Source: a virus
Lineage: Duplodnaviria > Caudoviricetes
Strand: one strand, 5' to 3'
DNA length: 59,396 bases
IMG/VR virus record: IMGVR_UViG_3300044535_000237
Location: 1 to 59,396 of that record
Shown: positions 1 to 59,396 of the stretch, in pieces
Position numbering within the stretch: position 1 is the first letter of the stretch
How the letters are laid out: each line of letters starts with the position of its first letter
Translations under genes and position numbers: made by a program
Notes under the pieces: model-generated
Databases searched by the model: none
What the model saw: only the letters and a program-made list of their open reading frames with translations
What the model was told of the DNA's origin: nothing

Positions 1-215
1 CAAAGGAACGCAATGATTGAGAAAGCAGACGCAGTGCAAATTGGCGGATCGCACTATAAAGATATGCCCGTACAACCTTGGAGCGTTATGTCTGCTGTGT
101 TGACGCGCGAAGAATTTATAGGGTTTCTGAAAGGCAACATTATTAAATACTCGATGCGTGCAGGACGAAAAGATGGCAGTGACGATGGCAACAAAGCATT
201 GCACTACATCCACAA
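1..215. repeat. Terminal direct repeat, left copy (matches 59182-59396)
   Basis: Direct comparison shows 215 bp with 9 mismatches (positions 21,24,30,45,69,83,84,87,93); 94-215 is identical. It cuts through the DUF3310 gene, so it is probably an assembly circularisation overlap. Confidence 0.95.
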
Positions 216-246
216 GTTGCACGAAGTACAGAATGCGGAAACGTAG
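13..246 (+). CDS. DUF3310 family protein (T7 gp1.7-like nucleotide kinase family)
   Basis: Motifs QIGGSHY, F.GFLKGNIIKY..RAGRK, D..KA.HY; AAGGA RBS upstream. Confidence 0.85.
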   Translation: MIEKADAVQIGGSHYKDMPVQPWSVMSAVLTREEFIGFLKGNIIKYSMRAGRKDGSDDGNKALHYIHKLHEVQNAET

Positions 247-703
247 CAAGTATCGGCCACGTGCCATACTTATAAATACCCTTGGATATGTAGTCGAGGG
301 GATGACACCGGTAGCTAAGTACGACACCTACTTGGTTGATCTCAAGATCAAGAACCACTTAGCAATGTCAACCTTGACTAAAGGACTTGCAACACGCAAC
401 GACATTGATACTTTGATTGCCACAGTAAATATTACTGAAGCTTTGTATAGATTAGGCTTTGGAAAAGAATATGCTGACGTAGTTACAGAGGGGCTCGATG
501 CATTACGCGACGTTGGTAGACGTGGTGTTGAGACAGGAAGATTTATCTTAAAAGCATCTGAGATGAATGCACTGAACCTTGTCATGGAATTGCATGACGC
601 GCAGATGGACTTAGTTACTGTAAAAGATATGGACAAAGCTGTTGAGCTTGTTCGTGAAGAGTTTCGTCAACGGAAAATGAGACCTATCGTGGAGAAAAAT
701 TAA
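233..703 (+). CDS. Hypothetical phage protein (156 aa)
   Basis: ORF 158..703; likely start MRKRSKYRP at 233, overlapping the upstream gene end; stop overlaps next start (TAATG). Confidence 0.7.
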   Translation: MRKRSKYRPRAILINTLGYVVEGMTPVAKYDTYLVDLKIKNHLAMSTLTKGLATRNDIDTLIATVNITEALYRLGFGKEYADVVTEGLDALRDVGRRGVETGRFILKASEMNALNLVMELHDAQMDLVTVKDMDKAVELVREEFRQRKMRPIVEKN

Positions 704-843
704 TGCTCGTTATTTACGAATTCTTAAAGAAGTTATTTGCCCGCGTTCCGCCCGCAGTGACGGATGAACACTGCCCGTATTGCCACGGGATCGGCTATGA
801 CGCAAGTGGGTTTACATGCAGTTGTTTGCGGGAGAAAAAATGA
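703..843 (+). CDS. Small Cys-rich (zinc-finger-like) protein, 46 aa
   Basis: Translated by hand: MLVIYEFLKKLFARVPPAVTDEHCPYCHGIGYDASGFTCSCLREKK (CxxCxGxG...CxC). GGAG RBS; translationally coupled on both sides. Not in the ORF track. Confidence 0.65.
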   Translation: MLVIYEFLKKLFARVPPAVTDEHCPYCHGIGYDASGFTCSCLREKK

Positions 844-1022
844 TCTTAGTAGACACTGACATAGAACGTAAACGCTGTGCTGCGATTGTGCGGAGATCAA
901 TCGTACGCAACAAAAACAACATCATGCACGTTCAGATACTTAAGCGCGTGCTCGAGAAAATAGTTAACCCGAGGAAACCAAAATGTACAGAATCCCAAGT
1001 GACCTCTCCGAACTTGAGCTGA
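840..1022 (+). CDS. Hypothetical protein
   Basis: ATGA overlap with the previous gene; GGAG RBS. Confidence 0.55.
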   Translation: MILVDTDIERKRCAAIVRRSIVRNKNNIMHVQILKRVLEKIVNPRKPKCTESQVTSPNLS

Positions 1023-1180
1023 TGCTTGCCGACTCGCAAGCAGAAGGCCGACTATTACGTCATCGATTAGATATTGTGTCTGAAGAAGCTCTACGTTTGC
1101 GTCAGAAGCTAGAACAGATTTACACTGTGGCTTACTTAGCTCTGGACAACAGAGAACTTGATAATATGGATATGAACTAA
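983..1180 (+). CDS. Hypothetical coiled-coil protein
   Basis: GAGG RBS; TAATG coupling to the polymerase gene. Confidence 0.65.
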   Translation: MYRIPSDLSELELMLADSQAEGRLLRHRLDIVSEEALRLRQKLEQIYTVAYLALDNRELDNMDMN

Positions 1181-3015
1181 TGGACATACTCACTGTAGAT
1201 ATTGAGACGTACTACGATGCACAATTCAGTTTGTCAAAGATGCAGACTGATGCGTACATAACCGACGAACGGTTTGAATTCATTGGAGTATGCGTTGCGA
1301 AGAATGACGGTGATCCCGTATGGTTCAGCGGCACTGAAGCAGAGATTCTTGAGTGGATGCACGTCAACTACGACTGGGGTAACTCCGCCGTAAGATGCCA
1401 CAATACTTTGTTCGATGGCTACGCGCTGACGCAACGACTAGGTATACGACCGAAGCTATGGATGGACACGCTCCCCCAAAGCCGCATGCTCTACCCCTAC
1501 TTAGTCTCTCACTCACTTGCTAACTTAACCAAATTCTTCGGATTCCCTGACAAGGGTACTGAAGTTGTTAAAGCTCTAGGCAAACGCCGCAATGACTTTA
1601 ATCCCACGGGATTAGCGGAATACGGCGATTACTGCAAGCATGACACATGGCTATGCCGTGCAATTGGCGAGAAGATGGATGCGTTCACGCCGCCACTGGA
1701 AGTTCGTTTGATCGACATGACTGTGCGTATGTTCACAGAGCCTATGCTTGTGGGCGATGTTGCTGTGATGGATCGGCTGTACCACGAAGAAGTTGCACGC
1801 AAAGAAGACCTGATGCGTTCGCTCATTGTCGGGAAGGACACGCTGATGTCCAACGACAAGTTTGCAGAACAGCTCGAGCTACTAGGTGTTAGCCCACCTA
1901 AGAAGATAAGCCCCGCAACAGGGCGTGAGACCTTTGCCTTTGCTAAAAGTGACAAGGGCTTTACTGACTTGCTCGACCACGAAGACTCAGGTGTTCAGGC
2001 ACTGGTAGCCGCACGCCTTGGCGTCAAGACAACCATTGCAGAAACCCGTGCGCTTAAGTTCGTGGATACTGCAAAGCGTGGCCCTCTGCCGGTGTACCTC
2101 AACTTCTGGGGTGCTAAAACCACTGGCCGTTACTCGGGCGGCAACAGTATCAACTGGCAGAACATCCCCGCCCGTGGGCCGTCTGCGGGTTTGCGTAACG
2201 CCCTGCTTGCCCCTGCCGGACACACCGTGCTTGTAGGTGACTCGTCCAACATCGAGCTTCGCACAGTGATGGCTTTGGCCGGACAGGATGACGTGGTAGA
2301 GAAGTTGGCCAATGGCGTGGACTTGTACTGCGACTTTGCGTCCAAGCTCTTTGGTCGTGACATTACCAAGGCAGACAAGGCTGAGCGTTTCTTGGGTAAG
2401 ACCGCGATGCTCGGGTTGCAGTACGGTGCCGGTGCTCCGCGCTTTCAAGAGATGGTTCGTATCGCAGCGCGTACTGATCCGGCTGTAAAAGCTATTGACC
2501 TTGATCGTGCGTACGACATCGTGAACCTATACCGCTCAGTACATCACAAGGTAGTTGACCTATGGGGTAGGTGTCAGCAAGTAATCCTGCCCGACATTGC
2601 CAATGGTTGTAGCCTGATGACTGTGGATGTCAACGGATGGTTTATCACACAGAAGGATGGCTTCGGACGTCCGGGTGAGCCCGGTGTGATGTACCACGAC
2701 CTGAAGTACGACGGCAAAGAGTGGACATACTTAATGGGCAAACAACGTGTGCGTATCTTCGGCCCGAAAGTTGTAGAAAATTTATCACAACATGCTGCAA
2801 TGCGGATCGTTATGTGGCAAACTGCACGTATCAACGAACGGTACCCCGTCAAGCTGTCAGTCCATGACGAAGCAGTCTGCGTAGTACCAAATGAAGAACT
2901 TACTCAAGCACGCGCCTATATGGAAGAGTGCCTATCTCTAACACCCAAGTGGTGTCGGAGCATTCCCGTATCTTGTGAGACGGGTGTAGGCCCGTCGTAT
3001 GGTGCGGCGAAATAG
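1180..3015 (+). CDS. polA: Family A DNA polymerase with 3'-5' exonuclease domain (Leu762 type)
   Basis: ExoI DIET, ExoII HN..FD, ExoIII YC..D; TGRYSG..INWQNIP; motif A D.SNIELR; motif B R..GKTAMLGLQYG; motif C VHDE. Confidence 0.95.
   Translation: MDILTVDIETYYDAQFSLSKMQTDAYITDERFEFIGVCVAKNDGDPVWFSGTEAEILEWMHVNYDWGNSAVRCHNTLFDGYALTQRLGIRPKLWMDTLPQSRMLYPYLVSHSLANLTKFFGFPDKGTEVVKALGKRRNDFNPTGLAEYGDYCKHDTWLCRAIGEKMDAFTPPLEVRLIDMTVRMFTEPMLVGDVAVMDRLYHEEVARKEDLMRSLIVGKDTLMSNDKFAEQLELLGVSPPKKISPATGRETFAFAKSDKGFTDLLDHEDSGVQALVAARLGVKTTIAETRALKFVDTAKRGPLPVYLNFWGAKTTGRYSGGNSINWQNIPARGPSAGLRNALLAPAGHTVLVGDSSNIELRTVMALAGQDDVVEKLANGVDLYCDFASKLFGRDITKADKAERFLGKTAMLGLQYGAGAPRFQEMVRIAARTDPAVKAIDLDRAYDIVNLYRSVHHKVVDLWGRCQQVILPDIANGCSLMTVDVNGWFITQKDGFGRPGEPGVMYHDLKYDGKEWTYLMGKQRVRIFGPKVVENLSQHAAMRIVMWQTARINERYPVKLSVHDEAVCVVPNEELTQARAYMEECLSLTPKWCRSIPVSCETGVGPSYGAAK
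1599..1614. promoter_or_regulatory. 16-bp dyad TAATCCCACGGGATTA (intragenic copy in polA)
   Basis: Exact match to the palindrome repeated in the early region. Confidence 0.6.
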
Positions 3016-3022
3016 GAAACTT

Positions 3023-3715
3023 ATGACCCAAGTAATGCCGCTGTCTTTTAGTCGTCTGTCAACATTTGAAACATGCGAGGCCCAGTTTGATTATCTGTAC
3101 GTATCTAAACGCGTACCCAATTCATCAAACGAAGCGTCCGAGTATGGAGATCGTGTACACAAGTTGCTAGAAGCTAAAGGCCGTGGCGTGCTTGACATGG
3201 ACTCACTATCTGCTGAAGGGCGTAGCACACTAGATCAATGGGGTAGCGTTGTTGACGTCATCATGAAACGTCCGGGCACTAAGATGTTCGAACAACAGAT
3301 GGCTGTCAATGCTGATCTAAAGCCTGTTGACTGGTTCGCCAAGGACGTGTGGATCAGATCAATCGCTGACGTACTCGTTGTGGATGGCGACACTGCGTAC
3401 TGCCTTGACTACAAGACAGGCAAAGTAAAAGAAAACCCAACACAGTTGCAACTGTTTGCGGCCATGGTGTTCTGGCATTACCCAGAAGTCACCAAGGTCA
3501 AGACATCATTCATCTGGCTTAAGTTTAACGAGACAACAAACGCCGTGTACGAACGTAGGTTTCTGGACTCAATGTGGCGAGCACTGAAGCCTCGGTTTGC
3601 AAAGGTGCAGGACACGATTGAACTTGGCGTATACAAAACAAAACCGTCGGGCTTGTGCCCATGGTGCGCGGCAAAAGACATTTGCCCTGACGCACGACTG
3701 AAAGGTAAGAGATGA
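3023..3715 (+). CDS. PD-(D/E)XK nuclease (Cas4/RecB-like exonuclease)
   Basis: SFSRL.TF..C, G.RVH..LE, IADV, LDYKTGK, QLQL.A, C-terminal C.WC...C; AGGA RBS. Confidence 0.9.
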   Translation: MTQVMPLSFSRLSTFETCEAQFDYLYVSKRVPNSSNEASEYGDRVHKLLEAKGRGVLDMDSLSAEGRSTLDQWGSVVDVIMKRPGTKMFEQQMAVNADLKPVDWFAKDVWIRSIADVLVVDGDTAYCLDYKTGKVKENPTQLQLFAAMVFWHYPEVTKVKTSFIWLKFNETTNAVYERRFLDSMWRALKPRFAKVQDTIELGVYKTKPSGLCPWCAAKDICPDARLKGKR

Positions 3716-4017
3716 AGAATGAAGCTGATGTTAAAAAGATTGTCAAAGATGTTCTCAAAAATGCAGACTTATGTTGGTGGTTTATGCCACCTGCTAATGG
3801 CTATGGTCGGTCTGGTATTCCTGACTTTGTGGGCTGTGTTAATGGTTCTATGTTTGCTGTTGAGACCAAGTACGGTAAGGGAACTACTACAGCCAACCAA
3901 GAGAGGGAAATATCAACGTTGACTAGATGCGGTGCCAAAGTGTGGATCGTTCGCGAGACGTCTGTTGACGTATGGGCAATTGAATTTAAAGCTTGGGTTG
4001 CACTGACATGCTTGTAA
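3712..4017 (+). CDS. VRR-NUC domain nuclease (Holliday junction resolvase-like)
   Basis: E..V...V, GRSGIPDF.GC..G.MFAVETK, T..QE motifs. Confidence 0.88.
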   Translation: MKNEADVKKIVKDVLKNADLCWWFMPPANGYGRSGIPDFVGCVNGSMFAVETKYGKGTTTANQEREISTLTRCGAKVWIVRETSVDVWAIEFKAWVALTCL

Positions 4018-5558
4018 TACCAGATCAACGTAGGATCGTAATTAACAGCAACGAGAATGCAATGGTGCAATCTCTGATGCCGCATGCCAAACAGTTTATG
4101 CATGACGGGGAGTCAATGCTTGCTGTGCCGTATGGCGTAGACGAATCAATCGTGCTAAAGAACTTGGGCTTCAGTGTCCCTGCTCCCATCACGCACTACT
4201 ACAATTGGCCCGCTCGGTTTGCTCCGATGGATCACCAGAAAGATACCGCCGCATTTCTTACAACACACAAGCGTGCCTTGTGCCTTAACGCCCCGGGTAC
4301 TGGGAAATCTATTAGCGCCATATGGGCGGCGGACTTCTTGATAGACGAAGGCGTGGCTAAGAAAGTTTTAATTGTCGCTCCTCTGTCGACGCTCACTGTC
4401 GTATGGGGCAGGGAGTTTAAACACCACCTGCCGCACCGCATGTTTGTTATTTGCACGGGGACAAAAGAAAAACGTAAACAGTTGCTTGACACTCCCGGTG
4501 CGCAATACTTCATCATCAACCATGATGGCTTTAGTAGCATGGCCGCTGAGTTAAAAAACTTTGACGTTGTAATTTACGACGAAGCGACTGCGCTTAAATC
4601 TCCGAGCTCACAACGCTACAAGATTTTTTCTAAGTGGATGCAACTGCATAAGCCTTGGCTGTGGATGCTAACGGGTACACCAATCTCACAGACACCTGCA
4701 GACGCATGGACACTAGCGCGACTTGTTGACTCACCAACATGCCCAAAAAGTTTTACAACGTTCAAAGACATGGTGATGCAAAAGGTAACTACGTTTAAGT
4801 GGACACCACGAAAAGATGCGCTTGAGACGTGCAAAAAAGTATTGCAACCATCGATTCGTTTTTCGCTTGACGAGTGCAAAGATTTACCTGATACTAACTT
4901 CGTTGGTCGCAAGACAGAGCTAACACCTCAACAACAAAAAGCGTTTAAGGAAATGAAAGATAAAGCTGTGACTGTGTTCGCAGCCGGTGAAGTAACTGCG
5001 GCAAATGCGGCAGTTGTGCTGAGTAAGATGTTGCAAATTAGTTGCGGTGTCGTATACAGTGAGACCGGTAGAATTGCAATCGATGGCTCTTTGAGGTATA
5101 ATACACTCACTGACTTACTTACGGAGATCGGAGACAAGGTTATTATCTTTGTGCCGCTACGAGGCGTACAAGATCAATTGCAAGCGAAGTTAACTGCTGA
5201 TGGATTCGATGTTGCATCGGTTCATGGCGACGTTAATAAAAACGAACGCAATCAAATCTTTAACGACTTTCAGCACACGGACAGGCCACAGATTTTGTTG
5301 GCTCACCCGAAGGTTGCGGCACACGGATTGACATTGACTCGGGCAAAAGATATTGTTTGGTTTGCTCCCATTTATTCACTTGAACAGTACGAGCAAGCTA
5401 ACGCTAGGATTCGCCGACTGACAACAGTTGGCAAGACGACCGTTTGGCACATATGGGCCACCGGCTTTGAGGCAGAGTTATACCGCCGACTCCGCGCAAA
5501 GCAAAACACATTGGCGGAGTTTTTGAATTTGGTGCAGGGCATCAACAGTGACGATTAG
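4008..5558 (+). CDS. SNF2-family (SF2) helicase
   Basis: HQ motif, Walker A PGTGKS, Walker B DEAT, LTGTP, HGLTLT, QANARIRR. Confidence 0.92.
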   Translation: MLVIPDQRRIVINSNENAMVQSLMPHAKQFMHDGESMLAVPYGVDESIVLKNLGFSVPAPITHYYNWPARFAPMDHQKDTAAFLTTHKRALCLNAPGTGKSISAIWAADFLIDEGVAKKVLIVAPLSTLTVVWGREFKHHLPHRMFVICTGTKEKRKQLLDTPGAQYFIINHDGFSSMAAELKNFDVVIYDEATALKSPSSQRYKIFSKWMQLHKPWLWMLTGTPISQTPADAWTLARLVDSPTCPKSFTTFKDMVMQKVTTFKWTPRKDALETCKKVLQPSIRFSLDECKDLPDTNFVGRKTELTPQQQKAFKEMKDKAVTVFAAGEVTAANAAVVLSKMLQISCGVVYSETGRIAIDGSLRYNTLTDLLTEIGDKVIIFVPLRGVQDQLQAKLTADGFDVASVHGDVNKNERNQIFNDFQHTDRPQILLAHPKVAAHGLTLTRAKDIVWFAPIYSLEQYEQANARIRRLTTVGKTTVWHIWATGFEAELYRRLRAKQNTLAEFLNLVQGINSDD

Positions 5559-5579
5559 TTAAACAGTTAGGACTTACTT

Positions 5580-5972
5580 ATGAACTATGAAATAGCCGCA
5601 GAAAAGTATCTGCAGGTGCGCGGTGCTATCGACGCTCTCGAGCGTGAGCATAAAGCGGCCAAAGCCAAGCTGACAGAAAAGCTTGTAGCCGTTGAGAACT
5701 GGATGACTGTGAAAGCACAGGAAGACGGTCTCGAGACAGTTAAAACAAATTTTGGTACGGCCTATTGGTCGACACACCATACTGCGACCGTTGCGTCGCG
5801 TGAAGAGTTCTTTGCGTACTGCAAGGAAACCGATGCTTGGGACATGGTAGAAGCCCGCGCATCGAAGCTAGGGGTTAAGAGTTTCATTGAAGCCAATGGC
5901 GCTCCACCTCCCGGTGTAAATTTTTCATCTATCCGTGTTTTTAATCTTCGTAAAGCTCAAGCAAAGGAATAA
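5580..5972 (+). CDS. Conserved replication-module protein (coiled coil + VKT..GTAY)
   Basis: 130-aa ORF with AGGA RBS, between the helicase and SSB-like genes. Confidence 0.7.
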   Translation: MNYEIAAEKYLQVRGAIDALEREHKAAKAKLTEKLVAVENWMTVKAQEDGLETVKTNFGTAYWSTHHTATVASREEFFAYCKETDAWDMVEARASKLGVKSFIEANGAPPPGVNFSSIRVFNLRKAQAKE

Positions 5973-5974
5973 TC

Positions 5975-6865
5975 GTGAGCAACATCACAACAGTACCTGC
6001 ACACATTGCAGCCCGTATAGCCGCCCGTCAGCAAGCGGGCACTAAATCAACAGTGGCCTCTGCGATCGTCGGTAGCGACGGCGTAAGTTTTCCACGAATC
6101 AGCATCCGCGCAGGGCGTTATCGCTTGAGCGAAGACGGTGTTGAGACAACAGTTGGCGTCACATTAGACACCATCATCGTAGGTGCAAACCCTAGGGTTT
6201 CCAAGGTGTTTTACGCTAAGGCGTTTGATGCGTCTGCGGAGAATATCCGTCCAGATTGTGGCTCTAATGATGGACTAAAGCCTGACGCTAATTTTGAGTC
6301 ACCCGTGCACGCTAGTTGTGCTGACTGCCCTAACAACGTTCTAGGCTCTAAGGTTTTGCCCTCTGGTGCAAAGTCTAAGATGTGTGCTGACCAACGCCAC
6401 TTGGCAGTGGTTGCCGCCGCTGATCCTTCTAAGGTGTACAGCCTGACCGTACCTGTTAGCGGTATGAAAGGTTTGCGCGAATACTTCAAGGACTTAGGTA
6501 ACTATGGCATCGGCCCTGAAGAGGTAATTACTGAGTTAGGTTTTGATGACGCGGCAAGTTATCCCAAGATTACTTTTAAGCAAAAAGGTTACGTTCCAGA
6601 GAAAGCAATTTCTCGCGTTGACACTTTAGTTGGAAGTGATTCTGTTAAAGTAGCTACTCGTCAACTTGCTCCACAAGCGGCGGGCCCTGCTCTTGCAGCA
6701 CCCGCGCCAAAGGCCGCTATTGCGGCTCCCGCAGTAGATGACGCTTATGAAGAGGAAACACCTGCACCAGTAGCCGCGCCTGTCAAGGCGGCAAAACCCG
6801 TAGTTGCTCCAGTAAAAGCGTCAGATGAATTAGCGGCAAAGCTCGACAGTTTGTTCGACGAGTAA
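5975..6865 (+). CDS. Putative single-stranded DNA-binding/annealing protein
   Basis: GTG start with AAGGA RBS; CxxC..N..GS..C cluster, Ala/Pro linker, acidic C-terminus (LDSLFDE); position in the replication module. Confidence 0.6.
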   Translation: MSNITTVPAHIAARIAARQQAGTKSTVASAIVGSDGVSFPRISIRAGRYRLSEDGVETTVGVTLDTIIVGANPRVSKVFYAKAFDASAENIRPDCGSNDGLKPDANFESPVHASCADCPNNVLGSKVLPSGAKSKMCADQRHLAVVAAADPSKVYSLTVPVSGMKGLREYFKDLGNYGIGPEEVITELGFDDAASYPKITFKQKGYVPEKAISRVDTLVGSDSVKVATRQLAPQAAGPALAAPAPKAAIAAPAVDDAYEEETPAPVAAPVKAAKPVVAPVKASDELAAKLDSLFDE

Positions 6866-6887
6866 TAAAATTAAAATGTAGAACGCT

Positions 6888-6912
6888 CCCCGGGTAACGC
6901 CGGGGTTTTTTA
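6888..6912 (+). terminator. Rho-independent terminator
   Basis: CCCCGG-GTAACG-CCGGGG followed by a T-run. Confidence 0.75.
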
Positions 6913-6926
6913 TCTAGGGGCATGTC

Positions 6927-9893
6927 TTGGACACAAAAAACTTTTTTACTCGCGTATTCGCCCAAACAGACGAACTGGTTATTTGCATACATAAGCCTGA
7001 TCCATCAGGACAAAATCCAAGAGGCTTTTTTTGGAACCGTGGATCATTTGCTGACATCGACGACGCGATCGACGCGATCAGCAAATGGGATGTAGAAGCT
7101 GAGTCAACTGTTTACTTTGGTGTTGGTGCATTTGCTAATCACAGTTACGTAGAGAACGGTAAGCAGAAATGGTATCGCACGCAAGCACACGCAACAGTGT
7201 TTAAAGCACTGGCGCTTGATTTAGATATTGGTGAGGACAAACCTTACGCTACTCAGAAGGAAGGTTGGATTGCAATGTCCGTCGCCCTCAAAGCGATTGG
7301 TATGCCTCAGCCTATGGTTATATCTTCTGGTCGTGGCATTCATTGCTACTGGCCGATGACTCAGAACATTTCGAAAGAGCATTGGGTAAAAGTATCTACT
7401 GCGCTTCGCATTGCGCTTGAAGAGCATGGTGTCGAGATTGACACGAGCAAGATTCATGATCCATCGATGGTGCTTCGCCCAGTCGGTACGCATCATAAAA
7501 AGCAACAGCCGTGGAAGTTGGTCGAGTGCAAACGTGATTGCCCTGACTATGATCCAGTGCAGTTGTTCACCGTGTTAAAGCCATGGTTTGGAAAGCTGCC
7601 AAAGAACGCGAAGGCAACAGCATCACGCAAGGGTGTTAGATCATCTATTCTCGATGCAGTGCTTAACACAAACGATGTTGTATTGACTGCAGTAGCAGGT
7701 CGCTGTGCTCAAGTGGGTGCGCTTGTAGCTTCTGGTGGTGTACTCGACGCGGCAGGTCGCAACGTTGAAGAACCTTTGTGGCGTGCGTCACTGGGACTCG
7801 CGAAGCATTGCACCGATGTACGAGAAGCTGTGGTCATGCTTGCAGGTGGGCATCCAGATTTTGATCTCGATGACAGCATGGCTAAGCTCAATGGTTGGAA
7901 CGGCACTGGCCCTACGACTTGTGCAAAGTTCGAGCAGTTGTGTGCTAAGGGTTGCGAAGGTTGCCCAAGCCGTGGAAAGATTACAAGCCCTGCGCAGTTG
8001 TCAGTTGTTACTGAGACTGAAGTTGTTACTGAGGAAGGTGAAGAGTTCACGTTCACAATGCCCAAGGGCTATGTTATTCAGAACAACCAGATCATGCGCG
8101 AGGTCAAGACCGAGATCACAACGACTGACGCAAACGGCAACGAAATTGCCCAAGAGGTCACAGAGTTTGACCATGTGTGCCAGTATGAGATTCACATCAC
8201 CGGTGTGTACCACGATCCTGAGAGTCACAAGTCTGCATTCAAAATGATTGCTAAGTACCCAATGACAGGGTGGAAAGAAACAGAGCACGAGATCACTGTG
8301 CTTGCGTCAATCGGTAAAGACTTCTCAGGGTTTTTATTGAACCAACAAATCTACGTCAAGAACGCAGGGCAACAAGAAAAGGTTAGGAGTTATTTGATGG
8401 ACTATTTATCCATGGTGCAACAGCAAGCACCAACAGGATTAGACTTTGTTAACTTCGGTTGGCAAGAAGACGGCTCGTTCATGTGTGGACAAACTGTGCT
8501 TGGCTCGCCATCGGGTGCAACAGACACGCGCCTTCGTGGCCCTGCATCCAACTTCGCTAGGCTTATTGGCCCGCATGGTGAACGCTCTGAGTGGATTCGT
8601 GCGATGGATATGCTGAACCTACCCGGTGCCGATAATATTCGTGCGTCAGTGCTGACAGGCACAGTAGGAATCCTAGGCCCTGCCGCCGGTAACGCAACAG
8701 CGATTGTGTCGATCTATTCTGATGAGACGACAACTGGTAAATCGTTGTCTCTGATCGGCGTGAACAGTCTGATTGGTAACCCCAAGGATTTATTCCTGAG
8801 TCAGAAGGACACAGCGAACGCCATGTATAAGATGCGCGGCGTACTGAATAACTTGCCATGTTGTATCGACGAGATGACTGCGGCTGACGACAAGGACATG
8901 GCCGACATGGGCTACACACTAAGCTCAGGTCGCGAAAAGATTTCGATGACGAAAGAACGTGAGTTGCGTGAACCCGCTAAGTGGTGTGCTCCTACTCACG
9001 TCACGTCTAACATTTCAATGTACCGAAAGTTTGAAAATGCACAGGCAGGCAACGACCCGCTGAAAGCGCGTTGCTTAGAGTTCCCGCAACACGATAGAAC
9101 TTTTGTCGCTACCCGAGAAGATGGCCGTAGCTTTGGGTATGACTTTTTTGAGATCGTAGAAAAGCATAACGGTTGGGCTTTCCCAGAGCTTGTGCAAGTT
9201 GTAATCGACAAGGGCGGCCCCGAGGTCGTATGGAAATGGGCTGAGGCATCATTCAATAAAACGTTTGGTTTTATCTTTGAGCCACAAGAGCGCTTTTACA
9301 GGACGCTACTTATCGCATCATGGGGCATGGGTCGTATTGGCCAAGCCTTGGGTTTGTTCCCGTTCGATGTAAAGGCAACGATAGACTTTATGATTGAGCG
9401 CGTCAAGAAGACGCGTCAGGCCGCCATAGAAAGCAAGTCTGATGTGTTCGACACGATTGGCCAGTACATCATGGAGCACAACGACCGCCTTGTGCATTGC
9501 ACCGAAGTTTATAGCTCAGGTAAAGAGCAGGTAACGCAGCCCGCTCCAGATAAAGCTGTTGCCCGTGTCAAGGTTGTTTATGATGCCAAGAACCCTGTCA
9601 TGCCCGGTAGCATGATCGCGATCAACTTGGCTTTGTTCAAGGCATGGCTAGGTAGATCGCAGGACGGTATTGACCGGATTGAGCGTGAGCTAGAACTTAA
9701 CGGTGCGATGATTGCTAAGCGCGATCGAGTAACGATGTTTAAGGGATGCAAGGACAGAAGCCCCGGCCAGACGCATTGCCTGATTGTGAACCTGAACCAT
9801 CCTAGGTTTGTAGCAACTCTGACTGGCACCATGTCCAGAGAGCAAAGCCCTGTACTATTGGCTGTTCTAAATGGCGTAGCTGTGGGACAATAA
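6927..9893 (+). CDS. Primase (RepB/AEP-like) fused to DUF927 helicase-like domain
   Basis: LDLD, SSGRGIHCYW, VLRPVGT.H primase motifs; C..F...C..GC.GC Zn cluster; GW..D.SF, TTTGKS, IDE of DUF927; TTG start after AGGGG. Confidence 0.85.
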   Translation: MDTKNFFTRVFAQTDELVICIHKPDPSGQNPRGFFWNRGSFADIDDAIDAISKWDVEAESTVYFGVGAFANHSYVENGKQKWYRTQAHATVFKALALDLDIGEDKPYATQKEGWIAMSVALKAIGMPQPMVISSGRGIHCYWPMTQNISKEHWVKVSTALRIALEEHGVEIDTSKIHDPSMVLRPVGTHHKKQQPWKLVECKRDCPDYDPVQLFTVLKPWFGKLPKNAKATASRKGVRSSILDAVLNTNDVVLTAVAGRCAQVGALVASGGVLDAAGRNVEEPLWRASLGLAKHCTDVREAVVMLAGGHPDFDLDDSMAKLNGWNGTGPTTCAKFEQLCAKGCEGCPSRGKITSPAQLSVVTETEVVTEEGEEFTFTMPKGYVIQNNQIMREVKTEITTTDANGNEIAQEVTEFDHVCQYEIHITGVYHDPESHKSAFKMIAKYPMTGWKETEHEITVLASIGKDFSGFLLNQQIYVKNAGQQEKVRSYLMDYLSMVQQQAPTGLDFVNFGWQEDGSFMCGQTVLGSPSGATDTRLRGPASNFARLIGPHGERSEWIRAMDMLNLPGADNIRASVLTGTVGILGPAAGNATAIVSIYSDETTTGKSLSLIGVNSLIGNPKDLFLSQKDTANAMYKMRGVLNNLPCCIDEMTAADDKDMADMGYTLSSGREKISMTKERELREPAKWCAPTHVTSNISMYRKFENAQAGNDPLKARCLEFPQHDRTFVATREDGRSFGYDFFEIVEKHNGWAFPELVQVVIDKGGPEVVWKWAEASFNKTFGFIFEPQERFYRTLLIASWGMGRIGQALGLFPFDVKATIDFMIERVKKTRQAAIESKSDVFDTIGQYIMEHNDRLVHCTEVYSSGKEQVTQPAPDKAVARVKVVYDAKNPVMPGSMIAINLALFKAWLGRSQDGIDRIERELELNGAMIAKRDRVTMFKGCKDRSPGQTHCLIVNLNHPRFVATLTGTMSREQSPVLLAVLNGVAVGQ

Positions 9894-9918
9894 GATATCT
9901 TTTTTAAGGACAACTATC

Positions 9919-10170
9919 ATGCCACGTGACTACAAGAAAGAGTACGCGAACTACCAAGGCAAACCGGATCAGATCGCTAATCGGGCTGACCGCAATTCAG
10001 CGCGTCGACAAATGGAAAAGAAAGGCGTCGTCAGCAAAGGCGACGGCCTTGACGTCGATCACAAGAAACCCATTGCAAAGGGCGGCGGAAATGGCGGAGG
10101 TAATCTCCGCGCAGTCCCTAAGTCTGCAAACCGTTCGTTTGCACGAACCCGTTCAGCAGGGATGAAGTAA
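9919..10170 (+). CDS. HNH endonuclease
   Basis: GDG.DVDHKKP..KGG.N...NLR.....NR; AAGGA RBS. Confidence 0.85.
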   Translation: MPRDYKKEYANYQGKPDQIANRADRNSARRQMEKKGVVSKGDGLDVDHKKPIAKGGGNGGGNLRAVPKSANRSFARTRSAGMK

Positions 10171-10305
10171 TTACTTCTTAGCCTTCATGCATTTGCCCAT
10201 GGCGCTGCATTTAGCTTTGTTAGGACAGCCAGCACATGGTTTAAAAGGTGCAGCTTTTTTACCAGCAGTTTTTTTGGCAGGGGCCATCATCATTTTTCCG
10301 TACAT
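10171..10305 (-). CDS. Small Lys/Cys-rich protein, 44 aa
   Basis: Translated by hand: MYGKMMMAPAKKTAGKKAAPFKPCAGCPNKAKCSAMGKCMKAKK; GGAGA RBS; not in the ORF track. Confidence 0.7.
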   Translation of the reverse strand: MYGKMMMAPAKKTAGKKAAPFKPCAGCPNKAKCSAMGKCMKAKK

Positions 10306-10323
10306 AGTAATCTCCAATTAAAG

Positions 10324-10557
10324 TTAACGAAATTTTGCAGTTTTAGCCGCAATCTTTTTGGGTTGCGCTACGAATTGTTTTCCGGCTTCTTTTCCGGCTC
10401 GCTTGGCTTTGGTTGTCGCAGCGTACTCACTAGGGCTGAGACTTTTAATCGCAGCGCTTGGAAGGTATCTTTCACCTGTGTCAGAAGATTTTTTACCACT
10501 TTTGGTTCTCCATTTTTGGTCGCCCCAGTCTTTTAGGGATTGTTGTGGGGCTTTCAA
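10324..10557 (-). CDS. Small basic protein (DUF5872-like)
   Basis: Q.SLK.W..QKWRTKSGK.S..TGERYLP motif; TTG start overlapping the upstream stop. Confidence 0.75.
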   Translation of the reverse strand: MKAPQQSLKDWGDQKWRTKSGKKSSDTGERYLPSAAIKSLSPSEYAATTKAKRAGKEAGKQFVAQPKKIAAKTAKFR

Positions 10558-10736
10558 TCTCGATACCCCCCGCCTGCTGCCTTATACTTCTTAGCAACAA
10601 GCTGTGCCTTACGAGCAGACCATTGGCCTGCACCAGTGCCTTGCGTTGCCGCGGACTTTACCTGAGCCACAATCTTCTTGCGAAGTGTAGGCTTTGTGTA
10701 ATTGCCAGCGGCATTAACAGTTGATTTGGTAGCCAT
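10554..10736 (-). CDS. Small basic protein (DUF5872-like)
   Basis: NYTKP.LRK.I...K....G..AGQWSARKAQL.AK.YK.AGGGY; probable start MATKS at 10736. Confidence 0.75.
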   Translation of the reverse strand: MATKSTVNAAGNYTKPTLRKKIVAQVKSAATQGTGAGQWSARKAQLVAKKYKAAGGGYRD

Positions 10737-10737
10737 A

Positions 10738-10992
10738 TTAGCACTTCCAAGCACGTAGTGATTTGTTGATACGACTGTTAGGGTCGTTTGCAGTCTTCGC
10801 ACTGGTCAGCTTCTCTTTCATGCCTTCCATGCGGGCACAGAATGAGTCACGTCGTGGGCCACCCTCGGGTTGGGGAGCCTTGAGTCCCGGCTTTCCGGGA
10901 TTGGCTTTATTATAAGAAGCTCGCCCCTTGGCGTTCAAGCCCCCCTTTTCCGATTTACCTTCTTTGCGTGTCCAAGCTGGTGTTTTAGCCAT
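10738..10992 (-). CDS. Small basic protein (DUF6321-like)
   Basis: W.RKEGK...GGLN.KGR.SY...LKAP...RR.SFCARM.G...SRINKSLR.W.C. Confidence 0.75.
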   Translation of the reverse strand: MAKTPAWTRKEGKSEKGGLNAKGRASYNKANPGKPGLKAPQPEGGPRRDSFCARMEGMKEKLTSAKTANDPNSRINKSLRAWKC

Positions 10993-13900
10993 TAGTCAAT
11001 CTCCCCTGTGCCACCACGGGCTTTGTCGAGTTCTTTTTCCATGCGTATTTGCAAGTCTTCAAGTTGCTTGTCCAGTGCTTCGTAATCGGGATAGCCTTTA
11101 CGCTCCTCTTCACGTTTTGCTTTGCGCATTGCGTCTTTAAATTCGCGTTCAACACGCTTTGAAATAACATCTTGAACAGCTTCAGATTCAATAACGTCGT
11201 AGTCATACATTTTTAATCCAAATGTTCTGGCTATAGCAAGATTGCTAACAGGTGCACCTGTGATGCCTGTTTTCTCATCTAGTATATCGTTTACTGCTTT
11301 GAGTTGGGTAGAACTAATTGCTGGTGGAGTCACAATATCATATGCAAACTTAGCAGCATTTTTAAATTTCTGCCATTCGGTATCCGTTGGTTGGTTCAGA
11401 GATTTACCTGTGTAGGGGTTTACACCTATGACTAGTCCTGCAATAGCCGAGACTATTGGGCCGCTTGGCGTGATTGCTCCGGGAATCCAAGACTGTCCCA
11501 TGAAGCCATTCGGCAAACCCTTAGCGGCAGAAGCCATCGGTACGTAGTCACCGAGACGGTAGTACACAGGGTTGTTTTCGTCGCCCATGAACGGGATGCG
11601 AATGTGCATGTAAGGGCCAATGCCAAACATGCGTTCGCGTATTTCTTTCGGGCCACGCTTGCGAGTTTCTTCGTCATCGTCACCTGCCGCAGAAGCCATG
11701 GCTACGTCAATGAGGTAATAAGCCGCCAAGACGTTAGCAATCTTCCAAGGTTGGTGCAACGCGATGCGTCCCATAACAGGAGCAATAGCATACGTCCATG
11801 ACACAAACGGCAAGAATGACTGGCGTGCAATACGGACTGCTTTAGAGTCGATGTCGTAGTCAAGGAATGCCTTGCGTGCAAAGGTACCCGCGTCGCTGAA
11901 GTTCTCTGCAGTGGGAGTTTTCTCACCACTACGCTCCTGCAATTCGCCGACCTTCTTCATGAACGCGGCTAAACGGAATACGTTATCCTCGGCGGCGTAC
12001 AGTTCGGACGCAATATTGTCTAACTTGTTTCCTGCCTTGGCTGCAAGTGCAACGCCCATCTGCGCTTTAGATTTCTCGTACCCAGTAAACATCTTCAGAC
12101 GTTGCATTAGCGACGTATCTGTTGGCTGTGCAAGATTTTCGTTCCATGCCTTATAGATGGCTTCCTTAACCTCAGCACTTGAGTAGTCGCCAAGCATCGC
12201 ACCAGAGTTCATGAACTGCGACATGATCGCAAGTTCACTTGGTGTCAAAGACTTAGCGTTTAGCTCGTATTTGGTAAACAACTTAGCCGCAGAAGCAATC
12301 GTGCTAACAGGAATGTCATGCATCATCGCCAAAGTAACGTTAGAGGCAATGTTAGTAATGTGCGTGCCGGGGTTGTAAACGGTCTTGGCTTTCTTAAACC
12401 AACGCATAGAAGCGTTGTACGCACGGAACGAAACCAATGGCTTGCGGTCAGCCATGTCAGTCATCGCACTCCACACAGGGCCGGGCATGTATTTGCCAGC
12501 TAACGCGCCGTAAGCTTCTACGTCAGGTATTTTTACCCATGTATTTGTATTGCGATATAAGTCGGCAATCTGTGGCGTCTTGGCTTCATCCTTGGAAACG
12601 CTTAACACTTGGTTAGGGTTGGGTGCCCGACCAAATATTTTCTTAACGGCCTCTAGTGAATCAAACGAAACACTTAGCTCTGTTGGCTTGCCGTCTTCAT
12701 AACCCAGCGTAGACGCGGCTTTAGAGAAGTTGCGTGACGCGTAGTTGTTAGCCAGTGCAGCCATGGTGTTACGCATAGCGTTAGCAAGCTCAGTGACTTT
12801 CTTTTCAAGGATTGCTTGTTGGGCCGTCATGTTAGATGTGAACTTATAGCCCTCACCTTTCTTGCCGGAGATACGCCATTGACGTGAGGGATCAACTGTA
12901 AAGCCTACGGGATTACCCGTAGTTTCGTAGCCCTTGATAGACATGTACCCTTGCGGGACTTGGGGGCCAGCAGGGTCTTTAATGTTGGGGCCAAACACTT
13001 GGTAGAAGGGGCCTGTGATGTCAACGTCACCGTTTTTATCTACGCCCATCCAGTGCTGAAAACCTTCGATGGTTTCTTCAAATCGATGCTGCAGACCAAT
13101 GATTTCACTTAGCTTACGCGCACCGAATGTGTGACTTGCAACTTGGTTTGTGTTACCCGCAAACAGCAAGGACTCAGAGAATTTAGTGTTCTCAAAGTAT
13201 GCACGGTCTTTAGCTGGAAGCTCAGAAATGTACATCGCCATGCTCTTCTCAATGGAGTCGGCAATTTCTTTGACCTTTGCAACATCTGGAAATTTATCCA
13301 GTGCTTTTTTATCGCCGTCAAGATAATCAAAGATTGCCTTTGCCTCGTCAGCACTACGTGACTCAACGAAGTTGGCCAACTGCTCCATACGTTGGTAGCC
13401 AGTGTTCTTGTCAACCTTGTACTTCTCCATGAGCTTGCTAGTGAAATCATTCACACCGAAGCGGGAGTTGATATAGGTGATGTAACGCTCTGCAGTTGGA
13501 AAGTCTTTGCGGATTTTGTCTGCTAATTTGCTAGATAGGTCGCCTACTTTTTGAGCACCACGTTGCCAGCCAACTAGGTCAAAAAACAACTTTGTGCTTA
13601 AGGCCGCGGGGGCAACCTTTTTGTTGTAGACAATATAGTCTTGGGCATTAACTTTCCCTTGCGGCGTGCCAGTGCTCTCTACAGCAGCTTCTAGAATGTT
13701 GCCTACAGCTTCACCTTTCTTGGCAGCGCCAGCCGCTTCGAGGAGCTTAAACGTGTTACCAATTACATCTGCAGCAACAGATGGGCGAACACCAACAAGT
13801 TTCTGCACTGTTGTAAGAATGGTTTGCCAGACGTTCTTAGCCGCATCATAGAAAGACTTGGGAGCCTCGGTGCTATCCATAGCTTCCAGTGCGCGACGGA

Positions 13901-16900
13901 AGTCGTTGAGCGTGTTGCCGTAAGAAACCAATTCCAAAACAGCGTCGAGTTCTTTCTTGTCCGTCATCAGTGCTTTGAGCACATCTTGAACACGTTTAGC
14001 GTCAGGGCTTAATTCACCTTTGTAATTTACAACGCGTTTAAGCGCCGCCTTCAATGCACGGACTTCCGGTGCATTAGGATTCTGATAAATATACCACTGC
14101 AATGCACCATGCAACGACTCGTGCAATGTGACTGCCGCAGACGCGTCTCGTTGGATATAGACTGTATTGGTTTTTGGATCATAGTAAGGTTTACCCTTAG
14201 ATATGAACTCAAGATTTGGTGCGGTATCGCTGTCGTACAAAGACTGAAATACACCCTTGGCAATTGTGCGTTCAAACGGCGTGCCGTGAGTCTGAATGTA
14301 ATTCAGCAAACCAAGAATGCCAGTAGAAGATTCACCTTTGCCAAACTTAGCGTAACCTAAAGCGGCTTTTTCTAGCGGAGTTTGCGTCTCACCGGCGGCA
14401 GTCGATTCTTTAGAACCACGAATTGGTGTTTGGCGAACAAAAGTTGCGTCAGATTCGCCTTGGAACATATTGTCCTTGGCTGCTCTCCAACCTTGCGACA
14501 GCATGGTGTCCATTTTTAAGAACGCCTGTGCAATACCATCTGCGCCTTCTTGGCCGAAGTCTTCGTTCATACCTTCATCAGTTGTCTGGGTATGCAACTT
14601 CTGTTGCACCATATCTTTGACAAGCTTGACAATAGCTTCAACATCTTTTGCATTGCCGTTAACTGCTTTACCCAAACCAGCAAGGGCGTCACGAGTCTCT
14701 CTTAGTTGATCTAGTGTTGTTCCAACGCGTTGGCTGGTCTTAGCCTTTATTTGCCCACGTTGTTGTGCAGGAGTTTGGCCAGCCAGTTTGGTAGGCTTGT
14801 AAATTGTTTCCCCATTCTCGCCTTTGATTGCACGTTCTGTAGGAATGCCGCGGAGCATGTTGCCACCCGCGTTGCTAAACTTGTAATACGCTTTTGCAAA
14901 CGCACGCACAGCGTCAGCAATTTGTTGCTCTCTGTCACTAATACCATCGACAGTTGCAGAAGGATTTAGCAATGCATCACGGATGTTTCGTAGGGCACTA
15001 ACAGTCAGAGATGTTTTGCCCGGTACAGCTTTTTTGTCAGCGCCTTCTACTCCAGCTTGCAATGGATTGTTCGTAACATTAGTCCGATTCGCAGTTTGAA
15101 GTGCCGCGGTCAAGCCCATTTCGTCTTGCTTTTTTTGTTCCGCGGTTTGTCGGTCAGCAACGCGATTAGCGGCTTGCTGCTCTTTGGCAGTCAAAGCCCC
15201 AGTAATTTTTCTACGTTCCGCAGACAACTGCATACCGGCACTACGTAGAGCGCTTTCGCGGTCTTGGTAATTAGCTATCTCTCGTGCACGACGGGTTCTG
15301 CCATCGTAGGTTTCCTGTGCCTTATTCCAAGCATCAGCTTGTTCTTGGCTAAGCGTTACCTCGGTATCGTTAATCTTTACGACTGATCCAACGGTGATGG
15401 GTGCTTTTTGTTTTTTCGTTTTTGTTTGCTGGGCTTGAGTGGTTTTAGTGCCATCTTGAATTGCAGGTGTAGTTACAGGAGTTGTTACGGGCGTAGAAGA
15501 AACGCCCCCCGCGACTGGCGCGGAGGGCAAAGGGGTGGCTTTAGCATCACCACCCAAAGGAGCAACGGCAACAGGACGCTCTGAAAGTTGGCTTGTAGGC
15601 CCAGTGAGTGACTCTTGGGGGCCCGGTCTGTCCAAACGCATGTTGCTGAACGGAGCGGAACGTGGTGGCACAAGGGATGTGCGAGCAATGGGTTGAATTT
15701 CTGCAGGTGTGATGGGTTGCATCACATCTGGGTTCATGATTCGGTCAAAGTCTGCTTTTGTTCCAACACCTTGTTGGGCATCAAACATGGCTTGTACTGC
15801 GGTACCAAGTTGCATTGCTTGAGCAAGCGGAGCCTCTTGTTGGTTGGCTTCTGCCTCTAGATTGCTGACAAGGCCACGGGCTTGGTCGCCTACATCTTGA
15901 ATGTTCAGCAACTGATCGCCGCGCTTACCAACAAAGTTTTGCCAACTCTTACCAACTTCTTTAACGGCTTCTAGACCTTGCTCTTTGCGTGTTAGCAAAT
16001 CTTGGTATTGCCCGCCAACGTCTTGCGCGGCCATGAACGAAGACAAACTTTTAGAAGCGTCAGCCTCAGACATTGGGCGCTCAGTAGCCATCCGCTTGTC
16101 AAACTCAGCTTGTGGGTCAACTTCAGAAAGTTTACGTCCATCGACATCTGCCTGTGTTTGTGTCAGGTCTTTGGGTGCTTCTTCAAGCGCCCTTAACGCA
16201 GAGTTGCGTTGATCTTCGAGAGCCAACTGCTCTGTAAACCATGCACCAACGTTCGTCTCAGGAACATTCTGTCTGCGGGCTTCCTTCATCACGGCTTCAA
16301 ATGCCTGTGCGCGGATTTCAGGAGGAGCATCTTCGCCCAACGCGGCCTTTAAAGATTCTGCTCGGCGAGCACGCGATGCATGACCACCCAGTGCAAATGG
16401 GCCAAGCAACATTGTCAGACCTGCACCGCCTAACGCTGACTGCCGTGCAATCTCATAGGGGTTTTCGTCTCCTGCCGCGCCGTAAGCGCGTTCAACCGCG
16501 TATGTGCCTAAATCTTGAGCAACCTCTGTACTGGGCTGCACTAGCATGTTGATACCCATGCTTTTTGCAAAAGGCTTCAGAACACTGGTATCAGTCATCC
16601 TTGCCGCAACACCAGCCGTAGTGCGTTCACCCATGCCCAACAATGGGGACAATCCTTTAATAGCGCGACCGCCAACGAATGTAGCGGCACCTTCACCAAC
16701 ACCTTGGATTAGACCAACACGGCGAGCAGCCTCTGTTGCTGCTTGTGGGTCACCAGTTTGCTCTAATACTTTGTCATAAGTTCCTTGCGCAGACGATGTG
16801 CCGAACAATAACGCCGCCGCCGCGGGAGCGATGACTTGCCCACCGGGAACAAAAGCTAAAGGTAAGGTAGCCGCAACAGGAGCCAACCCACGAGCACCAG

Positions 16901-17243
16901 TAGTAAGTGCCTCGCTGACAAGCCCCCGATTACGGTTATCGGGAATATATGCAGGAGCGCGGGCTTCTGCCGCTTGTGACATTTCACGGCCATACTCAGG
17001 TGCAACACCGGTGTACTGAAGGCCCTGTCCAACCATCTTGGGTAGGTCAACTACTGCACCGCCCACAGCCTGCCGACCCATCTCTGCTAGCGTGCCACGA
17101 GGTTTAAAACCTAGATAGCTTGCCGTAGATTCAAAACTCTTGCCAACGCGCCCTGCGTAGTCCCGGATTAACTCGTCGTCAGACAGGTCACGCATGGAGG
17201 ACGGCACCGCCGCCCGCAAGTCTTCAAGGTTATAAATCGGCAT
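10992..17243 (-). CDS. Large internal virion / DNA ejection protein (2083 aa) with zincin-like HExxH domain
   Basis: Size and position at the end of the tail module; Ala/Gly-rich hydrophobic N-terminal region; YYDP..NTVYI...HESLH motif; polyvalent-protein-like C-terminus. Confidence 0.75.
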   Translation of the reverse strand: MPIYNLEDLRAAVPSSMRDLSDDELIRDYAGRVGKSFESTASYLGFKPRGTLAEMGRQAVGGAVVDLPKMVGQGLQYTGVAPEYGREMSQAAEARAPAYIPDNRNRGLVSEALTTGARGLAPVAATLPLAFVPGGQVIAPAAAALLFGTSSAQGTYDKVLEQTGDPQAATEAARRVGLIQGVGEGAATFVGGRAIKGLSPLLGMGERTTAGVAARMTDTSVLKPFAKSMGINMLVQPSTEVAQDLGTYAVERAYGAAGDENPYEIARQSALGGAGLTMLLGPFALGGHASRARRAESLKAALGEDAPPEIRAQAFEAVMKEARRQNVPETNVGAWFTEQLALEDQRNSALRALEEAPKDLTQTQADVDGRKLSEVDPQAEFDKRMATERPMSEADASKSLSSFMAAQDVGGQYQDLLTRKEQGLEAVKEVGKSWQNFVGKRGDQLLNIQDVGDQARGLVSNLEAEANQQEAPLAQAMQLGTAVQAMFDAQQGVGTKADFDRIMNPDVMQPITPAEIQPIARTSLVPPRSAPFSNMRLDRPGPQESLTGPTSQLSERPVAVAPLGGDAKATPLPSAPVAGGVSSTPVTTPVTTPAIQDGTKTTQAQQTKTKKQKAPITVGSVVKINDTEVTLSQEQADAWNKAQETYDGRTRRAREIANYQDRESALRSAGMQLSAERRKITGALTAKEQQAANRVADRQTAEQKKQDEMGLTAALQTANRTNVTNNPLQAGVEGADKKAVPGKTSLTVSALRNIRDALLNPSATVDGISDREQQIADAVRAFAKAYYKFSNAGGNMLRGIPTERAIKGENGETIYKPTKLAGQTPAQQRGQIKAKTSQRVGTTLDQLRETRDALAGLGKAVNGNAKDVEAIVKLVKDMVQQKLHTQTTDEGMNEDFGQEGADGIAQAFLKMDTMLSQGWRAAKDNMFQGESDATFVRQTPIRGSKESTAAGETQTPLEKAALGYAKFGKGESSTGILGLLNYIQTHGTPFERTIAKGVFQSLYDSDTAPNLEFISKGKPYYDPKTNTVYIQRDASAAVTLHESLHGALQWYIYQNPNAPEVRALKAALKRVVNYKGELSPDAKRVQDVLKALMTDKKELDAVLELVSYGNTLNDFRRALEAMDSTEAPKSFYDAAKNVWQTILTTVQKLVGVRPSVAADVIGNTFKLLEAAGAAKKGEAVGNILEAAVESTGTPQGKVNAQDYIVYNKKVAPAALSTKLFFDLVGWQRGAQKVGDLSSKLADKIRKDFPTAERYITYINSRFGVNDFTSKLMEKYKVDKNTGYQRMEQLANFVESRSADEAKAIFDYLDGDKKALDKFPDVAKVKEIADSIEKSMAMYISELPAKDRAYFENTKFSESLLFAGNTNQVASHTFGARKLSEIIGLQHRFEETIEGFQHWMGVDKNGDVDITGPFYQVFGPNIKDPAGPQVPQGYMSIKGYETTGNPVGFTVDPSRQWRISGKKGEGYKFTSNMTAQQAILEKKVTELANAMRNTMAALANNYASRNFSKAASTLGYEDGKPTELSVSFDSLEAVKKIFGRAPNPNQVLSVSKDEAKTPQIADLYRNTNTWVKIPDVEAYGALAGKYMPGPVWSAMTDMADRKPLVSFRAYNASMRWFKKAKTVYNPGTHITNIASNVTLAMMHDIPVSTIASAAKLFTKYELNAKSLTPSELAIMSQFMNSGAMLGDYSSAEVKEAIYKAWNENLAQPTDTSLMQRLKMFTGYEKSKAQMGVALAAKAGNKLDNIASELYAAEDNVFRLAAFMKKVGELQERSGEKTPTAENFSDAGTFARKAFLDYDIDSKAVRIARQSFLPFVSWTYAIAPVMGRIALHQPWKIANVLAAYYLIDVAMASAAGDDDEETRKRGPKEIRERMFGIGPYMHIRIPFMGDENNPVYYRLGDYVPMASAAKGLPNGFMGQSWIPGAITPSGPIVSAIAGLVIGVNPYTGKSLNQPTDTEWQKFKNAAKFAYDIVTPPAISSTQLKAVNDILDEKTGITGAPVSNLAIARTFGLKMYDYDVIESEAVQDVISKRVEREFKDAMRKAKREEERKGYPDYEALDKQLEDLQIRMEKELDKARGGTGEID

Positions 17244-17255
17244 TGTCGCTCCAGA

Positions 17256-19040
17256 TTATCGACGTGGCAGTAAGTCATCATACCAAGGTCTATCTAACCC
17301 TGTATTACCGCCTAAAAACTGATAGCCTAATTTATTCAATTCACTGATAGACATAACTCTTGTTGTGCCGTCTGGCATTTCAACGCTGTAGCCTGAGTTA
17401 CCAGCACGACCCAAAAGTTTCGTGTTGCCTGTGTTTAATGCAGGGGCGGAAGAAGTTTTAGTTAGCCCTTGCGCAGATGCAGGTGCGGCAGGAGCAGGGC
17501 TACCTTCATATGGATTAGCACCTAGGCTAACACCACCAGCCGACTGCGCCGCACGTTCCCGCACCATGCGAAGAAGGTGGCTAACGCCCATCTGTTCGGC
17601 CATAGCGTCTTTCTCACCACCAGACAAACGAGCGTTGCGTGGTTCTTTAATCCACTCGTTATAGGCTTTAAGTTGTTCTTTTTCTACTTCATCCATAGCT
17701 CTAGGAGCTTTGCCTTCTGGCGTTACACGAAGTTGAGCGCCGGGTTTTGCAACCAGCATGTTGTACTGTTTCTCAAGAGCTCTGCCTTTGGGGCCGTTCT
17801 GTTCAGCTTCTGTAAGCGCAGAAAAGTCTTCCATAAGCTTCTTAGCTTCTTTGGTGTTTGCCGCGGTATCGTCCAAGTCTTTTATTTGTCTGTTGACTAA
17901 ATTACCACGAATTGCATTAAGACCAGATGTAGACGCAGAAGCTGCAGACGAAGCCTTTGATGCTGCAATAGCAGCAGCTTCTTTTTCAATGGTTAACTTT
18001 TGAATTGTCCAGCCTAAAGGATTACCTTTGGCTTTTTCAATCATGTCTTGTGCCAGTGCCTGAAAGCCGGGAATCTCTTTTGTGTCAGCGTAAATCTGTG
18101 TGCCCTTAAGCAAATCTTTGCCATAGAAAATACCCCAACCGCCTTTTACTGGACGTAACTCGGGGACAATCTTGTCGTCGGGATCGGGGTCAGCAACATT
18201 TTTAGCAATGTACGCGTTTAACTTTTCGGGGGAACTAATTGCTTCACGGACTTCGCGTTCCATCTTTGCGACTCGTTCGTCGGCAATCTTTTTATTAATA
18301 CCGAGGCTATCGCCAACAAAGGCAGTAAGCACAGTAGGGTTAGCACCCATATCTGTTGCAGCTTGATAAATTGCAGGCAAGTCAATAGTTTCACCTGCTG
18401 CCAACTTAACTCCAAGCGCAGAAATAGCGTTACGATTTGCTTCGCCTTCTTTAAGTGTTCTCTTGGTTTCGCCTATGCGCAGACCGTATTCTTCTTCGGC
18501 GCGAGCATCTAAACGTTCAGCGCGAGCGTCAGATTTCTCTTGGCGGCCAAGGTCATACGCACGTTCACGCGAACGCACAGCATCTTTTGTAAGGCCATAC
18601 TTAGCATAAATATCAGCTTCTTGTTGAGTGCGCTGAGACACAGGCATAGTCATACCGGCCGAGCGAGCAGTATCTATCTGTTGAGGCGTAAAACCACGAG
18701 CAAAGCCCGCACCCGCCGGTGCCTGAGCAGGAGGAGCCATACTGGCTTGTAAACCGGTGCGCATACCGGGAACGCTTGTGTAGTCGCCATCAGCACCAGA
18801 CACTCCAGTACCCATCGGAACAGGCGCAGGTTGACGCATCATGGACGGCTGTGGAGCTAAACCCTCAGCGGGAAGAGCCGCGTAGTTAGGTGCCATCTCT
18901 GGCATGTTTTCAGTACGGCCAATCTTAGCGATTTCTTCCTGAGCAAGCTTTTCACGGCGTTTGGTATCTGAGCTTTCGTAAGCATCGAGCCAACCAGCCG
19001 CTATGCGATCGCCAGCGATAAGTCCTTGTGCAAATGACAT
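17256..19040 (-). CDS. Internal virion/ejection protein
   Basis: MSFAQGL..G N-terminus, helical and low complexity; lies between two other ejection-type genes. Confidence 0.6.
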   Translation of the reverse strand: MSFAQGLIAGDRIAAGWLDAYESSDTKRREKLAQEEIAKIGRTENMPEMAPNYAALPAEGLAPQPSMMRQPAPVPMGTGVSGADGDYTSVPGMRTGLQASMAPPAQAPAGAGFARGFTPQQIDTARSAGMTMPVSQRTQQEADIYAKYGLTKDAVRSRERAYDLGRQEKSDARAERLDARAEEEYGLRIGETKRTLKEGEANRNAISALGVKLAAGETIDLPAIYQAATDMGANPTVLTAFVGDSLGINKKIADERVAKMEREVREAISSPEKLNAYIAKNVADPDPDDKIVPELRPVKGGWGIFYGKDLLKGTQIYADTKEIPGFQALAQDMIEKAKGNPLGWTIQKLTIEKEAAAIAASKASSAASASTSGLNAIRGNLVNRQIKDLDDTAANTKEAKKLMEDFSALTEAEQNGPKGRALEKQYNMLVAKPGAQLRVTPEGKAPRAMDEVEKEQLKAYNEWIKEPRNARLSGGEKDAMAEQMGVSHLLRMVRERAAQSAGGVSLGANPYEGSPAPAAPASAQGLTKTSSAPALNTGNTKLLGRAGNSGYSVEMPDGTTRVMSISELNKLGYQFLGGNTGLDRPWYDDLLPRR

Positions 19041-19051
19041 GTCTGTTCCCC

Positions 19052-19945
19052 TTAACCAAATTTACCTTGACCCATGCCGTAGCCGACAAATCTGCCAGCA
19101 CCGCCTGCAATAGTTCCATACAGACCTTGCTCCGCTGCGTTGGCTGCATCCATGCTTCTAGAAGTACCAGCAAACATATTGCCGTAACCTTGGATGCGTT
19201 GGCCGGAGCCTGTCATCATGGTGTTAAATGCCGGAGTTACCGCGCTAGAGTATTGTGAGCCCGGAGCCATAGCAGTGTTAATACCGGCTGTGCCGGACGC
19301 ATTAGCTGCACCATAAGCTGCTGTAGAAGCCCCAGCCAAATTACGACCGAGACCAGTAACGTCCAGCTTGCGAGCATAGGCAGTGTTTTCCGCCTGCGTA
19401 CGAGCGTTGTTCATACCACCGGCACGCATTGCAGCTTGATTTAAAGTGCTTTGGTTTTGCAAACCAGCAGCAGCGCCAGAGTTAGGGTTAACCCCACGTC
19501 GCTCAGATTCACGAGCAACCATACCTTGCGTAAGACCAAATGCCTGTGCAGCGTCTTGGGATGCTTTAGCCGCCAGTTGGTTGCGGTAGGCTTCAGTGTC
19601 AAAGTTCTGCGCGTCGGCAACTAAGCCTTGTTCTAGAGGGCGGAATGTTTGTGTTTGGTAGTCGTAGTAATCGCGAGCTTGTCTCATCTGCTCTTCTTGA
19701 GCTTGCAACTGCTGATCGTACACGCGCTGAGCCAAAGGCTTCATTTCGTCGTACTGTTGACGTGCAAACCCAAGCTGTTCTTGACCTAATTTATAAGACA
19801 AATCAGCTGCGTAATCAGCGGATTGGGTTAGCCCTTGGGCTGCTCGTTCATTGGCGGCGGAGGCTGCTTTAGATGCGCTCGAGGCTTTGCTCGCTGCGTA
19901 AATTGTCGCTCCACCCATCACTACCGCTGCGGCTATTGCACTCAT
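19052..19945 (-). CDS. Internal virion/ejection (pilot-like) protein
   Basis: Hydrophobic Ala/Gly N-terminus, Gln/Ala coiled coil, R.GVNP.SG motif, Gly-rich C-terminus. Confidence 0.7.
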   Translation of the reverse strand: MSAIAAAVVMGGATIYAASKASSASKAASAANERAAQGLTQSADYAADLSYKLGQEQLGFARQQYDEMKPLAQRVYDQQLQAQEEQMRQARDYYDYQTQTFRPLEQGLVADAQNFDTEAYRNQLAAKASQDAAQAFGLTQGMVARESERRGVNPNSGAAAGLQNQSTLNQAAMRAGGMNNARTQAENTAYARKLDVTGLGRNLAGASTAAYGAANASGTAGINTAMAPGSQYSSAVTPAFNTMMTGSGQRIQGYGNMFAGTSRSMDAANAAEQGLYGTIAGGAGRFVGYGMGQGKFG

Positions 19946-20826
19946 ATGTCACTCCTTCGACTCGCAATTAAAGCAAGTGTTACTCCATAGTCTGTGGTCA
20001 ATTCCTCGCCAGATTCGATATCTCGCAAAGCAGTTAAAAATAACAACCCACTTACAACTTCAAATTTACAATTTGGAAACGCTGCATGGTTAGAGTACCT
20101 ACCAGCTAACGAACGTTTATTGTCCAGTGTTGCAGGACAGATAACCTGCCCGTATACGTAGTTACGCGTAGCAAAAAGGCCGTCACCTTCAATAGAAGAT
20201 TTTCGGACTTCAACACCATCTAGTGGTGTGCGGTCTAATGTAGATTCATCTTCAGAAATCTGACGAACTGATTCTTTTGTAAAACCAAAGTATTCAATAG
20301 CTCGTATAAAACTAGCTTGCCCGACTAACCGGTCGTACTCTGCAAAGGTGTTGACTGTGATTGCGTCGACAATCGTGTCAGCGTCTTCACCAAGATCAGG
20401 GTGCACATTAACCCAAATAGAGTCTTCGTTGGCATAAGCTAGCTTTTTTGTACCTGCGGGCGACGAGAACATTGCGGGCGCTTTGATACGCTTGGGGCCA
20501 TCTACAGACAAAAACGTCAGGTCACCTTTAAGGCAAATATTTAAGTGCTCAGTCATGTGCACTTTACCAACAAGCATTGTACCCTTGGGAATAAAAATCT
20601 CTCTAGCGTACACCCCACCGGAAAAAACATTGCGAACGGGGATGTCAGCTTGCGGTTGCTCAAGCATAAATGCTTGGAGGTCGTCGATCTTGTCCTTGAG
20701 TTTCTGCTCACGTATTGCCAAGGCTGCGCCGTTTATAGGAGCAAAAAGGTCGACGGGAAAGCCTTCTGGCAACCCTTCGGGGTAGCAGACTTCAAAGGTA
20801 CTAGGTTCAATGACGTCTAATTCCAT
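19942..20826 (-). CDS. Cupin-like domain fused to SET-domain (putative protein-lysine methyltransferase)
   Basis: N-part FSGGVYAREIFIPKG..LVGKVH..EH (cupin-like). C-part S.IEG.GLFATR, RYSNHA..PNC, ALRDI..GEELT.DYG are the canonical SET motifs. Start probably MELD at 20826. Confidence 0.85.
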   Translation of the reverse strand: MELDVIEPSTFEVCYPEGLPEGFPVDLFAPINGAALAIREQKLKDKIDDLQAFMLEQPQADIPVRNVFSGGVYAREIFIPKGTMLVGKVHMTEHLNICLKGDLTFLSVDGPKRIKAPAMFSSPAGTKKLAYANEDSIWVNVHPDLGEDADTIVDAITVNTFAEYDRLVGQASFIRAIEYFGFTKESVRQISEDESTLDRTPLDGVEVRKSSIEGDGLFATRNYVYGQVICPATLDNKRSLAGRYSNHAAFPNCKFEVVSGLLFLTALRDIESGEELTTDYGVTLALIASRRSDI

Positions 20827-20840
20827 GTGCGTATTATGTC

Positions 20841-21251
20841 TTATTGTGGAGGAGTTGGCCAGACTACATTCTGCGGATACCCTGACTGCTGCGGAATGTC
20901 CCGCAATGCTTGCCGGTAGACCTGCCACTGGTTGTAAACATTATCGCCTAAACGTGTTTTTGATGAAAGCGTGTCAGTCCAGTCGGATTGCTCAAGCAAA
21001 CTAGCTCGCTTGCCTTTAATGGCAGAAGAACTAAATATCCAAGTTTTGGTTTGGAAGTCAAACATGTGCAACGCAGAAGGCTGCTCGGGCTGCTTAACAA
21101 CAACTTCGCCGTCTAGGTAGTAGTTAATATCGTAGCTGCCGTCTACAAACACGCTGCCTTCTGGAGTATTCATATCCAAAACTTCTTGACTTTGGCTGTC
21201 AACAAAGCCAGTAAAACGGCCATTACTAGAGTCAAAAAAACATCGTCTCAT
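20841..21251 (-). CDS. Phage tail (fibre) assembly chaperone-like protein
   Basis: C-terminal R..LL..SDWT...W..YRQALRDIPQQ.G.P..V.WP..P signature. Confidence 0.8.
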   Translation of the reverse strand: MRRCFFDSSNGRFTGFVDSQSQEVLDMNTPEGSVFVDGSYDINYYLDGEVVVKQPEQPSALHMFDFQTKTWIFSSSAIKGKRASLLEQSDWTDTLSSKTRLGDNVYNQWQVYRQALRDIPQQSGYPQNVVWPTPPQ

Positions 21252-23422
21252 CGATAGCCTTTCATAACAATTACGTCTGTGATGTTTAGTACGCTGCTAG
21301 CAGTCTCGATGTTTGCGTAAGCGTGAGACACAGCAATGCTATGAGAGCCCGCAGACAAATAGTATTTTTTAATCATAATTTTAGGGACTGCTGAGTAAAT
21401 TTCCGTGCCTTGTCGTGCATCAATAACAGACCCATCAAGAAACAAAGTTGTTGTGCTGTCGTCGGACGGATAAGAGTTTGTAAAAAACGAAGACACGCAA
21501 TGAATATACACATTACCCGCGCTTGCCATGTTAAAACTATAATTAAAGACGTTAGTTCCTGTGTTGTTTCCGCCATTGCTAGTTAGCGTATGGTTAAACT
21601 GATCCATTGTTACAACGGATTCACCAGCAATGTTAATAGTGTTAACAGCGTCAACTGCAGCAGCAGTTAAAACACCGCCAAAAGAAGCATTTCCGTTGCT
21701 ACCGTCAAGCACAAAAGTTGGCGTTCCATCAGACTTAAAAGCGGCCATACCAGCCGAAGTTATACCAATGCCGTAACCACTGGTGCGTATGCCAGAGGAA
21801 TTCCAAGTAAGTGAGCCTACTGCAATACCACCGCCACCGGTTAAAACGCTGCGGGAATCTGTGCTAATTTTATTTGATAGTCCAGCAAGAGCGGAATTAG
21901 CAGTTGCGTTTGCCGTGTTAGCTGTAGAAAGTGCGCTAGTGGCGTTTGAGTTTGCTGTGTTAGCGGTTGACTGCGCGGCGCTTGCTGCGCTACTTGCACT
22001 ATTGGCGGTTGATTGCGCGGAGCTTGCTGCACTACTTGCGCTATTAGCAGTAGATAAAGCTGTAGAGGCATTACTAACAACTGTGCTAGCCGCCGTGCCA
22101 CTAACAGTGCCGGTAACGTTACCAACAAATTCACTGCTACCGGCGTTAAGAATAATGTTACCAGATGCGTCTTTAATCGTAAGTCCACGAGCATCAATCT
22201 TGCCCGCAGCAATAGAACCATCAACAAGCAAATTGCCATTAATAATGACGCCAGAGTCTGTCCACGCAGAGTTGTTCCAGTATTTAGTTTGGACGTAAGT
22301 GGGCGGAGAAGCGCTGTTACTAATTGTAACTGTGTCGCCAATAACAAGATGGTTGTTGTTAACCGCCGAACCCGCGTTTCCAAGAGCTGTCCAAACAGCT
22401 TGCCTTGCCGTTGTATCGCTCCAAGCAGAAGCAGTCACAGAAAGATTTAATGAACCGCGCAATCCATTTGCAAGAGTCTTACCGCCCGTGTCCACCTTCA
22501 TAGTACCTCGAACATAAACGTTTGTGTTCATGTAGATACCGTCAGCGTCAACACCAAAGGGGACGAGGTTGTTGTCGGGAGTAGTTGTTAGGCCGCCACT
22601 ATAGTTTGGCGCGACAATTGCAAATTTATCTGCGGAAATAATAAACGCAGAGGATGGTGTTCCGTTAATCTCGGTAGCAGCAATACCAAACCCAGCAAGA
22701 GCACCGCCCGCTTGAACTTTAAGAGTGTACTGAGCACGCAGACCAGTTGTAAAGTTTGCTTGTGTAGTAAGTGTTGACTCTAGGACAGCACGACCCGCTG
22801 TGCCGTCTTGATAGTAGTTTCCAAGGCTAGATTCAAGTTGAGTCACTTTTACAGCGGTAGCAGAAGTTGAAGTAGCTACAGCAGAAGTTAACTCACGAAC
22901 TCCGGCTGCGCTAGTCCCAACAGCGGCAGTAACTTCTTCAACTGCAATAGCCAACGAACGATTGCTATCTTGAATTAATGTCTCGGTTCTGCGAATGTCA
23001 GCGCCTCGTGCAGCGGCTTCATCAGCAATGCTTTTAAGCAAAATAGAACGAACTTCAACAGCTAAGTCGTTAAACCTATTTGGGTCATCGAGGCGACGTT
23101 GCAAGTCTGTGTAAAGGCGCGTGCTCTTAAGTTCAGCAACAAACTGATCGATTGCAACTGCAGCCGTTAAACCGCCCCCCAAATCAATTAAAACTTCGCC
23201 CGGAGCAGGAGTCTTTGATACGGCTAAATCAGTTAGTGACTTAGTAGCATCTTCAAGCTCACGAAGAGTTACCGCTCGTTCAAATCTGTTTCCGCGTGTA
23301 CCTTCACGCGTCTCAAGGCGTTCTGCAACAGCACTCATCCAATCCCGAAGAGATGGGTCTTGCGCATTAACAGGAGGAAGCGCAGGAAGGCGTACCGGGC
23401 CAGTATCACGACGAACGGTCAT
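21248..23422 (-). CDS. Tail tip/fibre protein (DUF1983-like segment)
   Basis: AQYTLKVQ.GG..AGFGI...S.F...ADKFAI motif; I.G..L.DGSI.A.KI; Ser/Ala/Thr/Asn heptad stretch. Confidence 0.75.
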   Translation of the reverse strand: MTVRRDTGPVRLPALPPVNAQDPSLRDWMSAVAERLETREGTRGNRFERAVTLRELEDATKSLTDLAVSKTPAPGEVLIDLGGGLTAAVAIDQFVAELKSTRLYTDLQRRLDDPNRFNDLAVEVRSILLKSIADEAAARGADIRRTETLIQDSNRSLAIAVEEVTAAVGTSAAGVRELTSAVATSTSATAVKVTQLESSLGNYYQDGTAGRAVLESTLTTQANFTTGLRAQYTLKVQAGGALAGFGIAATEINGTPSSAFIISADKFAIVAPNYSGGLTTTPDNNLVPFGVDADGIYMNTNVYVRGTMKVDTGGKTLANGLRGSLNLSVTASAWSDTTARQAVWTALGNAGSAVNNNHLVIGDTVTISNSASPPTYVQTKYWNNSAWTDSGVIINGNLLVDGSIAAGKIDARGLTIKDASGNIILNAGSSEFVGNVTGTVSGTAASTVVSNASTALSTANSASSAASSAQSTANSASSAASAAQSTANTANSNATSALSTANTANATANSALAGLSNKISTDSRSVLTGGGGIAVGSLTWNSSGIRTSGYGIGITSAGMAAFKSDGTPTFVLDGSNGNASFGGVLTAAAVDAVNTINIAGESVVTMDQFNHTLTSNGGNNTGTNVFNYSFNMASAGNVYIHCVSSFFTNSYPSDDSTTTLFLDGSVIDARQGTEIYSAVPKIMIKKYYLSAGSHSIAVSHAYANIETASSVLNITDVIVMKGYR
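21900..22080 (-). repeat. Intragenic tandem repeat encoding STANSASSAASxAQ-type heptads
   Basis: Protein ASTALSTANSASSAASSAQSTANSASSAASAAQSTANTANSNATSALSTANTANATANSAL; about 42-bp imperfect DNA unit. Confidence 0.75.
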
Positions 23423-25977
23423 AAACCTTGTAACTCCGTAGTATTGCCAGCTAAGCTAATTTTTGTAATGCGAACAGTAGCTTCAACTTGTACTTCGTAC
23501 TCAAGCCAACGGCCAGAAGGAAGGCGCAAAGGAAGAACATCCGAAATCGTGATTGTGTGCACAAGTGCGCCATCGCCATATAGTTTAAACGTCACTGGAT
23601 TTCCAGATGTCTGTTCACCAAAAACCTGAACCCATGCAAGAGTGGCCTGTACCGGAAACGTAGCCTTCATAGACTTCCATGTACCTGTGCGGTAAGTTGC
23701 GCCGCCATACACTTTCTGGATGCTTGTGCCGTTGGCAATGTAGAGTTGATCGTCAACTTTATTAGCGTAAGCTGCAGTAGCCGCCAGATCAAGTCTAGCT
23801 AATTTAGAAGATGCTACGTTAAACGTCAAACAACCAGCAGTGCCGTTGTTAAAAAACAAGTAATATACGTCCTCGTGAGCTTCTGCAAACATGGTTGTGG
23901 GCGACAGAGCTTGCCAGTCCTCGCGAGTGTACATACCCTTGGTAACGACTCGAATCCCATTAGGATCAGCAAGGCACAGGCCATCAGGAGAGGCGTACAA
24001 AACTCCGCCCTGCATAGACACAATGGAACGCTTAGACGCACAAGATTGCACGCTGTCTAGTTTCTGAGACGACATGGACGCAGAGTTAGCGCCAGAAATA
24101 AAATACGGATTGCCGAGAGTGCCAACAAACACAGTCTGACCAAATACGCCAAGCCCAACAATAGGGTGCTCTGTAGAAATTTGATACTCTACCGGCCACG
24201 CGTATGGGACGTAAGGCTCACAGAACGCAACAGTGTTGTCAAAGAACCCCGCCATTACGCCATTGGGCAAACCGACAAAACCACGTATATACGGGTTAGT
24301 ACCTACAACGGGTTTAGGATAAGAATCGCTTTGGCCGTCCATGCGATAGGGAGGCTCAGCCCACGTAACTGTTGGACAGTTTTCGCCTAATTGACTGCCA
24401 GTTTTAGTGTCCGTGTACGTTGCAGATGTAACAAGTAACTCTTCTACAAATTGAAAACCGGTAGCGGTAGAACCTGTACTGCTACGATAGATACGCCACT
24501 TCACAATGCTTCGAGTTGTATACGCTTCGCCTGACGAAGAGGCAGGTCGACCAATAGCCACAGAGTCGTTCTGGTCTAGTTCAATAAGCGCGGACACAGG
24601 ACTTGGTTCAGACTCTTCGCCAAAGTCAGTAACAAAGGTAACAATGTAGAAACGAGATTCAACTTTACGAACAACTGTTTCGCCAACAAACTTTGTGACG
24701 CCGCCCTGATTAACGATGTACGCAGAAATTGCGGTAACGTTTTCTGTAAGTTTTTTCCATCGTGCCAGCAGAGCGGCTTCCATAGTCTGCGTAGCAACAC
24801 GAGCCCGTGCTTGAATCTCTTGTACTCGAACGTTAAGCGTATTTCTGTCGTCGACGTTGGTTGTCAGTGCTGTGTTATACGCTGCAAGATCAACGTTATA
24901 TGTAGTAACAGCGGCGTCGTAAGTAACCCATGCAGCCGTACGTTGCCCCGTAGCGGTATTAATTTCGTCGGCAACGGTTGGTTTTACAGGAGCAGTTGGG
25001 CGCGAAAGAAGTGCCCCAAATGTGGCGGCAGAAAGAAGTCTATAGAAGTCTTTTGCTGCATCATCTAGCGCATCACGTTGAGACTTAGCTACTTTATCGG
25101 GGTTAAGGTCATTGGCAATGTCAGCCACAATCAAAGCAATTGCAGCATCGGTAAACACTTGCGTTCCGACTTTAGCTGGGCCAGCTTCTGCACCAAACTG
25201 AATAGCTTGAATAGCCGTAGTTAACGTTCCCTGCGTCAATCGGAAAGTAAACGGCAAAGCGGTAAGCGGTACATAAATTGTTGAACCAGATAAAGTTGCA
25301 CCTAGTTTTTCAAGGTCTAGCGCAAGGCCAATAGTAGAGGAGTTACTGACCGCAGCATACAAATTCCAATGGCTGCTAGATGGGATACCAGTAGGAAAAG
25401 ACAAGCTGTTAGCTGTGTACGGGCCACCATAAATAGTAGTTCCGGTAAAACGTGAATTTGGTTCGTTGGCAACTGGGTCTAACGTGCTTGCAATAATAGC
25501 CAAACGAATGGCCTCTGCAGCAGGGCCGTACAGAAATATGTTAGCTTCTTCTGTTGTAAATTCTTCAGTAGTATTTTTTGTAGTTGTAGGCTGCACTGGG
25601 CGCGGTACGCCAAGAACTCGATCAGAGCCGTTAACATCTACAAGTCGTGGGCGAGCTGAGCCATCGTCAATTGTGAAATAAGTTCGCTCCGACCGTTCGT
25701 CATCAATTTGGCCTTTGACATAGCTGCGCTCTACAGTACTGGATATCCATCCAGTAGTAACGTCAGAGTTAAATGTGCCATCGGCCTTGCGAGCAAACCG
25801 GTGTAGGGTCTTAGTACTGGCAGAGCACGAAGCAACAGTTAAGTCTGTTTTGACAGGACGAAATTCGTTAATGCTTGTAAAAAGGTTGCGGTTTTCCTGA
25901 GCAGCGCTCTCTGGCAGGGCGCGTGCTGATATGGAGGGCATCTCCCCACCAAAAGTATCTACTTTAATAATAGCCAT
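23419..25977 (-). CDS. Tail nozzle / stabilisation (tubular B-like) protein
   Basis: F.GE.P....R.LP...AQ...N N-terminus; Y..TFVT.FGEES.PSP; FCEPY.PYAWP..Y; Q.C.SKRSI; YASPDGL. Confidence 0.75.
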   Translation of the reverse strand: MAIIKVDTFGGEMPSISARALPESAAQENRNLFTSINEFRPVKTDLTVASCSASTKTLHRFARKADGTFNSDVTTGWISSTVERSYVKGQIDDERSERTYFTIDDGSARPRLVDVNGSDRVLGVPRPVQPTTTKNTTEEFTTEEANIFLYGPAAEAIRLAIIASTLDPVANEPNSRFTGTTIYGGPYTANSLSFPTGIPSSSHWNLYAAVSNSSTIGLALDLEKLGATLSGSTIYVPLTALPFTFRLTQGTLTTAIQAIQFGAEAGPAKVGTQVFTDAAIALIVADIANDLNPDKVAKSQRDALDDAAKDFYRLLSAATFGALLSRPTAPVKPTVADEINTATGQRTAAWVTYDAAVTTYNVDLAAYNTALTTNVDDRNTLNVRVQEIQARARVATQTMEAALLARWKKLTENVTAISAYIVNQGGVTKFVGETVVRKVESRFYIVTFVTDFGEESEPSPVSALIELDQNDSVAIGRPASSSGEAYTTRSIVKWRIYRSSTGSTATGFQFVEELLVTSATYTDTKTGSQLGENCPTVTWAEPPYRMDGQSDSYPKPVVGTNPYIRGFVGLPNGVMAGFFDNTVAFCEPYVPYAWPVEYQISTEHPIVGLGVFGQTVFVGTLGNPYFISGANSASMSSQKLDSVQSCASKRSIVSMQGGVLYASPDGLCLADPNGIRVVTKGMYTREDWQALSPTTMFAEAHEDVYYLFFNNGTAGCLTFNVASSKLARLDLAATAAYANKVDDQLYIANGTSIQKVYGGATYRTGTWKSMKATFPVQATLAWVQVFGEQTSGNPVTFKLYGDGALVHTITISDVLPLRLPSGRWLEYEVQVEATVRITKISLAGNTTELQGL

Positions 25978-26009
25978 TGGTTGTCCTTGCGTCTAGGCAC
26001 ATTGTAGTA

Positions 26010-26624
26010 TTAACCGCCCAATACAGCTATAGCATGCGTAATGTGTTTAATGCGATCCTCAAGCCCAATCGTACCGCCGTTAATCCGCTTTGTCATTGTT
26101 AAAAAATCCCGAGTATCGGCGTATTGGTTAAGGTTATGGGTTTGCCAAAACCAGCCCGCGGTTTGCGCGGCGTACTTGGGAGTACGGACAAGTTCGGGCT
26201 CCATTACAAAGTCCACACCGAGGGCTTTGCCAGCGTGGAAAAAATTGCTATGCCCAGTTAACTGTAAAAATCCGGAGCCACGAAACCTGAACCCATCTCC
26301 AGAAGCCTCATCTCGATTGCCCATACGGTTCCCGTAAATGCGATTGGCGATCTTACGTGGCTGTTTCTCATAGGCAGCAGCTTCCTCGGGTGTGAAGCCC
26401 CATGCGCGTTTAGGCGTCCGCGGGAACAGTTTGAGTAGGGTAGCGGCGCGGTAGTTCAGGTTCTCTTCCATGATCTTAAAGTTACCGCATTCGTGGCCGC
26501 ACTGACCTATCCAGCTGGCTTGTTGTGGAGCCGTAAAGATATTGAACTTATCAAAAGTTTCGTTAAACGCATCTGCAAGAGATGGGTCTATGTGCATTTG
26601 TTTTAGTTGGTCAGGACTTACCAT
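26010..26624 (-). CDS. Endolysin, glycoside hydrolase family 19
   Basis: Q.GHE.G.F...EENLNY, IAN..Y..RMGN, DG.RFRG.G.LQLTG..N, A.WFW, TKRINGG..GL.DR. Confidence 0.93.
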   Translation of the reverse strand: MVSPDQLKQMHIDPSLADAFNETFDKFNIFTAPQQASWIGQCGHECGNFKIMEENLNYRAATLLKLFPRTPKRAWGFTPEEAAAYEKQPRKIANRIYGNRMGNRDEASGDGFRFRGSGFLQLTGHSNFFHAGKALGVDFVMEPELVRTPKYAAQTAGWFWQTHNLNQYADTRDFLTMTKRINGGTIGLEDRIKHITHAIAVLGG

Positions 26625-27108
26625 TTAAGAGGTTCCTTACTTCGTTGTATGAATCTACGCAAGCATTTAGTGCAACAGTATTACGATCGCCTTGGGCAAC
26701 TATTTCCGCGATGGCGTCGATTGTTGCTCTTTCGGCGTCAGAAGCTGTATCAGTCGGTCTGTCAGGTTCACGGGCTGCTTCTGTATTTGCGCTGGCAACG
26801 GGGGAACTTGCGGGGGCTTGTACGTTACTTGGGGCGCAGAGGCGCAGCTTGCCAGCACGATTGGCAACAGCAAGAGCAGAAGTTTTTTTGTTGATGGCAT
26901 CATTAGCCTCCTGTAATTTGGCGGATTGTTGATTAAGTTTTTCACCCAAGTTTTGCTCGATTTGACGAGCTTCATCATTCTTTTTGGCAATGGCAATCTT
27001 CATATCATTATCCCGCTCCAACCACCCGTAATGATGGCCAACACGGTACGTACCGAACAAAGATACAAGAACGCCAACAATTAACCAAGGGAGTGGGATA
27101 GGTAACAT
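26611..27108 (-). CDS. Rz: Rz-like inner-membrane spanin
   Basis: N-terminal TM helix, coiled coil, C-terminal A..GD......LNAC...Y; adjacent to the endolysin. Confidence 0.8.
   Translation of the reverse strand: MLPIPLPWLIVGVLVSLFGTYRVGHHYGWLERDNDMKIAIAKKNDEARQIEQNLGEKLNQQSAKLQEANDAINKKTSALAVANRAGKLRLCAPSNVQAPASSPVASANTEAAREPDRPTDTASDAERATIDAIAEIVAQGDRNTVALNACVDSYNEVRNLLNGKS
26700..26903 (-). CDS. Rz1: Rz1-like outer-membrane lipoprotein spanin embedded in Rz (alternate frame)
   Basis: MMPSTKKLLLLLLPIVLAS|C lipobox followed by Pro-rich ASAPQVTYKPPQVPPLPAQ; lies entirely within Rz. Confidence 0.8.
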   Translation of the reverse strand: MMPSTKKLLLLLLPIVLASCASAPQVTYKPPQVPPLPAQIQKQPVNLTDRLIQLLTPKEQQSTPSRK

Positions 27109-27647
27109 TATTCAGATTCCTTACGGGCTGCTGCGATTTCTTCGCGTTCCTCATCGGGCTCCATGTGCTCAGGAGGCGTAGTCGGCGGTGGGCCGGGTGT
27201 CCATGACTCGTCCAGTTCTGGGTTAGTCCAGACAGGCATAGCACCAAATGGTTGAGAGGGTAAGCCATACGCAGATTGCGGAGGAGCGTAATTACTGTTG
27301 GGCATGCCGTAGCCGCCGTAGCCACCACTCATACCGCCCATCATTGGTGGGCAACCATGTTGCATTGGAGGTTGTGGATTAAACATCTTAGAAGCCGCAC
27401 CTGCCGCTCGCTTGGTCATCACCCCGCCAATACCGCCAACGATAAGTAATACTATATCATTAAGCATCTTTGTGTAGGCTTGGTCAATCGGAGCCATACT
27501 TTTAATCGGTTGTGTGACGAACGTCACAGAGTAAAGCAAAGCAATTACGATAAAGCACAAGATGCAGGTCACGACTATAACTACAAAGCCCCAGACCCTG
27601 ACTTCAAATTCTTCAGTTGTTAGGTTTGGTTTCTGATTGGACGTCAT
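27108..27647 (-). CDS. Two-TM membrane protein with Pro/Gly/Met-rich tail
   Basis: Hydrophobic segments VWGFVVIVVTCILCFIVIALLYSV and IVLLIVGGIGGV; Q.I..MAP.D motif. Confidence 0.75.
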   Translation of the reverse strand: MTSNQKPNLTTEEFEVRVWGFVVIVVTCILCFIVIALLYSVTFVTQPIKSMAPIDQAYTKMLNDIVLLIVGGIGGVMTKRAAGAASKMFNPQPPMQHGCPPMMGGMSGGYGGYGMPNSNYAPPQSAYGLPSQPFGAMPVWTNPELDESWTPGPPPTTPPEHMEPDEEREEIAAARKESE

Positions 27648-27816
27648 TGATTTTCTTCTCCAAGATAGGGGCTACCAAGTATTCGGGGCACTGCTGGGTA
27701 AACAAACACTTCGGTTTCTGGCACTCCTCGGCATGGAAGTGGTCAGGATTCTGGCACTTGTACCGATAGCGGTCTTCACATCCAGCAAGTAGGAGGATCA
27801 ATAGCAGATATCTCAT
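27613..27816 (-). CDS. Cys-rich lipoprotein
   Basis: MRYLLLILLLAG|C lipobox; CEDRYRY.CQ.P...C..P.C....CPE. Confidence 0.8.
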   Translation of the reverse strand: MRYLLLILLLAGCEDRYRYKCQNPDHFHAEECQKPKCLFTQQCPEYLVAPILEKKINDVQSETKPNN

Positions 27817-27983
27817 ACTCTGACATCCACGGCTTTAGCCCATTGAGTCTTAATCTCTTGGGCTTTTTGTTGTTGGTCAGCCTGTCGACTTAGTTCAGCC
27901 AAACGCTGCATATTCTGTTGATGGATCACTCGGTGAGCCTCTGACAACATTTTTGCGTTCTGTTGGTAAGTGGTAATTCTCAT
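27813..27983 (-). CDS. Small Gln-rich protein, 56 aa
   Basis: Hand-translated MRITTYQQNAK...KAVDVRV; ATGA overlaps at both ends. Confidence 0.6.
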   Translation of the reverse strand: MRITTYQQNAKMLSEAHRVIHQQNMQRLAELSRQADQQQKAQEIKTQWAKAVDVRV

Positions 27984-28135
27984 TTGCCCAAGCCAACCTT
28001 TCCAAGTAGGAGATTAACAATTTTGTCCGACAAATCGTCAGGCAAGAACTTCAGAAAACCTAAGAAATACAAAGCCACACATCCGTAAACGAATATCTTG
28101 AGGCACATGTCAAAGGTCTTCTGGTACTCATTCAC
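27980..28135 (-). CDS. Small membrane protein, 51 aa
   Basis: Hand-translated MNEYQKTFDMCLKIFVYGCVALYFLGFLKFLPDDLSDKIVNLLLGKVGLGK; GTGA/ATGA coupling. Confidence 0.65.
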   Translation of the reverse strand: MNEYQKTFDMCLKIFVYGCVALYFLGFLKFLPDDLSDKIVNLLLGKVGLGK

Positions 28136-28626
28136 CGACCACACCTTCTGGTTGTTTGACAGAATTCCATCAACTCATAGATACCAATTGCCACCAAGAA
28201 CAGAACAAACGCACAGCCGCCAAGGATCACGGCCAGCTCATTTAACTCTGCTTCTTTTTCTTTGGCTTTCTTATCGGCCCGCTCTAGGGCACGAAGTTCT
28301 CTTGCATCATCAATGTCCATCTGGTCTTGACGGGCTTTAATCTTATTCCACACGTCTATCTTGCCTGTGGTCATAAAGAGCATTTTGAGCTCCTCTTCAA
28401 ACGCACGGGCCTGTTCAAGCGCCATCTCAATCTGTAGCGCGGTTCCCATGTTGGAACCCTTGCTTTTCTTTGTCTCAATCAGGGCTTTGGTGGCTGTGCT
28501 TTTTGCGTCAAATAACTTCCCGATCATCGGCGCAAGCGAGCCAAGATCATTGGCCACCGCACTGGCCTTCTTAACCATCGAGATTGCTGACTGTATGCCA
28601 GCTAGGGCTGTCATCGGATCAATCAT
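28132..28626 (-). CDS. Membrane-anchored coiled-coil protein
   Basis: MIDP.TALA N-terminus, coiled coil, C-terminal TM helix; start at 28626 overlaps the upstream stop. Confidence 0.75.
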   Translation of the reverse strand: MIDPMTALAGIQSAISMVKKASAVANDLGSLAPMIGKLFDAKSTATKALIETKKSKGSNMGTALQIEMALEQARAFEEELKMLFMTTGKIDVWNKIKARQDQMDIDDARELRALERADKKAKEKEAELNELAVILGGCAFVLFLVAIGIYELMEFCQTTRRCGR

Positions 28627-28748
28627 TTCCGTTCTACCTTTTTCCATTCAATACAGTAGACCCTCCGGTTGTAAACATCACCAACCCAAGTCCACTTAAC
28701 ACATCTGTATTCAATAGATACAGCCAGCAAAATTATGGATAGCACCAT
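28623..28748 (-). CDS. Small signal-peptide protein with a Cys pair, 41 aa
   Basis: Hand-translated MVLSIILLAVSIEYRCVKWTWVGDVYNRRVYCIEWKKVERK; ATGA coupling downstream. Confidence 0.55.
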   Translation of the reverse strand: MVLSIILLAVSIEYRCVKWTWVGDVYNRRVYCIEWKKVERK

Positions 28749-28825
28749 ACAACGACGTACGTGCCCCAGATTACAAAACCGGTAATACCGACCGCCGCAA
28801 TAATTGCTTCGGCCCAGTCTCTCAT
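28733..28825 (-). CDS. Single-TM micro-protein, 30 aa
   Basis: Hand-translated MRDWAEAIIAAVGITGFVIWGTYVVVWCYP; starts 1 nt after the upstream stop. Confidence 0.5.
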   Translation of the reverse strand: MRDWAEAIIAAVGITGFVIWGTYVVVWCYP

Positions 28826-28826
28826 T

Positions 28827-29021
28827 TTACAGCCCTAACACTTTTTTGACAAATTCCGCAGCCACACCGGGGCCAAACAAAACGGCTAGCATTACAGCGT
28901 ACAGCATGTACTCAATGTTCCGCATGCGGTCTTTTCCGCTATCGAGTTTGCCCTCAATAGACCTGTATCGTTCAGCGCAGACAGCTTCGTGCACAGCCAA
29001 TTTTGTTTCCACCGTTTCCAT
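28827..29021 (-). CDS. Putative holin / XhlA-like membrane protein
   Basis: HEAVCAERY..IE..L..G..RM..IE followed by a C-terminal TM helix; AAGGA RBS before METVE. Confidence 0.6.
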   Translation of the reverse strand: METVETKLAVHEAVCAERYRSIEGKLDSGKDRMRNIEYMLYAVMLAVLFGPGVAAEFVKKVLGL

Positions 29022-29036
29022 AAAATTCCTTGAAGA

Positions 29037-29054
29037 AGCCACCCGAAGGTGGCT
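29037..29054 (-). terminator. Hairpin AGCCACC-TTCG-GGTGGCT upstream of the holin-like gene
   Basis: 7-bp stem with UUCG loop on the - strand and only a weak U-tail. Confidence 0.5.
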
Positions 29055-29059
29055 GGTTC

Positions 29060-29296
29060 TTAGTTTGCTACTACGTCAGTCACGGCCTCTTCAGGCTTGG
29101 CTTCCAACGCATCTTTTAACATTCTGAAGAAGGCATCTCTGCCTACTTGCAACTGATCCACATTGAATCGTGCTGAGTCTAGTTTGCGATCTAGGTCTGC
29201 AACATGGTTTAGCAGCGCCTGTTGTTGCTGCGTCATGTCTTCAAACTTGTACTCTACGCCGTCGATAGTCACTGGGGTCTTTTCATTTTTTCCCAT
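29060..29296 (-). CDS. Hypothetical coiled-coil protein (tail-fibre associated)
   Basis: MGKNEKTPVTIDGVEY..EDMT..Q; AAGGA RBS. Confidence 0.75.
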   Translation of the reverse strand: MGKNEKTPVTIDGVEYKFEDMTQQQQALLNHVADLDRKLDSARFNVDQLQVGRDAFFRMLKDALEAKPEEAVTDVVAN

Positions 29297-29340
29297 GATT
29301 TTCCTTTTATGCGCCACCAAGATCAGGTGGTGGCTTCCTG

Positions 29341-29562
29341 TTATGCGGATGCGGCTTGCAGAGGTGCCAAGTTTTCTGTTGTCCAGTAGTCTTTAGCCAA
29401 CATGATTGTCAGATGCTCTTTGTTACGAGCAAGGCAATCAGCCCATTCGGCATCAGTCATGCGTTCTGGTTTACCTGCGTTAATTAAATTAACTGAGTCC
29501 ATTGCGGCGCTGTAGTGCTTGGCAATTTGTTCTGCGGTTGGGGTTTGAGTTTCGATAGTCAT
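29341..29562 (-). CDS. Hypothetical protein (tail-fibre associated)
   Basis: AAGGA RBS; IA.HY.AAMDSVNLI...RNKEHL.IM motif. Confidence 0.75.
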   Translation of the reverse strand: MTIETQTPTAEQIAKHYSAAMDSVNLINAGKPERMTDAEWADCLARNKEHLTIMLAKDYWTTENLAPLQAASA

Positions 29563-29572
29563 GATTTTCCTT

Positions 29573-29815
29573 TCAGTTGTTAAATTTAGCGTTGATTTGT
29601 TCTTCTAAATTAGAACGAACAGTCTCTGCCCATTGGTCAATTTGTTCTTGCGTCCATTGCAGTTTTGGTTTGTAGTCATCGCCTCCAAAAGAAAACACAG
29701 AATTTGCAGTTTTTGTAATGTTGTCTGATACGCCATTCATTTCACAAAATAAAGTTGATGCGTAACCACGCTCATCTTCTTTAAGATGTTTTACGTTCCA
29801 AGAAAATTCAAGCAT
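29573..29815 (-). CDS. Hypothetical protein (possible fibre chaperone)
   Basis: GAGGA RBS; directly follows the fibre gene that lacks an S74 domain. Confidence 0.6.
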   Translation of the reverse strand: MLEFSWNVKHLKEDERGYASTLFCEMNGVSDNITKTANSVFSFGGDDYKPKLQWTQEQIDQWAETVRSNLEEQINAKFNN

Positions 29816-29825
29816 TTGTTATTCC

Positions 29826-31904
29826 TCAATATGTATAAAAGACAGAAACTTTTACAGTTCCTGACGTTGTTTGCATTCGTATTGTTCCACCAGAATAATC
29901 AAAATTGATGGTTAAACCAGTTCCGTTTTGCGCGGCGACAACATTTGCGCCGTTTGTGAAGTTTGCGTAAACTATCCAGTTGCCCTGTGCGCCAGTGCTT
30001 GTGTTGTAACCCGTAATAAAAGCAAACATACCAACGCCGCTTGATGGCGTAAGGGCTACCATGCTTGTGCTAACTGTTGTTGTCCAATCACCACCAAGAC
30101 GACCAACATAAGGGAAGCCTGCTCCATCAGACAACACAATGGCGTTGCTTGCTGTGCGAGTGTCTAGTCCATTGTTGTTGCCCGTAAAGCGACCAATGAT
30201 AGTATTGCTACTACCCGTAGTCATAAAATAACCAGCGTCATCGCCAAGGAAAAGATTACGGACGCCAGTGGTCATGCCACTGCCCGCCCCTCTGCCCACA
30301 CCGATGTTTTCGTAGCCTGTAGTAACAGCAGCTAATGCATCATTTCCAATAGCAACGTTTTCTACTCCAGTTGTGTTGGCAGCTAATGCGTTATTACCAA
30401 TTGCTGTGTTGTTTGAACTAGTAGTGCTTAACCCAAGTGCATTTCTACCCACAGCAACGTTGGCTGAACCAGTGGTATTTACATCCAGTGCGCCTTGACC
30501 AACGGCAGTGTTGTCACTACCAGTTGTGTTGGAGTAAAGAGAAAACGCGCCATAAGCGGTGTTGTAATTTCCCGTGGTGTTTAGATAACCAGAACGAAAG
30601 CCTGAGAAAGTAAGGTCTATGCCTGTGGTGTTGGTAACACCCGCCTGAAACCCTACAGCTGTGTTTTGAGAAGCTGTGGTGTTTACTAGTAAAGCGTTAT
30701 GACCAATTGCCGTATTAGATGAGCCAGTTGTATTGCCATTTAGCGCCGCCACACCAACAGCTACGTTATTGTCACCGCTTCCATACATTGAAGCTTGACC
30801 AACACCTACGTTGTTTGTTCCAGTTAAACTGTATCCTGCGTTTCCACCTACCAAAGTATTGCTACCTGTAGCAGTAAGACTATATCCCGCCTGAAAACCA
30901 ATAGCAGTATTGTTAGATGCTGTGGTGTTGGAGTAGAGGGCTTGCGTACCAACCGCAACATTACTTGCGCCAGTGGTATTAGTCCGACTCGCATGGTGTC
31001 CAACAGCAGTATTGTTTGATGCCGTTGTATTATTCAACAGAGCCTGCGTACCCATAGCCACGTTGTTGTTGCCAGTGGTGTTGTAGCCTAACGCACCATA
31101 ATCCACACTGAACTCTGGCGCACCAACCGCAATGTTGTTAGCGCCTGTGGTGTTGGCCCTGAGAGAATAACTGCCAACCGCAGTATTGTTAGAGGATGTG
31201 GTACTAAGATTTAACGCACCAAAGCCAATTGCTGTTACGCCACTACCAGTTGAGTTAGTGAATAAAGCAGTGTTTCCAAGAGCAGTATTTTGTGTACCAG
31301 TTGTATTTGAAAACCCCGCCTGATAACCTACGGCAGTGTTATTAACTGCCGTGGTGTTGGAGTAAAGAGCACCCAGACCAATTGCTACGTTACTACCGCC
31401 TGTGGTATTTGTGTATAAAGATTGATAACCAACGGCAGTGTTGTTATTGCCTGTGGTGTTAGAAAAAAGAGATTGATAACCTAAAGCAGAATTGTTAGAA
31501 CCCGTACTTGATGCACCATTCATTGAACTAGAACCAACTGCCGTATTAAATGAGCCGCTATTGTAAGAAAACAGTGCATTTGTTCCAACTGCCGTATTAT
31601 CTGAATCGCTTATAAGTGCAAATAATGTTCCGCGACCAATAGCGGTGTTTCTGTTGCCAGTAGTAACATTAAAAAGCGCACTAAATCCAAAAGCAGAATT
31701 TCTAATGCCAGTTGTATTTGCAGTTAGCGCAGTATTACCAGTTGCAGTGCTTTGCGTTCCAGTTGTATTTGCCGCTAATGCACTTGCACCTACCGCAGTA
31801 TTAGTGTCTATAGAACCTGCACCACGGCTTACAGTAACTCCAGAAAGCGTGTTGGTGTTTCCAGAGACAACAATCCCTGCTGTGCCGTCAAGTACGATAC
31901 TCAT
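29826..31904 (-). CDS. Repeat-rich tail fibre/adhesin paralog 3 (no S74 domain)
   Basis: Many ~14-aa NTAVG..AL..NTTG repeats; distinct beta-rich C-terminal domain; start MSIVLDG at 31904 after AAGGAG. Confidence 0.8.
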   Translation of the reverse strand: MSIVLDGTAGIVVSGNTNTLSGVTVSRGAGSIDTNTAVGASALAANTTGTQSTATGNTALTANTTGIRNSAFGFSALFNVTTGNRNTAIGRGTLFALISDSDNTAVGTNALFSYNSGSFNTAVGSSSMNGASSTGSNNSALGYQSLFSNTTGNNNTAVGYQSLYTNTTGGSNVAIGLGALYSNTTAVNNTAVGYQAGFSNTTGTQNTALGNTALFTNSTGSGVTAIGFGALNLSTTSSNNTAVGSYSLRANTTGANNIAVGAPEFSVDYGALGYNTTGNNNVAMGTQALLNNTTASNNTAVGHHASRTNTTGASNVAVGTQALYSNTTASNNTAIGFQAGYSLTATGSNTLVGGNAGYSLTGTNNVGVGQASMYGSGDNNVAVGVAALNGNTTGSSNTAIGHNALLVNTTASQNTAVGFQAGVTNTTGIDLTFSGFRSGYLNTTGNYNTAYGAFSLYSNTTGSDNTAVGQGALDVNTTGSANVAVGRNALGLSTTSSNNTAIGNNALAANTTGVENVAIGNDALAAVTTGYENIGVGRGAGSGMTTGVRNLFLGDDAGYFMTTGSSNTIIGRFTGNNNGLDTRTASNAIVLSDGAGFPYVGRLGGDWTTTVSTSMVALTPSSGVGMFAFITGYNTSTGAQGNWIVYANFTNGANVVAAQNGTGLTINFDYSGGTIRMQTTSGTVKVSVFYTY

Positions 31905-34159
31905 GATTGCGCTCCTTCTAATACGGCGATACGGGCTGTTAGCTCTTTGATGGCGTTGACTAAATACCAAGTCAGGTTGTCAGTATCAACAGACAAAACA
32001 CCAGTACCTTCTTGTTTTACGCAGTCAGGCAAAACGGCTTGCAGTTCTTGAGCAATAATACCCAATTGAATACCTTGCTTTTGAATAGCTTGGCCTTGTG
32101 GTAATTCGGTGACCTCTTCTGCGCTACGATATTCAAAGTTACGCACACGAATTGAATTGATTGCATCTAAGCCAACATTGTTATCAACGATGTTTTTCTT
32201 TAAGCGTACATCTGAAACTTGCGCCCAAGTTGATGCATTGTTACCTTGAAAAGTGTTGCCACTATTTGGGTTGATAAAGGCTGTGTTTGGCCCTTTACCA
32301 ATCGACCCATACCCAACTACTATTTCATAGCTAACTGAAGTAGAAGAAGCACCTGTATAAGCACCAATATGAATATTCTGTGCGCCTGTAACAATTGATG
32401 TTGTATAAGTTCCAGAACCAGAGCCAATACAAATATTATTACTAGCACTAGTGATGCCAAATCCTGCTTTGTAACCTATCAATACTGAATCATTGGCAGT
32501 GAGCGCATACCCTGCTTGATACCCCACAGCAGTATTAGTAATGCCTGTGTTGTTTGAATAGAGTGCTTGTTGCCCTATTGCTGTGTTCTGGTCAGCCGTG
32601 GTGTTAAAGCGAAGAGCATGATAGCCTATTCCTACGTTGCTACTACCCGTGGTGTTTGCCGCTAATGCTTGAAAGCCTGATGCCACATTGTTAGTGCCAG
32701 TGGATAAACTAGATAGTACATTGCTACCCGTGCCTGTGTTGTACGAACCTGTAGATGAGGTATTAATTGGGCCAGAAGAGTTACCAAAATATGCGTTAGC
32801 CGAGCCAGTTGTATTTAGTATGCCTGAATTGACTCCAAAGAAAGCGTTATTAGCGCCAGTTGTATTGTAATACCCCGCCTGATAACCTACCGCAGTGTTC
32901 TCTGATGCTGTGGTGTTGGAGCGAAGTGCCGAATTACCTACCGCAACATTATTTGCTCCTGAAGTAAGAACATTTAATGTAAATCCACCAAGTCCAATGT
33001 TGTCAGAGCCAGTTACACCAGCACCACCATTTGCAAAAGCCGCATAACCTAAACCTGTATTAGATGAACCTGTTGTGTTTTTATACCCAGAAGCTAAACC
33101 TACAAAAGTATTTTGCGTACCTGTAGTATTGCTATACCCAGCCACATAACCAAACGCTTGAATGCCACCAGTAGTATTGCTATACCCCGCCTGATAACCT
33201 ACTGCGGTGTTGTTAGATGCTGTGGTGTTGGAGATAAGTGCGCCAGCACCAACGGCTGTATTGTTTGCACCTGATGTGTTATTTGCAAGGGTTTGTTTAC
33301 CCATAGCGGTATTAGCCGCACCCGTTGTTGCTTGGGCGGCTTCGTAGCCTACTGCCGTATTGTCAGAAGAAGTGCTATTTAATTGTAATGCTCGTGTTCC
33401 AACGGCAACATTTAGTGCGCCAGTTGTATTTGTATAAGCTGCCGCATAACCTACAGCAGTGTTGTTAGATGCTGTGGTGTTGTTAAGCAATGCAGTATAG
33501 CCTACTGATACGTTGTTTGCGCCTGTAGTGTTATTTTGAAGTGCGCCTACGCCAGATGCAGTGTTGTATGAACCAGTAGTGTTGGAATAAAGTGAATAAC
33601 CACCAAAGCCAGCATTAGCTGTTCCAGAAGAATTTGCGTTTAATGAGTTATAACCCATAGCCGTTATATAAGCACCAGTATTTGCGCCAACAACTGCAAA
33701 AGCACCAACAGCAGTTACTTGTCCTGTTGGTGTATTTCCATACCCTGCCTGATAACCTACCGCAGTGCTTCCAGAAGCTGTGGTGTTAGAGTAAAGAGCT
33801 TGAACCCCAATACTTGTGTTGTTTTCACCAGTAGTGTTTAAATAACTAGAACGAAAACCTAAAGAAGTTAAACTTGTTCCCGTAGTGGTATTTACACCTG
33901 CTTGATAACCTACGGCAGTTGAAGCAGAACCCGTAGTGTTAGATATAAGTGATTGATAACCCACCGCAGTATTAGATTCCACAGCACCTGCACCACGGCC
34001 TACTGTTAGACCTTGTATAACTGCACCGCCAACCATTGTTGTTGCCGTGCCGCTGATGGTCTGGGCTGTTGTCCCGTTGGACTGAAGAACCAAAACTCCC
34101 GAGGTGTCCGCAGTAGAAATTAACCCTGCGCTAGTGGATGCGTTAATCGTAACCGCCAT
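31901..34159 (-). CDS. Repeat-rich tail fibre/adhesin paralog 2 with C-terminal peptidase S74 chaperone
   Basis: NTAVGYQA repeats; SD.RLK.NI, G.IAQEL..V.P, LV.AIKEL..RI..LE. Confidence 0.85.
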   Translation of the reverse strand: MAVTINASTSAGLISTADTSGVLVLQSNGTTAQTISGTATTMVGGAVIQGLTVGRGAGAVESNTAVGYQSLISNTTGSASTAVGYQAGVNTTTGTSLTSLGFRSSYLNTTGENNTSIGVQALYSNTTASGSTAVGYQAGYGNTPTGQVTAVGAFAVVGANTGAYITAMGYNSLNANSSGTANAGFGGYSLYSNTTGSYNTASGVGALQNNTTGANNVSVGYTALLNNTTASNNTAVGYAAAYTNTTGALNVAVGTRALQLNSTSSDNTAVGYEAAQATTGAANTAMGKQTLANNTSGANNTAVGAGALISNTTASNNTAVGYQAGYSNTTGGIQAFGYVAGYSNTTGTQNTFVGLASGYKNTTGSSNTGLGYAAFANGGAGVTGSDNIGLGGFTLNVLTSGANNVAVGNSALRSNTTASENTAVGYQAGYYNTTGANNAFFGVNSGILNTTGSANAYFGNSSGPINTSSTGSYNTGTGSNVLSSLSTGTNNVASGFQALAANTTGSSNVGIGYHALRFNTTADQNTAIGQQALYSNNTGITNTAVGYQAGYALTANDSVLIGYKAGFGITSASNNICIGSGSGTYTTSIVTGAQNIHIGAYTGASSTSVSYEIVVGYGSIGKGPNTAFINPNSGNTFQGNNASTWAQVSDVRLKKNIVDNNVGLDAINSIRVRNFEYRSAEEVTELPQGQAIQKQGIQLGIIAQELQAVLPDCVKQEGTGVLSVDTDNLTWYLVNAIKELTARIAVLEGAQS

Positions 34160-34161
34160 GA

Positions 34162-36258
34162 TTAGGCTCCTTCAAGCGCAGTAATGCGCTCTGTCAATGT
34201 AATGATTAGGGCTTGTTGTTCTTTGATTGCGTTGAGCATTGCCCAGAAAATTGGGTCAGAGTCAACAGTTAAAACACCTTGTTCCCCAATTTTTACAGAT
34301 TCTGGAAAAGCTGTTTGAACTTGTTGAGCAATTGGGCCTGTGTAGACATTTTCTGAGTCTGGAGAAATTACTGCGTTACCCTGTTCATTAAATACAAATG
34401 CAGGCAACTCATCTTCTGATTTATATTTAAAGTTTTTAACCTCGACTTGCATGATTTCAGCAAGACCTTTGGTTGAAACACCAAGCACATTTTTAACCCT
34501 CTCATCTGAGGTTGTAGTCCAACTAGACGAGTTGTTGCCTTGAGTACAAGCGCCAGCAGATGAACCAAAAATCCAGCAACCAGCATTACCAGCACCTACG
34601 TTATCACGGGCAATATACAAGGTGTTAGTTGCAACCAATCCAAAACCAGCGGCTCTTCCAAGGCAAACAGAATATGAAGCCGCCGCTACATTTCCACCAG
34701 CGTCAAGTCCTAAAGACGTATTATAAGAACCTGTTGTATTATTCCCACCAGCACTCTTACCAATAAAAGTGTTCTCTGCGCCAGTAGTATTGCTATAGCC
34801 TGCATCTCTACCTACAGCAGTATTGTTTATTGCTGTGGTGTTTTTATTAAGGGCATCTCTGCCTACAGCAGTGTTAGAACTACCCGTAGTATTAAAAGAC
34901 AAAGCATCGTAACCCAAGGCTGAATTGTTTGATCCAGTTGTGTTAGAGCCAAGCGCAGTCTGACCAACGGCAGAATTGTTTTCGCCAGTGCCATTGTTAG
35001 ACATGCTGCCATAACCAACAGCCGTGTTTCGTGAGCCAGTTGAGTTGTCACGCAGTGCCTCATAGCCAACCGCAGTCACTGCCTGACCTGATGTGTTGGT
35101 GTACAAAGCACGATAACCAACCGCTGTGTTTAAAGTGGTTGTGTTGTTGTAAAGTGCTTGATAACCAACTGCTGTTGTAGCATTACCAACCATACTATAA
35201 GCCGCTTGATAACCAACAGCAACGCTACCAGAGCCAGTGGTGTTAGCACCTAATGCGCCAGTGCCAACGGCAATGTTGTACGAGCCAGTTGTATTAAAGC
35301 GCATAGGCGCATTTGCAACACCATCGTACCCACCGACTGCGGTATTACCAGAGCCAGTAGTATTTGCATACAAAGCATTAGTTCCAACACCTGTATTACC
35401 CGAAGCGGTTGTGTTTACTCTAAGCGTATTTTCTCCTACAGCTACGTTATAGTTTCCAGTGCTATTAGTTAACAGCGCGTTGTACCCAAAAGCTGTTGTA
35501 CTATTTCCAGTTGAGTTTGATCCACCCGCTTGAAATCCTACTGCGGTTAAAGCACCGCCTGTTGTATTTGCGTAGCCAGCCGTATAACCAACAGCCGTGT
35601 TGCCAGTAGGGGTGGTATTAGAGTAGAGGGATAGCGATCCTACTGCTACGTTTTGATTTCCAGTAGTGTTACTGTATCCAGCTTGATAACCTACTGCTGT
35701 GTTGGATAATCCTGTTGTATTGGCAAACAAAGATTGACCACCAACAGCTACGTTATAGTAACCATTAGAGCCTGAAACACCATACATAGCTTGAGAACCC
35801 ACGGCTACGTTGTTATTTGCCCCGAGGTTGTTTTGGTTATATCCAGCCTGATAACCAACAGCAGTGCTGTTAGAGCCTGTGGTGTTGGATAGCATGGCTT
35901 GATAGCCCATAGCCGTGTTGTTTGCACCAGTTGTATTGAAAAAAAGTGAGTTAGTTCCAAACCCAGAGTTGTTACTTCCTGTGGTGTTTGTAAACAATGT
36001 GCCACGACCAAAAGCATTATTAGTCGTACCTGTCGTATTAGCCGTTAATGCTAAAGAACCAAACGCATCATTTGAACTTCCTGTTGTATTAGCCGCCAAA
36101 GCACTAGCACCAACCGCAGTATTAGTCGCTATAGAGCCGCCACCCGTGCCGATGTTCATGGACGTAGATGGGAGGTTTATAACCGTGCTACCGGCAATTG
36201 TTGGCGCTTGTAGCGTGACTGAACCGCTAGTGTCGCCTTGAATAACAATGCTTGCCAT
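34162..36258 (-). CDS. Repeat-rich tail fibre/adhesin paralog 1 with C-terminal peptidase S74 chaperone
   Basis: Same repeats; SDERVKN, GPIAQQV...FPE.V, AIKEQQ..I..L..RI.ALE. Confidence 0.85.
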   Translation of the reverse strand: MASIVIQGDTSGSVTLQAPTIAGSTVINLPSTSMNIGTGGGSIATNTAVGASALAANTTGSSNDAFGSLALTANTTGTTNNAFGRGTLFTNTTGSNNSGFGTNSLFFNTTGANNTAMGYQAMLSNTTGSNSTAVGYQAGYNQNNLGANNNVAVGSQAMYGVSGSNGYYNVAVGGQSLFANTTGLSNTAVGYQAGYSNTTGNQNVAVGSLSLYSNTTPTGNTAVGYTAGYANTTGGALTAVGFQAGGSNSTGNSTTAFGYNALLTNSTGNYNVAVGENTLRVNTTASGNTGVGTNALYANTTGSGNTAVGGYDGVANAPMRFNTTGSYNIAVGTGALGANTTGSGSVAVGYQAAYSMVGNATTAVGYQALYNNTTTLNTAVGYRALYTNTSGQAVTAVGYEALRDNSTGSRNTAVGYGSMSNNGTGENNSAVGQTALGSNTTGSNNSALGYDALSFNTTGSSNTAVGRDALNKNTTAINNTAVGRDAGYSNTTGAENTFIGKSAGGNNTTGSYNTSLGLDAGGNVAAASYSVCLGRAAGFGLVATNTLYIARDNVGAGNAGCWIFGSSAGACTQGNNSSSWTTTSDERVKNVLGVSTKGLAEIMQVEVKNFKYKSEDELPAFVFNEQGNAVISPDSENVYTGPIAQQVQTAFPESVKIGEQGVLTVDSDPIFWAMLNAIKEQQALIITLTERITALEGA

Positions 36259-36266
36259 ATTTTTCC

Positions 36267-37094
36267 TTAGACCACAACCCAGCGTGAACCGCTAGAAACA
36301 GTAACCGATTGTCCGCTTGCTATAGTGACGGGGCCAGAAGACATACCTGAACTACCAGCAGCGATGGTGTAACTTACAGCAACAGTTTGACTATTAACCA
36401 CAATGCCGTTTGTTGCATTGACTACAGAAGATGCTAACTCGCCCGTGCTAGGTTTGTACAGCAGCTTGGCATCGCCTGTGTAGATTGTACTCGCCGTACC
36501 TGTTGTTGCCGCAGCAAACAATGGATACAGATTGGTGGCAGTTGTTGTGTCGTTGGTTAGCGAAACGGCTGGTGCAGTTGTAGACCAAGATGTATTGGTT
36601 CCATCAGTAGTTAAAAACTTACCTGAATTGGTTGCTTGGCTAGGTGCTAGAGCATTAAACGCAGTAGTAGCCGTGGTCTGACCTGTACCGCCGTTTGCTA
36701 TGGCTACAGTACCTGTCACATTAGCCGCAGTGCCTGTTGTGTTCTGGTTAAAAGTCGGCCATGTAAACGTGCCGGTGCTAAAGTTGCCGCTTGTAGGTGT
36801 ACCCAATACGGGCGTCACCAATGTTGGAGATGTAGCCAGTGCAACGACTGTACCTGTGCCTGAAGTGCTGTAAGACGTTCCCCAAGCCGATCCAGTTGAG
36901 TTAGCAATACCTGCTGCGGGATATGTCGCACTTTCTCCGGGAACCCATGCTGTGCCGTTCCAAATAAGAGCTTGTCCATTCGTGGGTGTACCCGTAACCT
37001 GAATTTTGTCCGTGTTCAGGTTTGTGAAGTTAGAGTCAACTTCAGTATTGGTAAGAGGCGAGCCCTTGCCTGCGCGGGTAACAATAGTGCTCAC
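36267..37094 (-). CDS. Tail fibre / fibre-anchoring structural protein
   Basis: TRAGKGSPLT..EVD.NF.NLN N-terminus; IANGGTGQT repeat; C-terminal GPVTI.SG..VTV.SGS.WVVV. Confidence 0.75.
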   Translation of the reverse strand: MSTIVTRAGKGSPLTNTEVDSNFTNLNTDKIQVTGTPTNGQALIWNGTAWVPGESATYPAAGIANSTGSAWGTSYSTSGTGTVVALATSPTLVTPVLGTPTSGNFSTGTFTWPTFNQNTTGTAANVTGTVAIANGGTGQTTATTAFNALAPSQATNSGKFLTTDGTNTSWSTTAPAVSLTNDTTTATNLYPLFAAATTGTASTIYTGDAKLLYKPSTGELASSVVNATNGIVVNSQTVAVSYTIAAGSSGMSSGPVTIASGQSVTVSSGSRWVVV

Positions 37095-37106
37095 GGCCTA
37101 CTCCAA

Positions 37107-37565
37107 TCAAACTGGTGCTGCCATTGTAACTGTCCAAGTGATGGACATGGTGTCGTTTACATCTTTGTTAACAACGCTAAACACGGTGCGGCAAAGCATG
37201 GTGCCAGCAGAAGAAGCGTTAAAAAGACCTGCTTCCGTAATCGCAGCTAACGTAGCTGGAGTGCCTGCAGGAAACGTTGCAACATAAGCAACGGCTGCTG
37301 CCGTTACGGTAGTTGAAGTCAATGCTACACGAGCAGACTCAGTACCCAAAGTGGTATTGTTTGCGGCTGCTGCTGTGCTATTCGTACCAATAGCCATGTG
37401 GCTCATAGCGGTAGCAGTTGTGTCTTTCATGCGGCTAGCAATGTAGCCCAAACCGGTTGTAACAACCAAGTTTTTGACTTTTTGTTCGTGCTTGACTGTA
37501 CCGTCAGGAGCGGTTACTACAATCTTTAATTCGCCCGTAGCGACAATTTTTTCATTTGTGTTCAT
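37107..37565 (-). CDS. Virion structural (tail) protein
   Basis: NLVVTTG...IASR, HMAIGT, ITEAGLFNA...GTML.RTVF.VVNK motifs typical of tail-associated proteins. Confidence 0.7.
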   Translation of the reverse strand: MNTNEKIVATGELKIVVTAPDGTVKHEQKVKNLVVTTGLGYIASRMKDTTATAMSHMAIGTNSTAAAANNTTLGTESARVALTSTTVTAAAVAYVATFPAGTPATLAAITEAGLFNASSAGTMLCRTVFSVVNKDVNDTMSITWTVTMAAPV

Positions 37566-37574
37566 GGTGGTTCC

Positions 37575-38435
37575 TTAAAAAGTGACACTCGTTCCTACGT
37601 AGTCTTCTGCGAAATACGTGATATCGCAGTATCCTTGGCTTATTACTGTACCAGCATCTGATGCACTAGTCGAGTCAATAAGAGTTTTTCCAGCAGTTTT
37701 AGCAGCGGAATCTGTTGCGGTTGGCGCTTCTGCCAGCCCCTTAATAAAATCTCTAAACGCGGTATCAGAGCCCGTCGCTGTATCTGCTGCCGCTTTATCA
37801 AAACCAAGGGCTGCACTATCGGTAACATTTGAAGCATCCGCGGTGGGTTTTAGACTTGTAATAGCAGTGCTGTCAGAAACTGTAACAGAATCTGTCAGGC
37901 TCTTAATAAACGTCTTAGCCGCAATGTCTGAGTTTATAGCAGAATCAGTAAATGCCCTGCTGTAATCCACGGTACGAACAAGCGTTTCGCTTGGTACGGC
38001 CAGATCAGATAGCACTTTAAAGACTTGAATAGTTTGATCGTCGTCCGCTGCTACTCCGTTTACGTCGTCGGTGACATAGGCGGTATCAGCCAAAGTCTTT
38101 TGGAATGTTTTAGTGTTTACATCGCTGCTAACCGCGGTATCTGCTGCCGCTTTGTCAAAGGTTTTAATATTTGCATCTGAGGCAATACCCGTATCACTAA
38201 CCGCCTTGCCGTAGCTTTTAACTAATGCTTCGCTAGCTTGTGCGGATTCAGTAAGGCTTTTACCAAATGTTTTTGCGGCGGAATCGGTTGCGTTAGCGGT
38301 GTCAAAAAGATCAACAAAGTCTACAAAGTACCCTGAAATAGCTGCTGCTTTTAACAGTACATAACTTACAGCAGCACTCATACCGCCCGAGGCAGTAGTT
38401 GCGACAAGCTGTACGTACTGATAAACTGAGCGCAT
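37575..38435 (-). CDS. Structural protein with ~18-aa K.F.K...D....SD repeats
   Basis: Visible periodic repeats; position in the tail module. Confidence 0.65.
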   Translation of the reverse strand: MRSVYQYVQLVATTASGGMSAAVSYVLLKAAAISGYFVDFVDLFDTANATDSAAKTFGKSLTESAQASEALVKSYGKAVSDTGIASDANIKTFDKAAADTAVSSDVNTKTFQKTLADTAYVTDDVNGVAADDDQTIQVFKVLSDLAVPSETLVRTVDYSRAFTDSAINSDIAAKTFIKSLTDSVTVSDSTAITSLKPTADASNVTDSAALGFDKAAADTATGSDTAFRDFIKGLAEAPTATDSAAKTAGKTLIDSTSASDAGTVISQGYCDITYFAEDYVGTSVTF

Positions 38436-38764
38436 TAAAAGTCCTCGCGCATTTTAAATTTTAACAGGTCGTAAACTGTTTGGATACCGCCATTAGAGAA
38501 GGTAACTTGAATTTCGCCTTCGTAATCGCCTGCGCTTCCTGACATAGCCGTTGCAGACATGGGAAAAACAATAACGCCATCCGTACCAGTAGCGATAAAT
38601 CCGGTAATGGTGTCTTGCAGGGTAGTTGCACCCACTTGGCGAAACTTCATAACTGCCGTAGCGCCGGTAATGTCAATAATAGCGTCTGTATTTTCATCAG
38701 TCAGCGTCGCTTGTATTTGTGGGCGATTTACGTCACCTTGAATAAGTTTAATTTTTTCAGCCAT
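38435..38764 (-). CDS. BppU-N-like Ig-fold structural protein
   Basis: QGD..P.I..TL.D....IDITGAT..MK, G.Y.GEIQVTF..G..QT motif. Confidence 0.65.
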   Translation of the reverse strand: MAEKIKLIQGDVNRPQIQATLTDENTDAIIDITGATAVMKFRQVGATTLQDTITGFIATGTDGVIVFPMSATAMSGSAGDYEGEIQVTFSNGGIQTVYDLLKFKMREDF

Positions 38765-38773
38765 AATTAATCC

Positions 38774-39466
38774 TTAAGCAACAGAGCCGTGAATAGGTGC
38801 ACCTAACGGACTTGGAACAACACCTGTCGTGCCTTTGTAATCTGTATTGAGAGCGTTTGTAAATAGCGCGTAATGCGTCTGCGCTCGAGTGGCGTTATTT
38901 GCGTACTCTGCGTCCTTGTTAAACGCTCTATACGCAATGTAGTCCATCAAGGCGGTAGCCAGTATATCAGGAACACTTATGTTGCCTGTAACGGACGTAA
39001 ACGTTGTCGCTGCAGCAGGTTCTGCTACCGCTGTTGGGTAGTTAGCCAGCACCACATCTAGTCTTGCCAAAGTGGTAGCAGGTGGATAGACGTAAAAGAC
39101 CCGAGGATCAATTGGATCATACATGTAGTGCACAGTGTTTACAGTCGCTGTAGCAACATGCCAATCTGGGTACTGCGAATCAAGAAGTTGACGATTAACA
39201 ATGCGAACAGCTTTCTTAGTACTGGTTTCCGCTGAGTTGCGAACCACGTCAAGAAGTTTTGCTGCAGTAGACGGTACAGTTTGTTTTGCACCGGCAACCA
39301 GTGTCAAAGTCACAGATGTTGCAAATGCATCTGGACGATAAATAAGCATTTCATTTTGTCCGTCGTTTAGATAACGAACAAGTTCCGCCGTTGCCCACCG
39401 CGTAGCGGTCGGGTCTTGAAGCGTATCTACAACGCGGCGGATAACGGATTGTGCAGTGGTAGTCAT
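38774..39466 (-). CDS. Head-tail adaptor / tail tubular A-like protein (DUF6682-like)
   Basis: LQD....RW...EL..YLNDG..E....RPDA; F.VYPP; L.DY..YRA..KD.E; start MTTT after GAGG. Confidence 0.7.
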   Translation of the reverse strand: MTTTAQSVIRRVVDTLQDPTATRWATAELVRYLNDGQNEMLIYRPDAFATSVTLTLVAGAKQTVPSTAAKLLDVVRNSAETSTKKAVRIVNRQLLDSQYPDWHVATATVNTVHYMYDPIDPRVFYVYPPATTLARLDVVLANYPTAVAEPAAATTFTSVTGNISVPDILATALMDYIAYRAFNKDAEYANNATRAQTHYALFTNALNTDYKGTTGVVPSPLGAPIHGSVA

Positions 39467-39473
39467 GTTTACC

Positions 39474-40106
39474 TCACGCAAACGGACGTGAACGCACGCG
39501 CATAGAACCACGAACAAAACCGTAGTTGCTATCAATACGCGAAGCAGTAGTCTGCCGAGACGCAGAATTTAACAACGCTTGCGCTTGTGCAGGATTACTA
39601 AAAGGCTGACCCGGAATCTGCATTGCTTGAGCAATGGCGCTAGCCACGATGGGATTGATCCAAGTGTTATACAAATCATCGTCGAGTTGTGTAGCCGTTC
39701 TCGCCGGACTCAACGCAACATTGACAAGAACAGAGTACACCTCATCAGGCGGAGGCGACAACATCAAAGTCAAAACAGAGTCTGTTCTGTCGGTGTAAAA
39801 ACCACGAGGTTTAGCAGGCGCAGTTGGCATATCTCCGCGAAGAGATTCTGTCATGCCCGCTACCAATTCTTTCCCGTCCAACGTAACGCCCATTACACGA
39901 CTAATTGTGTGTTGGGCGCTAGGTGGGTCTAAATCATATTGAACACGTCCAACAACGGTGTTAAACGTATCAAGATTTTGTCGTAAAACTAGTGATGCAT
40001 CACAAAAATCTATAGCCGCGTTTACCAAAACCTGCGCCGCCAGAGGCTCAGGGCATCCGGGTAAATAAGGCAGGATACGAGGATAAAACGCGCTTAGAGC
40101 TTTCAT
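39474..40106 (-). CDS. Head-tail connector/adaptor protein
   Basis: P..PGCP.......L..AAI.FC motif; follows the capsid genes. Confidence 0.65.
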   Translation of the reverse strand: MKALSAFYPRILPYLPGCPEPLAAQVLVNAAIDFCDASLVLRQNLDTFNTVVGRVQYDLDPPSAQHTISRVMGVTLDGKELVAGMTESLRGDMPTAPAKPRGFYTDRTDSVLTLMLSPPPDEVYSVLVNVALSPARTATQLDDDLYNTWINPIVASAIAQAMQIPGQPFSNPAQAQALLNSASRQTTASRIDSNYGFVRGSMRVRSRPFA

Positions 40107-40114
40107 GGATTACC

Positions 40115-40396
40115 TTACTGTTCGGGCGTTGGCTCGATTTCAATGGCGATATCGTCCGGCGCTTGCACAGATTCTACTACCACAGCTTCTTTTTTGCGAG
40201 TCTTTGTTGTTTTGTTTGCTGCTTCATCTGCAGCAAGGTTGGAATGCTCGTTGTACAAAGCTTGTCCATCTTCTGTGTATTCCCACTCTTGGTCGTTTAG
40301 CACAGCCACAACAACAATTTTACCGTCAATCATTACACGAATGCGGTTCATTAAAATTTCACCGCCAAGACGTTCCATTAAATCAAATACAGTCAT
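40115..40396 (-). CDS. Hypothetical protein
   Basis: GGAG RBS before MTVFD. Confidence 0.6.
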   Translation of the reverse strand: MTVFDLMERLGGEILMNRIRVMIDGKIVVVAVLNDQEWEYTEDGQALYNEHSNLAADEAANKTTKTRKKEAVVVESVQAPDDIAIEIEPTPEQ

Positions 40397-40411
40397 TTGG
40401 TTCTCCAAAGT

Positions 40412-40435
40412 AAAAAAGAGGGCCGAAGCCCTCTT
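40412..40435 (-). terminator. Rho-independent terminator
   Basis: - strand AAGAGGGC-TTCG-GCCCTCTT followed by a T-run. Confidence 0.85.
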
Positions 40436-40450
40436 AGTTTATACCACCGA

Positions 40451-40783
40451 TTAGGCGCTGAGAACAGCGCCCCAGTTTTCACTGCCTAGGCTAATGTAAG
40501 CACCAGACATGTTAGCAGCCAAGGCTTTAGCAGCATTAGCAGAACCGTTGTTAATTTTGCCGCCAGTTGCTGCGTACACGTTCAGTGAAGCAGCAGAGCT
40601 ATTAACAATGTAGACCACATCGCCAACAGGGCGCTCAGCAGGCAACATAACGCCGTCGCTGGCAGTGCCAGTGGTGACGAAATTAACAGCACCGGTTAGC
40701 GCAGTAGCGCCAGCTTGAGTCTGGGTTGTCCCAGCAGTAGCTGTGGCGTAACCGCCAATACTACGAGAAAATTGAGTAGACAT
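40451..40783 (-). CDS. Putative capsid decoration/cement protein
   Basis: Small Ala/Gly/Thr-rich protein right after the MCP; GGAG RBS. Confidence 0.55.
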   Translation of the reverse strand: MSTQFSRSIGGYATATAGTTQTQAGATALTGAVNFVTTGTASDGVMLPAERPVGDVVYIVNSSAASLNVYAATGGKINNGSANAAKALAANMSGAYISLGSENWGAVLSA

Positions 40784-40806
40784 ATTGATCTCCAAAAATA
40801 AAAGTT

Positions 40807-40830
40807 AAAAATGGGGGCCGAAGCCCCCAA
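40807..40830 (-). terminator. Rho-independent terminator after the major capsid gene
   Basis: - strand GGGGGC-TTCG-GCCCCC followed by ATTTTT. Confidence 0.8.
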
Positions 40831-40834
40831 TTAA

Positions 40835-41836
40835 TTAGCTGGCAGAACCAACTTGGGCAACAACCAAAGCTTGTGGCTTAACAACCTTACGGCCATAAAC
40901 AGCCAAACCACGGACGATATCGCCGAAGTCAGTCTGGTTACGCAGGGGTTCTGTCTTGTTAACAGTCATAGCAAATGATGTTGCTGCTTTTGTGCCAGCG
41001 ATCATTGTGCGACGAGCTTTAGCGCTAGCTACAGAACCGCCAGTAGAAGTGTCAGTTAAGCCAGAAACCAAGGCTTTACCGGCAGCACCACGGGGGAGCA
41101 AGTTAGACACGTAAACAGAGAAACGATCCAACATGCCGATTTTGCCTGTGCGGATAACACTAGACTGGTCGCCTGTGAAGTACGCTTGAGCAATGCTAGA
41201 TTGCATTAACAACTGGCGGTCAAAAGGACTAATAATCAACCAACGGTTGTCTTCAGGAACGTTCTGCTCGTCAAGCACTGTAGACATGCGAAGGATAGCC
41301 TTCAACACGTTTTCAGGAGTAGCTTGGTCGATAGGAGTTACGTCTGTACCCAAGTTATAGGCGGCAGAGATAGCACCAGCAGTAGCACCAATGTTAGCCG
41401 CAGCAGGGCCTTCAGTCACGAAGCTGTTAAAAAACACTTCGTTTTCGATCTGAATTTTCAACTGTTTGGCGGCGTCTTCTGTGAACATGTTCATCAAGTT
41501 CATGTCGGCTTGGTAAGACAACACGTCATTGACTTGCACGCCAAAGTACTTACCCTTGTTCACTTGCATATCTTGGAAGATAGGAGTGGGGACTTCGTAG
41601 GACAAATTCTGGCCAACAGTGTAGTCAGAAATAGTAATTGTGGGAGCCAAACGAATACGAATGGTATCACCTTGGTTCTTCAATTCACCTTCGTAATCGG
41701 TGTTAGCGATTTCGGACAACATGGTGTTTTGGTAGAACTTGGCCAGCAATTTGCCAGACCACAATGTGGGGATAAATGCACCGGAATACGATGTGCTCGT
41801 ATTAAACGGAGCTTGGACGGGATATACAGCAGCCAT
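40835..41836 (-). CDS. Major capsid protein (P22 coat-like, HK97 fold)
   Basis: FIP.LWS.KLL..FY, NTDYEGE.KNQGDT..I, LDEQNVP...RW, D.VRGL.VYG.KVVKP; strong AAGGAGG RBS. Confidence 0.9.
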   Translation of the reverse strand: MAAVYPVQAPFNTSTSYSGAFIPTLWSGKLLAKFYQNTMLSEIANTDYEGELKNQGDTIRIRLAPTITISDYTVGQNLSYEVPTPIFQDMQVNKGKYFGVQVNDVLSYQADMNLMNMFTEDAAKQLKIQIENEVFFNSFVTEGPAAANIGATAGAISAAYNLGTDVTPIDQATPENVLKAILRMSTVLDEQNVPEDNRWLIISPFDRQLLMQSSIAQAYFTGDQSSVIRTGKIGMLDRFSVYVSNLLPRGAAGKALVSGLTDTSTGGSVASAKARRTMIAGTKAATSFAMTVNKTEPLRNQTDFGDIVRGLAVYGRKVVKPQALVVAQVGSAS

Positions 41837-41885
41837 TTTGGCCTCCTTAAAAATAACAGGTTGGGTTTAACGCTGCCGCAAGAGA

Positions 41886-42857
41886 TTACGCTCGAACGCG
41901 TCCTTCTCTGTAAGCTGCGTCAATTTCAGCTTCAAGTTTTGTTGCTTCTTCAATCCGACCTTTAGCACTGTAGTCCGCAGATTTCAAAAACATCTGATGA
42001 ATTTGCGCATCAGTATATGTTTGAGCTTGCTGCGAAACGTTGGCACTGTTAGTAGCAGATCGTTTCGGCTGGATTTGTTTTTCAAGTTCAGCGGCCTTGT
42101 CGTTGTTTTGTACTGCAGGGGAGAGGTTTGATTTAAACATCCCGATGTAGTGCGCAACAGCTTCAGCATCGCCTCGGTTAAACGCATCTTGCGCAACAGA
42201 TTTTCTTGGCGCTCGGAGCAGAGGATCAACCTCGTTCAGCCAATCAACCCAACGTGAGTCGGCGTTAACTTCCTGAAAGTCTGGAACCATACGGTACAGA
42301 CGTTGCTCAAAACTTGCTTCAGATACCTGAGTACCGGTCGTGGTCAACTGCTCGCGCAGTTTCTCATTCTCAGCTTTCATAGCATCGAGCTCACCTCGAA
42401 ACTCTGCTGCCACTTCGCGGGCAACCTTGCGTTGGACTTCAATTAAGTCCTCACCAAATGCTTGAACATCAGCATCCGTAACCAACTTCTCAGCAACTGC
42501 AGGCTTCTTCGTCTCGACTGGCTTGATTTCTGCGGCCTTTCGGAGACTATCCAATTGGCCCTTAAACTCTCGCACGTCGGCGTGTAAGCGTGGCACTTCG
42601 GCGTCATATTTGCCTTTTAGGGCAATATAGCGGCTCTGCCATGTTTCTTCAGCTATAGCTGGTTCTGTCGGTTCTGGCTTTGTTTCAACAGGTTTTTGCT
42701 CCGCAACGGCGGGTTCAGGTGTCGAAGTATCAGCTGGAGGGTCTTCTGTCGTTTGCGGCTCCGGGTTCGAAGGCGCTGTATTTTGACTCTCAGCTATTTG
42801 TTTTTCGATCTGTTCCAGTTCACGTAATTGAGCTTCTACTTGTTTCGGCAATGCCAT
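41886..42857 (-). CDS. Capsid scaffolding protein
   Basis: Acidic Pro-rich N-terminus, W..RY..LKGKYDAEVPRL, coiled coil, C-terminal EI.AA..EGRV; directly upstream of the MCP. Confidence 0.8.
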   Translation of the reverse strand: MALPKQVEAQLRELEQIEKQIAESQNTAPSNPEPQTTEDPPADTSTPEPAVAEQKPVETKPEPTEPAIAEETWQSRYIALKGKYDAEVPRLHADVREFKGQLDSLRKAAEIKPVETKKPAVAEKLVTDADVQAFGEDLIEVQRKVAREVAAEFRGELDAMKAENEKLREQLTTTGTQVSEASFEQRLYRMVPDFQEVNADSRWVDWLNEVDPLLRAPRKSVAQDAFNRGDAEAVAHYIGMFKSNLSPAVQNNDKAAELEKQIQPKRSATNSANVSQQAQTYTDAQIHQMFLKSADYSAKGRIEEATKLEAEIDAAYREGRVRA

Positions 42858-42954
42858 TTTAAATTTCCTTTAAAGCGCCAACTCTGCGTTTCAGGCGTCG
42901 GGGTTACCGGTGTGCCGTCCAACATAATGGTTTGCTAGGACTACAAAAATCGGG

Positions 42955-43197
42955 TCATTTGACCCGGTCGAAAATCTCGTGCGCTTTTTCAACCGCCTCG
43001 AGAAAATCTGATAAGACCTCTGCGCGACCTTGAAGGCGGTGTATTCGTATGGGATCGTCGGCAGAAATCAGAGAGGTTTTTGTATCCTCAAGACTTTTGC
43101 GGAACAAGTCCAACAGAGCACTACTATCATCCAGCCTGCAGCGCTGAAGCGCTTGCATGTGCTGTGGGTCAGGCTTTTGGCCTATAAAAATCTTCAT
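42955..43197 (-). CDS. Conserved small protein between portal and scaffold
   Basis: RLQGRA.VL.D.L motif. Confidence 0.7.
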   Translation of the reverse strand: MKIFIGQKPDPQHMQALQRCRLDDSSALLDLFRKSLEDTKTSLISADDPIRIHRLQGRAEVLSDFLEAVEKAHEIFDRVK

Positions 43198-43205
43198 TTG
43201 CGTAT

Positions 43206-43234
43206 TTTATACCACTGACTATTTGCACAGTCAA
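43206..43234 (-). promoter_or_regulatory. Putative sigma70 promoter (TTGACT-17-TATAAA, extended -10)
   Basis: - strand TTGACTgtgcaaatagtcagTGgTATAAA upstream of the scaffold/capsid genes. Confidence 0.6.
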
Positions 43235-43238
43235 GCAT

Positions 43239-45326
43239 TTAAATTCCATTTGGTCTCGGAGACATCATATTGCCTTCACGTCCACCGACTTGGCTACCGT
43301 CTGGAAGCATGTTTTTTGGGGCTGCACCTTGCGTCATACCGGGCGCTGCACCTGCATTTTGCATCTCACCCATAATCATAGCTAATTGTTCTTGTAACTG
43401 AGCAATAGTTTGTTGTTGCTGCTGAACAACTGATAGCTCTTGGCGGTCGGGCACAATTCGATCCACATTGCCGCTTAGATTTTTTGCAGAATCGCGAAGC
43501 AATTCAGCAGTGCCATTCATACCAACAATTTGCTGTGCAACAGGGCTATTTAAAACTAGCTGCAAGAACTCGTTGCGGCGAACTGCTTCGGCTTCTTTTA
43601 CAACTAAGCTAGATGCACCAGTCGCAACAATGTTGACGTCGCCAATCAAATCGGGGTCTTTGCTATAACGCAAGTTGTCTTGGTACAAACGCTCAATGGC
43701 AGGCGTAATAACGTTCTTATCAATATTACTGATAACTTGCTTAATGCCCTTACCAGCGTTAGAAATCAACATGGACAAACCAGATGACGTACGTCCTGCG
43801 CCGGGTGTGTTCTCACCAGTCATGTAGCGAGGGATCATTGTGTCCTCATCTGCGCGAGCGGAGAACTTTTCAAACACGGCCATCAACTCATTAGCGTTGC
43901 TGTTTGGTTGGAAGAACGTAATGGGGGGCGAATTGTCACCGTAGTCAGACTGTGAGAACTGCCATATTTTCCACGGGTGCATGTCGGTAATGTCTTCACC
44001 GGGTGGCAAGCGTGAAATGTTCACACCGACCTGCGGGCCAGAGGAGATACCCATGTTATTTGCAAGTGAGCGAGCAGAGGAGTTAACCATAGCTTGCGAG
44101 TCACGGCATAAGTCAGTCACACCTTTACCATCTACAGAACCGGGAAGATTCTCGTAGCTTGTGAGGTAGTACGGCTTACGTCCTAGTGGGTCATAATTTA
44201 ACACCGCACGAATAACGACATTGCCAATCAACCATACTTCGCAAGGGTAGTTAAGCGCTGGATCAGGAATCTCTTTTTCTGTCAAGCCCCACTCGATAAG
44301 CAAGCTGCCCTTTACAGAATCCCACAATTGCAAAGCGTCAACTAGGTCGCCCGAAATAATAGCTTCGGTAACGTACTTGCCTTCCGCCTGCGCTTTTGAA
44401 GAATCAGTCCAAAGCCATTGCTTCATCCCCATGGTGCCAAAGTCGTTGAGCACAGTGCGAATTGCATCGTTGTTGTAACCGGGAACATCAATCAATGTTT
44501 GTAAATCATCAGCCGTCATGCGGTGACGCTCGATCACATAACCGTCGCCTAGCTCCCATGACCACGGGGCCCAATACAACATAAAGGGATCAACGCGTTC
44601 CCACTCATTACGAATTTCTTCAACAGGGACAAGTTCGTTATTTTTCCACTCGAGAGTTTTGCGTTTGCGTTTAATCGGGCCCTTCATCACGGCGTACGGA
44701 AACGTAACGATGTCGTCGAGAAACTCATTAAACGCTTTGTGCCAGCCGCCTTCTTGCAACTGGTCTTCCATTTTGCGTTCCATGCGAGAAACGCGGTCTT
44801 CAGACTCTTCACGCAACTCGCGATCAGCTTCGTCTTTCATCTGCAGCGCCATGGCGCGAAGCTCTGATGGTGTAGGCTGTTGTCCGCCTTGCTGCATGTG
44901 AACCATTAACTCATTGGCCAAACGCGCTTTAAGTTCTTCGAGAATCTCTGGCGGCATTGTAGGATTTGGTGTCCCCGCGATAGACCACGGTTTGTCCATC
45001 CCCGTACCCAACAACGTATCACGCAGCCAACTGGTAGCAGCGCGGCATTTTACAGAGGTCAAGTTAATGTAAATGTCTGAGCCACCCTGCTCGGTAATCT
45101 CTTGCAACTTATCAGGGTCGTACTCTCCGTTGCGCTGACGCAAACACTGAAGCATGCGCTCTTCTAAATCCCTTTTAGCTGTGCGTGAGCTATCCCAACG
45201 ACTGCGTACGTGCGAAGCCAACCCCTGAATAACGGGTGTAGCCTGCATCTCTGTGTTGCGTTTCTGAGATTCCCGCTCCAAATCGCGGGAACGAGCTACT
45301 GGAATGAGTGCGATGCCTGAAGCCAT
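43239..45326 (-). CDS. Portal protein
   Basis: 695 aa downstream of terL; G.GV.DLCRD.Q..VN..AR.L..N..I.SGPQ, RT.SGLSML..NA.K.IK.V..NID; Gln-rich C-terminal barrel. Confidence 0.88.
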   Translation of the reverse strand: MASGIALIPVARSRDLERESQKRNTEMQATPVIQGLASHVRSRWDSSRTAKRDLEERMLQCLRQRNGEYDPDKLQEITEQGGSDIYINLTSVKCRAATSWLRDTLLGTGMDKPWSIAGTPNPTMPPEILEELKARLANELMVHMQQGGQQPTPSELRAMALQMKDEADRELREESEDRVSRMERKMEDQLQEGGWHKAFNEFLDDIVTFPYAVMKGPIKRKRKTLEWKNNELVPVEEIRNEWERVDPFMLYWAPWSWELGDGYVIERHRMTADDLQTLIDVPGYNNDAIRTVLNDFGTMGMKQWLWTDSSKAQAEGKYVTEAIISGDLVDALQLWDSVKGSLLIEWGLTEKEIPDPALNYPCEVWLIGNVVIRAVLNYDPLGRKPYYLTSYENLPGSVDGKGVTDLCRDSQAMVNSSARSLANNMGISSGPQVGVNISRLPPGEDITDMHPWKIWQFSQSDYGDNSPPITFFQPNSNANELMAVFEKFSARADEDTMIPRYMTGENTPGAGRTSSGLSMLISNAGKGIKQVISNIDKNVITPAIERLYQDNLRYSKDPDLIGDVNIVATGASSLVVKEAEAVRRNEFLQLVLNSPVAQQIVGMNGTAELLRDSAKNLSGNVDRIVPDRQELSVVQQQQQTIAQLQEQLAMIMGEMQNAGAAPGMTQGAAPKNMLPDGSQVGGREGNMMSPRPNGI

Positions 45327-45329
45327 ATA

Positions 45330-46136
45330 TTAATTCCAAGGAGTACCGGGAGCGGATGCGTTTGGTCCCGCAATGAGCAAAATTACAAACATTGAGGAAC
45401 AAGAATTGTTGTTCGCACTTCCTATGGCAGTCGCTTCAATATCAGTCTTTTCTGGTATTGGGAGTGGGTACTCGAACGCGTAATCAGCTGTGCCGTTGTT
45501 AAGCGTAATTATTGCAGTAGTGCGGCGTATGCCGTCGGCAGTGGATGATACCAAACGACCTTCAATGGACGTAGACCCGGTGGCCTGACCCGCAGTAAAC
45601 ATACCCTGCATCAAATATCCTGTGTACCCGGCGGGGACTGTGTAGTGCCCAGTCACTGTGTCGTTGTAGTTGAATTTTATAAGGTTGTACACAGTAGCTG
45701 GAACACCAGCTGTAACGGTGCCTGTCCCGATATAAATATTACCTGCTGCGGTTTTTGCTGACCCGACGGTTGCAACGGTAGCGTAGTTAATCCGCAGAAA
45801 ACTCTTAGTAGTCGTTACGGCTGTCTGGCCGTTCAGAGTAACTACCTCAGAAATTTCGTTGAAACCAGCATCCAATCCTTCGATTAGGACGGTGCGAGCC
45901 CCAGTACCAGCGCTTGTATCGGCAGCGTTGGCTGAGCTAACCTTCATGGGTATAGCCTCCGCTGGGTGCGTCATAAGGCCCGTGTACGGCCAAACAGTGA
46001 CTTCAGCTTGATCAACGTCACCGTTAAAACCAAAAACAGTTACGCTCCGGTGGCCGGGAATCTGCCCACGAGAAACCTGTAGGGCAAAATCTTCGTAACG
46101 TCGTTCAGATGTAATTGACGGATAGAAAAAAGACAT
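45330..46136 (-). CDS. Beta-rich structural-like protein between terL and portal
   Basis: GGAG RBS; D...GTGART..IEGLD..F...SE.VTLNG.T.V.T motif; function unknown. Confidence 0.7.
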   Translation of the reverse strand: MSFFYPSITSERRYEDFALQVSRGQIPGHRSVTVFGFNGDVDQAEVTVWPYTGLMTHPAEAIPMKVSSANAADTSAGTGARTVLIEGLDAGFNEISEVVTLNGQTAVTTTKSFLRINYATVATVGSAKTAAGNIYIGTGTVTAGVPATVYNLIKFNYNDTVTGHYTVPAGYTGYLMQGMFTAGQATGSTSIEGRLVSSTADGIRRTTAIITLNNGTADYAFEYPLPIPEKTDIEATAIGSANNNSCSSMFVILLIAGPNASAPGTPWN

Positions 46137-46158
46137 GGTTGTCTCCAAGAGTTACCGC

Positions 46159-46186
46159 ATTGTACCGCCCACTGTCAAGTGGTCAA
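46159..46186 (-). promoter_or_regulatory. Putative sigma70 promoter (TTGACC-16-TACAAT)
   Basis: - strand, at the terL stop. Confidence 0.5.
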
Positions 46187-47628
46187 GTGTATGCGTATTT
46201 AACTTTCTTAATTTCTCTTCGCTTCACCTCAAGCCCGAACCCTCTGATGTTCATGTCGATCACTGACGCGCCATACTGCAGTGCGTCATGCACGTGGCTC
46301 GACTCGTTCTTATCAGGGCTGTCTTCCAACTCCCCGTTCTTCTTAACTTTGTACCGATAGCCAGAACGAAAACCTTTTATGAGCGACGTGCACTCAGGCG
46401 ATACGAGAAACATCGCCTTGCCGTCAAGCTGCTGAGTCAGCAGTCTCTCGACTGCCTGTATGCGAAGGTCTGGCTTGTTGGACGGCGGCTTAACGCATTT
46501 AAAACCTGCGTTCTTAAGCGCGTCTACAAGCGTCATCTCGTTTAGCTGCTGCTTCATAAATCCTGCGGGGTCAGGCGCTGCGATGAACTGATACCCGGGG
46601 TAGGTGTTGCCAATATGCGGCTGCAGGCGCGTGGATATAAACGTCTCTATGCCCATGTTCTCACTGGTCAGCTCGGAGAGCACCAACACGCGCCCACGCG
46701 GATCACGCTGCATAAACACTGCCGCTGGCGTGCGGCCAAAGTCAATCCCTATGGTGATGGGGTAGTCCATGTTCTGTATGGGCTTGATGTGTTCCTTGGC
46801 CACGTGGAAGTCTTGTGTGAACGTCCTCTGATAAACCGGTGTGCCCGACAGAGACCTGCCCCACTTACCGTGCACGTACACATCTATCCAATCCTCGCTC
46901 TTACCCTCGCACAAGTCCTCGTAGTAGTGAGACGGCAAGTGCTGTACCCAGTCTGCCTCGTCGGACAAGCCCGAGGGCTGTACGGTCACATGAACTTTGT
47001 CAGGGTCGGCGTTGGTGAGATACTGCTCCCAGTGTGCGTCCATATCCGGTGGGTTGGTCGCGCCCCAGACTTTCTTTTGTTGCACGCCGTTGTCATCCAC
47101 ACATCCCTGTACGGGATTACCCTTATCATCCACCCCCCACTGGGTGCGGTGCGGCACCATCATACCGTTGGGGTATCTACCTAGACGACCAGTTAGCGCG
47201 TCGAACACGTCTGAGTTTATCTCACGCACCTCGTCCACCATGGCAAACGAAAGCTGTAATGACAAAAGGCGACGCACGTCGTTGGCATCGTCTAAACCTC
47301 GGAACAACACGTCGCATTCCACGTCGTCAAAGCGTAGCGTAAAGCGAAGTTCTGTTCTGTGGTAGGTGCCCGCCTGCCCCTCGGGAAACAAGCCAAGAAA
47401 ATCTTTAATGGTCGAGTCAAGCAACATCTGGCGAGTGTTACGAACCACTGCACACCGAGAGCGGCGGATACCATCCGCGCATGCTGCGACCTTGCGAGCC
47501 TCAATGGGAATCTTCATCAAGGATGCCGTGGTCTTTGTCGAACCAACTGGCCCTACGATGAATGACTGAAACTTATCAGAGAGAAGGTATGGGGTTACAG
47601 ACTGTACTGGGGTGTAGTTAACACTCAT
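46183..47628 (-). CDS. terL: Terminase large subunit
   Basis: Walker A-like GPVGSTKT, VVRNT..L..ST, Walker B VDE, ATNPP, nuclease GIDFG..PA, SH.HDALQY. Confidence 0.93.
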   Translation of the reverse strand: MSVNYTPVQSVTPYLLSDKFQSFIVGPVGSTKTTASLMKIPIEARKVAACADGIRRSRCAVVRNTRQMLLDSTIKDFLGLFPEGQAGTYHRTELRFTLRFDDVECDVLFRGLDDANDVRRLLSLQLSFAMVDEVREINSDVFDALTGRLGRYPNGMMVPHRTQWGVDDKGNPVQGCVDDNGVQQKKVWGATNPPDMDAHWEQYLTNADPDKVHVTVQPSGLSDEADWVQHLPSHYYEDLCEGKSEDWIDVYVHGKWGRSLSGTPVYQRTFTQDFHVAKEHIKPIQNMDYPITIGIDFGRTPAAVFMQRDPRGRVLVLSELTSENMGIETFISTRLQPHIGNTYPGYQFIAAPDPAGFMKQQLNEMTLVDALKNAGFKCVKPPSNKPDLRIQAVERLLTQQLDGKAMFLVSPECTSLIKGFRSGYRYKVKKNGELEDSPDKNESSHVHDALQYGASVIDMNIRGFGLEVKRREIKKVKYAYT

Positions 47629-48170
47629 AAGTAGTCATCCCCTGCGTACTCATAGTTTTCGTCTTCGACCAGCAAAATCGGGGCGTATTCGGCAATTTTT
47701 AGCGTTTTTACGTCAATTTCAGGGGTTTCAGCCTCTAAAACAAGGGTCTGTTTAGCTGAATTTGCAGTGCTTGGGATGTTAATTGTGATTGAAAAACCCG
47801 GGCCAGCAGTCGAAATTGCACTGTTTTTAGGCTTCAAATCACCCCATTCGACGAAGTTTTCGATGATTTTTGCCCTAACAGCCGCTGGTGTGTCGGGGTC
47901 TCGCACCATATGGTACGCCGTAGGCAGCAAATCCTCTGCAAGAATACGGGACTTAGCAGCAAATGAGAAGCCACTCTCCTGCATTTCCTTGGTATAGCTG
48001 TCTACATACCTCTTGAACTGTGGATTCGCAGAGATAGCATCGTATTCTGATTGCGTCAAGCCTTCACCCGCAAGAATCTCCGCAATAGGGCGTGCAGCCC
48101 CCACGGTATTTCTAGCAACAGCAAGTGCAAGTTCGCGCAACACCTGATCGGCATTGATGGAATTGTTCAT
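47625..48170 (-). CDS. terS: Putative terminase small subunit
   Basis: Directly upstream of terL with ATGA overlap; helical N-terminus; GFSITINI C-terminal strand. Confidence 0.7.
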   Translation of the reverse strand: MNNSINADQVLRELALAVARNTVGAARPIAEILAGEGLTQSEYDAISANPQFKRYVDSYTKEMQESGFSFAAKSRILAEDLLPTAYHMVRDPDTPAAVRAKIIENFVEWGDLKPKNSAISTAGPGFSITINIPSTANSAKQTLVLEAETPEIDVKTLKIAEYAPILLVEDENYEYAGDDYL

Positions 48171-48344
48171 GGGCGGAATGTACCATGGTTTTTTAAACAG
48201 TGTCTATAGAAAATTAGCTGAAAAATTTTGGGTTGTCAAGAGGGGGCTTGGGGGGTAAGATATTTTAAATTGTAGAGATGTTGTGTGCGTAATAGACATC
48301 AAAAAATTGACCTTGTTCTGAGAGTGACGGATATACACACCCAT

Positions 48345-48377
48345 GGGGTGGGTGGGGTATGGGGGGCCCCTAGGGGG
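48345..48377 (+). other. G-rich tract (G-quadruplex-compatible) at the divergence point of the two arms
   Basis: GGGGTGGGTGGGGTATGGGGGGCCCCTAGGGGG in non-coding DNA upstream of terS. Confidence 0.6.
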
Positions 48378-48507
48378 TAGCCTACTATCACGCGCAGGCT
48401 CCAAAATTAAGGGTCAAACCAGAATTAAACCCCAAAAACCCGTATAATAAACACATGGGCGAAAGAGACCAAAACAAACATTAACTTATTTACTCAAGGA
48501 AATTATC

Positions 48508-49023
48508 ATGGCTAGAATTGCAAAACCCGTCACATTCGCACGCGCTATCTCTGACAAGCGCGAGTCACTCGCACAAGCTCGCAATGATGTGAAAGAGCTC
48601 GAGTCACAATCTAAAGAGTTTATTGCCGCGTACGCCGTCGTCAACGCGATAATTGAAAACGCCCAGCAAATCGGATTTGCAAAGCATTTTTATGCGCGTC
48701 CTACAACTTACCTGAAATGGGACGGTAATTATCGCAATGAATTGAATGTGTCAATTGAAGACACAGTAACATCGCTGAAAGACGGCGCAGTTCCTGCTTT
48801 GCTCGAAGCGATCGGCACGTACGGTTTCGAGTGCGATAGCACATTCGATTATGCGCTAGAGTTTGTTGCCTCCCGCGTTTTTCGTCACACGGCGAAAATC
48901 GGTTCAGTAGACGTCACAATTCGAGTCGAAGCAAATATTGCAGACGGTTCAGAATCTTGCAAAAAGGTTCAGACCGGCATAAAGCTTGAAGAGACCGCGG
49001 TTTATGAAATCGTTTGCTCTTGA
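48508..49023 (+). CDS. Hypothetical early protein
   Basis: AAGGA RBS; TATAAT at 48443; ACTTATTTACT leader. Confidence 0.75.
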   Translation: MARIAKPVTFARAISDKRESLAQARNDVKELESQSKEFIAAYAVVNAIIENAQQIGFAKHFYARPTTYLKWDGNYRNELNVSIEDTVTSLKDGAVPALLEAIGTYGFECDSTFDYALEFVASRVFRHTAKIGSVDVTIRVEANIADGSESCKKVQTGIKLEETAVYEIVCS

Positions 49024-49105
49024 TATTCTGAGCGCAATCGCGGTGGGCCTCGCGCTCACCGCGCTAGCACTACATTATTTTGACGTTCTCTTCTTCTGAA
49101 GCCGG

Positions 49106-49128
49106 GCCCGCATTCGCGGGCTTTTTTT
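49106..49128 (+). terminator. Rho-independent terminator
   Basis: GCCCGC-ATTC-GCGGGC followed by T7. Confidence 0.85.
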
Positions 49129-49135
49129 CGTCCCA

Positions 49136-49156
49136 AAACTATCACTACTATCACAT
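49136..49156 (+). repeat. 21-bp direct repeat AAACTATCACTACTATCACAT (second copy at 50092-50112)
   Basis: Identical copies, each just after a terminator. The ACTATCAC core also occurs at 48384, 49255 and 50133. Confidence 0.85.
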
Positions 49157-49272
49157 TTTCCACTTGACAAGATAGCTAAGTTAGTATCCACTAACATTTC
49201 AGTATGCGATGAGTGACGCACGACGGATGACGGACGACGTATGTACCCCTAACTACTATCACCCGCGACCAC

Positions 49273-49288
49273 AAATCCCATGGGATTA
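49273..49288. promoter_or_regulatory. Dyad variant AAATCCCATGGGATTA abutting a -35 box
   Basis: One arm mismatch to the consensus palindrome. Confidence 0.7.
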
Positions 49289-49289
49289 G

Positions 49290-49319
49290 TTGCGCCTTAT
49301 GAGCAAGTTGTGGTATACT
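49290..49319 (+). promoter_or_regulatory. Putative sigma70 promoter (TTGCGC-18-TATACT, extended -10)
   Basis: TGgTATACT upstream of the 49388 gene. Confidence 0.6.
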
Positions 49320-49387
49320 TGACGTATGCCAAGTGAGGCATGCCCGCCTAGGGGTTTTCTAGGTTACTTGTTTACTAAGGAGCTCAC

Positions 49388-50029
49388 ATGAGCAAAGCAA
49401 TCAAAGCCGCCACTGTTACAGTGGCAACACGCGACGCGGCCATTGGCACGTTGATCAACGAAGCCGGTCAAGCCGCCCAAAGCATGTTGACCAAGTGCAA
49501 AGAAGCCGCCCAAAAAGCGGCCGGTCAACTTGACGCGACAAAACCAATGGGTGACCGGATCGCGGGTGTAGTGTCACTTTACGCGGCCGATTTCACAGCG
49601 GCCGGTCATAACGTCAAAGCATTATTTGTAGATGCCCTCACTTTGCACGCGGCCGCCCAGTGCCCCGTTATGGTGAACACCATTGGCAAAGACGGGAAAA
49701 AAGTGGACACGCCGTCAACGGCGGCCGAGGCGGTCAACATGCCCAAGCATGCAATGCGAGACGCGGCCAAGCAAGTTCGCGAAGTGCACGGGATCGGCCG
49801 CAAAACCGGAGGCGGCCGCAAAACCACAGTGGCCAAAACACCAACGGCCGCGCCCGCGCCTGATATGGTCAAAACAGAGACGGACAAATTTTCCGCATGG
49901 TTAGATGATATGGACGTTTATTTCAAAGATGCGGTTTTTCACCCGCGCATTGTCGCGCACATGATAACCCTAGGCTATAGCGTCAACAAAGCGGCCAAGG
50001 GTAAAGTGGTCAAGGGCTCCGCGACCTAA
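49388..50029 (+). CDS. Hypothetical Ala/Lys-rich early protein
   Basis: AAGGAG RBS; flanked by its own promoter and terminator. Confidence 0.8.
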   Translation: MSKAIKAATVTVATRDAAIGTLINEAGQAAQSMLTKCKEAAQKAAGQLDATKPMGDRIAGVVSLYAADFTAAGHNVKALFVDALTLHAAAQCPVMVNTIGKDGKKVDTPSTAAEAVNMPKHAMRDAAKQVREVHGIGRKTGGGRKTTVAKTPTAAPAPDMVKTETDKFSAWLDDMDVYFKDAVFHPRIVAHMITLGYSVNKAAKGKVVKGSAT

Positions 50030-50048
50030 ACCAACCGGTTCACCGGCC

Positions 50049-50072
50049 AAACCCCCGCAAGGGGGTTTTTTT
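50049..50072 (+). terminator. Rho-independent terminator
   Basis: AAACCCCC-GCAA-GGGGG followed by T7. Confidence 0.88.
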
Positions 50073-50196
50073 CGTCCAAATTTTTTGGCCGAAACTATCA
50101 CTACTATCACATCGTGCCATGCACTAAAAACTACTATCACGCGCGGCCCAGTATGCGACGATGTACGCGGTACGCATGTCGTATGCATGACGAATT

Positions 50197-50212
50197 TAAT
50201 CCCGTGGGATTA
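50197..50212. promoter_or_regulatory. 16-bp dyad TAATCCCGTGGGATTA
   Basis: Consensus palindrome in non-coding DNA. Confidence 0.75.
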
Positions 50213-50269
50213 CTTAGAGTGTTGTAGATTGACAACTTTCCTTTAACCATGCGGGTTGCGACGTAAGTG

Positions 50270-50680
50270 AACGCTTTTTTAGATTACACGAAACTTACAA
50301 ATCTAAATTAGTTTGCTTGTTTAATTGTACGTATGTTGTATGGATGAGCTAAGTTGTTGATTCTAAAGGCTTTTTTCGGGTAGCGGGCACTGGGGACTGG
50401 CATATATATATATAAATTAGTTAATTAGTTAATAGTTAGTAGTATTAGAGAGCAAAAGGTAAATTCCTGTAGCCTGTTCAAGTGTTTCGGCGTGTAACGT
50501 ATGCAACCCCCCAAACTATTTACTCTCTAGCCTGAAAACCCAACTAATTGACTAAAGTGAGCAAAATCAATGACTTACAATTTTTAGTCTGACTAATTTC
50601 CCAACTAACCCATCTATTGGGCTGACTAATTGCCCGAACTAACCAACATCCAAATGTGTTGTTGTATGGGACTAATTTAT
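50270..50680. other. AT-rich non-coding region with inverted iteron-like repeats (candidate origin)
   Basis: (AT)n tract at 50402, ATTAGTT runs on the left, ACTAAT/ACTAAC runs on the right; TGACTAATT.CCC.AACTAACC twice. Confidence 0.5.
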
Positions 50681-50692
50681 CTACCCCTTGAG

Positions 50693-50721
50693 TTGACAAC
50701 AACACATTTACGTGGTACAAT
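50693..50721 (+). promoter_or_regulatory. Strong sigma70 promoter TTGACA-17-TACAAT (extended -10)
   Basis: TTGACAacaacacatttacgTGgTACAAT. Confidence 0.8.
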
Positions 50722-50776
50722 GTACCCATCAAGTCGAAAAGCCCTCAAGCAAATCGATGCGATAAACGTCCCGCAC

Positions 50777-50792
50777 TAATCCCGCGGGATTA
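50777..50792. promoter_or_regulatory. Perfect 16-bp palindrome TAATCCCGCGGGATTA
   Basis: Between the promoter and the RBS of the 50829 gene. Confidence 0.75.
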
Positions 50793-50828
50793 ACTCCCTC
50801 ACTTATTTACGTATCACTGGAGATCATC

Positions 50829-51599
50829 ATGACAACAAATGCACATGTTGCCGCACGCTTTGCGTCTGCGGCTAAGAAACTCGTCGGCACTGAAATGCGC
50901 TCACTTGGTGTAGGCACTAATATGTCTGCACGCAACCCGACACTTTCCCAACAAACGTCAATCAACCTAGAATCTGACGGGCACTTCGACGTGTTAGCCA
51001 TCGGCTATTCATACACCACAGAAGTTGCTCAGTTAGTACACAACAACCACACAAACAACGTGGAGCTATGGATGCACGTAAGCGCATTCTCACCAACAAC
51101 CAAGCAACACAAGTCTTTGTACTTCAATGCTTTTTTGGAGCAACAAAAGGATGCAGGCGTGCCCTATGAAGTTGCCGTCAAGAAAGTTTACCGCACTGGG
51201 TGTTTCGAGCAGGGTTACCGCACACGGCAAAGGTGGACTGACAAATCCCGCAGTCATTTCAACGCGCTGACTAAACCACATCGTGCCGAGGCTTGCCAAT
51301 ATGGCATGGATTACGACCATGCTATGAACAGTCTGGAAGAGGCCGCGACTCGCCCTCGGTTGCATGATGCAACGAGGTTTGCACTTTTATACGATGCTCG
51401 GGCTCACCTTGAGAGTTGCATTCGCAACGTGTCGCAGGACGTTAACCCCAGTTCAGTCATTGCCTTATCACACGACAACCCTGAGTTCTTGGACGCATGC
51501 CGCGACGTGCTTGACTTCATCTTTGTCGTGTGCGACTACCCCGTCAAGCAGATGCGCGTAGCAACGGCCGGTTTTGTAGCCCTTCACACCAACAACTAA
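50829..51599 (+). CDS. Hypothetical early protein (256 aa)
   Basis: GGAG RBS; its stop TAA is the first three bases of a dyad. Confidence 0.8.
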   Translation: MTTNAHVAARFASAAKKLVGTEMRSLGVGTNMSARNPTLSQQTSINLESDGHFDVLAIGYSYTTEVAQLVHNNHTNNVELWMHVSAFSPTTKQHKSLYFNAFLEQQKDAGVPYEVAVKKVYRTGCFEQGYRTRQRWTDKSRSHFNALTKPHRAEACQYGMDYDHAMNSLEEAATRPRLHDATRFALLYDARAHLESCIRNVSQDVNPSSVIALSHDNPEFLDACRDVLDFIFVVCDYPVKQMRVATAGFVALHTNN

Positions 51600-51612
51600 T
51601 CCCACGGGATTA
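51597..51612. promoter_or_regulatory. 16-bp dyad TAATCCCACGGGATTA overlapping a stop codon
   Basis: Exact consensus, followed directly by AAGGA RBS. Confidence 0.75.
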
Positions 51613-51623
51613 AAGGAAATATC

Positions 51624-52040
51624 ATGGACAAAACACTTAAAAGCTATCAACTCACGATCTATTCGGTTGTGACCAAACTACACACTGTGGAAGCATCCAG
51701 TATTGAGGAGGCTAAAACAATGGGAGGTGACATCATGAGCCCCTTGGAATTTGGCGATGAGGGCTCAGACTCGCACTGGAATCAGTCTGTGATTGCCGTC
51801 AAGGAATTGCCGTACCACCTGCGCAACTTGACACTGGAGGAAGTTGCGTTTGTCGACGCATATTGCAGGGCGGTAGCGGTAGCCCCGCGTTCAGAGGTTG
51901 TGCGATTTATGGCCACTGACTCTGAGTACCGGTCTAGCCGTGAGTTCTACGACTCGATGGGTGAGTATTACACGTCCATCATGGACGCTAAAGAGGTTTG
52001 GTATTTCGCAATGCAGTTTGCGACGGAGGTTCGGAAATGA
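51624..52040 (+). CDS. Hypothetical early protein
   Basis: AAGGA RBS; VEA.S.EEA motif common in small phage proteins. Confidence 0.75.
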   Translation: MDKTLKSYQLTIYSVVTKLHTVEASSIEEAKTMGGDIMSPLEFGDEGSDSHWNQSVIAVKELPYHLRNLTLEEVAFVDAYCRAVAVAPRSEVVRFMATDSEYRSSREFYDSMGEYYTSIMDAKEVWYFAMQFATEVRK

Positions 52041-52321
52041 GCAGACTCAAAAACTTAATCATCGACTTGCTCGAGGATCACCACCCTGCAGAACTGGAAG
52101 AGATCACGGGTGCAGACTGGGATACGTGTTTCAAGCTCGTGCATGAGATACGCAAGGATGGGGGCTTTGACTCCAACGACTGGGAACCGGTGAAGTCCGG
52201 TGACATATGGGCGATCTACGGCAAGACCTTCTCGGCTGAGTGGATCGATGAGCATGGCGAGTGCCTAGCGTTTGACACCAAGCGCGAAGCTAATGAATAT
52301 ATCAGGGAAAACATTAAATGA
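52037..52321 (+). CDS. Hypothetical acidic protein
   Basis: GGAGG RBS; ATGA coupling. Confidence 0.7.
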   Translation: MSRLKNLIIDLLEDHHPAELEEITGADWDTCFKLVHEIRKDGGFDSNDWEPVKSGDIWAIYGKTFSAEWIDEHGECLAFDTKREANEYIRENIK

Positions 52322-52506
52322 ACGAAACAAATCAAATGATTTTAAACATCGGCTTTGATGCGGGCGATGGTTGGCAAGAACGGTTAGCTGACGCATTACT
52401 TGCAATTCAAGCACATGTGCGCGAAAGTGAGACCTTGCGTGTAGCTGACACACTCGACGGCACTAACTTCACGGCGACGTATACCCTTTTCGGAGAACTT
52501 AAATGA
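52318..52506 (+). CDS. Hypothetical protein
   Basis: ATGA coupling on both sides. Confidence 0.6.
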   Translation: MNETNQMILNIGFDAGDGWQERLADALLAIQAHVRESETLRVADTLDGTNFTATYTLFGELK

Positions 52507-52661
52507 CTGATCGCAAAAAAGCAGAACTGTTGGGTGAGGCACTGAACAACCTCATGCAATCCGCTCACAACTACATCGAGGATGGATCATGGTTGAATGA
52601 CGTGCTCTATGACATTCAGCACGCACGAGACTTGATAAAAAGAATTGAGGCTGAAAAATGA
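52503..52661 (+). CDS. Hypothetical protein, 52 aa
   Basis: Hand-translated MTDRKKAELLGEALNNLMQSAHNYIEDGSWL...; GGAG RBS; ATGA coupling. Confidence 0.6.
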   Translation: MTDRKKAELLGEALNNLMQSAHNYIEDGSWLNDVLYDIQHARDLIKRIEAEK

Positions 52662-52747
52662 TGACCAAATGGGAAAAACTGGAGCGCGTTGTGCTCTTGC
52701 TTGGGATTATTGTTGTGTTACTTGACTTATTTATTTGGAGACCGTAA
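52658..52747 (+). CDS. Single-TM micro-protein, 29 aa
   Basis: Hand-translated MMTKWEKLERVVLLLGIIVVLLDLFIWRP; coupled at both ends. Confidence 0.55.
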   Translation: MMTKWEKLERVVLLLGIIVVLLDLFIWRP

Positions 52748-53031
52748 TGACTTTTACCATACATGAAACCTTTGAATACAGCATCGGTGAGTTTGCTTTG
52801 CCGTACCTTATCAATGCCGACTCGACGGGGCTCAATGACGAGGAACATTCTCTTGTAGATGAGTGGTTCGACTCGAGCACTGACCAGTGGCGAGACGCTG
52901 ACGACAACTTGTGGGTGTATACCCACATGTCTGTGGTTGAGGATTCTCGTGAAGAGTTTGCGTACGACGACATCACCGGCCACTACGGCACGACGCAAAA
53001 AGTCATTTTGTTTTTTATCAGAGTAGTCTAA
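52747..53031 (+). CDS. Hypothetical acidic protein
   Basis: TAATG coupling; LPYLIN.D.TGL.DEE motif; stop lies inside a dyad. Confidence 0.7.
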   Translation: MTFTIHETFEYSIGEFALPYLINADSTGLNDEEHSLVDEWFDSSTDQWRDADDNLWVYTHMSVVEDSREEFAYDDITGHYGTTQKVILFFIRVV

Positions 53032-53044
53032 TCCCACGGGATTA
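53029..53044. promoter_or_regulatory. 16-bp dyad TAATCCCACGGGATTA overlapping a stop codon
   Basis: Exact consensus. Confidence 0.75.
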
Positions 53045-53058
53045 AGAAAGGAACTATT

Positions 53059-53463
53059 ATGGGATACCGATCAGACGTAAAGTATGTCTTACTATTTAAT
53101 ACTGACGAGCAACGCCAAGCGTTTAAGTTGGAGGCAATGCTCATTGCCGCTGACATTGAGTCAGGGCTAGACGTTATCAACAACGACTGGGAATATAAAA
53201 TCGACCTGCACGATGAGGACTTTCCATACCAGATACGTACGCATTACGAGGACGTTAAGTGGTACGAGTCAACGCCATGGGTTAGCCTGCAGGAAAAACT
53301 CATGGACTTGGTTGTCAGTGACTACGGGGGAGGGTATGTGTTCCTGCGGTTAGGCGAGGAAAACGATGACGTGGAATGCGACCATGACTGCTCGGGTGAG
53401 CGCGATACCTATTTGTACGCCGACAACTATGTCGAAGTCATTCGTAAATCTGAATTTGTTTAA
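53059..53463 (+). CDS. Hypothetical acidic protein (MGYRSDV...VKWY...F.RLGEE..D family)
   Basis: AAGGA RBS; recognisable recurring phage motif of unknown function. Confidence 0.75.
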   Translation: MGYRSDVKYVLLFNTDEQRQAFKLEAMLIAADIESGLDVINNDWEYKIDLHDEDFPYQIRTHYEDVKWYESTPWVSLQEKLMDLVVSDYGGGYVFLRLGEENDDVECDHDCSGERDTYLYADNYVEVIRKSEFV

Positions 53464-53472
53464 GGGGCAATC

Positions 53473-54075
53473 ATGAGCTATGACGATATAACACATGAGG
53501 AAATGTTCACGCACAAGTGCGGCAAGGTGTACCGCGTGCGTTGGCTACCGGACTATGACACAGACTCTCCGCTCGAGTGGTCAGACAATCACGGGGTTGT
53601 TGTCGAGATGGATTGGAACCCGCTGAATGCCGAGCAGATGGAGCAGCACATCGTTGACGAAGAGCCTGATCTTGAGGAAGAGACGCGCCTTCGCATGCTG
53701 AAACCACTGTTTACAAATACAGGCCGACAGGTACGCAAGTTGTACTACGACATCTTCTCGTCGCTAGAAGTTGCACGCAGGGAGTGGGGGCAACCTACGC
53801 CCGAGGATCGCCTTCGTGCAGTGGAGCAGGACTACAAGTATCTGAAGGGTTGGTACGATAACGACTGGCATTGGGTGCATCTTGAGGTAACACTCATGGT
53901 TGATGGCGTGCCTGACTTCACGCATCAGTACAACGTAGGCGGATACGAGAGCGGCCTTGCGCTTGACACTGACTTGGAAGAAGACAAGATCGACACGATC
54001 AATCAGGCCATCAAAGAACTGGAATGGGATAGACGCGAGTCATTGCATCCCGGACAACTGGAGTTAGCACTATGA
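53473..54075 (+). CDS. Hypothetical acidic protein
   Basis: AGGGG RBS; D..YL.GW...DWHW motif. Confidence 0.75.
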   Translation: MSYDDITHEEMFTHKCGKVYRVRWLPDYDTDSPLEWSDNHGVVVEMDWNPLNAEQMEQHIVDEEPDLEEETRLRMLKPLFTNTGRQVRKLYYDIFSSLEVARREWGQPTPEDRLRAVEQDYKYLKGWYDNDWHWVHLEVTLMVDGVPDFTHQYNVGGYESGLALDTDLEEDKIDTINQAIKELEWDRRESLHPGQLELAL

Positions 54076-54314
54076 AACGAATGACTGACAAAGATCGCAT
54101 GGTCATCATGCGTGCAGAATTGGCTTTGATTGTTGAAGCTAAGGACATGCCGAAACACGTGGCCAGTTGGAGCTATGAACAACTCAAAGAAATCCTCGAG
54201 CACGCCAAAGACACTGGAGCAATCCCGTGGCACGTATACGCTGACGAAGATTTGTACGCTGAGCATCAAGACAAACTATCACGAAGCAAATTGCGCGGGT
54301 CGCCCTTAGCTTGA
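54072..54314 (+). CDS. Hypothetical protein
   Basis: ATGA coupling; GGAG RBS. Confidence 0.65.
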   Translation: MKRMTDKDRMVIMRAELALIVEAKDMPKHVASWSYEQLKEILEHAKDTGAIPWHVYADEDLYAEHQDKLSRSKLRGSPLA

Positions 54315-54339
54315 CAACTGGGCAATAACCTGTTACAAT
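54311..54339 (+). promoter_or_regulatory. Strong sigma70 promoter TTGACA-17-TACAAT (extended -10)
   Basis: TTGACAactgggcaataaccTGtTACAAT. Confidence 0.8.
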
Positions 54340-54383
54340 AATGACATGGACTAGGGGATCGCCCACACCCTTAGTTCTTTCCG

Positions 54384-54399
54384 TAATCCCGTGGGATTA
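54384..54399. promoter_or_regulatory. 16-bp dyad TAATCCCGTGGGATTA plus ACTTGTTTACT leader
   Basis: About 45 bp downstream of the -10 box. Confidence 0.75.
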
Positions 54400-54423
54400 A
54401 CTTGTTTACTTATGGAGATCATC

Positions 54424-54795
54424 ATGGATCAATCACAACTGTTATCTATTTTCGGCGGCGTGTACGACAAACTTGTGTCGGACGTTGCAGACGCAGTTAT
54501 CAGCAAAATGAAAGCTGAGACTCAGGCCGTGCTTGCGCTTGACGCAGACACATTAAAAGCATCGCTTCTTGAGCTACTCAATGACGATGACCAAACACAG
54601 GAAGCTGTGCGCGAGGCGTCGGTTGTCTACATCGACGATCAGGTCACTAGTAAGGTTGAGGACGCAATGAACGACTTCGACTTCGAGTCCAAGATCGACG
54701 ACGTTGTTGACCAGAAGCTAGAGAACTTCGAGCCCAACTTCTCAGGCGGTGACTTCGAAGAAGCCGTCAAGACCGTCATTCGTGACGCCCTCTAA
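54424..54795 (+). CDS. Hypothetical highly acidic helical protein
   Basis: GGAG RBS before MDQSQ; D/E-rich C-terminus; stop lies inside a dyad. Confidence 0.75.
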   Translation: MDQSQLLSIFGGVYDKLVSDVADAVISKMKAETQAVLALDADTLKASLLELLNDDDQTQEAVREASVVYIDDQVTSKVEDAMNDFDFESKIDDVVDQKLENFEPNFSGGDFEEAVKTVIRDAL

Positions 54796-54808
54796 TCCCA
54801 CGGGATTA
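54793..54808. promoter_or_regulatory. 16-bp dyad TAATCCCACGGGATTA overlapping a stop codon
   Basis: Exact consensus. Confidence 0.75.
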
Positions 54809-54829
54809 GCCTTTTAACTGGAGAACATT

Positions 54830-55711
54830 ATGTCTATTAAAGATCACGCACTGTTAGTTTCCCTCACTGTCAACAAACCACAGATGACACAGAAGGACGG
54901 CAAGGCTACGGCCGATGCCGAGTCTGCCAACAACGCCCATGGTGCAGGGCAGTATCGCAAGGACTTGTACCCCAAGTCACTGGTGCAACCGATCGTTGCA
55001 GTGGAGACGCAAGCCCGTGCCTACATTGACAGCACCACATACCCGTGGCACAGAGGCGAGGACTTGTTGCCCTCTTCACGTTTCATGCAGTTCGCTGACC
55101 GCATGGCCAAGTTCGATCTCGAGTTCGATCAGGCGGTGACTGCGTTCCTCAACAACTGGAGCAACGTCATGATGCTTGCACAGAATAGTCAGGGCGGGTT
55201 GTTTGATCCCAACGCATACCCTGACTTGTCTGACCTACGCAGATCGTTTCGCTTCCGCATCAACTACCGCCCCGTCACTGACATGGGTGACTTCCGCGTA
55301 TCCATGCAAGAGGAAGAGCTCAGCACCTTGCGTCAGCAAGTTGAGGAGGCGACAAAGGAATCGATGAACGCGATCATGCGTGCACCCCTCGAGCGTCTGA
55401 AGCAAGTGGTTGCTCGCTTACATGATGTGACCGGCAAGGGTGAGCGTGAGATCATCAACAAGAGAACCGGTATCGGTGAGATTCGATCGCCCATCTTCCG
55501 CGACTCGGTGTGTGAGAACATTGCCGAAGAGATAAACTTGTTGCATGACTTCGCTGACATTCTTCCGGACAACATCCTTGCACTGGCAAAGACAGTCATC
55601 GACACGACGCCGCATCCACAACAGTTGCGCGACGACCCCGAGAAACGTAAGGCGGTTAACGTGCAGACAACTGCACTGCTTGCGTCCATCGACGAGATGC
55701 TCGAGTTCTGA
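54830..55711 (+). CDS. DUF3150-like protein
   Basis: ALLV.L.V, K.L, R......T.PW...G..LLP...F, YP....LR..F, FRDS...N motifs; adjacent to the MoxR ATPase. Confidence 0.6.
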   Translation: MSIKDHALLVSLTVNKPQMTQKDGKATADAESANNAHGAGQYRKDLYPKSLVQPIVAVETQARAYIDSTTYPWHRGEDLLPSSRFMQFADRMAKFDLEFDQAVTAFLNNWSNVMMLAQNSQGGLFDPNAYPDLSDLRRSFRFRINYRPVTDMGDFRVSMQEEELSTLRQQVEEATKESMNAIMRAPLERLKQVVARLHDVTGKGEREIINKRTGIGEIRSPIFRDSVCENIAEEINLLHDFADILPDNILALAKTVIDTTPHPQQLRDDPEKRKAVNVQTTALLASIDEMLEF

Positions 55712-55712
55712 T

Positions 55713-55741
55713 TTGCACTTGACTCAGAACCCTAGTAAGAT
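55713..55741 (+). promoter_or_regulatory. Putative sigma70 promoter TTGCAC-17-TAAGAT
   Basis: Spacing and hexamer match; a dyad lies 18 bp downstream. Confidence 0.55.
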
Positions 55742-55759
55742 AGGCACACACGGGAGCCT

Positions 55760-55775
55760 TAATCCCGTGGGATTA
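55760..55775. promoter_or_regulatory. 16-bp dyad TAATCCCGTGGGATTA plus ACTTGTTTACT leader
   Basis: Exact consensus upstream of the ATPase. Confidence 0.75.
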
Positions 55776-55803
55776 AAAACTTGTTTACTTAAAGGAAATC
55801 ATC

Positions 55804-56811
55804 ATGCGTATTGCACACGTTACCCCCATCCTCGTTAAGCGTTACCTCAACGACAACACACGAGCACGTACAACCTTTTTGCGCGGCCCGTCGGGTATCG
55901 GCAAGTCGGAGGTTGTGTTCCAGACAAGCAAGCTATTGTCTGAGCATGTATCCAACTGGCAGGGTGTAGTTGACCTACGTCTCGCACAGATGGAGCCCAC
56001 TGATTTGCGCGGTATCCCGCACGTTGTCGATGGCCGCACACACTGGGCACGCCCTGACTTTCTGCCCGCAGATGGCGCGGGTATTCTGTTCCTCGACGAG
56101 ATCACATCAGCACCGCCCTCAGTGCAGGCGGCCGCGTACCAGTTGTGCCTGACGCCCGAGGACTTTGGCATCCCCGCAGAGTGGATGGTCATTGCCGCAG
56201 GCAATCGCAAGACCGACCGAGGCGTGACGTACAACCTAGCCGCACCACTACAGAACCGCATGTGTGACATCGAAGTCAACACAACGATCGACGACTTCAC
56301 ATCGCACGCCATCACACGTGGCATTCGTCCAGAGATTCTGGCCTTGTTACAAGACCGCCCTGACTTGTTGCACAAGTTCGAGCCCACTGGTGACATTCGT
56401 CCCTTCCCCTCACCTCGCTCATGGTTCGCTGTGTCGCACACACTGGAGCTTGACCTCCCTGTGCAGGATCGCGTCGAGCTTATCAAGGGTGACGTTGGTG
56501 AAGAGGCGGCCATGATCTTCGAGACACACTTGCGTGTGTGGGAGTCGATGCCACGTATCGAGGACATTCTGCAAGGCAAGGACGTGCCTGTGCCCAAGGA
56601 ACTCAACGTACGCTATTGCGTCGCAATGGGATTGGCTACGCGCCTTGATGCTACCAACTTTGACAAGGCATGGAAGTTCTTGTCCAAGATGCCCGGTGAT
56701 GTACAGACACTTACGATTAAACTTGCACACAAACGTGACCGCACGATCACTAAGAGTTCAGCGTTCACCCAGTGGGCTATCGCGAACCAAGCCGCGTTTG
56801 CGATGAAATGA
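55804..56811 (+). CDS. MoxR-like AAA+ ATPase
   Basis: Walker A GPSGIGKS, D.RL....P.DL.GIP, Walker B ILFLDEI, AAGN...D, L.NR, PSPRSW. Confidence 0.92.
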   Translation: MRIAHVTPILVKRYLNDNTRARTTFLRGPSGIGKSEVVFQTSKLLSEHVSNWQGVVDLRLAQMEPTDLRGIPHVVDGRTHWARPDFLPADGAGILFLDEITSAPPSVQAAAYQLCLTPEDFGIPAEWMVIAAGNRKTDRGVTYNLAAPLQNRMCDIEVNTTIDDFTSHAITRGIRPEILALLQDRPDLLHKFEPTGDIRPFPSPRSWFAVSHTLELDLPVQDRVELIKGDVGEEAAMIFETHLRVWESMPRIEDILQGKDVPVPKELNVRYCVAMGLATRLDATNFDKAWKFLSKMPGDVQTLTIKLAHKRDRTITKSSAFTQWAIANQAAFAMK

Positions 56812-57086
56812 TGGTTGACAAACGACCAGAGCTTCGATGGCAGAACACACCTGTGGGTGCTTGGACTGCCTACGTTGAGAAACGTTCGAAGGCTAGCTCA
56901 CTCAAGCAGATGCACGTCAAGCATGCGTTTGCGTTCGTTCGCCCTGCCTACAATGTATCTGGTCTACTTGACGCAGATCGTGGTTGGGTTGTGACACGCA
57001 ACACGTTCGATGATGTGCAATCGTTTGATGACTTGACTACTGCTCGGGTGTTTGTTGAGTCGTTGTTTGCATTGGAATATAATTGA
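56808..57086 (+). CDS. Hypothetical protein
   Basis: ATGA coupling to the ATPase. Confidence 0.65.
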   Translation: MMVDKRPELRWQNTPVGAWTAYVEKRSKASSLKQMHVKHAFAFVRPAYNVSGLLDADRGWVVTRNTFDDVQSFDDLTTARVFVESLFALEYN

Positions 57087-57088
57087 CC

Positions 57089-57104
57089 TAATCCCACGGG
57101 ATTA
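57089..57104. promoter_or_regulatory. 16-bp dyad TAATCCCACGGGATTA plus ACTTGTTTACT leader
   Basis: Exact consensus, 2 nt after a stop codon, upstream of the vWA gene. Confidence 0.75.
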
Positions 57105-57129
57105 ACTTGTTTACTTACTGGAGAAAATT

Positions 57130-58278
57130 ATGACAACCTTATCTGATCGAATCGATCTTGCATACAGCAAGCTCGGCCTTCGTGAATCATTCATTGCCGC
57201 TGTGATGACACGCGTCAAGCGTGAGATATCTGACAAGGTATCTACTGCAGGAACCAATGGCGCGTGGGTTCGCTTTAACCCTGCGTTCTGTGATCCGCTG
57301 ACTGACGAGGAATTGTTTGGCCTTGTGTTGCATGAGGCGGTGCACGTTGTGCTGATGCACATGTGGCGTCGTGAGAGCCGTGATCCGAGTTTGTGGAACT
57401 ACGCCAACGATGCGCTTATCAATGCGTACATACGTAGTCGTGGATGGCAACTGCCCAAGGGCGGCGTCAACGTAGGATGGGTGCGTGAGAGCATGTCCTC
57501 AGAAGAAGTCTACGCCAAGCTCAAAGAAAACCCGCCACCGCCACAAGGCGGTAAGGGCTCAGGTGATGGTGATGGCGATGAGGAAAGCCAACCCAATGCA
57601 GGTGGCTTCGATGGCAAGGGTGATCTCGAAGATGCTCAAGATGATGCTACTCGTGTGGACATGGAGGCAACTATTGTAGCCGCAGCTCGTATGGCCAAGG
57701 AATGTGGTCAGGGCTCTAGCTTGATCGATCGTGTGCTTGACAACGTAGGCCAACCCCATGTGCGGTGGCAAGACGTGACTCGTTCCATGATGACTGAATC
57801 GTCTGCCGCTGACTACACCTACACGCGCCCCTCGCGTCGCTTCATTGGCTCTGGCTTGTACTTGCCATCGCTTCGCACTGACTCACTCGGTGGCTTGGCT
57901 ATTGGCTTTGATACATCAGGATCAATGGGGCCCAAGGAATGCAACCAGATCGCCGCCGAGATTCAGGCGATCGTTGACGACTTGCAACCATCATTCGTAG
58001 AAGTTATTTACTGCGACTACCACGTGACGCACATCGAGCGGTTCGAGCGGGACGACATGCTTGCCCTGCATCCCAAGGGCGGTGGCGGTACGCGCTTTCA
58101 GCCAGTGTTCGAGCACCTCGACAAATCAGACGAGCGTTACTGCGGCATGATTTTCTTCACTGACATGGAGGGCAACTTGGACGAATGCGAGGAGCCAACC
58201 TATCCTGTCATCTGGGCCGACATCGGCCAGTCCCATCCACGTGAGCCTTTCGGCACACGGGTTACCGTAGCATTATGA
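57130..58278 (+). CDS. DUF2201-type metallopeptidase (HExxH) + vWA domain protein
   Basis: TAGT.G....FNP.F, HEAVH....H..RR, WNYA.D..IN; MIDAS DTSGSM, GGGGT.F, FTD.EG. Confidence 0.9.
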   Translation: MTTLSDRIDLAYSKLGLRESFIAAVMTRVKREISDKVSTAGTNGAWVRFNPAFCDPLTDEELFGLVLHEAVHVVLMHMWRRESRDPSLWNYANDALINAYIRSRGWQLPKGGVNVGWVRESMSSEEVYAKLKENPPPPQGGKGSGDGDGDEESQPNAGGFDGKGDLEDAQDDATRVDMEATIVAAARMAKECGQGSSLIDRVLDNVGQPHVRWQDVTRSMMTESSAADYTYTRPSRRFIGSGLYLPSLRTDSLGGLAIGFDTSGSMGPKECNQIAAEIQAIVDDLQPSFVEVIYCDYHVTHIERFERDDMLALHPKGGGGTRFQPVFEHLDKSDERYCGMIFFTDMEGNLDECEEPTYPVIWADIGQSHPREPFGTRVTVAL

Positions 58279-58285
58279 GAACAAC

Positions 58286-58573
58286 ATGAACACATCCTTC
58301 AACAAAGAAAAAGACATTCAGTATCGCTTGACGCGTATCGAGACGAAACTCGTGCGCGGCTTTGAGGAACTGGGTGTCAACATCGACCAAGACCGAGAGT
58401 GGTTGTCCGTCGACGAAGAGAACCTTGTCGTGTACGTTTCCACACTGGGACGTTCACTAACTGTTGTACTAAGTGACATGGCACGTAACGGCGCTAAAAG
58501 CGTTGGCAAACACTACGACATCGTTAATCGCGGTGAAGTAGTTGGATCAATATGTTTTAAACCAATTGTGTAA
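58286..58573 (+). CDS. Hypothetical protein
   Basis: 95-aa ORF in operon context; RL.RIET.L...G motif. Confidence 0.65.
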   Translation: MNTSFNKEKDIQYRLTRIETKLVRGFEELGVNIDQDREWLSVDEENLVVYVSTLGRSLTVVLSDMARNGAKSVGKHYDIVNRGEVVGSICFKPIV

Positions 58574-58584
58574 AGAGTACTATC

Positions 58585-58761
58585 ATGAAGCAAGAACCAA
58601 TCATTCACCAAGGTATCCCTGTTAAGTCAATCTGCTATCCGCAAATACCTGCAGACGATCGCAGATTTGTATGGACTGCCGGTGCAGACGTGCAATCTGT
58701 ATGGCGTCGCTTCGGGTGGAAACCACTAGAAGAATTAGGAAAGCGAGTGGTCAATGATTAA
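58585..58761 (+). CDS. Hypothetical protein, 58 aa
   Basis: Hand-translated ...DDRRFVWTAGADVQSVWRRFGWKP...; not in the ORF track. Confidence 0.6.
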   Translation: MKQEPIIHQGIPVKSICYPQIPADDRRFVWTAGADVQSVWRRFGWKPLEELGKRVVND

Positions 58762-59002
58762 GTACAATGACTACGACGAGGCCATCATTGGCCCCGCATA
58801 CATTCACAGAGACCATCAAGTGGTTCATGTACTTGTTTACGACGCAGAAAAAATCAGGGATATTCTCGTGACGCGCGACGGCATGTCGCACGAAGAAGCA
58901 CGTGAGTATATTGAGTTCAACATCGAAGGTGGTTACTTAGGCATTGAGACGCCTGTGCTTGTGTGGCCAGATGATATTTGGGATGAAGGCGATGAAGAGT
59001 AA
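58754..59002 (+). CDS. Conserved phage hypothetical protein
   Basis: D.AIIG....VYD..KI...L...DGM..EEA.EY.EFNI.G.Y.G..TP motif. Confidence 0.8.
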   Translation: MIKYNDYDEAIIGPAYIHRDHQVVHVLVYDAEKIRDILVTRDGMSHEEAREYIEFNIEGGYLGIETPVLVWPDDIWDEGDEE

Positions 59003-59201
59003 TTTTGTGAACAATCATTTGGCCATTGGTAGCCAACAACCCGTACATAGATTACAACTTTGTAATAAATGTGAAGAAGTACGACCGCCGGAGGGCGGCG
59101 TGCAAATGAATTCCGCACGATGGATTTGTGCCTCGTGTTGGACTGATCGCGTCACGGGACGTAACTTAAAACAACTTAGACCAAAGGAACGCAATGATTG
59201 A
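58992..59201 (+). CDS. Small zinc-finger protein
   Basis: CNKC...PPEGG.....RW.CASCW. Confidence 0.65.
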   Translation: MKSNFVNNHLAIGSQQPVHRLQLCNKCEEVRPPEGGVQMNSARWICASCWTDRVTGRNLKQLRPKERND

Positions 59202-59396
59202 AAACGCAGATGCAGTGCAAATTGGTGGATCGCACTATAAAGATATGCCAGTACAACCTTGGAATGTCATGTCCGCTGTGTTGACGCGCGAAGAATTTAT
59301 AGGGTTTCTGAAAGGCAACATTATTAAATACTCGATGCGTGCAGGACGAAAAGATGGCAGTGACGATGGCAACAAAGCATTGCACTACATCCACAA
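59182..59396. repeat. Terminal direct repeat, right copy (contains the truncated variant DUF3310 gene from 59194)
   Basis: Matches 1-215 with 9 substitutions. Confidence 0.95.

Follow-up and report, generated by a model that had tools for sequence, protein, structure and literature searches.

The window analysed here, the complete 59,396-nucleotide stretch of the short-tailed-phage record IMGVR_UViG_3300044535_000237 (Caudoviricetes), contains a gene whose predicted product joins an N-terminal cupin barrel to a C-terminal SET domain. The gene lies in the virion-assembly module, in a position that podoviruses use for a small gene preceding the first ejection protein. We propose that its product acts at the assembly stage, where the cupin would dock on ejection proteins and the SET domain would methylate their lysines, and we give this putative role an even chance of being correct.

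SET lysine methyltransferases have been described in eukaryotic chromatin, among a small number of bacterial effectors, in the Archaea, and in giant or algal viruses. Our literature search found no studied example in a tailed phage, and no paper on a phage cupin-SET protein or on methyl-lysine in phage ejection proteins. The accessible part of the P26218 genome paper makes no mention of a methyltransferase, a tail fiber, RSK1, or P26218_30, and that of the PBR31 paper makes none of a SET domain, a methyltransferase, a cupin, or a short tail fiber. The gene type is widespread in uncultured podoviruses, where it keeps a fixed place in the virion-assembly module, and it is seemingly unstudied. 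Because there are also cultured carriers, Pseudoalteromonas phage PH1 and Rhodoferax phage P26218, a test is feasible.

The gene and its surroundings

The features of the region are collected in Table 1. The start codon of the cupin-SET gene (ATG at 20826) lies 15 nt past the stop of the upstream gene. Its TGA stop overlaps the ATG of the next gene as ATGA (19945-19942, minus strand); the initial annotation had pointed out this overlap, and it is read directly in the sequence. The stop/start junctions after the cupin-SET gene are just as tight in P26218 and PH1. Homologues of 293-294 aa share the start Met of the window protein, the family phrog_34170 (unknown function) matches it over its full length (E 6e-49), and PF00856 is present in 78 of the 88 near-length homologue clusters. 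The N-terminal leader is kept in close relatives, including the close cupin-only ones, and is missing in distant relatives.

Table 1. Coordinates of the cupin-SET gene, its parts, and the neighbouring genes in the window
Feature	Position	Strand	Basis or remark
Whole cupin-SET gene	19942..20826	-	294 aa + TGA stop
N-terminal leader, residues 1-35, CYPEGxPxGFPVDLFAP motif	20722..20826	-	Kept in close relatives
Cupin module (predicted), residues 36-165: one helix 36-55, then small beta-barrel ~57-145	20332..20721	-	AlphaFold2 model
Helical pre-SET segment, residues 166-200, G181, SEDES motif	20227..20331	-	Helices 161-179 and 184-191 in the model
Minimal SET domain (predicted), residues 201-285	19972..20226	-	Pfam, PDB profile search, fold match
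SET key codons G214/G216	20179-20187	-	
SET key codons N246-H247	20086-20091	-	
SET key codon Y280	19987-19989	-	
IVP-B-like (first ejection) protein, 297 aa, downstream	19052..19945	-	phrog_8003 'virion structural protein', E 5e-32
Presumed second ejection/internal virion protein, 594 aa	17256..19040	-	Position and size only
Presumed large ejection/internal virion protein, 2083 aa	10992..17243	-	Position and size only
Tail-fibre assembly chaperone, 136 aa, upstream	20841..21251	-	PF16778 Phage_tail_APC, E 9e-18
Tail hub/tubular-tail-B-like protein, 852 aa, opens the module	23419..25977	-	phrog_511, E 1e-130

The placement of the gene in a tail/ejection module, between a tail chaperone and the first ejection protein, had been proposed from the sequence alone, and both neighbours have the family matches given in Table 1. 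The chaperone also matches several PHROG tail-fibre-assembly families, and the tblastn matches of the 852-aa hub include proteins annotated 'head closure protein 3' or 'head-closure protein'. Pfam and PHROG searches gave no match for the 594-aa or the 2083-aa protein. A megablast of positions 17000-26000 against the phage collection found no near-identical DNA, and a tRNA scan found no tRNA. A scan of positions 10500-27000 was uninformative: it gave 19 promoter and 26 terminator sites, where shuffled sequences lead one to expect 16.7 and 19.2.

The two modules of the protein

The C-terminal module is recognised by its sequence and by its predicted fold. PF00856 matches residues 234-281 of the protein (E 1.8e-9; 38.4 bits versus a cut-off of 22.4), and a six-frame search of the record with the same model gives 35.1 bits. 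Against the PDB, phmmer returns the SET domains of MLL1/MLL2 (E ~2e-4) and vSET (E 0.016), and the family profile returns the MLL1 SET domain at E 3.2e-15 and vSET at E 4.1e-9; all 60 of the chains listed in the profile search are protein lysine methyltransferases. In the AlphaFold2 model of the window protein (pLDDT 92.6, pTM 0.81), VIA aligns 83 residues with the SET domain of MLL1 (7w6a; Z 10.7, rmsd 2.4, 35% identity), with further matches to EZH2 (Z 10.7), SET8 (10.1), and SET7/9 (9.7). The SET fold for which the initial annotation had asked a structural check is thus present in the model.

The quoted SET motifs, including the catalytic Tyr, are also in place: G214-D-G216-L-F-A, R243-Y-S-N246-H247, and E275-L-T-T-D-Y280. 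Six of these and nearby residues (S210, G216, N246, H247, E275, and Y280) are invariant in all 226 two-domain relatives, which range down to ~30% identity, while G214 is found in 225 and R243 in 220. These observations suggest that the module is a minimal, apparently catalytically competent SAM-dependent protein-lysine methyltransferase.

The gap between GxG and NH is 28-33 residues in 226/226 relatives; in other words, the i-SET insert is missing, and the 83 aligned residues of the model face a 123-residue span of MLL1. Solved SET enzymes use the i-SET as one wall of their substrate groove, and its loss could therefore make the activity altered or partner-dependent. The 14-residue tail of the window protein past Y280 has no Cys, in agreement with the earlier remark that a Cys-rich post-SET region is lacking, and none of the 214 relatives of cupin-SET order has a tail with three or more Cys after the SET domain. 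With so short a core and no post-SET region, the domain might be a pseudo-enzyme, inactivated by the i-SET deletion and serving only as a peptide-binding module. We consider this very unlikely, because invariant SAM-binding and catalytic residues in relatives so distant are not expected of a dead enzyme. The missing i-SET is treated here as a variant feature and not as a ground for exclusion from the SET family, and so short a core bears on the question of how small a catalytic SET unit can be.

The N-terminal part is, according to the model, a small cupin barrel. Foldseek of the AlphaFold2 model against the PDB returns many cupin_2 structures (E 1.3e-6 to 1e-5). VIA gives cupin matches over residues 57-162 with Z 7.0-7.9, and it should be mentioned that the tool itself warns that a Z below 8 alone can reflect just a common arrangement. 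Pfam cupin models give no match to the window protein, even at E up to 10, and in related viral clusters of the Atlas only 15-33% of the members carry Cupin_2; JGI labels relatives of the protein 'quercetin dioxygenase-like cupin'. The fusion first suggested from the letters is therefore real, by Pfam, PDB-profile, and fold matches for the SET domain and by Foldseek for the cupin.

Among 236 relatives, the best kept cupin residues are R75 (233), G101 (236), and W138 (217). In the window protein, K88, H90, H94, and K128 occupy the canonical metal-ligand positions, which were placed by our own reading of the alignment. The counts among the relatives are H 91, K 86, and R 30 at position 88; H 179 and Q 52 at position 90; and H 180 at position 94. 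At position 128 the residue is basic in every case (K 178, R 50), with no His. Only 32 of the 236 have His at all three of the first ligand positions (88, 90, and 94). The initial annotation had seen a His-containing cupin-like motif and had inferred a bifunctional enzyme, possibly a hydroxylase or reader combined with a methylase. The cupin fold and the intact SET motifs bear out one side of this view, but the His residues do not form a conserved metal site of the HxHx3-4E...H or HxD/E...H type seen in metal-dependent cupin enzymes, JmjC/2OG hydroxylases among them, and a metal-dependent hydroxylase is consequently unlikely.

It might also be asked whether the protein is a small-molecule enzyme, with a metabolite as the methyl acceptor of the SET domain and a small ligand bound or converted by the cupin. 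Methionine is the substrate of the SET-like BurB, which is among the fold matches (9l4t, Z 7.9) together with the cupin DMSP lyase DddK (5tfz, Z 7.7); the conserved R75 and K127/K128 of the cupin could bind an acidic ligand. However, the SET domain is closer to lysine methyltransferases in both fold (MLL1) and listed profile matches, the cupin metal site is not conserved, and it is not evident why such an enzyme should keep to one place before IVP-B in three lineages of podoviruses. We regard this possibility as very unlikely.

A shared slot and a variable SET domain

The accessible text of Hardies et al. 2016 (PMC4819975) describes a podovirus slot, IVP-A, that is filled by a small non-structural gene of interchangeable families. 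One of these families, T7 IVP-A, is GNAT-like, and P22 has a standard IVP-A homologue at the syntenic position; a remark in the initial annotation on small GNAT-like genes at this position in other podoviruses agrees with that account. The same text, citing Kemp 2005, states that the T7 slot protein is needed for morphogenesis and does not remain part of the virion. The window gene occupies the position of T7 gp13 and P22 gp14, directly upstream of the IVP-B-like gene.

The neighbourhood survey that had been recommended shows cupin-only and cupin-SET genes sharing this slot in T7-like and P22-like phages. In RSB3 (Autographiviridae), the cupin-only ORF39 has tail tubular protein B on one side and a putative internal virion protein on the other, the latter being the annotated counterpart of the 297-aa protein. 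In the P22-like Shewanella phage X14, the cupin-only gp38 follows Hc3 and one further gene and precedes the next structural genes, and in another locus (L019) a cupin-only gene follows ORFs of 470 and 149 aa. In P26218, PH1, and MW202744, the cupin-SET fusion comes after a gp10-like/stabilization protein and before three genes; in P26218, these encode 246, 462, and 613 aa, similar to the 229, 471, and 609 aa of P22 gp7/gp20/gp16. In all nine cupin-bearing loci examined, the next gene is IVP-B-like with the same hydrophobic N-terminus. The 297-aa protein starts with this MSxxAxAIxGxAVxGG-type N-terminus, which is common to seven other cupin-bearing loci compared and L019; P22 gp7, a comparison row in the same set, differs (8/9 rows share it).

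DUF2824, the Pfam family matched by P22 gp14, is missing from 5/5 cupin-bearing phage records and from this genome. As a cupin homologue, P22 gp14 was rejected (hhalign probability 1.5%), and so was phiRIO-1 gp39 as a member of the same family (0.1%). The single PDB sequence match of gp14 is a 'putative glyoxalase' (E 0.008), so that its GNAT likeness is taken here from Hardies et al. 2016.

Another reading makes the protein a part of, or a modifier of, some other virion component, such as the tail fibre, the hub, or the portal/core, and in its extreme form the protein would itself be a short tail fibre or adhesin. The names phrog_12032 ('short tail fiber protein') and phrog_24280 ('tail fiber adhesin'), whose families match residues 40-165, speak for it, as do the RefSeq names in RSB3, X14, BA3, VvAW1, and phiAp1 and the position of the window gene after a tail fibre and its chaperone. 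Against it, the model is a globular cupin plus SET with nothing fibre-like. We found no experimental basis for the tail-fibre names, and the accessible part of the X14 paper lacks the terms 'mass spectrometry', 'structural protein', and 'tail fiber'. The eight other cupin-bearing loci examined do not have the tail fibre and chaperone next to the cupin gene; the neighbour conserved in them is the IVP-B-like gene. We therefore judge this reading to be quite unlikely.

The SET domain is the more changeable of the two modules. Of 236 stored proteins, 214 have the order cupin-SET, 12 the permuted order SET-cupin, and 10 are cupin-only; a profile search found 1280 representative clusters at E <=1e-30, and the best 150 of the 1280 are all two-domain. 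Cupin-only proteins with 46-60% identity to the query end just before the pre-SET helices. The pre-SET segment (residues 166-200) travels with the SET domain in the permuted proteins and is missing from the cupin-only relatives. For each module of all 12 permuted proteins, the nearest relative by identity is a protein of cupin-SET order. We relied on these identities because the module trees are too poorly resolved for counting events: the FastTree cupin tree, with 125/130 columns kept, has only 31/230 well supported inner branches, and parsimony gives 11 changes on the cupin tree and 10 on the SET tree for the 12 permuted rows, and seven for the nine cupin-only rows. One apparently frameshifted or chimeric row (P0085) was excluded from both trees. 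A structure model of a permuted protein (P0131; 12-row alignment) shows both modules folded, with pLDDT ~90 within the domains; its pTM is 0.50, the inter-domain arrangement is not confident, and the model is silent on whether the arrangement is shared.

Two scans of viral contigs for permuted forms yielded just cupin-only or partial matches. The SET part alone, searched against phage records, matched eight records (six different phages), all of them cupin fusions, and no stand-alone close copy was found in the phage records searched. BFVD lists, for an uncultured phage, a 'SET domain containing protein' of 128 aa (E 1.2e-5).

From these sequence comparisons, the cupin alone is a recurrent occupant of the slot, and the SET domain is an add-on, subject to gain, loss, and permutation. 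We count this modular behaviour for a functional coupling of cupin and SET. Since close relatives exist without the SET domain, methylation is not essential to the slot function.

Packaging and injection are a further alternative: the protein would be loaded with the ejection proteins, delivered into the cell, and methylate host nucleoid, translation, or defence proteins at the start of infection. The characterised non-eukaryotic SET proteins mostly act on chromatin proteins of a host or another organism, and vSET and Legionella LegAS4 are among the structural matches of the SET domain. The gene lies inside the ejection-protein module, and an accessory, patchy SET domain is what one would expect of a host-specific add-on. 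Against this view, the slot occupants described in the accessible text of PMC4819975 are non-structural. The SET domain is in tight linkage with a cupin that, in unrelated podovirus lineages and hosts, is also found in this slot by itself, which argues for a phage-internal partner rather than a host target. We consider the alternative unlikely.

Proposed role and comparison with known systems

The two-module protein fills the IVP-A slot, which separates the tail hub genes from the gene of the first ejection protein. Its cupin is the core occupant and would be non-catalytic, serving the neighbouring IVP-B-like ejection protein as a docking or chaperone module. The SET domain would methylate lysines of the phage's own ejection or internal virion proteins, late in infection or during assembly. 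That the protein would stay out of the virion is borrowed from T7 gp13, a member of an unrelated family.

The first candidate substrate would be the 297-aa product of the translationally coupled downstream gene. This protein has only seven Lys, of which K69 and K193 are invariant in eight close homologues. In an alignment of distant homologues, which at 16-22% identity is too weak to lean on, the candidate position is Lys in the window, PH1, and MW202744 and Arg in P26218, which has a SET domain; the candidate Lys would thus not be cleanly correlated with SET presence. A complex prediction for the cupin-SET protein, SAM, and the 297-aa protein was graded 'weak support' (0.55 versus 0.00 for the best control). 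In calibration, the mark was reached by 58/80 solved complexes and 2/110 mismatched pairs, yet scores of 0.60 or less included only seven of the 80 solved complexes and both of the passing mismatches, and, in contrast to the calibration, the prediction was made with custom alignments and with a riding ligand. At least 26% of contacts are common to the runs, and the partner's pLDDT is just 43-45, its fold being uncertain. The prediction consequently adds little to the proposed pairing.

If the enzyme methylates ejection proteins, it would represent a rare case of a post-translational modification system acting on the internal proteins of a phage, and it would offer a testable idea for the long-open role of the GNAT-like T7 gp13 and P22 gp14. 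A broader and rather doubtful extension is that the IVP-A slot is a cassette of interchangeable lysine-modifying enzymes, GNAT-like in T7/P22 and a cupin-tethered SET domain here. If this is true, lysine capping on ejection proteins would be a general maturation step, which could keep them assembly- and ejection-competent or shield them against host attack on lysines (proteolysis, ubiquitin-like conjugation), and the cupin would be a substrate-docking subunit, working alone or recruiting the enzyme.

Among known systems, vSET of Paramecium bursaria chlorella virus 1 (A612L; 1n3j/3kma) is likewise a viral, minimal SET domain without Cys-rich pre- or post-SET regions, with the same GxG, NH, and ELxxDY motifs (Foldseek TM 0.62 normalised to vSET, 25% identity). 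However, vSET stands alone, as a protein of 119 aa in a eukaryotic virus, and methylates histone H3K27, whereas the phage SET domain has a shorter middle part, is joined to a cupin, belongs to the virion-assembly module of a bacteriophage, and finds no histone to act on. By sequence and by fold, the best matches are the SET domains of MLL/SET1, SET8, and EZH2, but these have a solved span of ~120 residues over the aligned range, compared with 88 in the phage SET, and carry an i-SET, post-SET elements, and regulatory partners. In the phmmer alignment, the first Tyr of the MLL1 'ELTYDY' is replaced by Thr in the window protein and by V, T, or I in most relatives. This Tyr/Phe position of SET domains tunes the number of methyl groups added.

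The cupin module has the same small double-stranded beta-helix barrel as small bacterial cupins (cupin_2: TM1459, HP0902, PpnP, and KdgF), but the phage family has not conserved their HxHx3-4E/H...H metal site. T7 gp13 and P22 gp14 (DUF2824) share with the cupin-SET protein the slot immediately before IVP-B or the first ejection protein, and both folds belong to lysine-side-chain-modifying enzymes (GNAT-like according to the accessible text of PMC4819975). They differ in having no homology to the cupin and in their chemistry, presumed acetyl instead of methyl. The phiRIO-1 gp39 family, the alternative IVP-A in that same text, is another non-GNAT occupant of the slot, although at 96 aa it is unrelated to the cupin-SET protein.

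The gene and its genomic setting

Residue numbers refer to the 294-aa protein encoded by the cupin-SET gene. A longer alternative frame from a GTG overlaps the upstream gene by 88 nt; the ATG was chosen as the start because the homologues of 293-294 aa begin at the identical Met. At the other end, the stop codon overlaps the start of the following gene as ATGA, which agrees with the initial annotation of this junction.

The record, from an uncultured podovirus with a genome of about 59 kb, is complete or nearly so (99%, CheckV). The portal shares 36% identity with Rhizobium phages of the RHph_TM3_14A type, compared with about 25% for HMO-2011-like phages. On the minus strand, the gene order is terminase, portal, scaffold-like protein, major capsid protein, SU10-type adaptor, three paralogous tailspike-like genes, the lysis cassette, an 852-aa tail hub/tubular-tail-B-like protein, a 724-aa fibre, a 136-aa Phage_tail_APC chaperone, the cupin-SET protein, and then proteins of 297, 594, and 2083 aa. 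The three tandem genes look, from their matches, like a triplicated tailspike-like cassette. The lysis genes lie within the structural block, with the tailspike-like genes on one side and the tail hub gene on the other. The 2083-aa ORF had no Pfam or PHROG match, with no lytic or other domain recognised, and is presumably a large internal/ejection protein. The virion may be built in the style of the SU10/GP4 podophages. A 152-aa ORF adjoining the adaptor shows a weak likeness to the GP4 fibre Gp80 (E 0.0015, below the cut-off).

Features of the window discussed in the text
Feature	Position	Strand	Basis
Cupin-SET gene	ATG at 20826 to TGA at 19944-19942	-	ORF, 294 aa
Three tandem paralogous genes, 698-752 aa	29826-36258	-	Repeated matches in each to phrog_6002, phrog_23837 (virion structural), phrog_4636 (tail spike)
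2083-aa ORF, end of ejection module	10992-17243	-	Position
Lysis genes: endolysin (phrog_181), Rz-like spanin	26010-27647	-	PHROG
253-aa protein	38774-39535	-	Pfam SU10_adaptor, E 3e-30

A small SET domain tethered to a cupin

The C-terminal domain scored 38.4 bits against Pfam SET (cut-off 22.4). A family profile of 34 sequences matched the SET domain of MLL1 at E 3.2e-15 and chlorovirus vSET at 4.1e-9, and all 60 chains among the matches listed were protein lysine methyltransferases. In an AlphaFold2 model of the whole protein (pLDDT 92.6, pTM 0.81), residues 201-288 align to MLL1, EZH2, SET8, and SET7/9 at Z 9.7-10.7. When all 236 stored family proteins were aligned with our own HMMs for the two modules, S210, G216, N246, H247, E275, and Y280 were identical in every one of the 226 SET-bearing proteins, with G214 kept in 225 and R243 in 220. 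These motifs persist down to about 30% identity, which argues for the predicted activity of the window SET domain and speaks against a dead enzyme, the only one of the alternative explanations that is clearly disfavoured. The domain is unusually small: the GxG-to-NH spacing is 28-33 residues (226/226) and the S210-Y280 core 68-82 residues, and solved SET domains take up about 120 residues across the range that aligns. Past the catalytic Tyr, the median tail length is 14 residues, and none of 214 proteins has a Cys-rich tail. Both the SET domain and the missing Cys-rich post-SET region, as first proposed, are thus borne out, the former by Pfam, the family profile, the modelled fold, and the invariant motifs.

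The cupin proposed for the N-terminal part holds as a fold, and its suggested hydroxylase role is not supported. Residues ~57-145 are predicted to form a small beta-barrel, for which Foldseek matched many cupin_2 structures (E ~1e-6) and VIA gave Z 7.0-7.9, near the level of common arrangements according to the tool. No Pfam cupin model matched the 294-aa protein; relatives are labelled "quercetin dioxygenase-like cupin" by JGI. When the classical cupin motifs were located in the family alignment, the metal-ligand positions fell at K88, H90, H94, and K128. Among the 236 relatives, position 88 is H in 91, K in 86, and R in 30, position 90 is H in 179 and Q in 52, position 94 is H in 180, and position 128 carries K or R throughout. 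His occupies 88, 90, and 94 together in only 32. Conservation falls instead on R75, G101, K127/K128, E134, D135, and W138. Because the ligand positions are not conserved, a conserved hydroxylase or dioxygenase function is unlikely, and we infer a binding role.

Distribution and domain order

The cupin occurs in 68 GenBank phage records and the SET part in eight (six different phages), fused to the cupin in every one; SET is present in 78 of 88 near-length clusters from a 5.8-billion-protein collection. When 1.84 billion representatives were searched with a profile, there were 19,016 matches at E ≤ 1e-3 and 1,280 at E ≤ 1e-30, and the best 150 were all two-domain proteins. In 12 of these 150, the order is reversed, with pre-SET helices and SET followed by a helix and the cupin (P0118, P0121, P0131, P0136, P0153, P0154, P0169, P0191, P0202, P0203, P0206, and P0223; three read in sequence, nine from HMM coordinates). 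In all 12, each module finds its nearest relative in a cupin-SET protein of the usual order, which suggests that the permuted forms arose by repeated rearrangement, with trees too weak for the events to be counted. Cupin-only proteins that share 46-60% identity with the window cupin, its N-terminal leader included, stop immediately ahead of the pre-SET helices. The cupin is thus the constant element and SET an accessory repeatedly kept beside it, and their being joined in either order is a classical sign that the modules work together.

One 545-aa relative (P0094) carries about 270 extra N-terminal residues ahead of the cupin-SET part. Two further SET entries are in BFVD: A0A6J5L8Y2, from an uncultured tailed phage, is a stand-alone "SET domain containing protein" of 128 aa, and A0A218ML49, from an uncultured virus, has SET within 971 aa; SET domains may therefore occur in prokaryotic viruses in other architectures too.

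The IVP-A slot and a candidate partner

The gene occupies the IVP-A slot, the podovirus small-gene position (T7 gp13/P22 gp14) just before the first ejection protein, IVP-B. An ORF with the cupin alone sits exactly between tail tubular protein B and a putative internal virion protein in RSB3 (Autographiviridae), and in X14, a P22-like Shewanella phage, the cupin is at the P22 gene 14 position. In the phages P26218, PH1, and MW202744, the fusion follows a gp10-like protein and precedes three genes, whose sizes in P26218 mirror P22 gp7/gp20/gp16; one IMG/VR contig is laid out alike, with the cupin alone in place of the fusion. DUF2824 was not found in any of the six cupin-bearing records searched. 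In two viral contigs of 45-66 kb (L016 and L017; 14-8426), the arrangement differs from that of the window: a ~2100-aa ORF, then ORFs of ~400 and ~120 aa, precede the cupin-only gene. The gene after the cupin begins with the same hydrophobic N-terminus, MSxxAxAIxGxAVxGG, in 9/9 cupin-bearing loci, so that the cupin gene makes a conserved pair with the IVP-B-like gene.

We propose that the cupin would dock on the ejection-protein set, the IVP-B-like neighbour first, and that SET would methylate ejection-protein lysines before or during packaging. There is little direct support for this. A predicted complex of the cupin-SET protein, SAM, and the 297-aa neighbour received the tool's verdict of "weak support" (0.55, best control 0.00), a mark reached by 58/80 solved complexes and 2/110 mismatches, with only 7 of the 80 and both passing mismatches at 0.60 or below. 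Runs agreed in at least 26% of contacts, partner pLDDT was 43-45, and, in contrast to the tool's calibration, the prediction was run with alignments of our own and with a riding ligand. The neighbour has only seven lysines, of which K69 and K193 are invariant in eight close homologues. Alternatively, the protein may be an injected effector that modifies host proteins, may modify another part of the virion, or may act on a small molecule.

The SET call itself is not new, since a few family proteins already bear the label "SET domain containing" or "vSET-like" from UniProt and GenBank pipelines. In literature searches, and in passage searches of the P26218 genome paper and the PBR31 paper, no description was found of a phage cupin-SET protein or of ejection-protein lysine methylation. 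What distinguishes this protein is a minimal SET domain that lacks i-SET and is joined to a cupin, encoded in the IVP-A slot of a podovirus; it is of value chiefly because it offers a testable hypothesis of what that slot does. Comparison ruled out P22 gp14 and RIO-1 gp39 as relatives of the cupin. According to section 9 of Hardies et al. 2016 (PMC4819975), the slot holds either the GNAT-like family (T7 IVP-A) or the alternative family of phiRIO-1 gp39, with standard IVP-A homologues at the same position in P22 and epsilon15; the cupin family is a further occupant.

What the first reader, a model, noticed from the sequence alone, without database searches (positions are those of the whole stretch)
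49273..57104. Genome-organising 16-bp dyad TAATCCCnnGGGATTA punctuates the early region (10 copies, no visible cognate regulator)
Seen: copies at 49273 (AAATCCCATGGGATTA), 50197, 50777, 51597, 53029, 54384, 54793, 55760 and 57089, plus one at 1599. The 7-bp arms are almost invariant. The central 2 bp are AC, GT, GC or AT, so both orientations occur, which points to a DNA-level dyad bound by a dimer rather than an oriented RNA signal. Three copies supply the TAA stop of the upstream gene (51599, 53031, 54795) and one sits 2 nt after a stop. Others lie 18-55 bp downstream of sigma70 -10 boxes (50777, 54384, 55760) or abut a -35 box (49273). I saw none in the 38-kb structural arm. Inference: either (i) a multi-operator/roadblock system that silences the whole early arm (analogous to mycobacteriophage L5 stoperators, but symmetric), with the binding protein among the unannotated early ORFs or supplied by the host, or (ii) recombination sites that bound exchangeable gene cassettes. 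No cI-like HTH repressor or recombinase was recognisable, so either mechanism would use an uncharacterised protein.
Basis: partly seen in the sequence, partly recalled or inferred. Interest (0 to 1): 0.85.

Follow-up and report, generated by a model that had tools for sequence, protein, structure and literature searches.

The report
Invariant 16-bp palindrome punctuating phage early genes
An uncultured freshwater-type podophage and about 75 relatives carry some ten copies of one exact 16-base palindrome in the gaps between their early genes, most likely docking sites for an unidentified two-fold symmetric regulator that controls the whole early gene arm.

Summary
TAATCCCRYGGGATTA occurs 10 times in the window against 0.05 expected. 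All copies lie in the + strand early/replication arm.

It is conserved in 74 of 76 related viral loci. The 14 arm bases are invariant at orthologous sites, for example 63 of 63. The central R-Y pair flips freely between AC, AT and GT. Two diverged relatives have replaced every copy with their own palindrome, TATTCCCATGGGAATA and TAATTTTGCAAAATTA, at the same kinds of position.

True RNA hairpins in the same leaders covary instead. Canonical terminators are different hairpins. Homology breakpoints are not enriched at dyads.

The pattern points to sequence-specific, two-fold symmetric recognition by a co-evolving trans factor. My best reading is a multi-copy DNA operator or roadblock set for an unidentified dimer (0.45). 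An RNA hairpin read by a protein or RNase is the main rival (0.25).

No HTH or RHH protein, recombinase or phage RNA polymerase could be identified. The kind is known (stoperators, KorB operators), but this variant is new: symmetric, gene-punctuating, in a lytic-looking podophage.

The parts
49273..49288 (.). Dyad copy, imperfect (AAATCCCATGGGATTA). It lies between the oriented box ACTACTATCAC (49252) and the -35-like TTGCGC (49290) of the 213-aa gene 49388-50029.
   Evidence: The same box-dyad-promoter layout occurs in 13 of 15 loci, including L076 with its own dyad variant.
50197..50212 (.). Dyad copy (centre GT) at the left edge of the ~800-bp non-coding stretch 50030-50828.
50777..50792 (.). 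Dyad copy (centre GC). It lies 55 nt after the -10 of the sigma70-like promoter 50693-50721 and 36 nt before ATG 50829.
   Evidence: One metatranscriptome contig begins at 50776, which is a weak hint only.
51597..51612 (.). Dyad copy (AC). Its TAA is the stop of ORF 50829-51599. The SD follows at once and ATG 51624 is 11 nt after the dyad.
53029..53044 (.). Dyad copy (AC). Its TAA is the stop of ORF 52747-53031. ATG 53059 is 14 nt after the dyad.
54384..54399 (.). Dyad copy (GT). It lies 44 nt after the -10 of promoter 54311-54339 and is followed directly by the leader box ACTTGTTTACT, an SD and ATG 54424.
54793..54808 (.). Dyad copy (AC). Its TAA is the stop of ORF 54424-54795. ATG 54830 is 21 nt after the dyad.
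55760..55775 (.). Dyad copy (GT), followed by the leader box and ATG 55804 (AAA_5 / MoxR-like ATPase gene).
57089..57104 (.). Dyad copy (AC). It lies 2 nt after the stop of ORF 56808-57086 and is followed by the leader box and ATG 57130 (DUF2201 metallopeptidase/VWA gene).
   Evidence: A dyad is present in 33 of 44 distinct upstream regions of this gene in relatives.
1599..1614 (.). Dyad copy (AC) inside the DNA polymerase A ORF 1180-3015, read in frame as N-P-T-G-L.
   Evidence: In most relatives this site is the imperfect TAATCCCATGGAATTA (N-P-M-E-L). It is lost in more distant relatives (L054, L057).
49290..49319 (+). Sigma70-like promoter of the 213-aa gene (TTGCGC, 18 nt, TGgTATACT), abutted by dyad 49273.
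   Evidence: Read. Equivalent -35/-10 pairs follow the dyad at 1-13 nt in relatives.
50693..50721 (+). Sigma70-like promoter (TTGACA, 17 nt, TACAAT, with TG) upstream of dyad 50777.
   Evidence: 11 of 12 matches.
54311..54339 (+). Sigma70-like promoter (TTGACA, 17 nt, TACAAT, with TG) upstream of dyad 54384.
   Evidence: 11 of 12 matches.

Best explanation
The dyads are a multi-copy set of binding sites on double-stranded DNA for one sequence-specific, two-fold symmetric (homodimeric) protein. Each half-site is TAATCCCR. The protein is not identified; it may be one of the phage's unannotated early proteins or, less likely, a host protein.

The sites fill the minimal gaps of the + strand early/replication arm: at a gene's stop codon, just before the next ribosome-binding site, downstream of early promoters, and once beside a -35 box. 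Occupancy would therefore control transcription of the whole arm in a coordinated way, through promoter occlusion at 49273 and roadblocks elsewhere. A plausible use is early-gene shut-off or dosage control.

Shown: the sites, their symmetry, their invariance, their clade-wide conservation and their concerted replacement.

For: 1. Far above chance and restricted to one arm. The window has 10 copies against 0.05 expected. Five near-complete relatives have 10-12 copies each, all within 17 kb or less of 58-61 kb.

2. Sequence invariance, not just structure. In the four largest of 94 orthologous-site clusters (404 instances), the arms are perfect in 63/63, 44/45, 38/38 and 32/35. Flanking bases carry under 0.2 bit, except -1 C and +16 A. 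By contrast, a hairpin in the 5' leader of gene 49388 changes sequence by compensatory changes in 5 of 5 predicted pairs among 10 relatives.

3. Palindromic degeneracy. The centre is R-Y in 325 of 328 distinct instances (AC 125, AT 119, GT 64, GC 17). This is a single rule, purine at half-site position 8, applied on both strands. At one orthologous site the centre flips (AC 21, AT 30, GT 12 of 63), so there is no fixed orientation.

4. Concerted replacement.
- L075 has TATTCCCATGGGAATA x5. L076 has TAATTTTGCAAAATTA x6 (0.00 expected).
- Both variants are again R-Y centred and occupy the same kinds of position.
- The L076 version would be an all-A-U RNA hairpin of -0.2 kcal/mol, against -4.9 to -5.9 for the main form.

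5. One conserved site class lies outside an obvious transcript. It sits after terminator 49104-49123 and directly upstream of a -35 box, in 13 of 15 loci, including L076 with its own variant.

6. From established knowledge: reading all 7 base pairs of each arm is typical of major-groove readout of B-DNA by dimers and unusual for RNA-hairpin binders.
Against: No DNA-binding protein was found.
- Pfam and PHROGs on the early ORFs gave no HTH, RHH or ParB hit. The only trace is a sub-threshold RHH hit (E 0.094) for the 52-aa ORF 52503-52661.
- The two folded candidates matched no solved DNA binder. The 95-aa protein 58286-58573 gave pLDDT 84. The 213-aa protein 49388-50029 gave pLDDT 72.9.

Site geometry relative to promoters is not fixed. 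Sites sit about -45, +38 and +49 from promoters, or have no promoter nearby.

188 of 315 distinct sites lie 40 nt or less upstream of a start codon. In three units the dyad sits exactly where a covarying RNA hairpin sits in the leader of gene 49388, directly 5' of the leader box ACTTGTTTACT. Both facts fit an RNA-level role as well.

Single-mismatch variants are asymmetric: G12>A occurs in 10 site clusters and its mirror C5>T in 1. A purely symmetric reader does not predict this.

One RNA contig starts 1 nt before dyad 50777.
Confidence: 0.45

Rival explanations
1. RNA-level element. Once transcribed, each dyad folds into a 6-bp hairpin with a CRYG loop in the intercistronic or 5' leader RNA. 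A sequence-specific RNA-binding protein or endoribonuclease reads it. This would give early-mRNA-wide translational repression beside the SD (as T4 RegA or RNA-phage coat proteins do), cistron-by-cistron processing or stabilisation, or nut-like antitermination.
For: - All gene-proximal copies are on transcribed + strand DNA.
- 188 of 315 distinct sites are 40 nt or less upstream of an SD and start codon. In 118 of the 279 sites that are not inside an ORF, the dyad's TAA is the upstream stop.
- The dyad occupies the same slot, directly 5' of the leader box ACTTGTTTACT, as a covarying RNA hairpin in the leader of gene 49388.
- The hairpin is predicted at -4.9 to -5.9 kcal/mol.
- Dyads 50777 and 54384 lie about +49 and +38 from strong promoters, a nut-like distance.
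- One metatranscriptome contig begins at 50776; contigs cannot prove an RNA end.
Against: - Every stem base is invariant, whereas real structural hairpins in the same genomes covary.
- The L076 variant is an all-A-U hairpin of -0.2 kcal/mol.
- The loop rule R-Y is exactly the palindromic one and flips between CACG and CGUG at the same site.
- The commonest imperfect form, G12>A, gives a C-A mismatch in + strand RNA, whereas the wobble-compatible C5>T is rare (10 against 1 clusters).
- The conserved site beside the -35 of gene 49388 lies after a terminator.
- No RNA-binding protein or RNase was recognised.
Confidence: 0.25
2. The reader is a host transcription factor. The dyad mimics the operator of a host dimeric regulator that the phage borrows to time its early genes. 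The variant dyads of L075 and L076 would reflect different hosts.
For: No phage-encoded DNA binder was recognisable. Each motif variant is clade-specific.
Against: - Of the 80 loci I held and checked, 79 had a single site in scattered taxa. The only locus with more than one site (L089, 3 sites) is itself a contig of a related phage.
- No paper in the library holds the 16-mer.
- The motif stays identical across relatives down to 55% protein identity. That would require one conserved host factor.
Confidence: 0.1
3. Promoter or other signal for a phage-encoded, possibly virion-borne, RNA polymerase. The dyad would be extruded as a DNA hairpin, as in N4 early promoters, and would start transcription of the gene just downstream.
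For: - Dyads sit 11-36 nt before 7 of 10 start codons in the window.
- The genome layout is a + strand replication arm converging on a - strand virion arm that ends in a giant 2083-aa protein. This resembles N4-like and crAss-like phages.
- That protein has an invariant D-Y-D-I-D at residue 1795. This recalls the DFDxD signature of the crAss-like virion RNAP (abstract and passages of bioRxiv 10.1101/2020.03.07.982082).
- G12>A gives a G-T wobble in a template-strand hairpin.
Against: - A perfect palindrome with a flipping centre carries no direction.
- In 51597 and 53029 the SD starts right at the dyad's end, leaving no room for a start site with a leader.
- The giant protein has no hit in Pfam, PHROGs or a PDB profile search.
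- hhalign against phi14:2 gp66 gives probability 0.14%.
- The positional counterpart in Rhizobium phage RHph_TM3_14A has no DxDxD at all.
- The oriented box CTACTATCA[CT] (91 + against 2 - strand copies) is a better promoter candidate.
- The loop is 2 or 4 nt, not the 3 nt of N4 promoters (that figure is recalled).
Confidence: 0.07
4. Recombination signposts. Identical 16-mers serve as crossover points that shuffle early gene cassettes, like the PeSL elements of T4-type phages.
For: - Dyad-to-dyad intervals differ between relatives, for example 1432, 1069 and 1531 bp for 51597-53029.
- Homology to 11 of the 18 relatives printed resumes at 55774-55787, at or within 12 nt of the 3' edge of dyad 55760-55775 (10 of them within 4 nt). 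Homology starts at 54788-54793 in five of the 18.
Against: - Of 58 recurrent breakpoints, 3 lie within 25 nt of a dyad edge, and 4 if the broad 55647-55804 cluster is counted. 23 lie at gene boundaries, most of which have no dyad.
- Whole-gene indels at 52321/52492, 54075/54310 and 703/840 have no dyad.
- Inserted genes do not bring a dyad with them: L020 and L030 show no extra copy.
- No recombinase was recognised.
Confidence: 0.05

Closest known systems
Stoperators of cluster A mycobacteriophages (L5 gp71 repressor sites). Recalled knowledge; 'stoperator' occurs in PMC12266134, of which I read the abstract and outline only.
   Same: Many copies of one short motif lie in short intergenic gaps of a phage arm and not only at promoters. 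The idea is that bound protein blocks elongating RNA polymerase and silences a whole arm.
   Different: Stoperators are 13-bp, asymmetric and orientation-dependent. They are bound by a known immunity repressor of a temperate phage and occur in both arms. Here the site is a 16-bp perfect palindrome without orientation. It is confined to one arm. No repressor or integrase was recognised.
KorB operators (OB) of plasmid RK2 and parS/ParB-type palindromes (recalled).
   Same: About a dozen copies of one palindrome of 13-16 bp are spread over a replicon. A dimer reads them and coordinates the expression of many operons from variable distances to promoters.
   Different: These are plasmid systems with a ParB-family protein. 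No ParB-like domain was found in the early ORFs scanned here. The sequence is unrelated.
PeSL (promoter-early stem-loop) cassettes of T4-type phages. PMC2839356 and PMC4122927; search listing and abstract starts only.
   Same: Repeated motifs with a stem-loop flank small early genes of variable content.
   Different: PeSLs are composite promoter-terminator motifs proposed to mediate modular shuffling. Here the dyad has no conserved promoter part, and breakpoints are not enriched at it.
Start-associated sequences (SAS/ESAS) of cluster K mycobacteriophages (recalled; not retrieved).
   Same: A conserved motif recurs immediately upstream of start codons of many genes, and its factor is unknown.
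   Different: SAS is an asymmetric 13-mer tied to the start codon at a fixed short distance. Here the distance to the start codon ranges from 1 to over 100 nt and the motif is symmetric.
Lambda-type nut boxB hairpins and RNA-phage coat-protein operators (recalled).
   Same: A short hairpin of fixed sequence in early leader RNA, or beside an SD, is read by a phage protein.
   Different: Those systems have 1-2 sites per genome, and loop bases are read while stems may vary. Here there are about 10 sites and every stem base is fixed.
GTTACC-N6-GGTAAC dyads of Rhizobium phage RHph_TM3_14A (found here).
   Same: This syntenic distant relative (DNA polymerase 34% identical) carries its own recurrent dyad. 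There are 15 copies genome-wide, 12 of them in the early/replication arm, against 0.00 expected.
   Different: The sequence differs, the 6-bp spacer is free, about half of the copies lie inside annotated CDS, and 3 copies lie outside the arm. Whether the function is the same is unknown.

Membership tests
Stoperator-type multi-site repressor system (cluster A mycobacteriophages) | Many copies of one motif in intergenic gaps across a transcribed arm | tested here: met
   10 copies, 9 of them intergenic, within 49273-57104 plus 1599. Five relatives have 10-12 copies each.
Stoperator-type multi-site repressor system (cluster A mycobacteriophages) | Asymmetric site whose orientation is tied to the direction of transcription | tested here: not met
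   The site is a perfect palindrome. Its centre flips between AC, AT and GT at the same orthologous site.
Stoperator-type multi-site repressor system (cluster A mycobacteriophages) | Cognate phage repressor (HTH) encoded in the genome | tested here: inconclusive
   No HTH or RHH family was found above threshold in the early ORFs. Two candidates were folded without a DNA-binder match. Many ORFs were not folded.
Intrinsic (Rho-independent) terminator | G+C-rich stem-loop followed by a U tract | tested here: not met
   Only 54792-54809 of the 10 dyads passed the terminator-like scan. Clear terminators at 49104, 50049 and 6888 are different, longer G+C-rich hairpins with T runs. At 51597 and 53029 the SD follows the dyad directly.
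PeSL mobile regulatory cassette | Early promoter joined to the stem-loop in one conserved composite motif | tested here: not met
   There is no conserved sequence outside the 16-mer (under 0.2 bit, except positions -1 and +16).
PeSL mobile regulatory cassette | Gene gain/loss breakpoints fall at the motif | tested here: not met
   3 of 58 recurrent breakpoints lie within 25 nt of a dyad edge, against 23 at gene boundaries.
N4-type hairpin promoter for a virion RNA polymerase | A virion RNA polymerase is encoded | tested here: inconclusive
   The giant 2083-aa virion-arm protein has an invariant DYDID, but no family, PDB-profile or hhalign support.
N4-type hairpin promoter for a virion RNA polymerase | Directional element with a 5-7 bp stem and a 3-nt loop upstream of the start site | tested here: not met
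   The stem is 6-7 bp, but the loop is 4 (or 2) nt, and the element is fully symmetric with no conserved directional flank. The N4 loop length is recalled.
ParB/KorB-type palindromic centromere or operator set | A ParB-family protein is encoded | tested here: inconclusive
   No ParB-like Pfam hit in the ORFs scanned. The search is limited to sequence profiles.
Host regulator operator | The motif recurs in a bacterial genome at regulatory positions | tested here: inconclusive
Of 80 loci examined, only a phage contig (L089) had more than one site. The host is unknown.

The most novel reading that the evidence does not exclude
A clade of uncultured podophages uses a symmetric, co-evolving 16-bp 'punctuation code'. 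One dimeric protein of a fold not recognisable as HTH, RHH or ParB reads a palindrome placed at nearly every early gene junction. It thereby switches a whole 10-kb arm of a lytic phage on or off. The code and its reader have changed together at least twice (TATTCCC..GGGAATA and TAATTTTG.CAAAATTA). This would be a symmetric counterpart of stoperators with a new reader, and a ready-made set of orthogonal operator-repressor pairs.
Probability: 0.3. Interest if true: 0.7.

Novelty: new variant of a known kind. Interest (0 to 1): 0.55.

Why it matters
If a single dimer reads these sites, this clade shows how a lytic phage can gate an entire early gene arm with one protein and a short code written into the stop-to-start gaps. 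Three natural versions of the code point to co-evolving, mutually orthogonal operator-reader pairs.

Finding it would probably define a new DNA- or RNA-binding family.

The data set here makes the question directly testable. It comprises about 400 site instances in 94 orthologous positions, two variant codes, and an internal control of covarying RNA hairpins.

The kind of system, a multi-copy operator set, is known, and the phage is uncultured. For those reasons the interest is moderate rather than very high.

Tried and rejected
**Terminator reading.** Rejected, because canonical terminators elsewhere are different hairpins and most dyads have no U tract.

**Recombination-boundary reading.** Tested and not supported.

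- Pfam and PHROGs on about 45 ORFs gave no HTH, RHH, ParB, recombinase or RNA polymerase hit.
- The ESM Atlas had no usable hit for 58286-58573. For the 213-aa protein it gave only sub-0.9 leads: DUF3102 at 0.80 and Phage_Repressor_c at 0.79.
- The AlphaFold models of both proteins had no Foldseek match at E <= 0.001.
- VIA-align wide, run on the 213-aa model only, gave a best Z of 5.6 on helical bundles. The C-terminal three-helix plus hairpin part (164-209, pLDDT 57-68) was barely tested.

**Virion RNA polymerase idea.**
- phmmer and a 20-sequence profile against PDB found no polymerase.
- hhalign against phi14:2 gp66 gave probability 0.14%.
- The Rhizobium phage giant protein has no DxDxD.
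- tblastn of the C-terminal 702 aa against phages gave one weak hit.

**Expression.** The single RNA run offered (X1, a freshwater metatranscriptome kept as contigs, share 0.05) covered 12 of 30 bins. A contig start at 50776 and a contig end at 54306 are noted, but contigs cannot show RNA ends. I draw no conclusion on habitat or expression.

**Host.** The genome-contig scan was truncated at 120 stretches. The viral scan for the A+T-rich L076 variant was truncated and, in the 80 rows shown, listed single sites only. The scan for the L075 variant found 13 stretches, of which only L075's own contig has 5 sites and two contigs have 2.

**Other relatives.** Pseudomonas phage Rollin (35 kb examined) and phi14:2 (45 kb examined) have no recurrent palindrome.

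**Literature.** No paper holds the 16-mers. The A1002 (Kochitakasuvirus) structure paper does not mention an RNA polymerase or promoters (passages only). Supplementary files were not opened. The promoter tables of the phi14:2 and P23-45 papers might bear on the RNAP rival.

Full report
**What the window is.** The window is a whole IMG/VR virus record of 59,396 bp, estimated 99% complete. Its first ~215 and last ~215 bases overlap imperfectly, so it is a circularly closed assembly.

Genes on the + strand run from about 48.5 kb across the ends to about 10.2 kb. They comprise:
- many small ORFs of unknown function;
- an AAA_5/MoxR-like ATPase (55804-56811);
- a DUF2201 metallopeptidase/VWA protein (57130-58278);
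- DNA polymerase A (1180-3015);
- a PD-(D/E)XK nuclease, a VRR-NUC-like protein, an SNF2 helicase and a primase-polymerase/DUF927 protein.

The - strand from 48.2 to 11.0 kb holds virion genes: an SU10-like portal, an internal virion protein, tail spikes and a 2083-aa giant protein. The nearest cultured relatives are distant. DNA polymerase is 34% identical to that of Rhizobium phage RHph_TM3_14A, which is syntenic, and 29-32% identical to Pseudomonas phages Rollin and KPP25.

The expectation is 0.05, and none of 100 shuffles reached 10. Nine copies are exact, and 49273 has A for T at position 1. The central pair is always purine-pyrimidine. No copy lies in the structural arm.

Three dyads supply the TAA stop of the upstream ORF, and one lies 2 nt after a stop. 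Seven lie 11-36 nt before an ATG with an SD. Copy 1599 is inside the polymerase ORF, in frame.

**Promoters and terminators.**
- Two strong sigma70-like promoters (50693, 54311) precede dyads by 55 and 44 nt.
- The apparent TATAAT before 57089 is the codons E-Y-N-stop of the upstream gene and is found only in close relatives, so I do not count it.
- Clear intrinsic terminators at 49104, 50049 and 6888 are different hairpins.

**Conservation.** A scan with the DUF2201 protein returned 76 related viral loci with 47-100% identity.
- The main dyad is present in 74 of the 76.
- In 328 distinct instances with flanks, the 14 arm positions carry 1.55-2.0 bits. Nothing outside the 16-mer exceeds 0.2 bit, except position -1 (C, 0.56) and +16 (A, 0.70). 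The latter is largely the A of the following SD or of a TAA.
- The centre is AC 125, AT 119, GT 64, GC 17, AA 2 and TC 1.
- Five near-complete relatives carry 10-12 sites each, all inside 17 kb or less of their 58-61 kb.

**Position relative to genes.** Among 315 distinct sites:
- 188 have an SD and start codon within 40 nt downstream;
- 31 have one at 41-80 nt, and 19 at 81-150 nt;
- 41 have none within 150 nt;
- 36 lie inside a + strand ORF, mostly the polymerase site.

In the 279 sites not inside an ORF, the upstream ORF stops on the dyad's own TAA in 118 and on its terminal TA plus the next base in 17.

**Sequence, not shape, is conserved.** Grouping 404 instances by their flanks gave 94 orthologous positions. 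In the four largest groups the arms are perfect in 63/63, 44/45, 38/38 and 32/35. Meanwhile the centre changes among AC, AT and GT within the same group. So the element has no fixed orientation, and only transitions are tolerated at the centre.

The same genomes provide a control. In the leader of the 213-aa gene (49388) two hairpins follow the promoter. The predicted stem of the second shows compensatory double changes in 5 of 5 pairs among 10 relatives. Structural RNA hairpins in this clade therefore drift and covary, whereas the dyad does not.

**Concerted replacement.** The two most diverged loci have no main-type dyad.
- L075 (47% identity) has TATTCCCATGGGAATA five times.
- L076 (49% identity) has TAATTTTGCAAAATTA six times, with 0.00 expected.

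Both are 16-bp palindromes with an R-Y centre. Both occupy the same kinds of place: on a stop codon, directly before an SD or a leader box. In L076 one copy also lies between the oriented box and the -35 of the positional homologue of the 213-aa gene.

A set of about ten sites that changes as a whole implies a trans-acting reader that changed with it. As RNA, the L076 form would be an all-A-U hairpin of -0.2 kcal/mol, against -4.9 to -5.9 for the main form. That argues against a role resting on hairpin stability.

**DNA or RNA?**

For DNA:
- The R-Y centre is a single half-site rule (TAATCCCR) applied on both strands.
- The centre flips at orthologous sites.
- All seven base pairs of each arm are fixed. 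From general knowledge, this is typical of dimers reading B-DNA and unusual for RNA-hairpin binders.
- The L076 hairpin is weak.
- One conserved site class lies after a terminator and 1-13 nt upstream of a -35 box.

For RNA:
- The sites are tightly associated with stop codons and ribosome-binding sites.
- At 54384, 55760 and 57089 the dyad sits directly 5' of the leader box ACTTGTTTACT. That is the slot held by a covarying hairpin in the leader of gene 49388.
- One metatranscriptome contig begins 1 nt before dyad 50777. This is a weak hint, because contigs do not show RNA ends.

An unexplained asymmetry remains. Among imperfect sites, G12>A occurs in 10 site clusters and its mirror C5>T in 1. 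G12>A breaks a + strand RNA pair, so it does not favour the RNA reading, but a purely symmetric DNA reader does not predict it either.

I put DNA-level recognition by a dimer at 0.45 and an RNA-level reader at 0.25.

**Other readings.**

Recombination. Of 58 homology breakpoints seen in at least two relatives, 3 lie within 25 nt of a dyad edge, or 4 counting one broad cluster. 23 lie at gene boundaries, most without a dyad. Whole-gene indels occur without dyads.

Host regulator. Among the 80 loci I held and checked, only a related phage contig (L089, binned into a Candidatus Sericytochromatia MAG) had more than one site.

Phage RNA polymerase.
- The 2083-aa protein sits where N4-like and crAss-like phages keep their virion polymerases.
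- It has an invariant DYDID. That motif resembles the DFDxD signature described for crAss-like virion RNAP (10.1101/2020.03.07.982082, abstract and passages) and the DxDxD search logic used for P23-45 (10.1101/2022.12.01.518664, passages).
- There is no profile, PDB or hhalign support.
- The Rhizobium phage counterpart lacks any DxDxD.
- A symmetric element is a poor promoter.
- If an injected polymerase exists, the oriented box CTACTATCA[CT] is the better promoter candidate. It has 5 copies at 48381-50140, and 91 + against 2 - strand copies in 25 loci. It is also conserved in L076, where the dyad changed.

No early ORF matches an HTH, RHH, ParB, recombinase or RNase family. The only trace is a sub-threshold RHH hit (E 0.094) for the 52-aa ORF 52503-52661.

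Two proteins were folded:
- The nearly universal 95-aa protein 58286-58573 (pLDDT 84) has no solved look-alike.
- The 213-aa protein 49388-50029 is monocistronic and has the dyad beside its promoter. It folds (pLDDT 72.9) as a helical/beta-hairpin N-domain, a disordered basic linker with a conserved GGGRKTT, and a small low-confidence C-terminal domain of three helices plus a hairpin. It has no informative match.
- The Atlas leads for the 213-aa protein (DUF3102 0.80, phage repressor c 0.79) are below the level that means anything.

**Comparison with known systems.** In function the closest known kinds are multi-copy operator sets: L5-type stoperators and RK2 KorB operators.
- It is not a stoperator in the strict sense. 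It is symmetric and orientation-free, confined to one arm, and comes with no recognisable repressor.
- It is not a PeSL cassette, an intrinsic terminator or an N4-type promoter by the features tested.
- A syntenic distant relative, Rhizobium phage RHph_TM3_14A, has its own recurrent dyad GTTACC-N6-GGTAAC. It has 15 copies, 12 of them in the early arm, and about half lie inside CDS.
- Pseudomonas phage Rollin has none in the 35 kb examined.

**Verdict.** This is a real, strongly selected, clade-wide and co-evolving 16-bp palindrome set that punctuates the early genes. It is most likely the operator set of an unidentified symmetric regulator. It is a new variant of a known kind, with interest 0.55.

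Noticed in passing
window 48381-48391, 49144-49154, 49252-49262, 50100-50110, 50130-50140: A second repeat, the oriented box (A/C)CTACTATCAC, occurs 5 times in the three leftmost early intergenic regions (7 hits with up to 1 mismatch against 0.81 expected). In relatives CTACTATCA[CT] is found 91 times on the + strand and 2 times on the - strand in 25 loci. It is kept in L076, where the dyad has changed. It is a candidate immediate-early promoter or factor site.
   Followed up: partly
window 48484, 49366, 54400, 55779, 57105 (also variants near 50800 and 6940): A leader box ACTT(G/A)TTTACT lies directly 5' of the SD of the first gene of several units. It is conserved before the DUF2201 gene in nearly all relatives, whether or not a dyad is present. 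It looks like an extended ribosome-binding or translation-enhancer element.
   Followed up: partly
window 49326-49341 and 49346-49364: Two hairpins lie in the 5' leader of the 213-aa gene, the first starting at about the predicted transcript start. The second shows compensatory changes in 5 of 5 predicted pairs among 10 relatives. These are probably true RNA-structure elements.
   Followed up: partly
window 50260-50690: An A+T-rich non-coding stretch contains (TA)n and TAGTTAAT-like runs, plus three GACTAATT copies at 50591, 50624 and 50670. It lies between dyads 50197 and 50777 and is a possible replication origin. The 8-mer count alone is not significant (4 against 1.96 expected).
   Followed up: no
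window 10992-17243 (- strand): The giant 2083-aa virion-arm protein has an invariant HExxH (about residue 1041) and an invariant DYDID (residue 1795). Some homologues carry PF18760, which I recall as the ART-PolyVal ADP-ribosyltransferase family; that name comes from no call. It matches no polymerase by profile or hhalign. It could be a polyvalent ejected protein, or possibly a very divergent two-barrel RNA polymerase.
   Followed up: partly
window 1-215 and 59182-59396: The two ends of the record are imperfect copies of each other, inside a DUF3310 gene. One related locus spans both. The record is therefore a circularly overlapping assembly with strain variation, not two paralogues.
   Followed up: partly
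L081 (MN988472.1, Rhizobium phage RHph_TM3_14A): This phage has its own recurrent dyad, GTTACC-N6-GGTAAC, with 15 copies in the genome. 12 are in the early/replication arm and about half lie inside annotated CDS, against 0.00 expected.
   Followed up: partly
L089 (contig JBBAPZ010000024.1): A 45-kb contig binned into a Candidatus Sericytochromatia MAG is a relative of this phage (AAA_5 protein 89% identical) and has three dyads. This is a weak host hint, or a binning artefact.
   Followed up: partly
L054:12599 (DNA polymerase gene of a relative): At the position of the polymerase-internal dyad, one distant relative has a different perfect 14-bp palindrome, AGCCCGTACGGGCT, coding S-P-Y-G-L. This may be chance.
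   Followed up: no
window 54830-58278: A conserved gene block comprises a 293-aa unknown protein, an AAA_5/MoxR-like ATPase, a small ORF and a DUF2201 metallopeptidase/VWA protein. The ATPase's best phage matches include N4-like phages and cyanophages.
   Followed up: no
window 10170-10990 (- strand): Four small, very basic Lys/Ala/Gly-rich ORFs lie between the converging arms. They are possibly DNA-associated virion proteins and were not searched.
   Followed up: no
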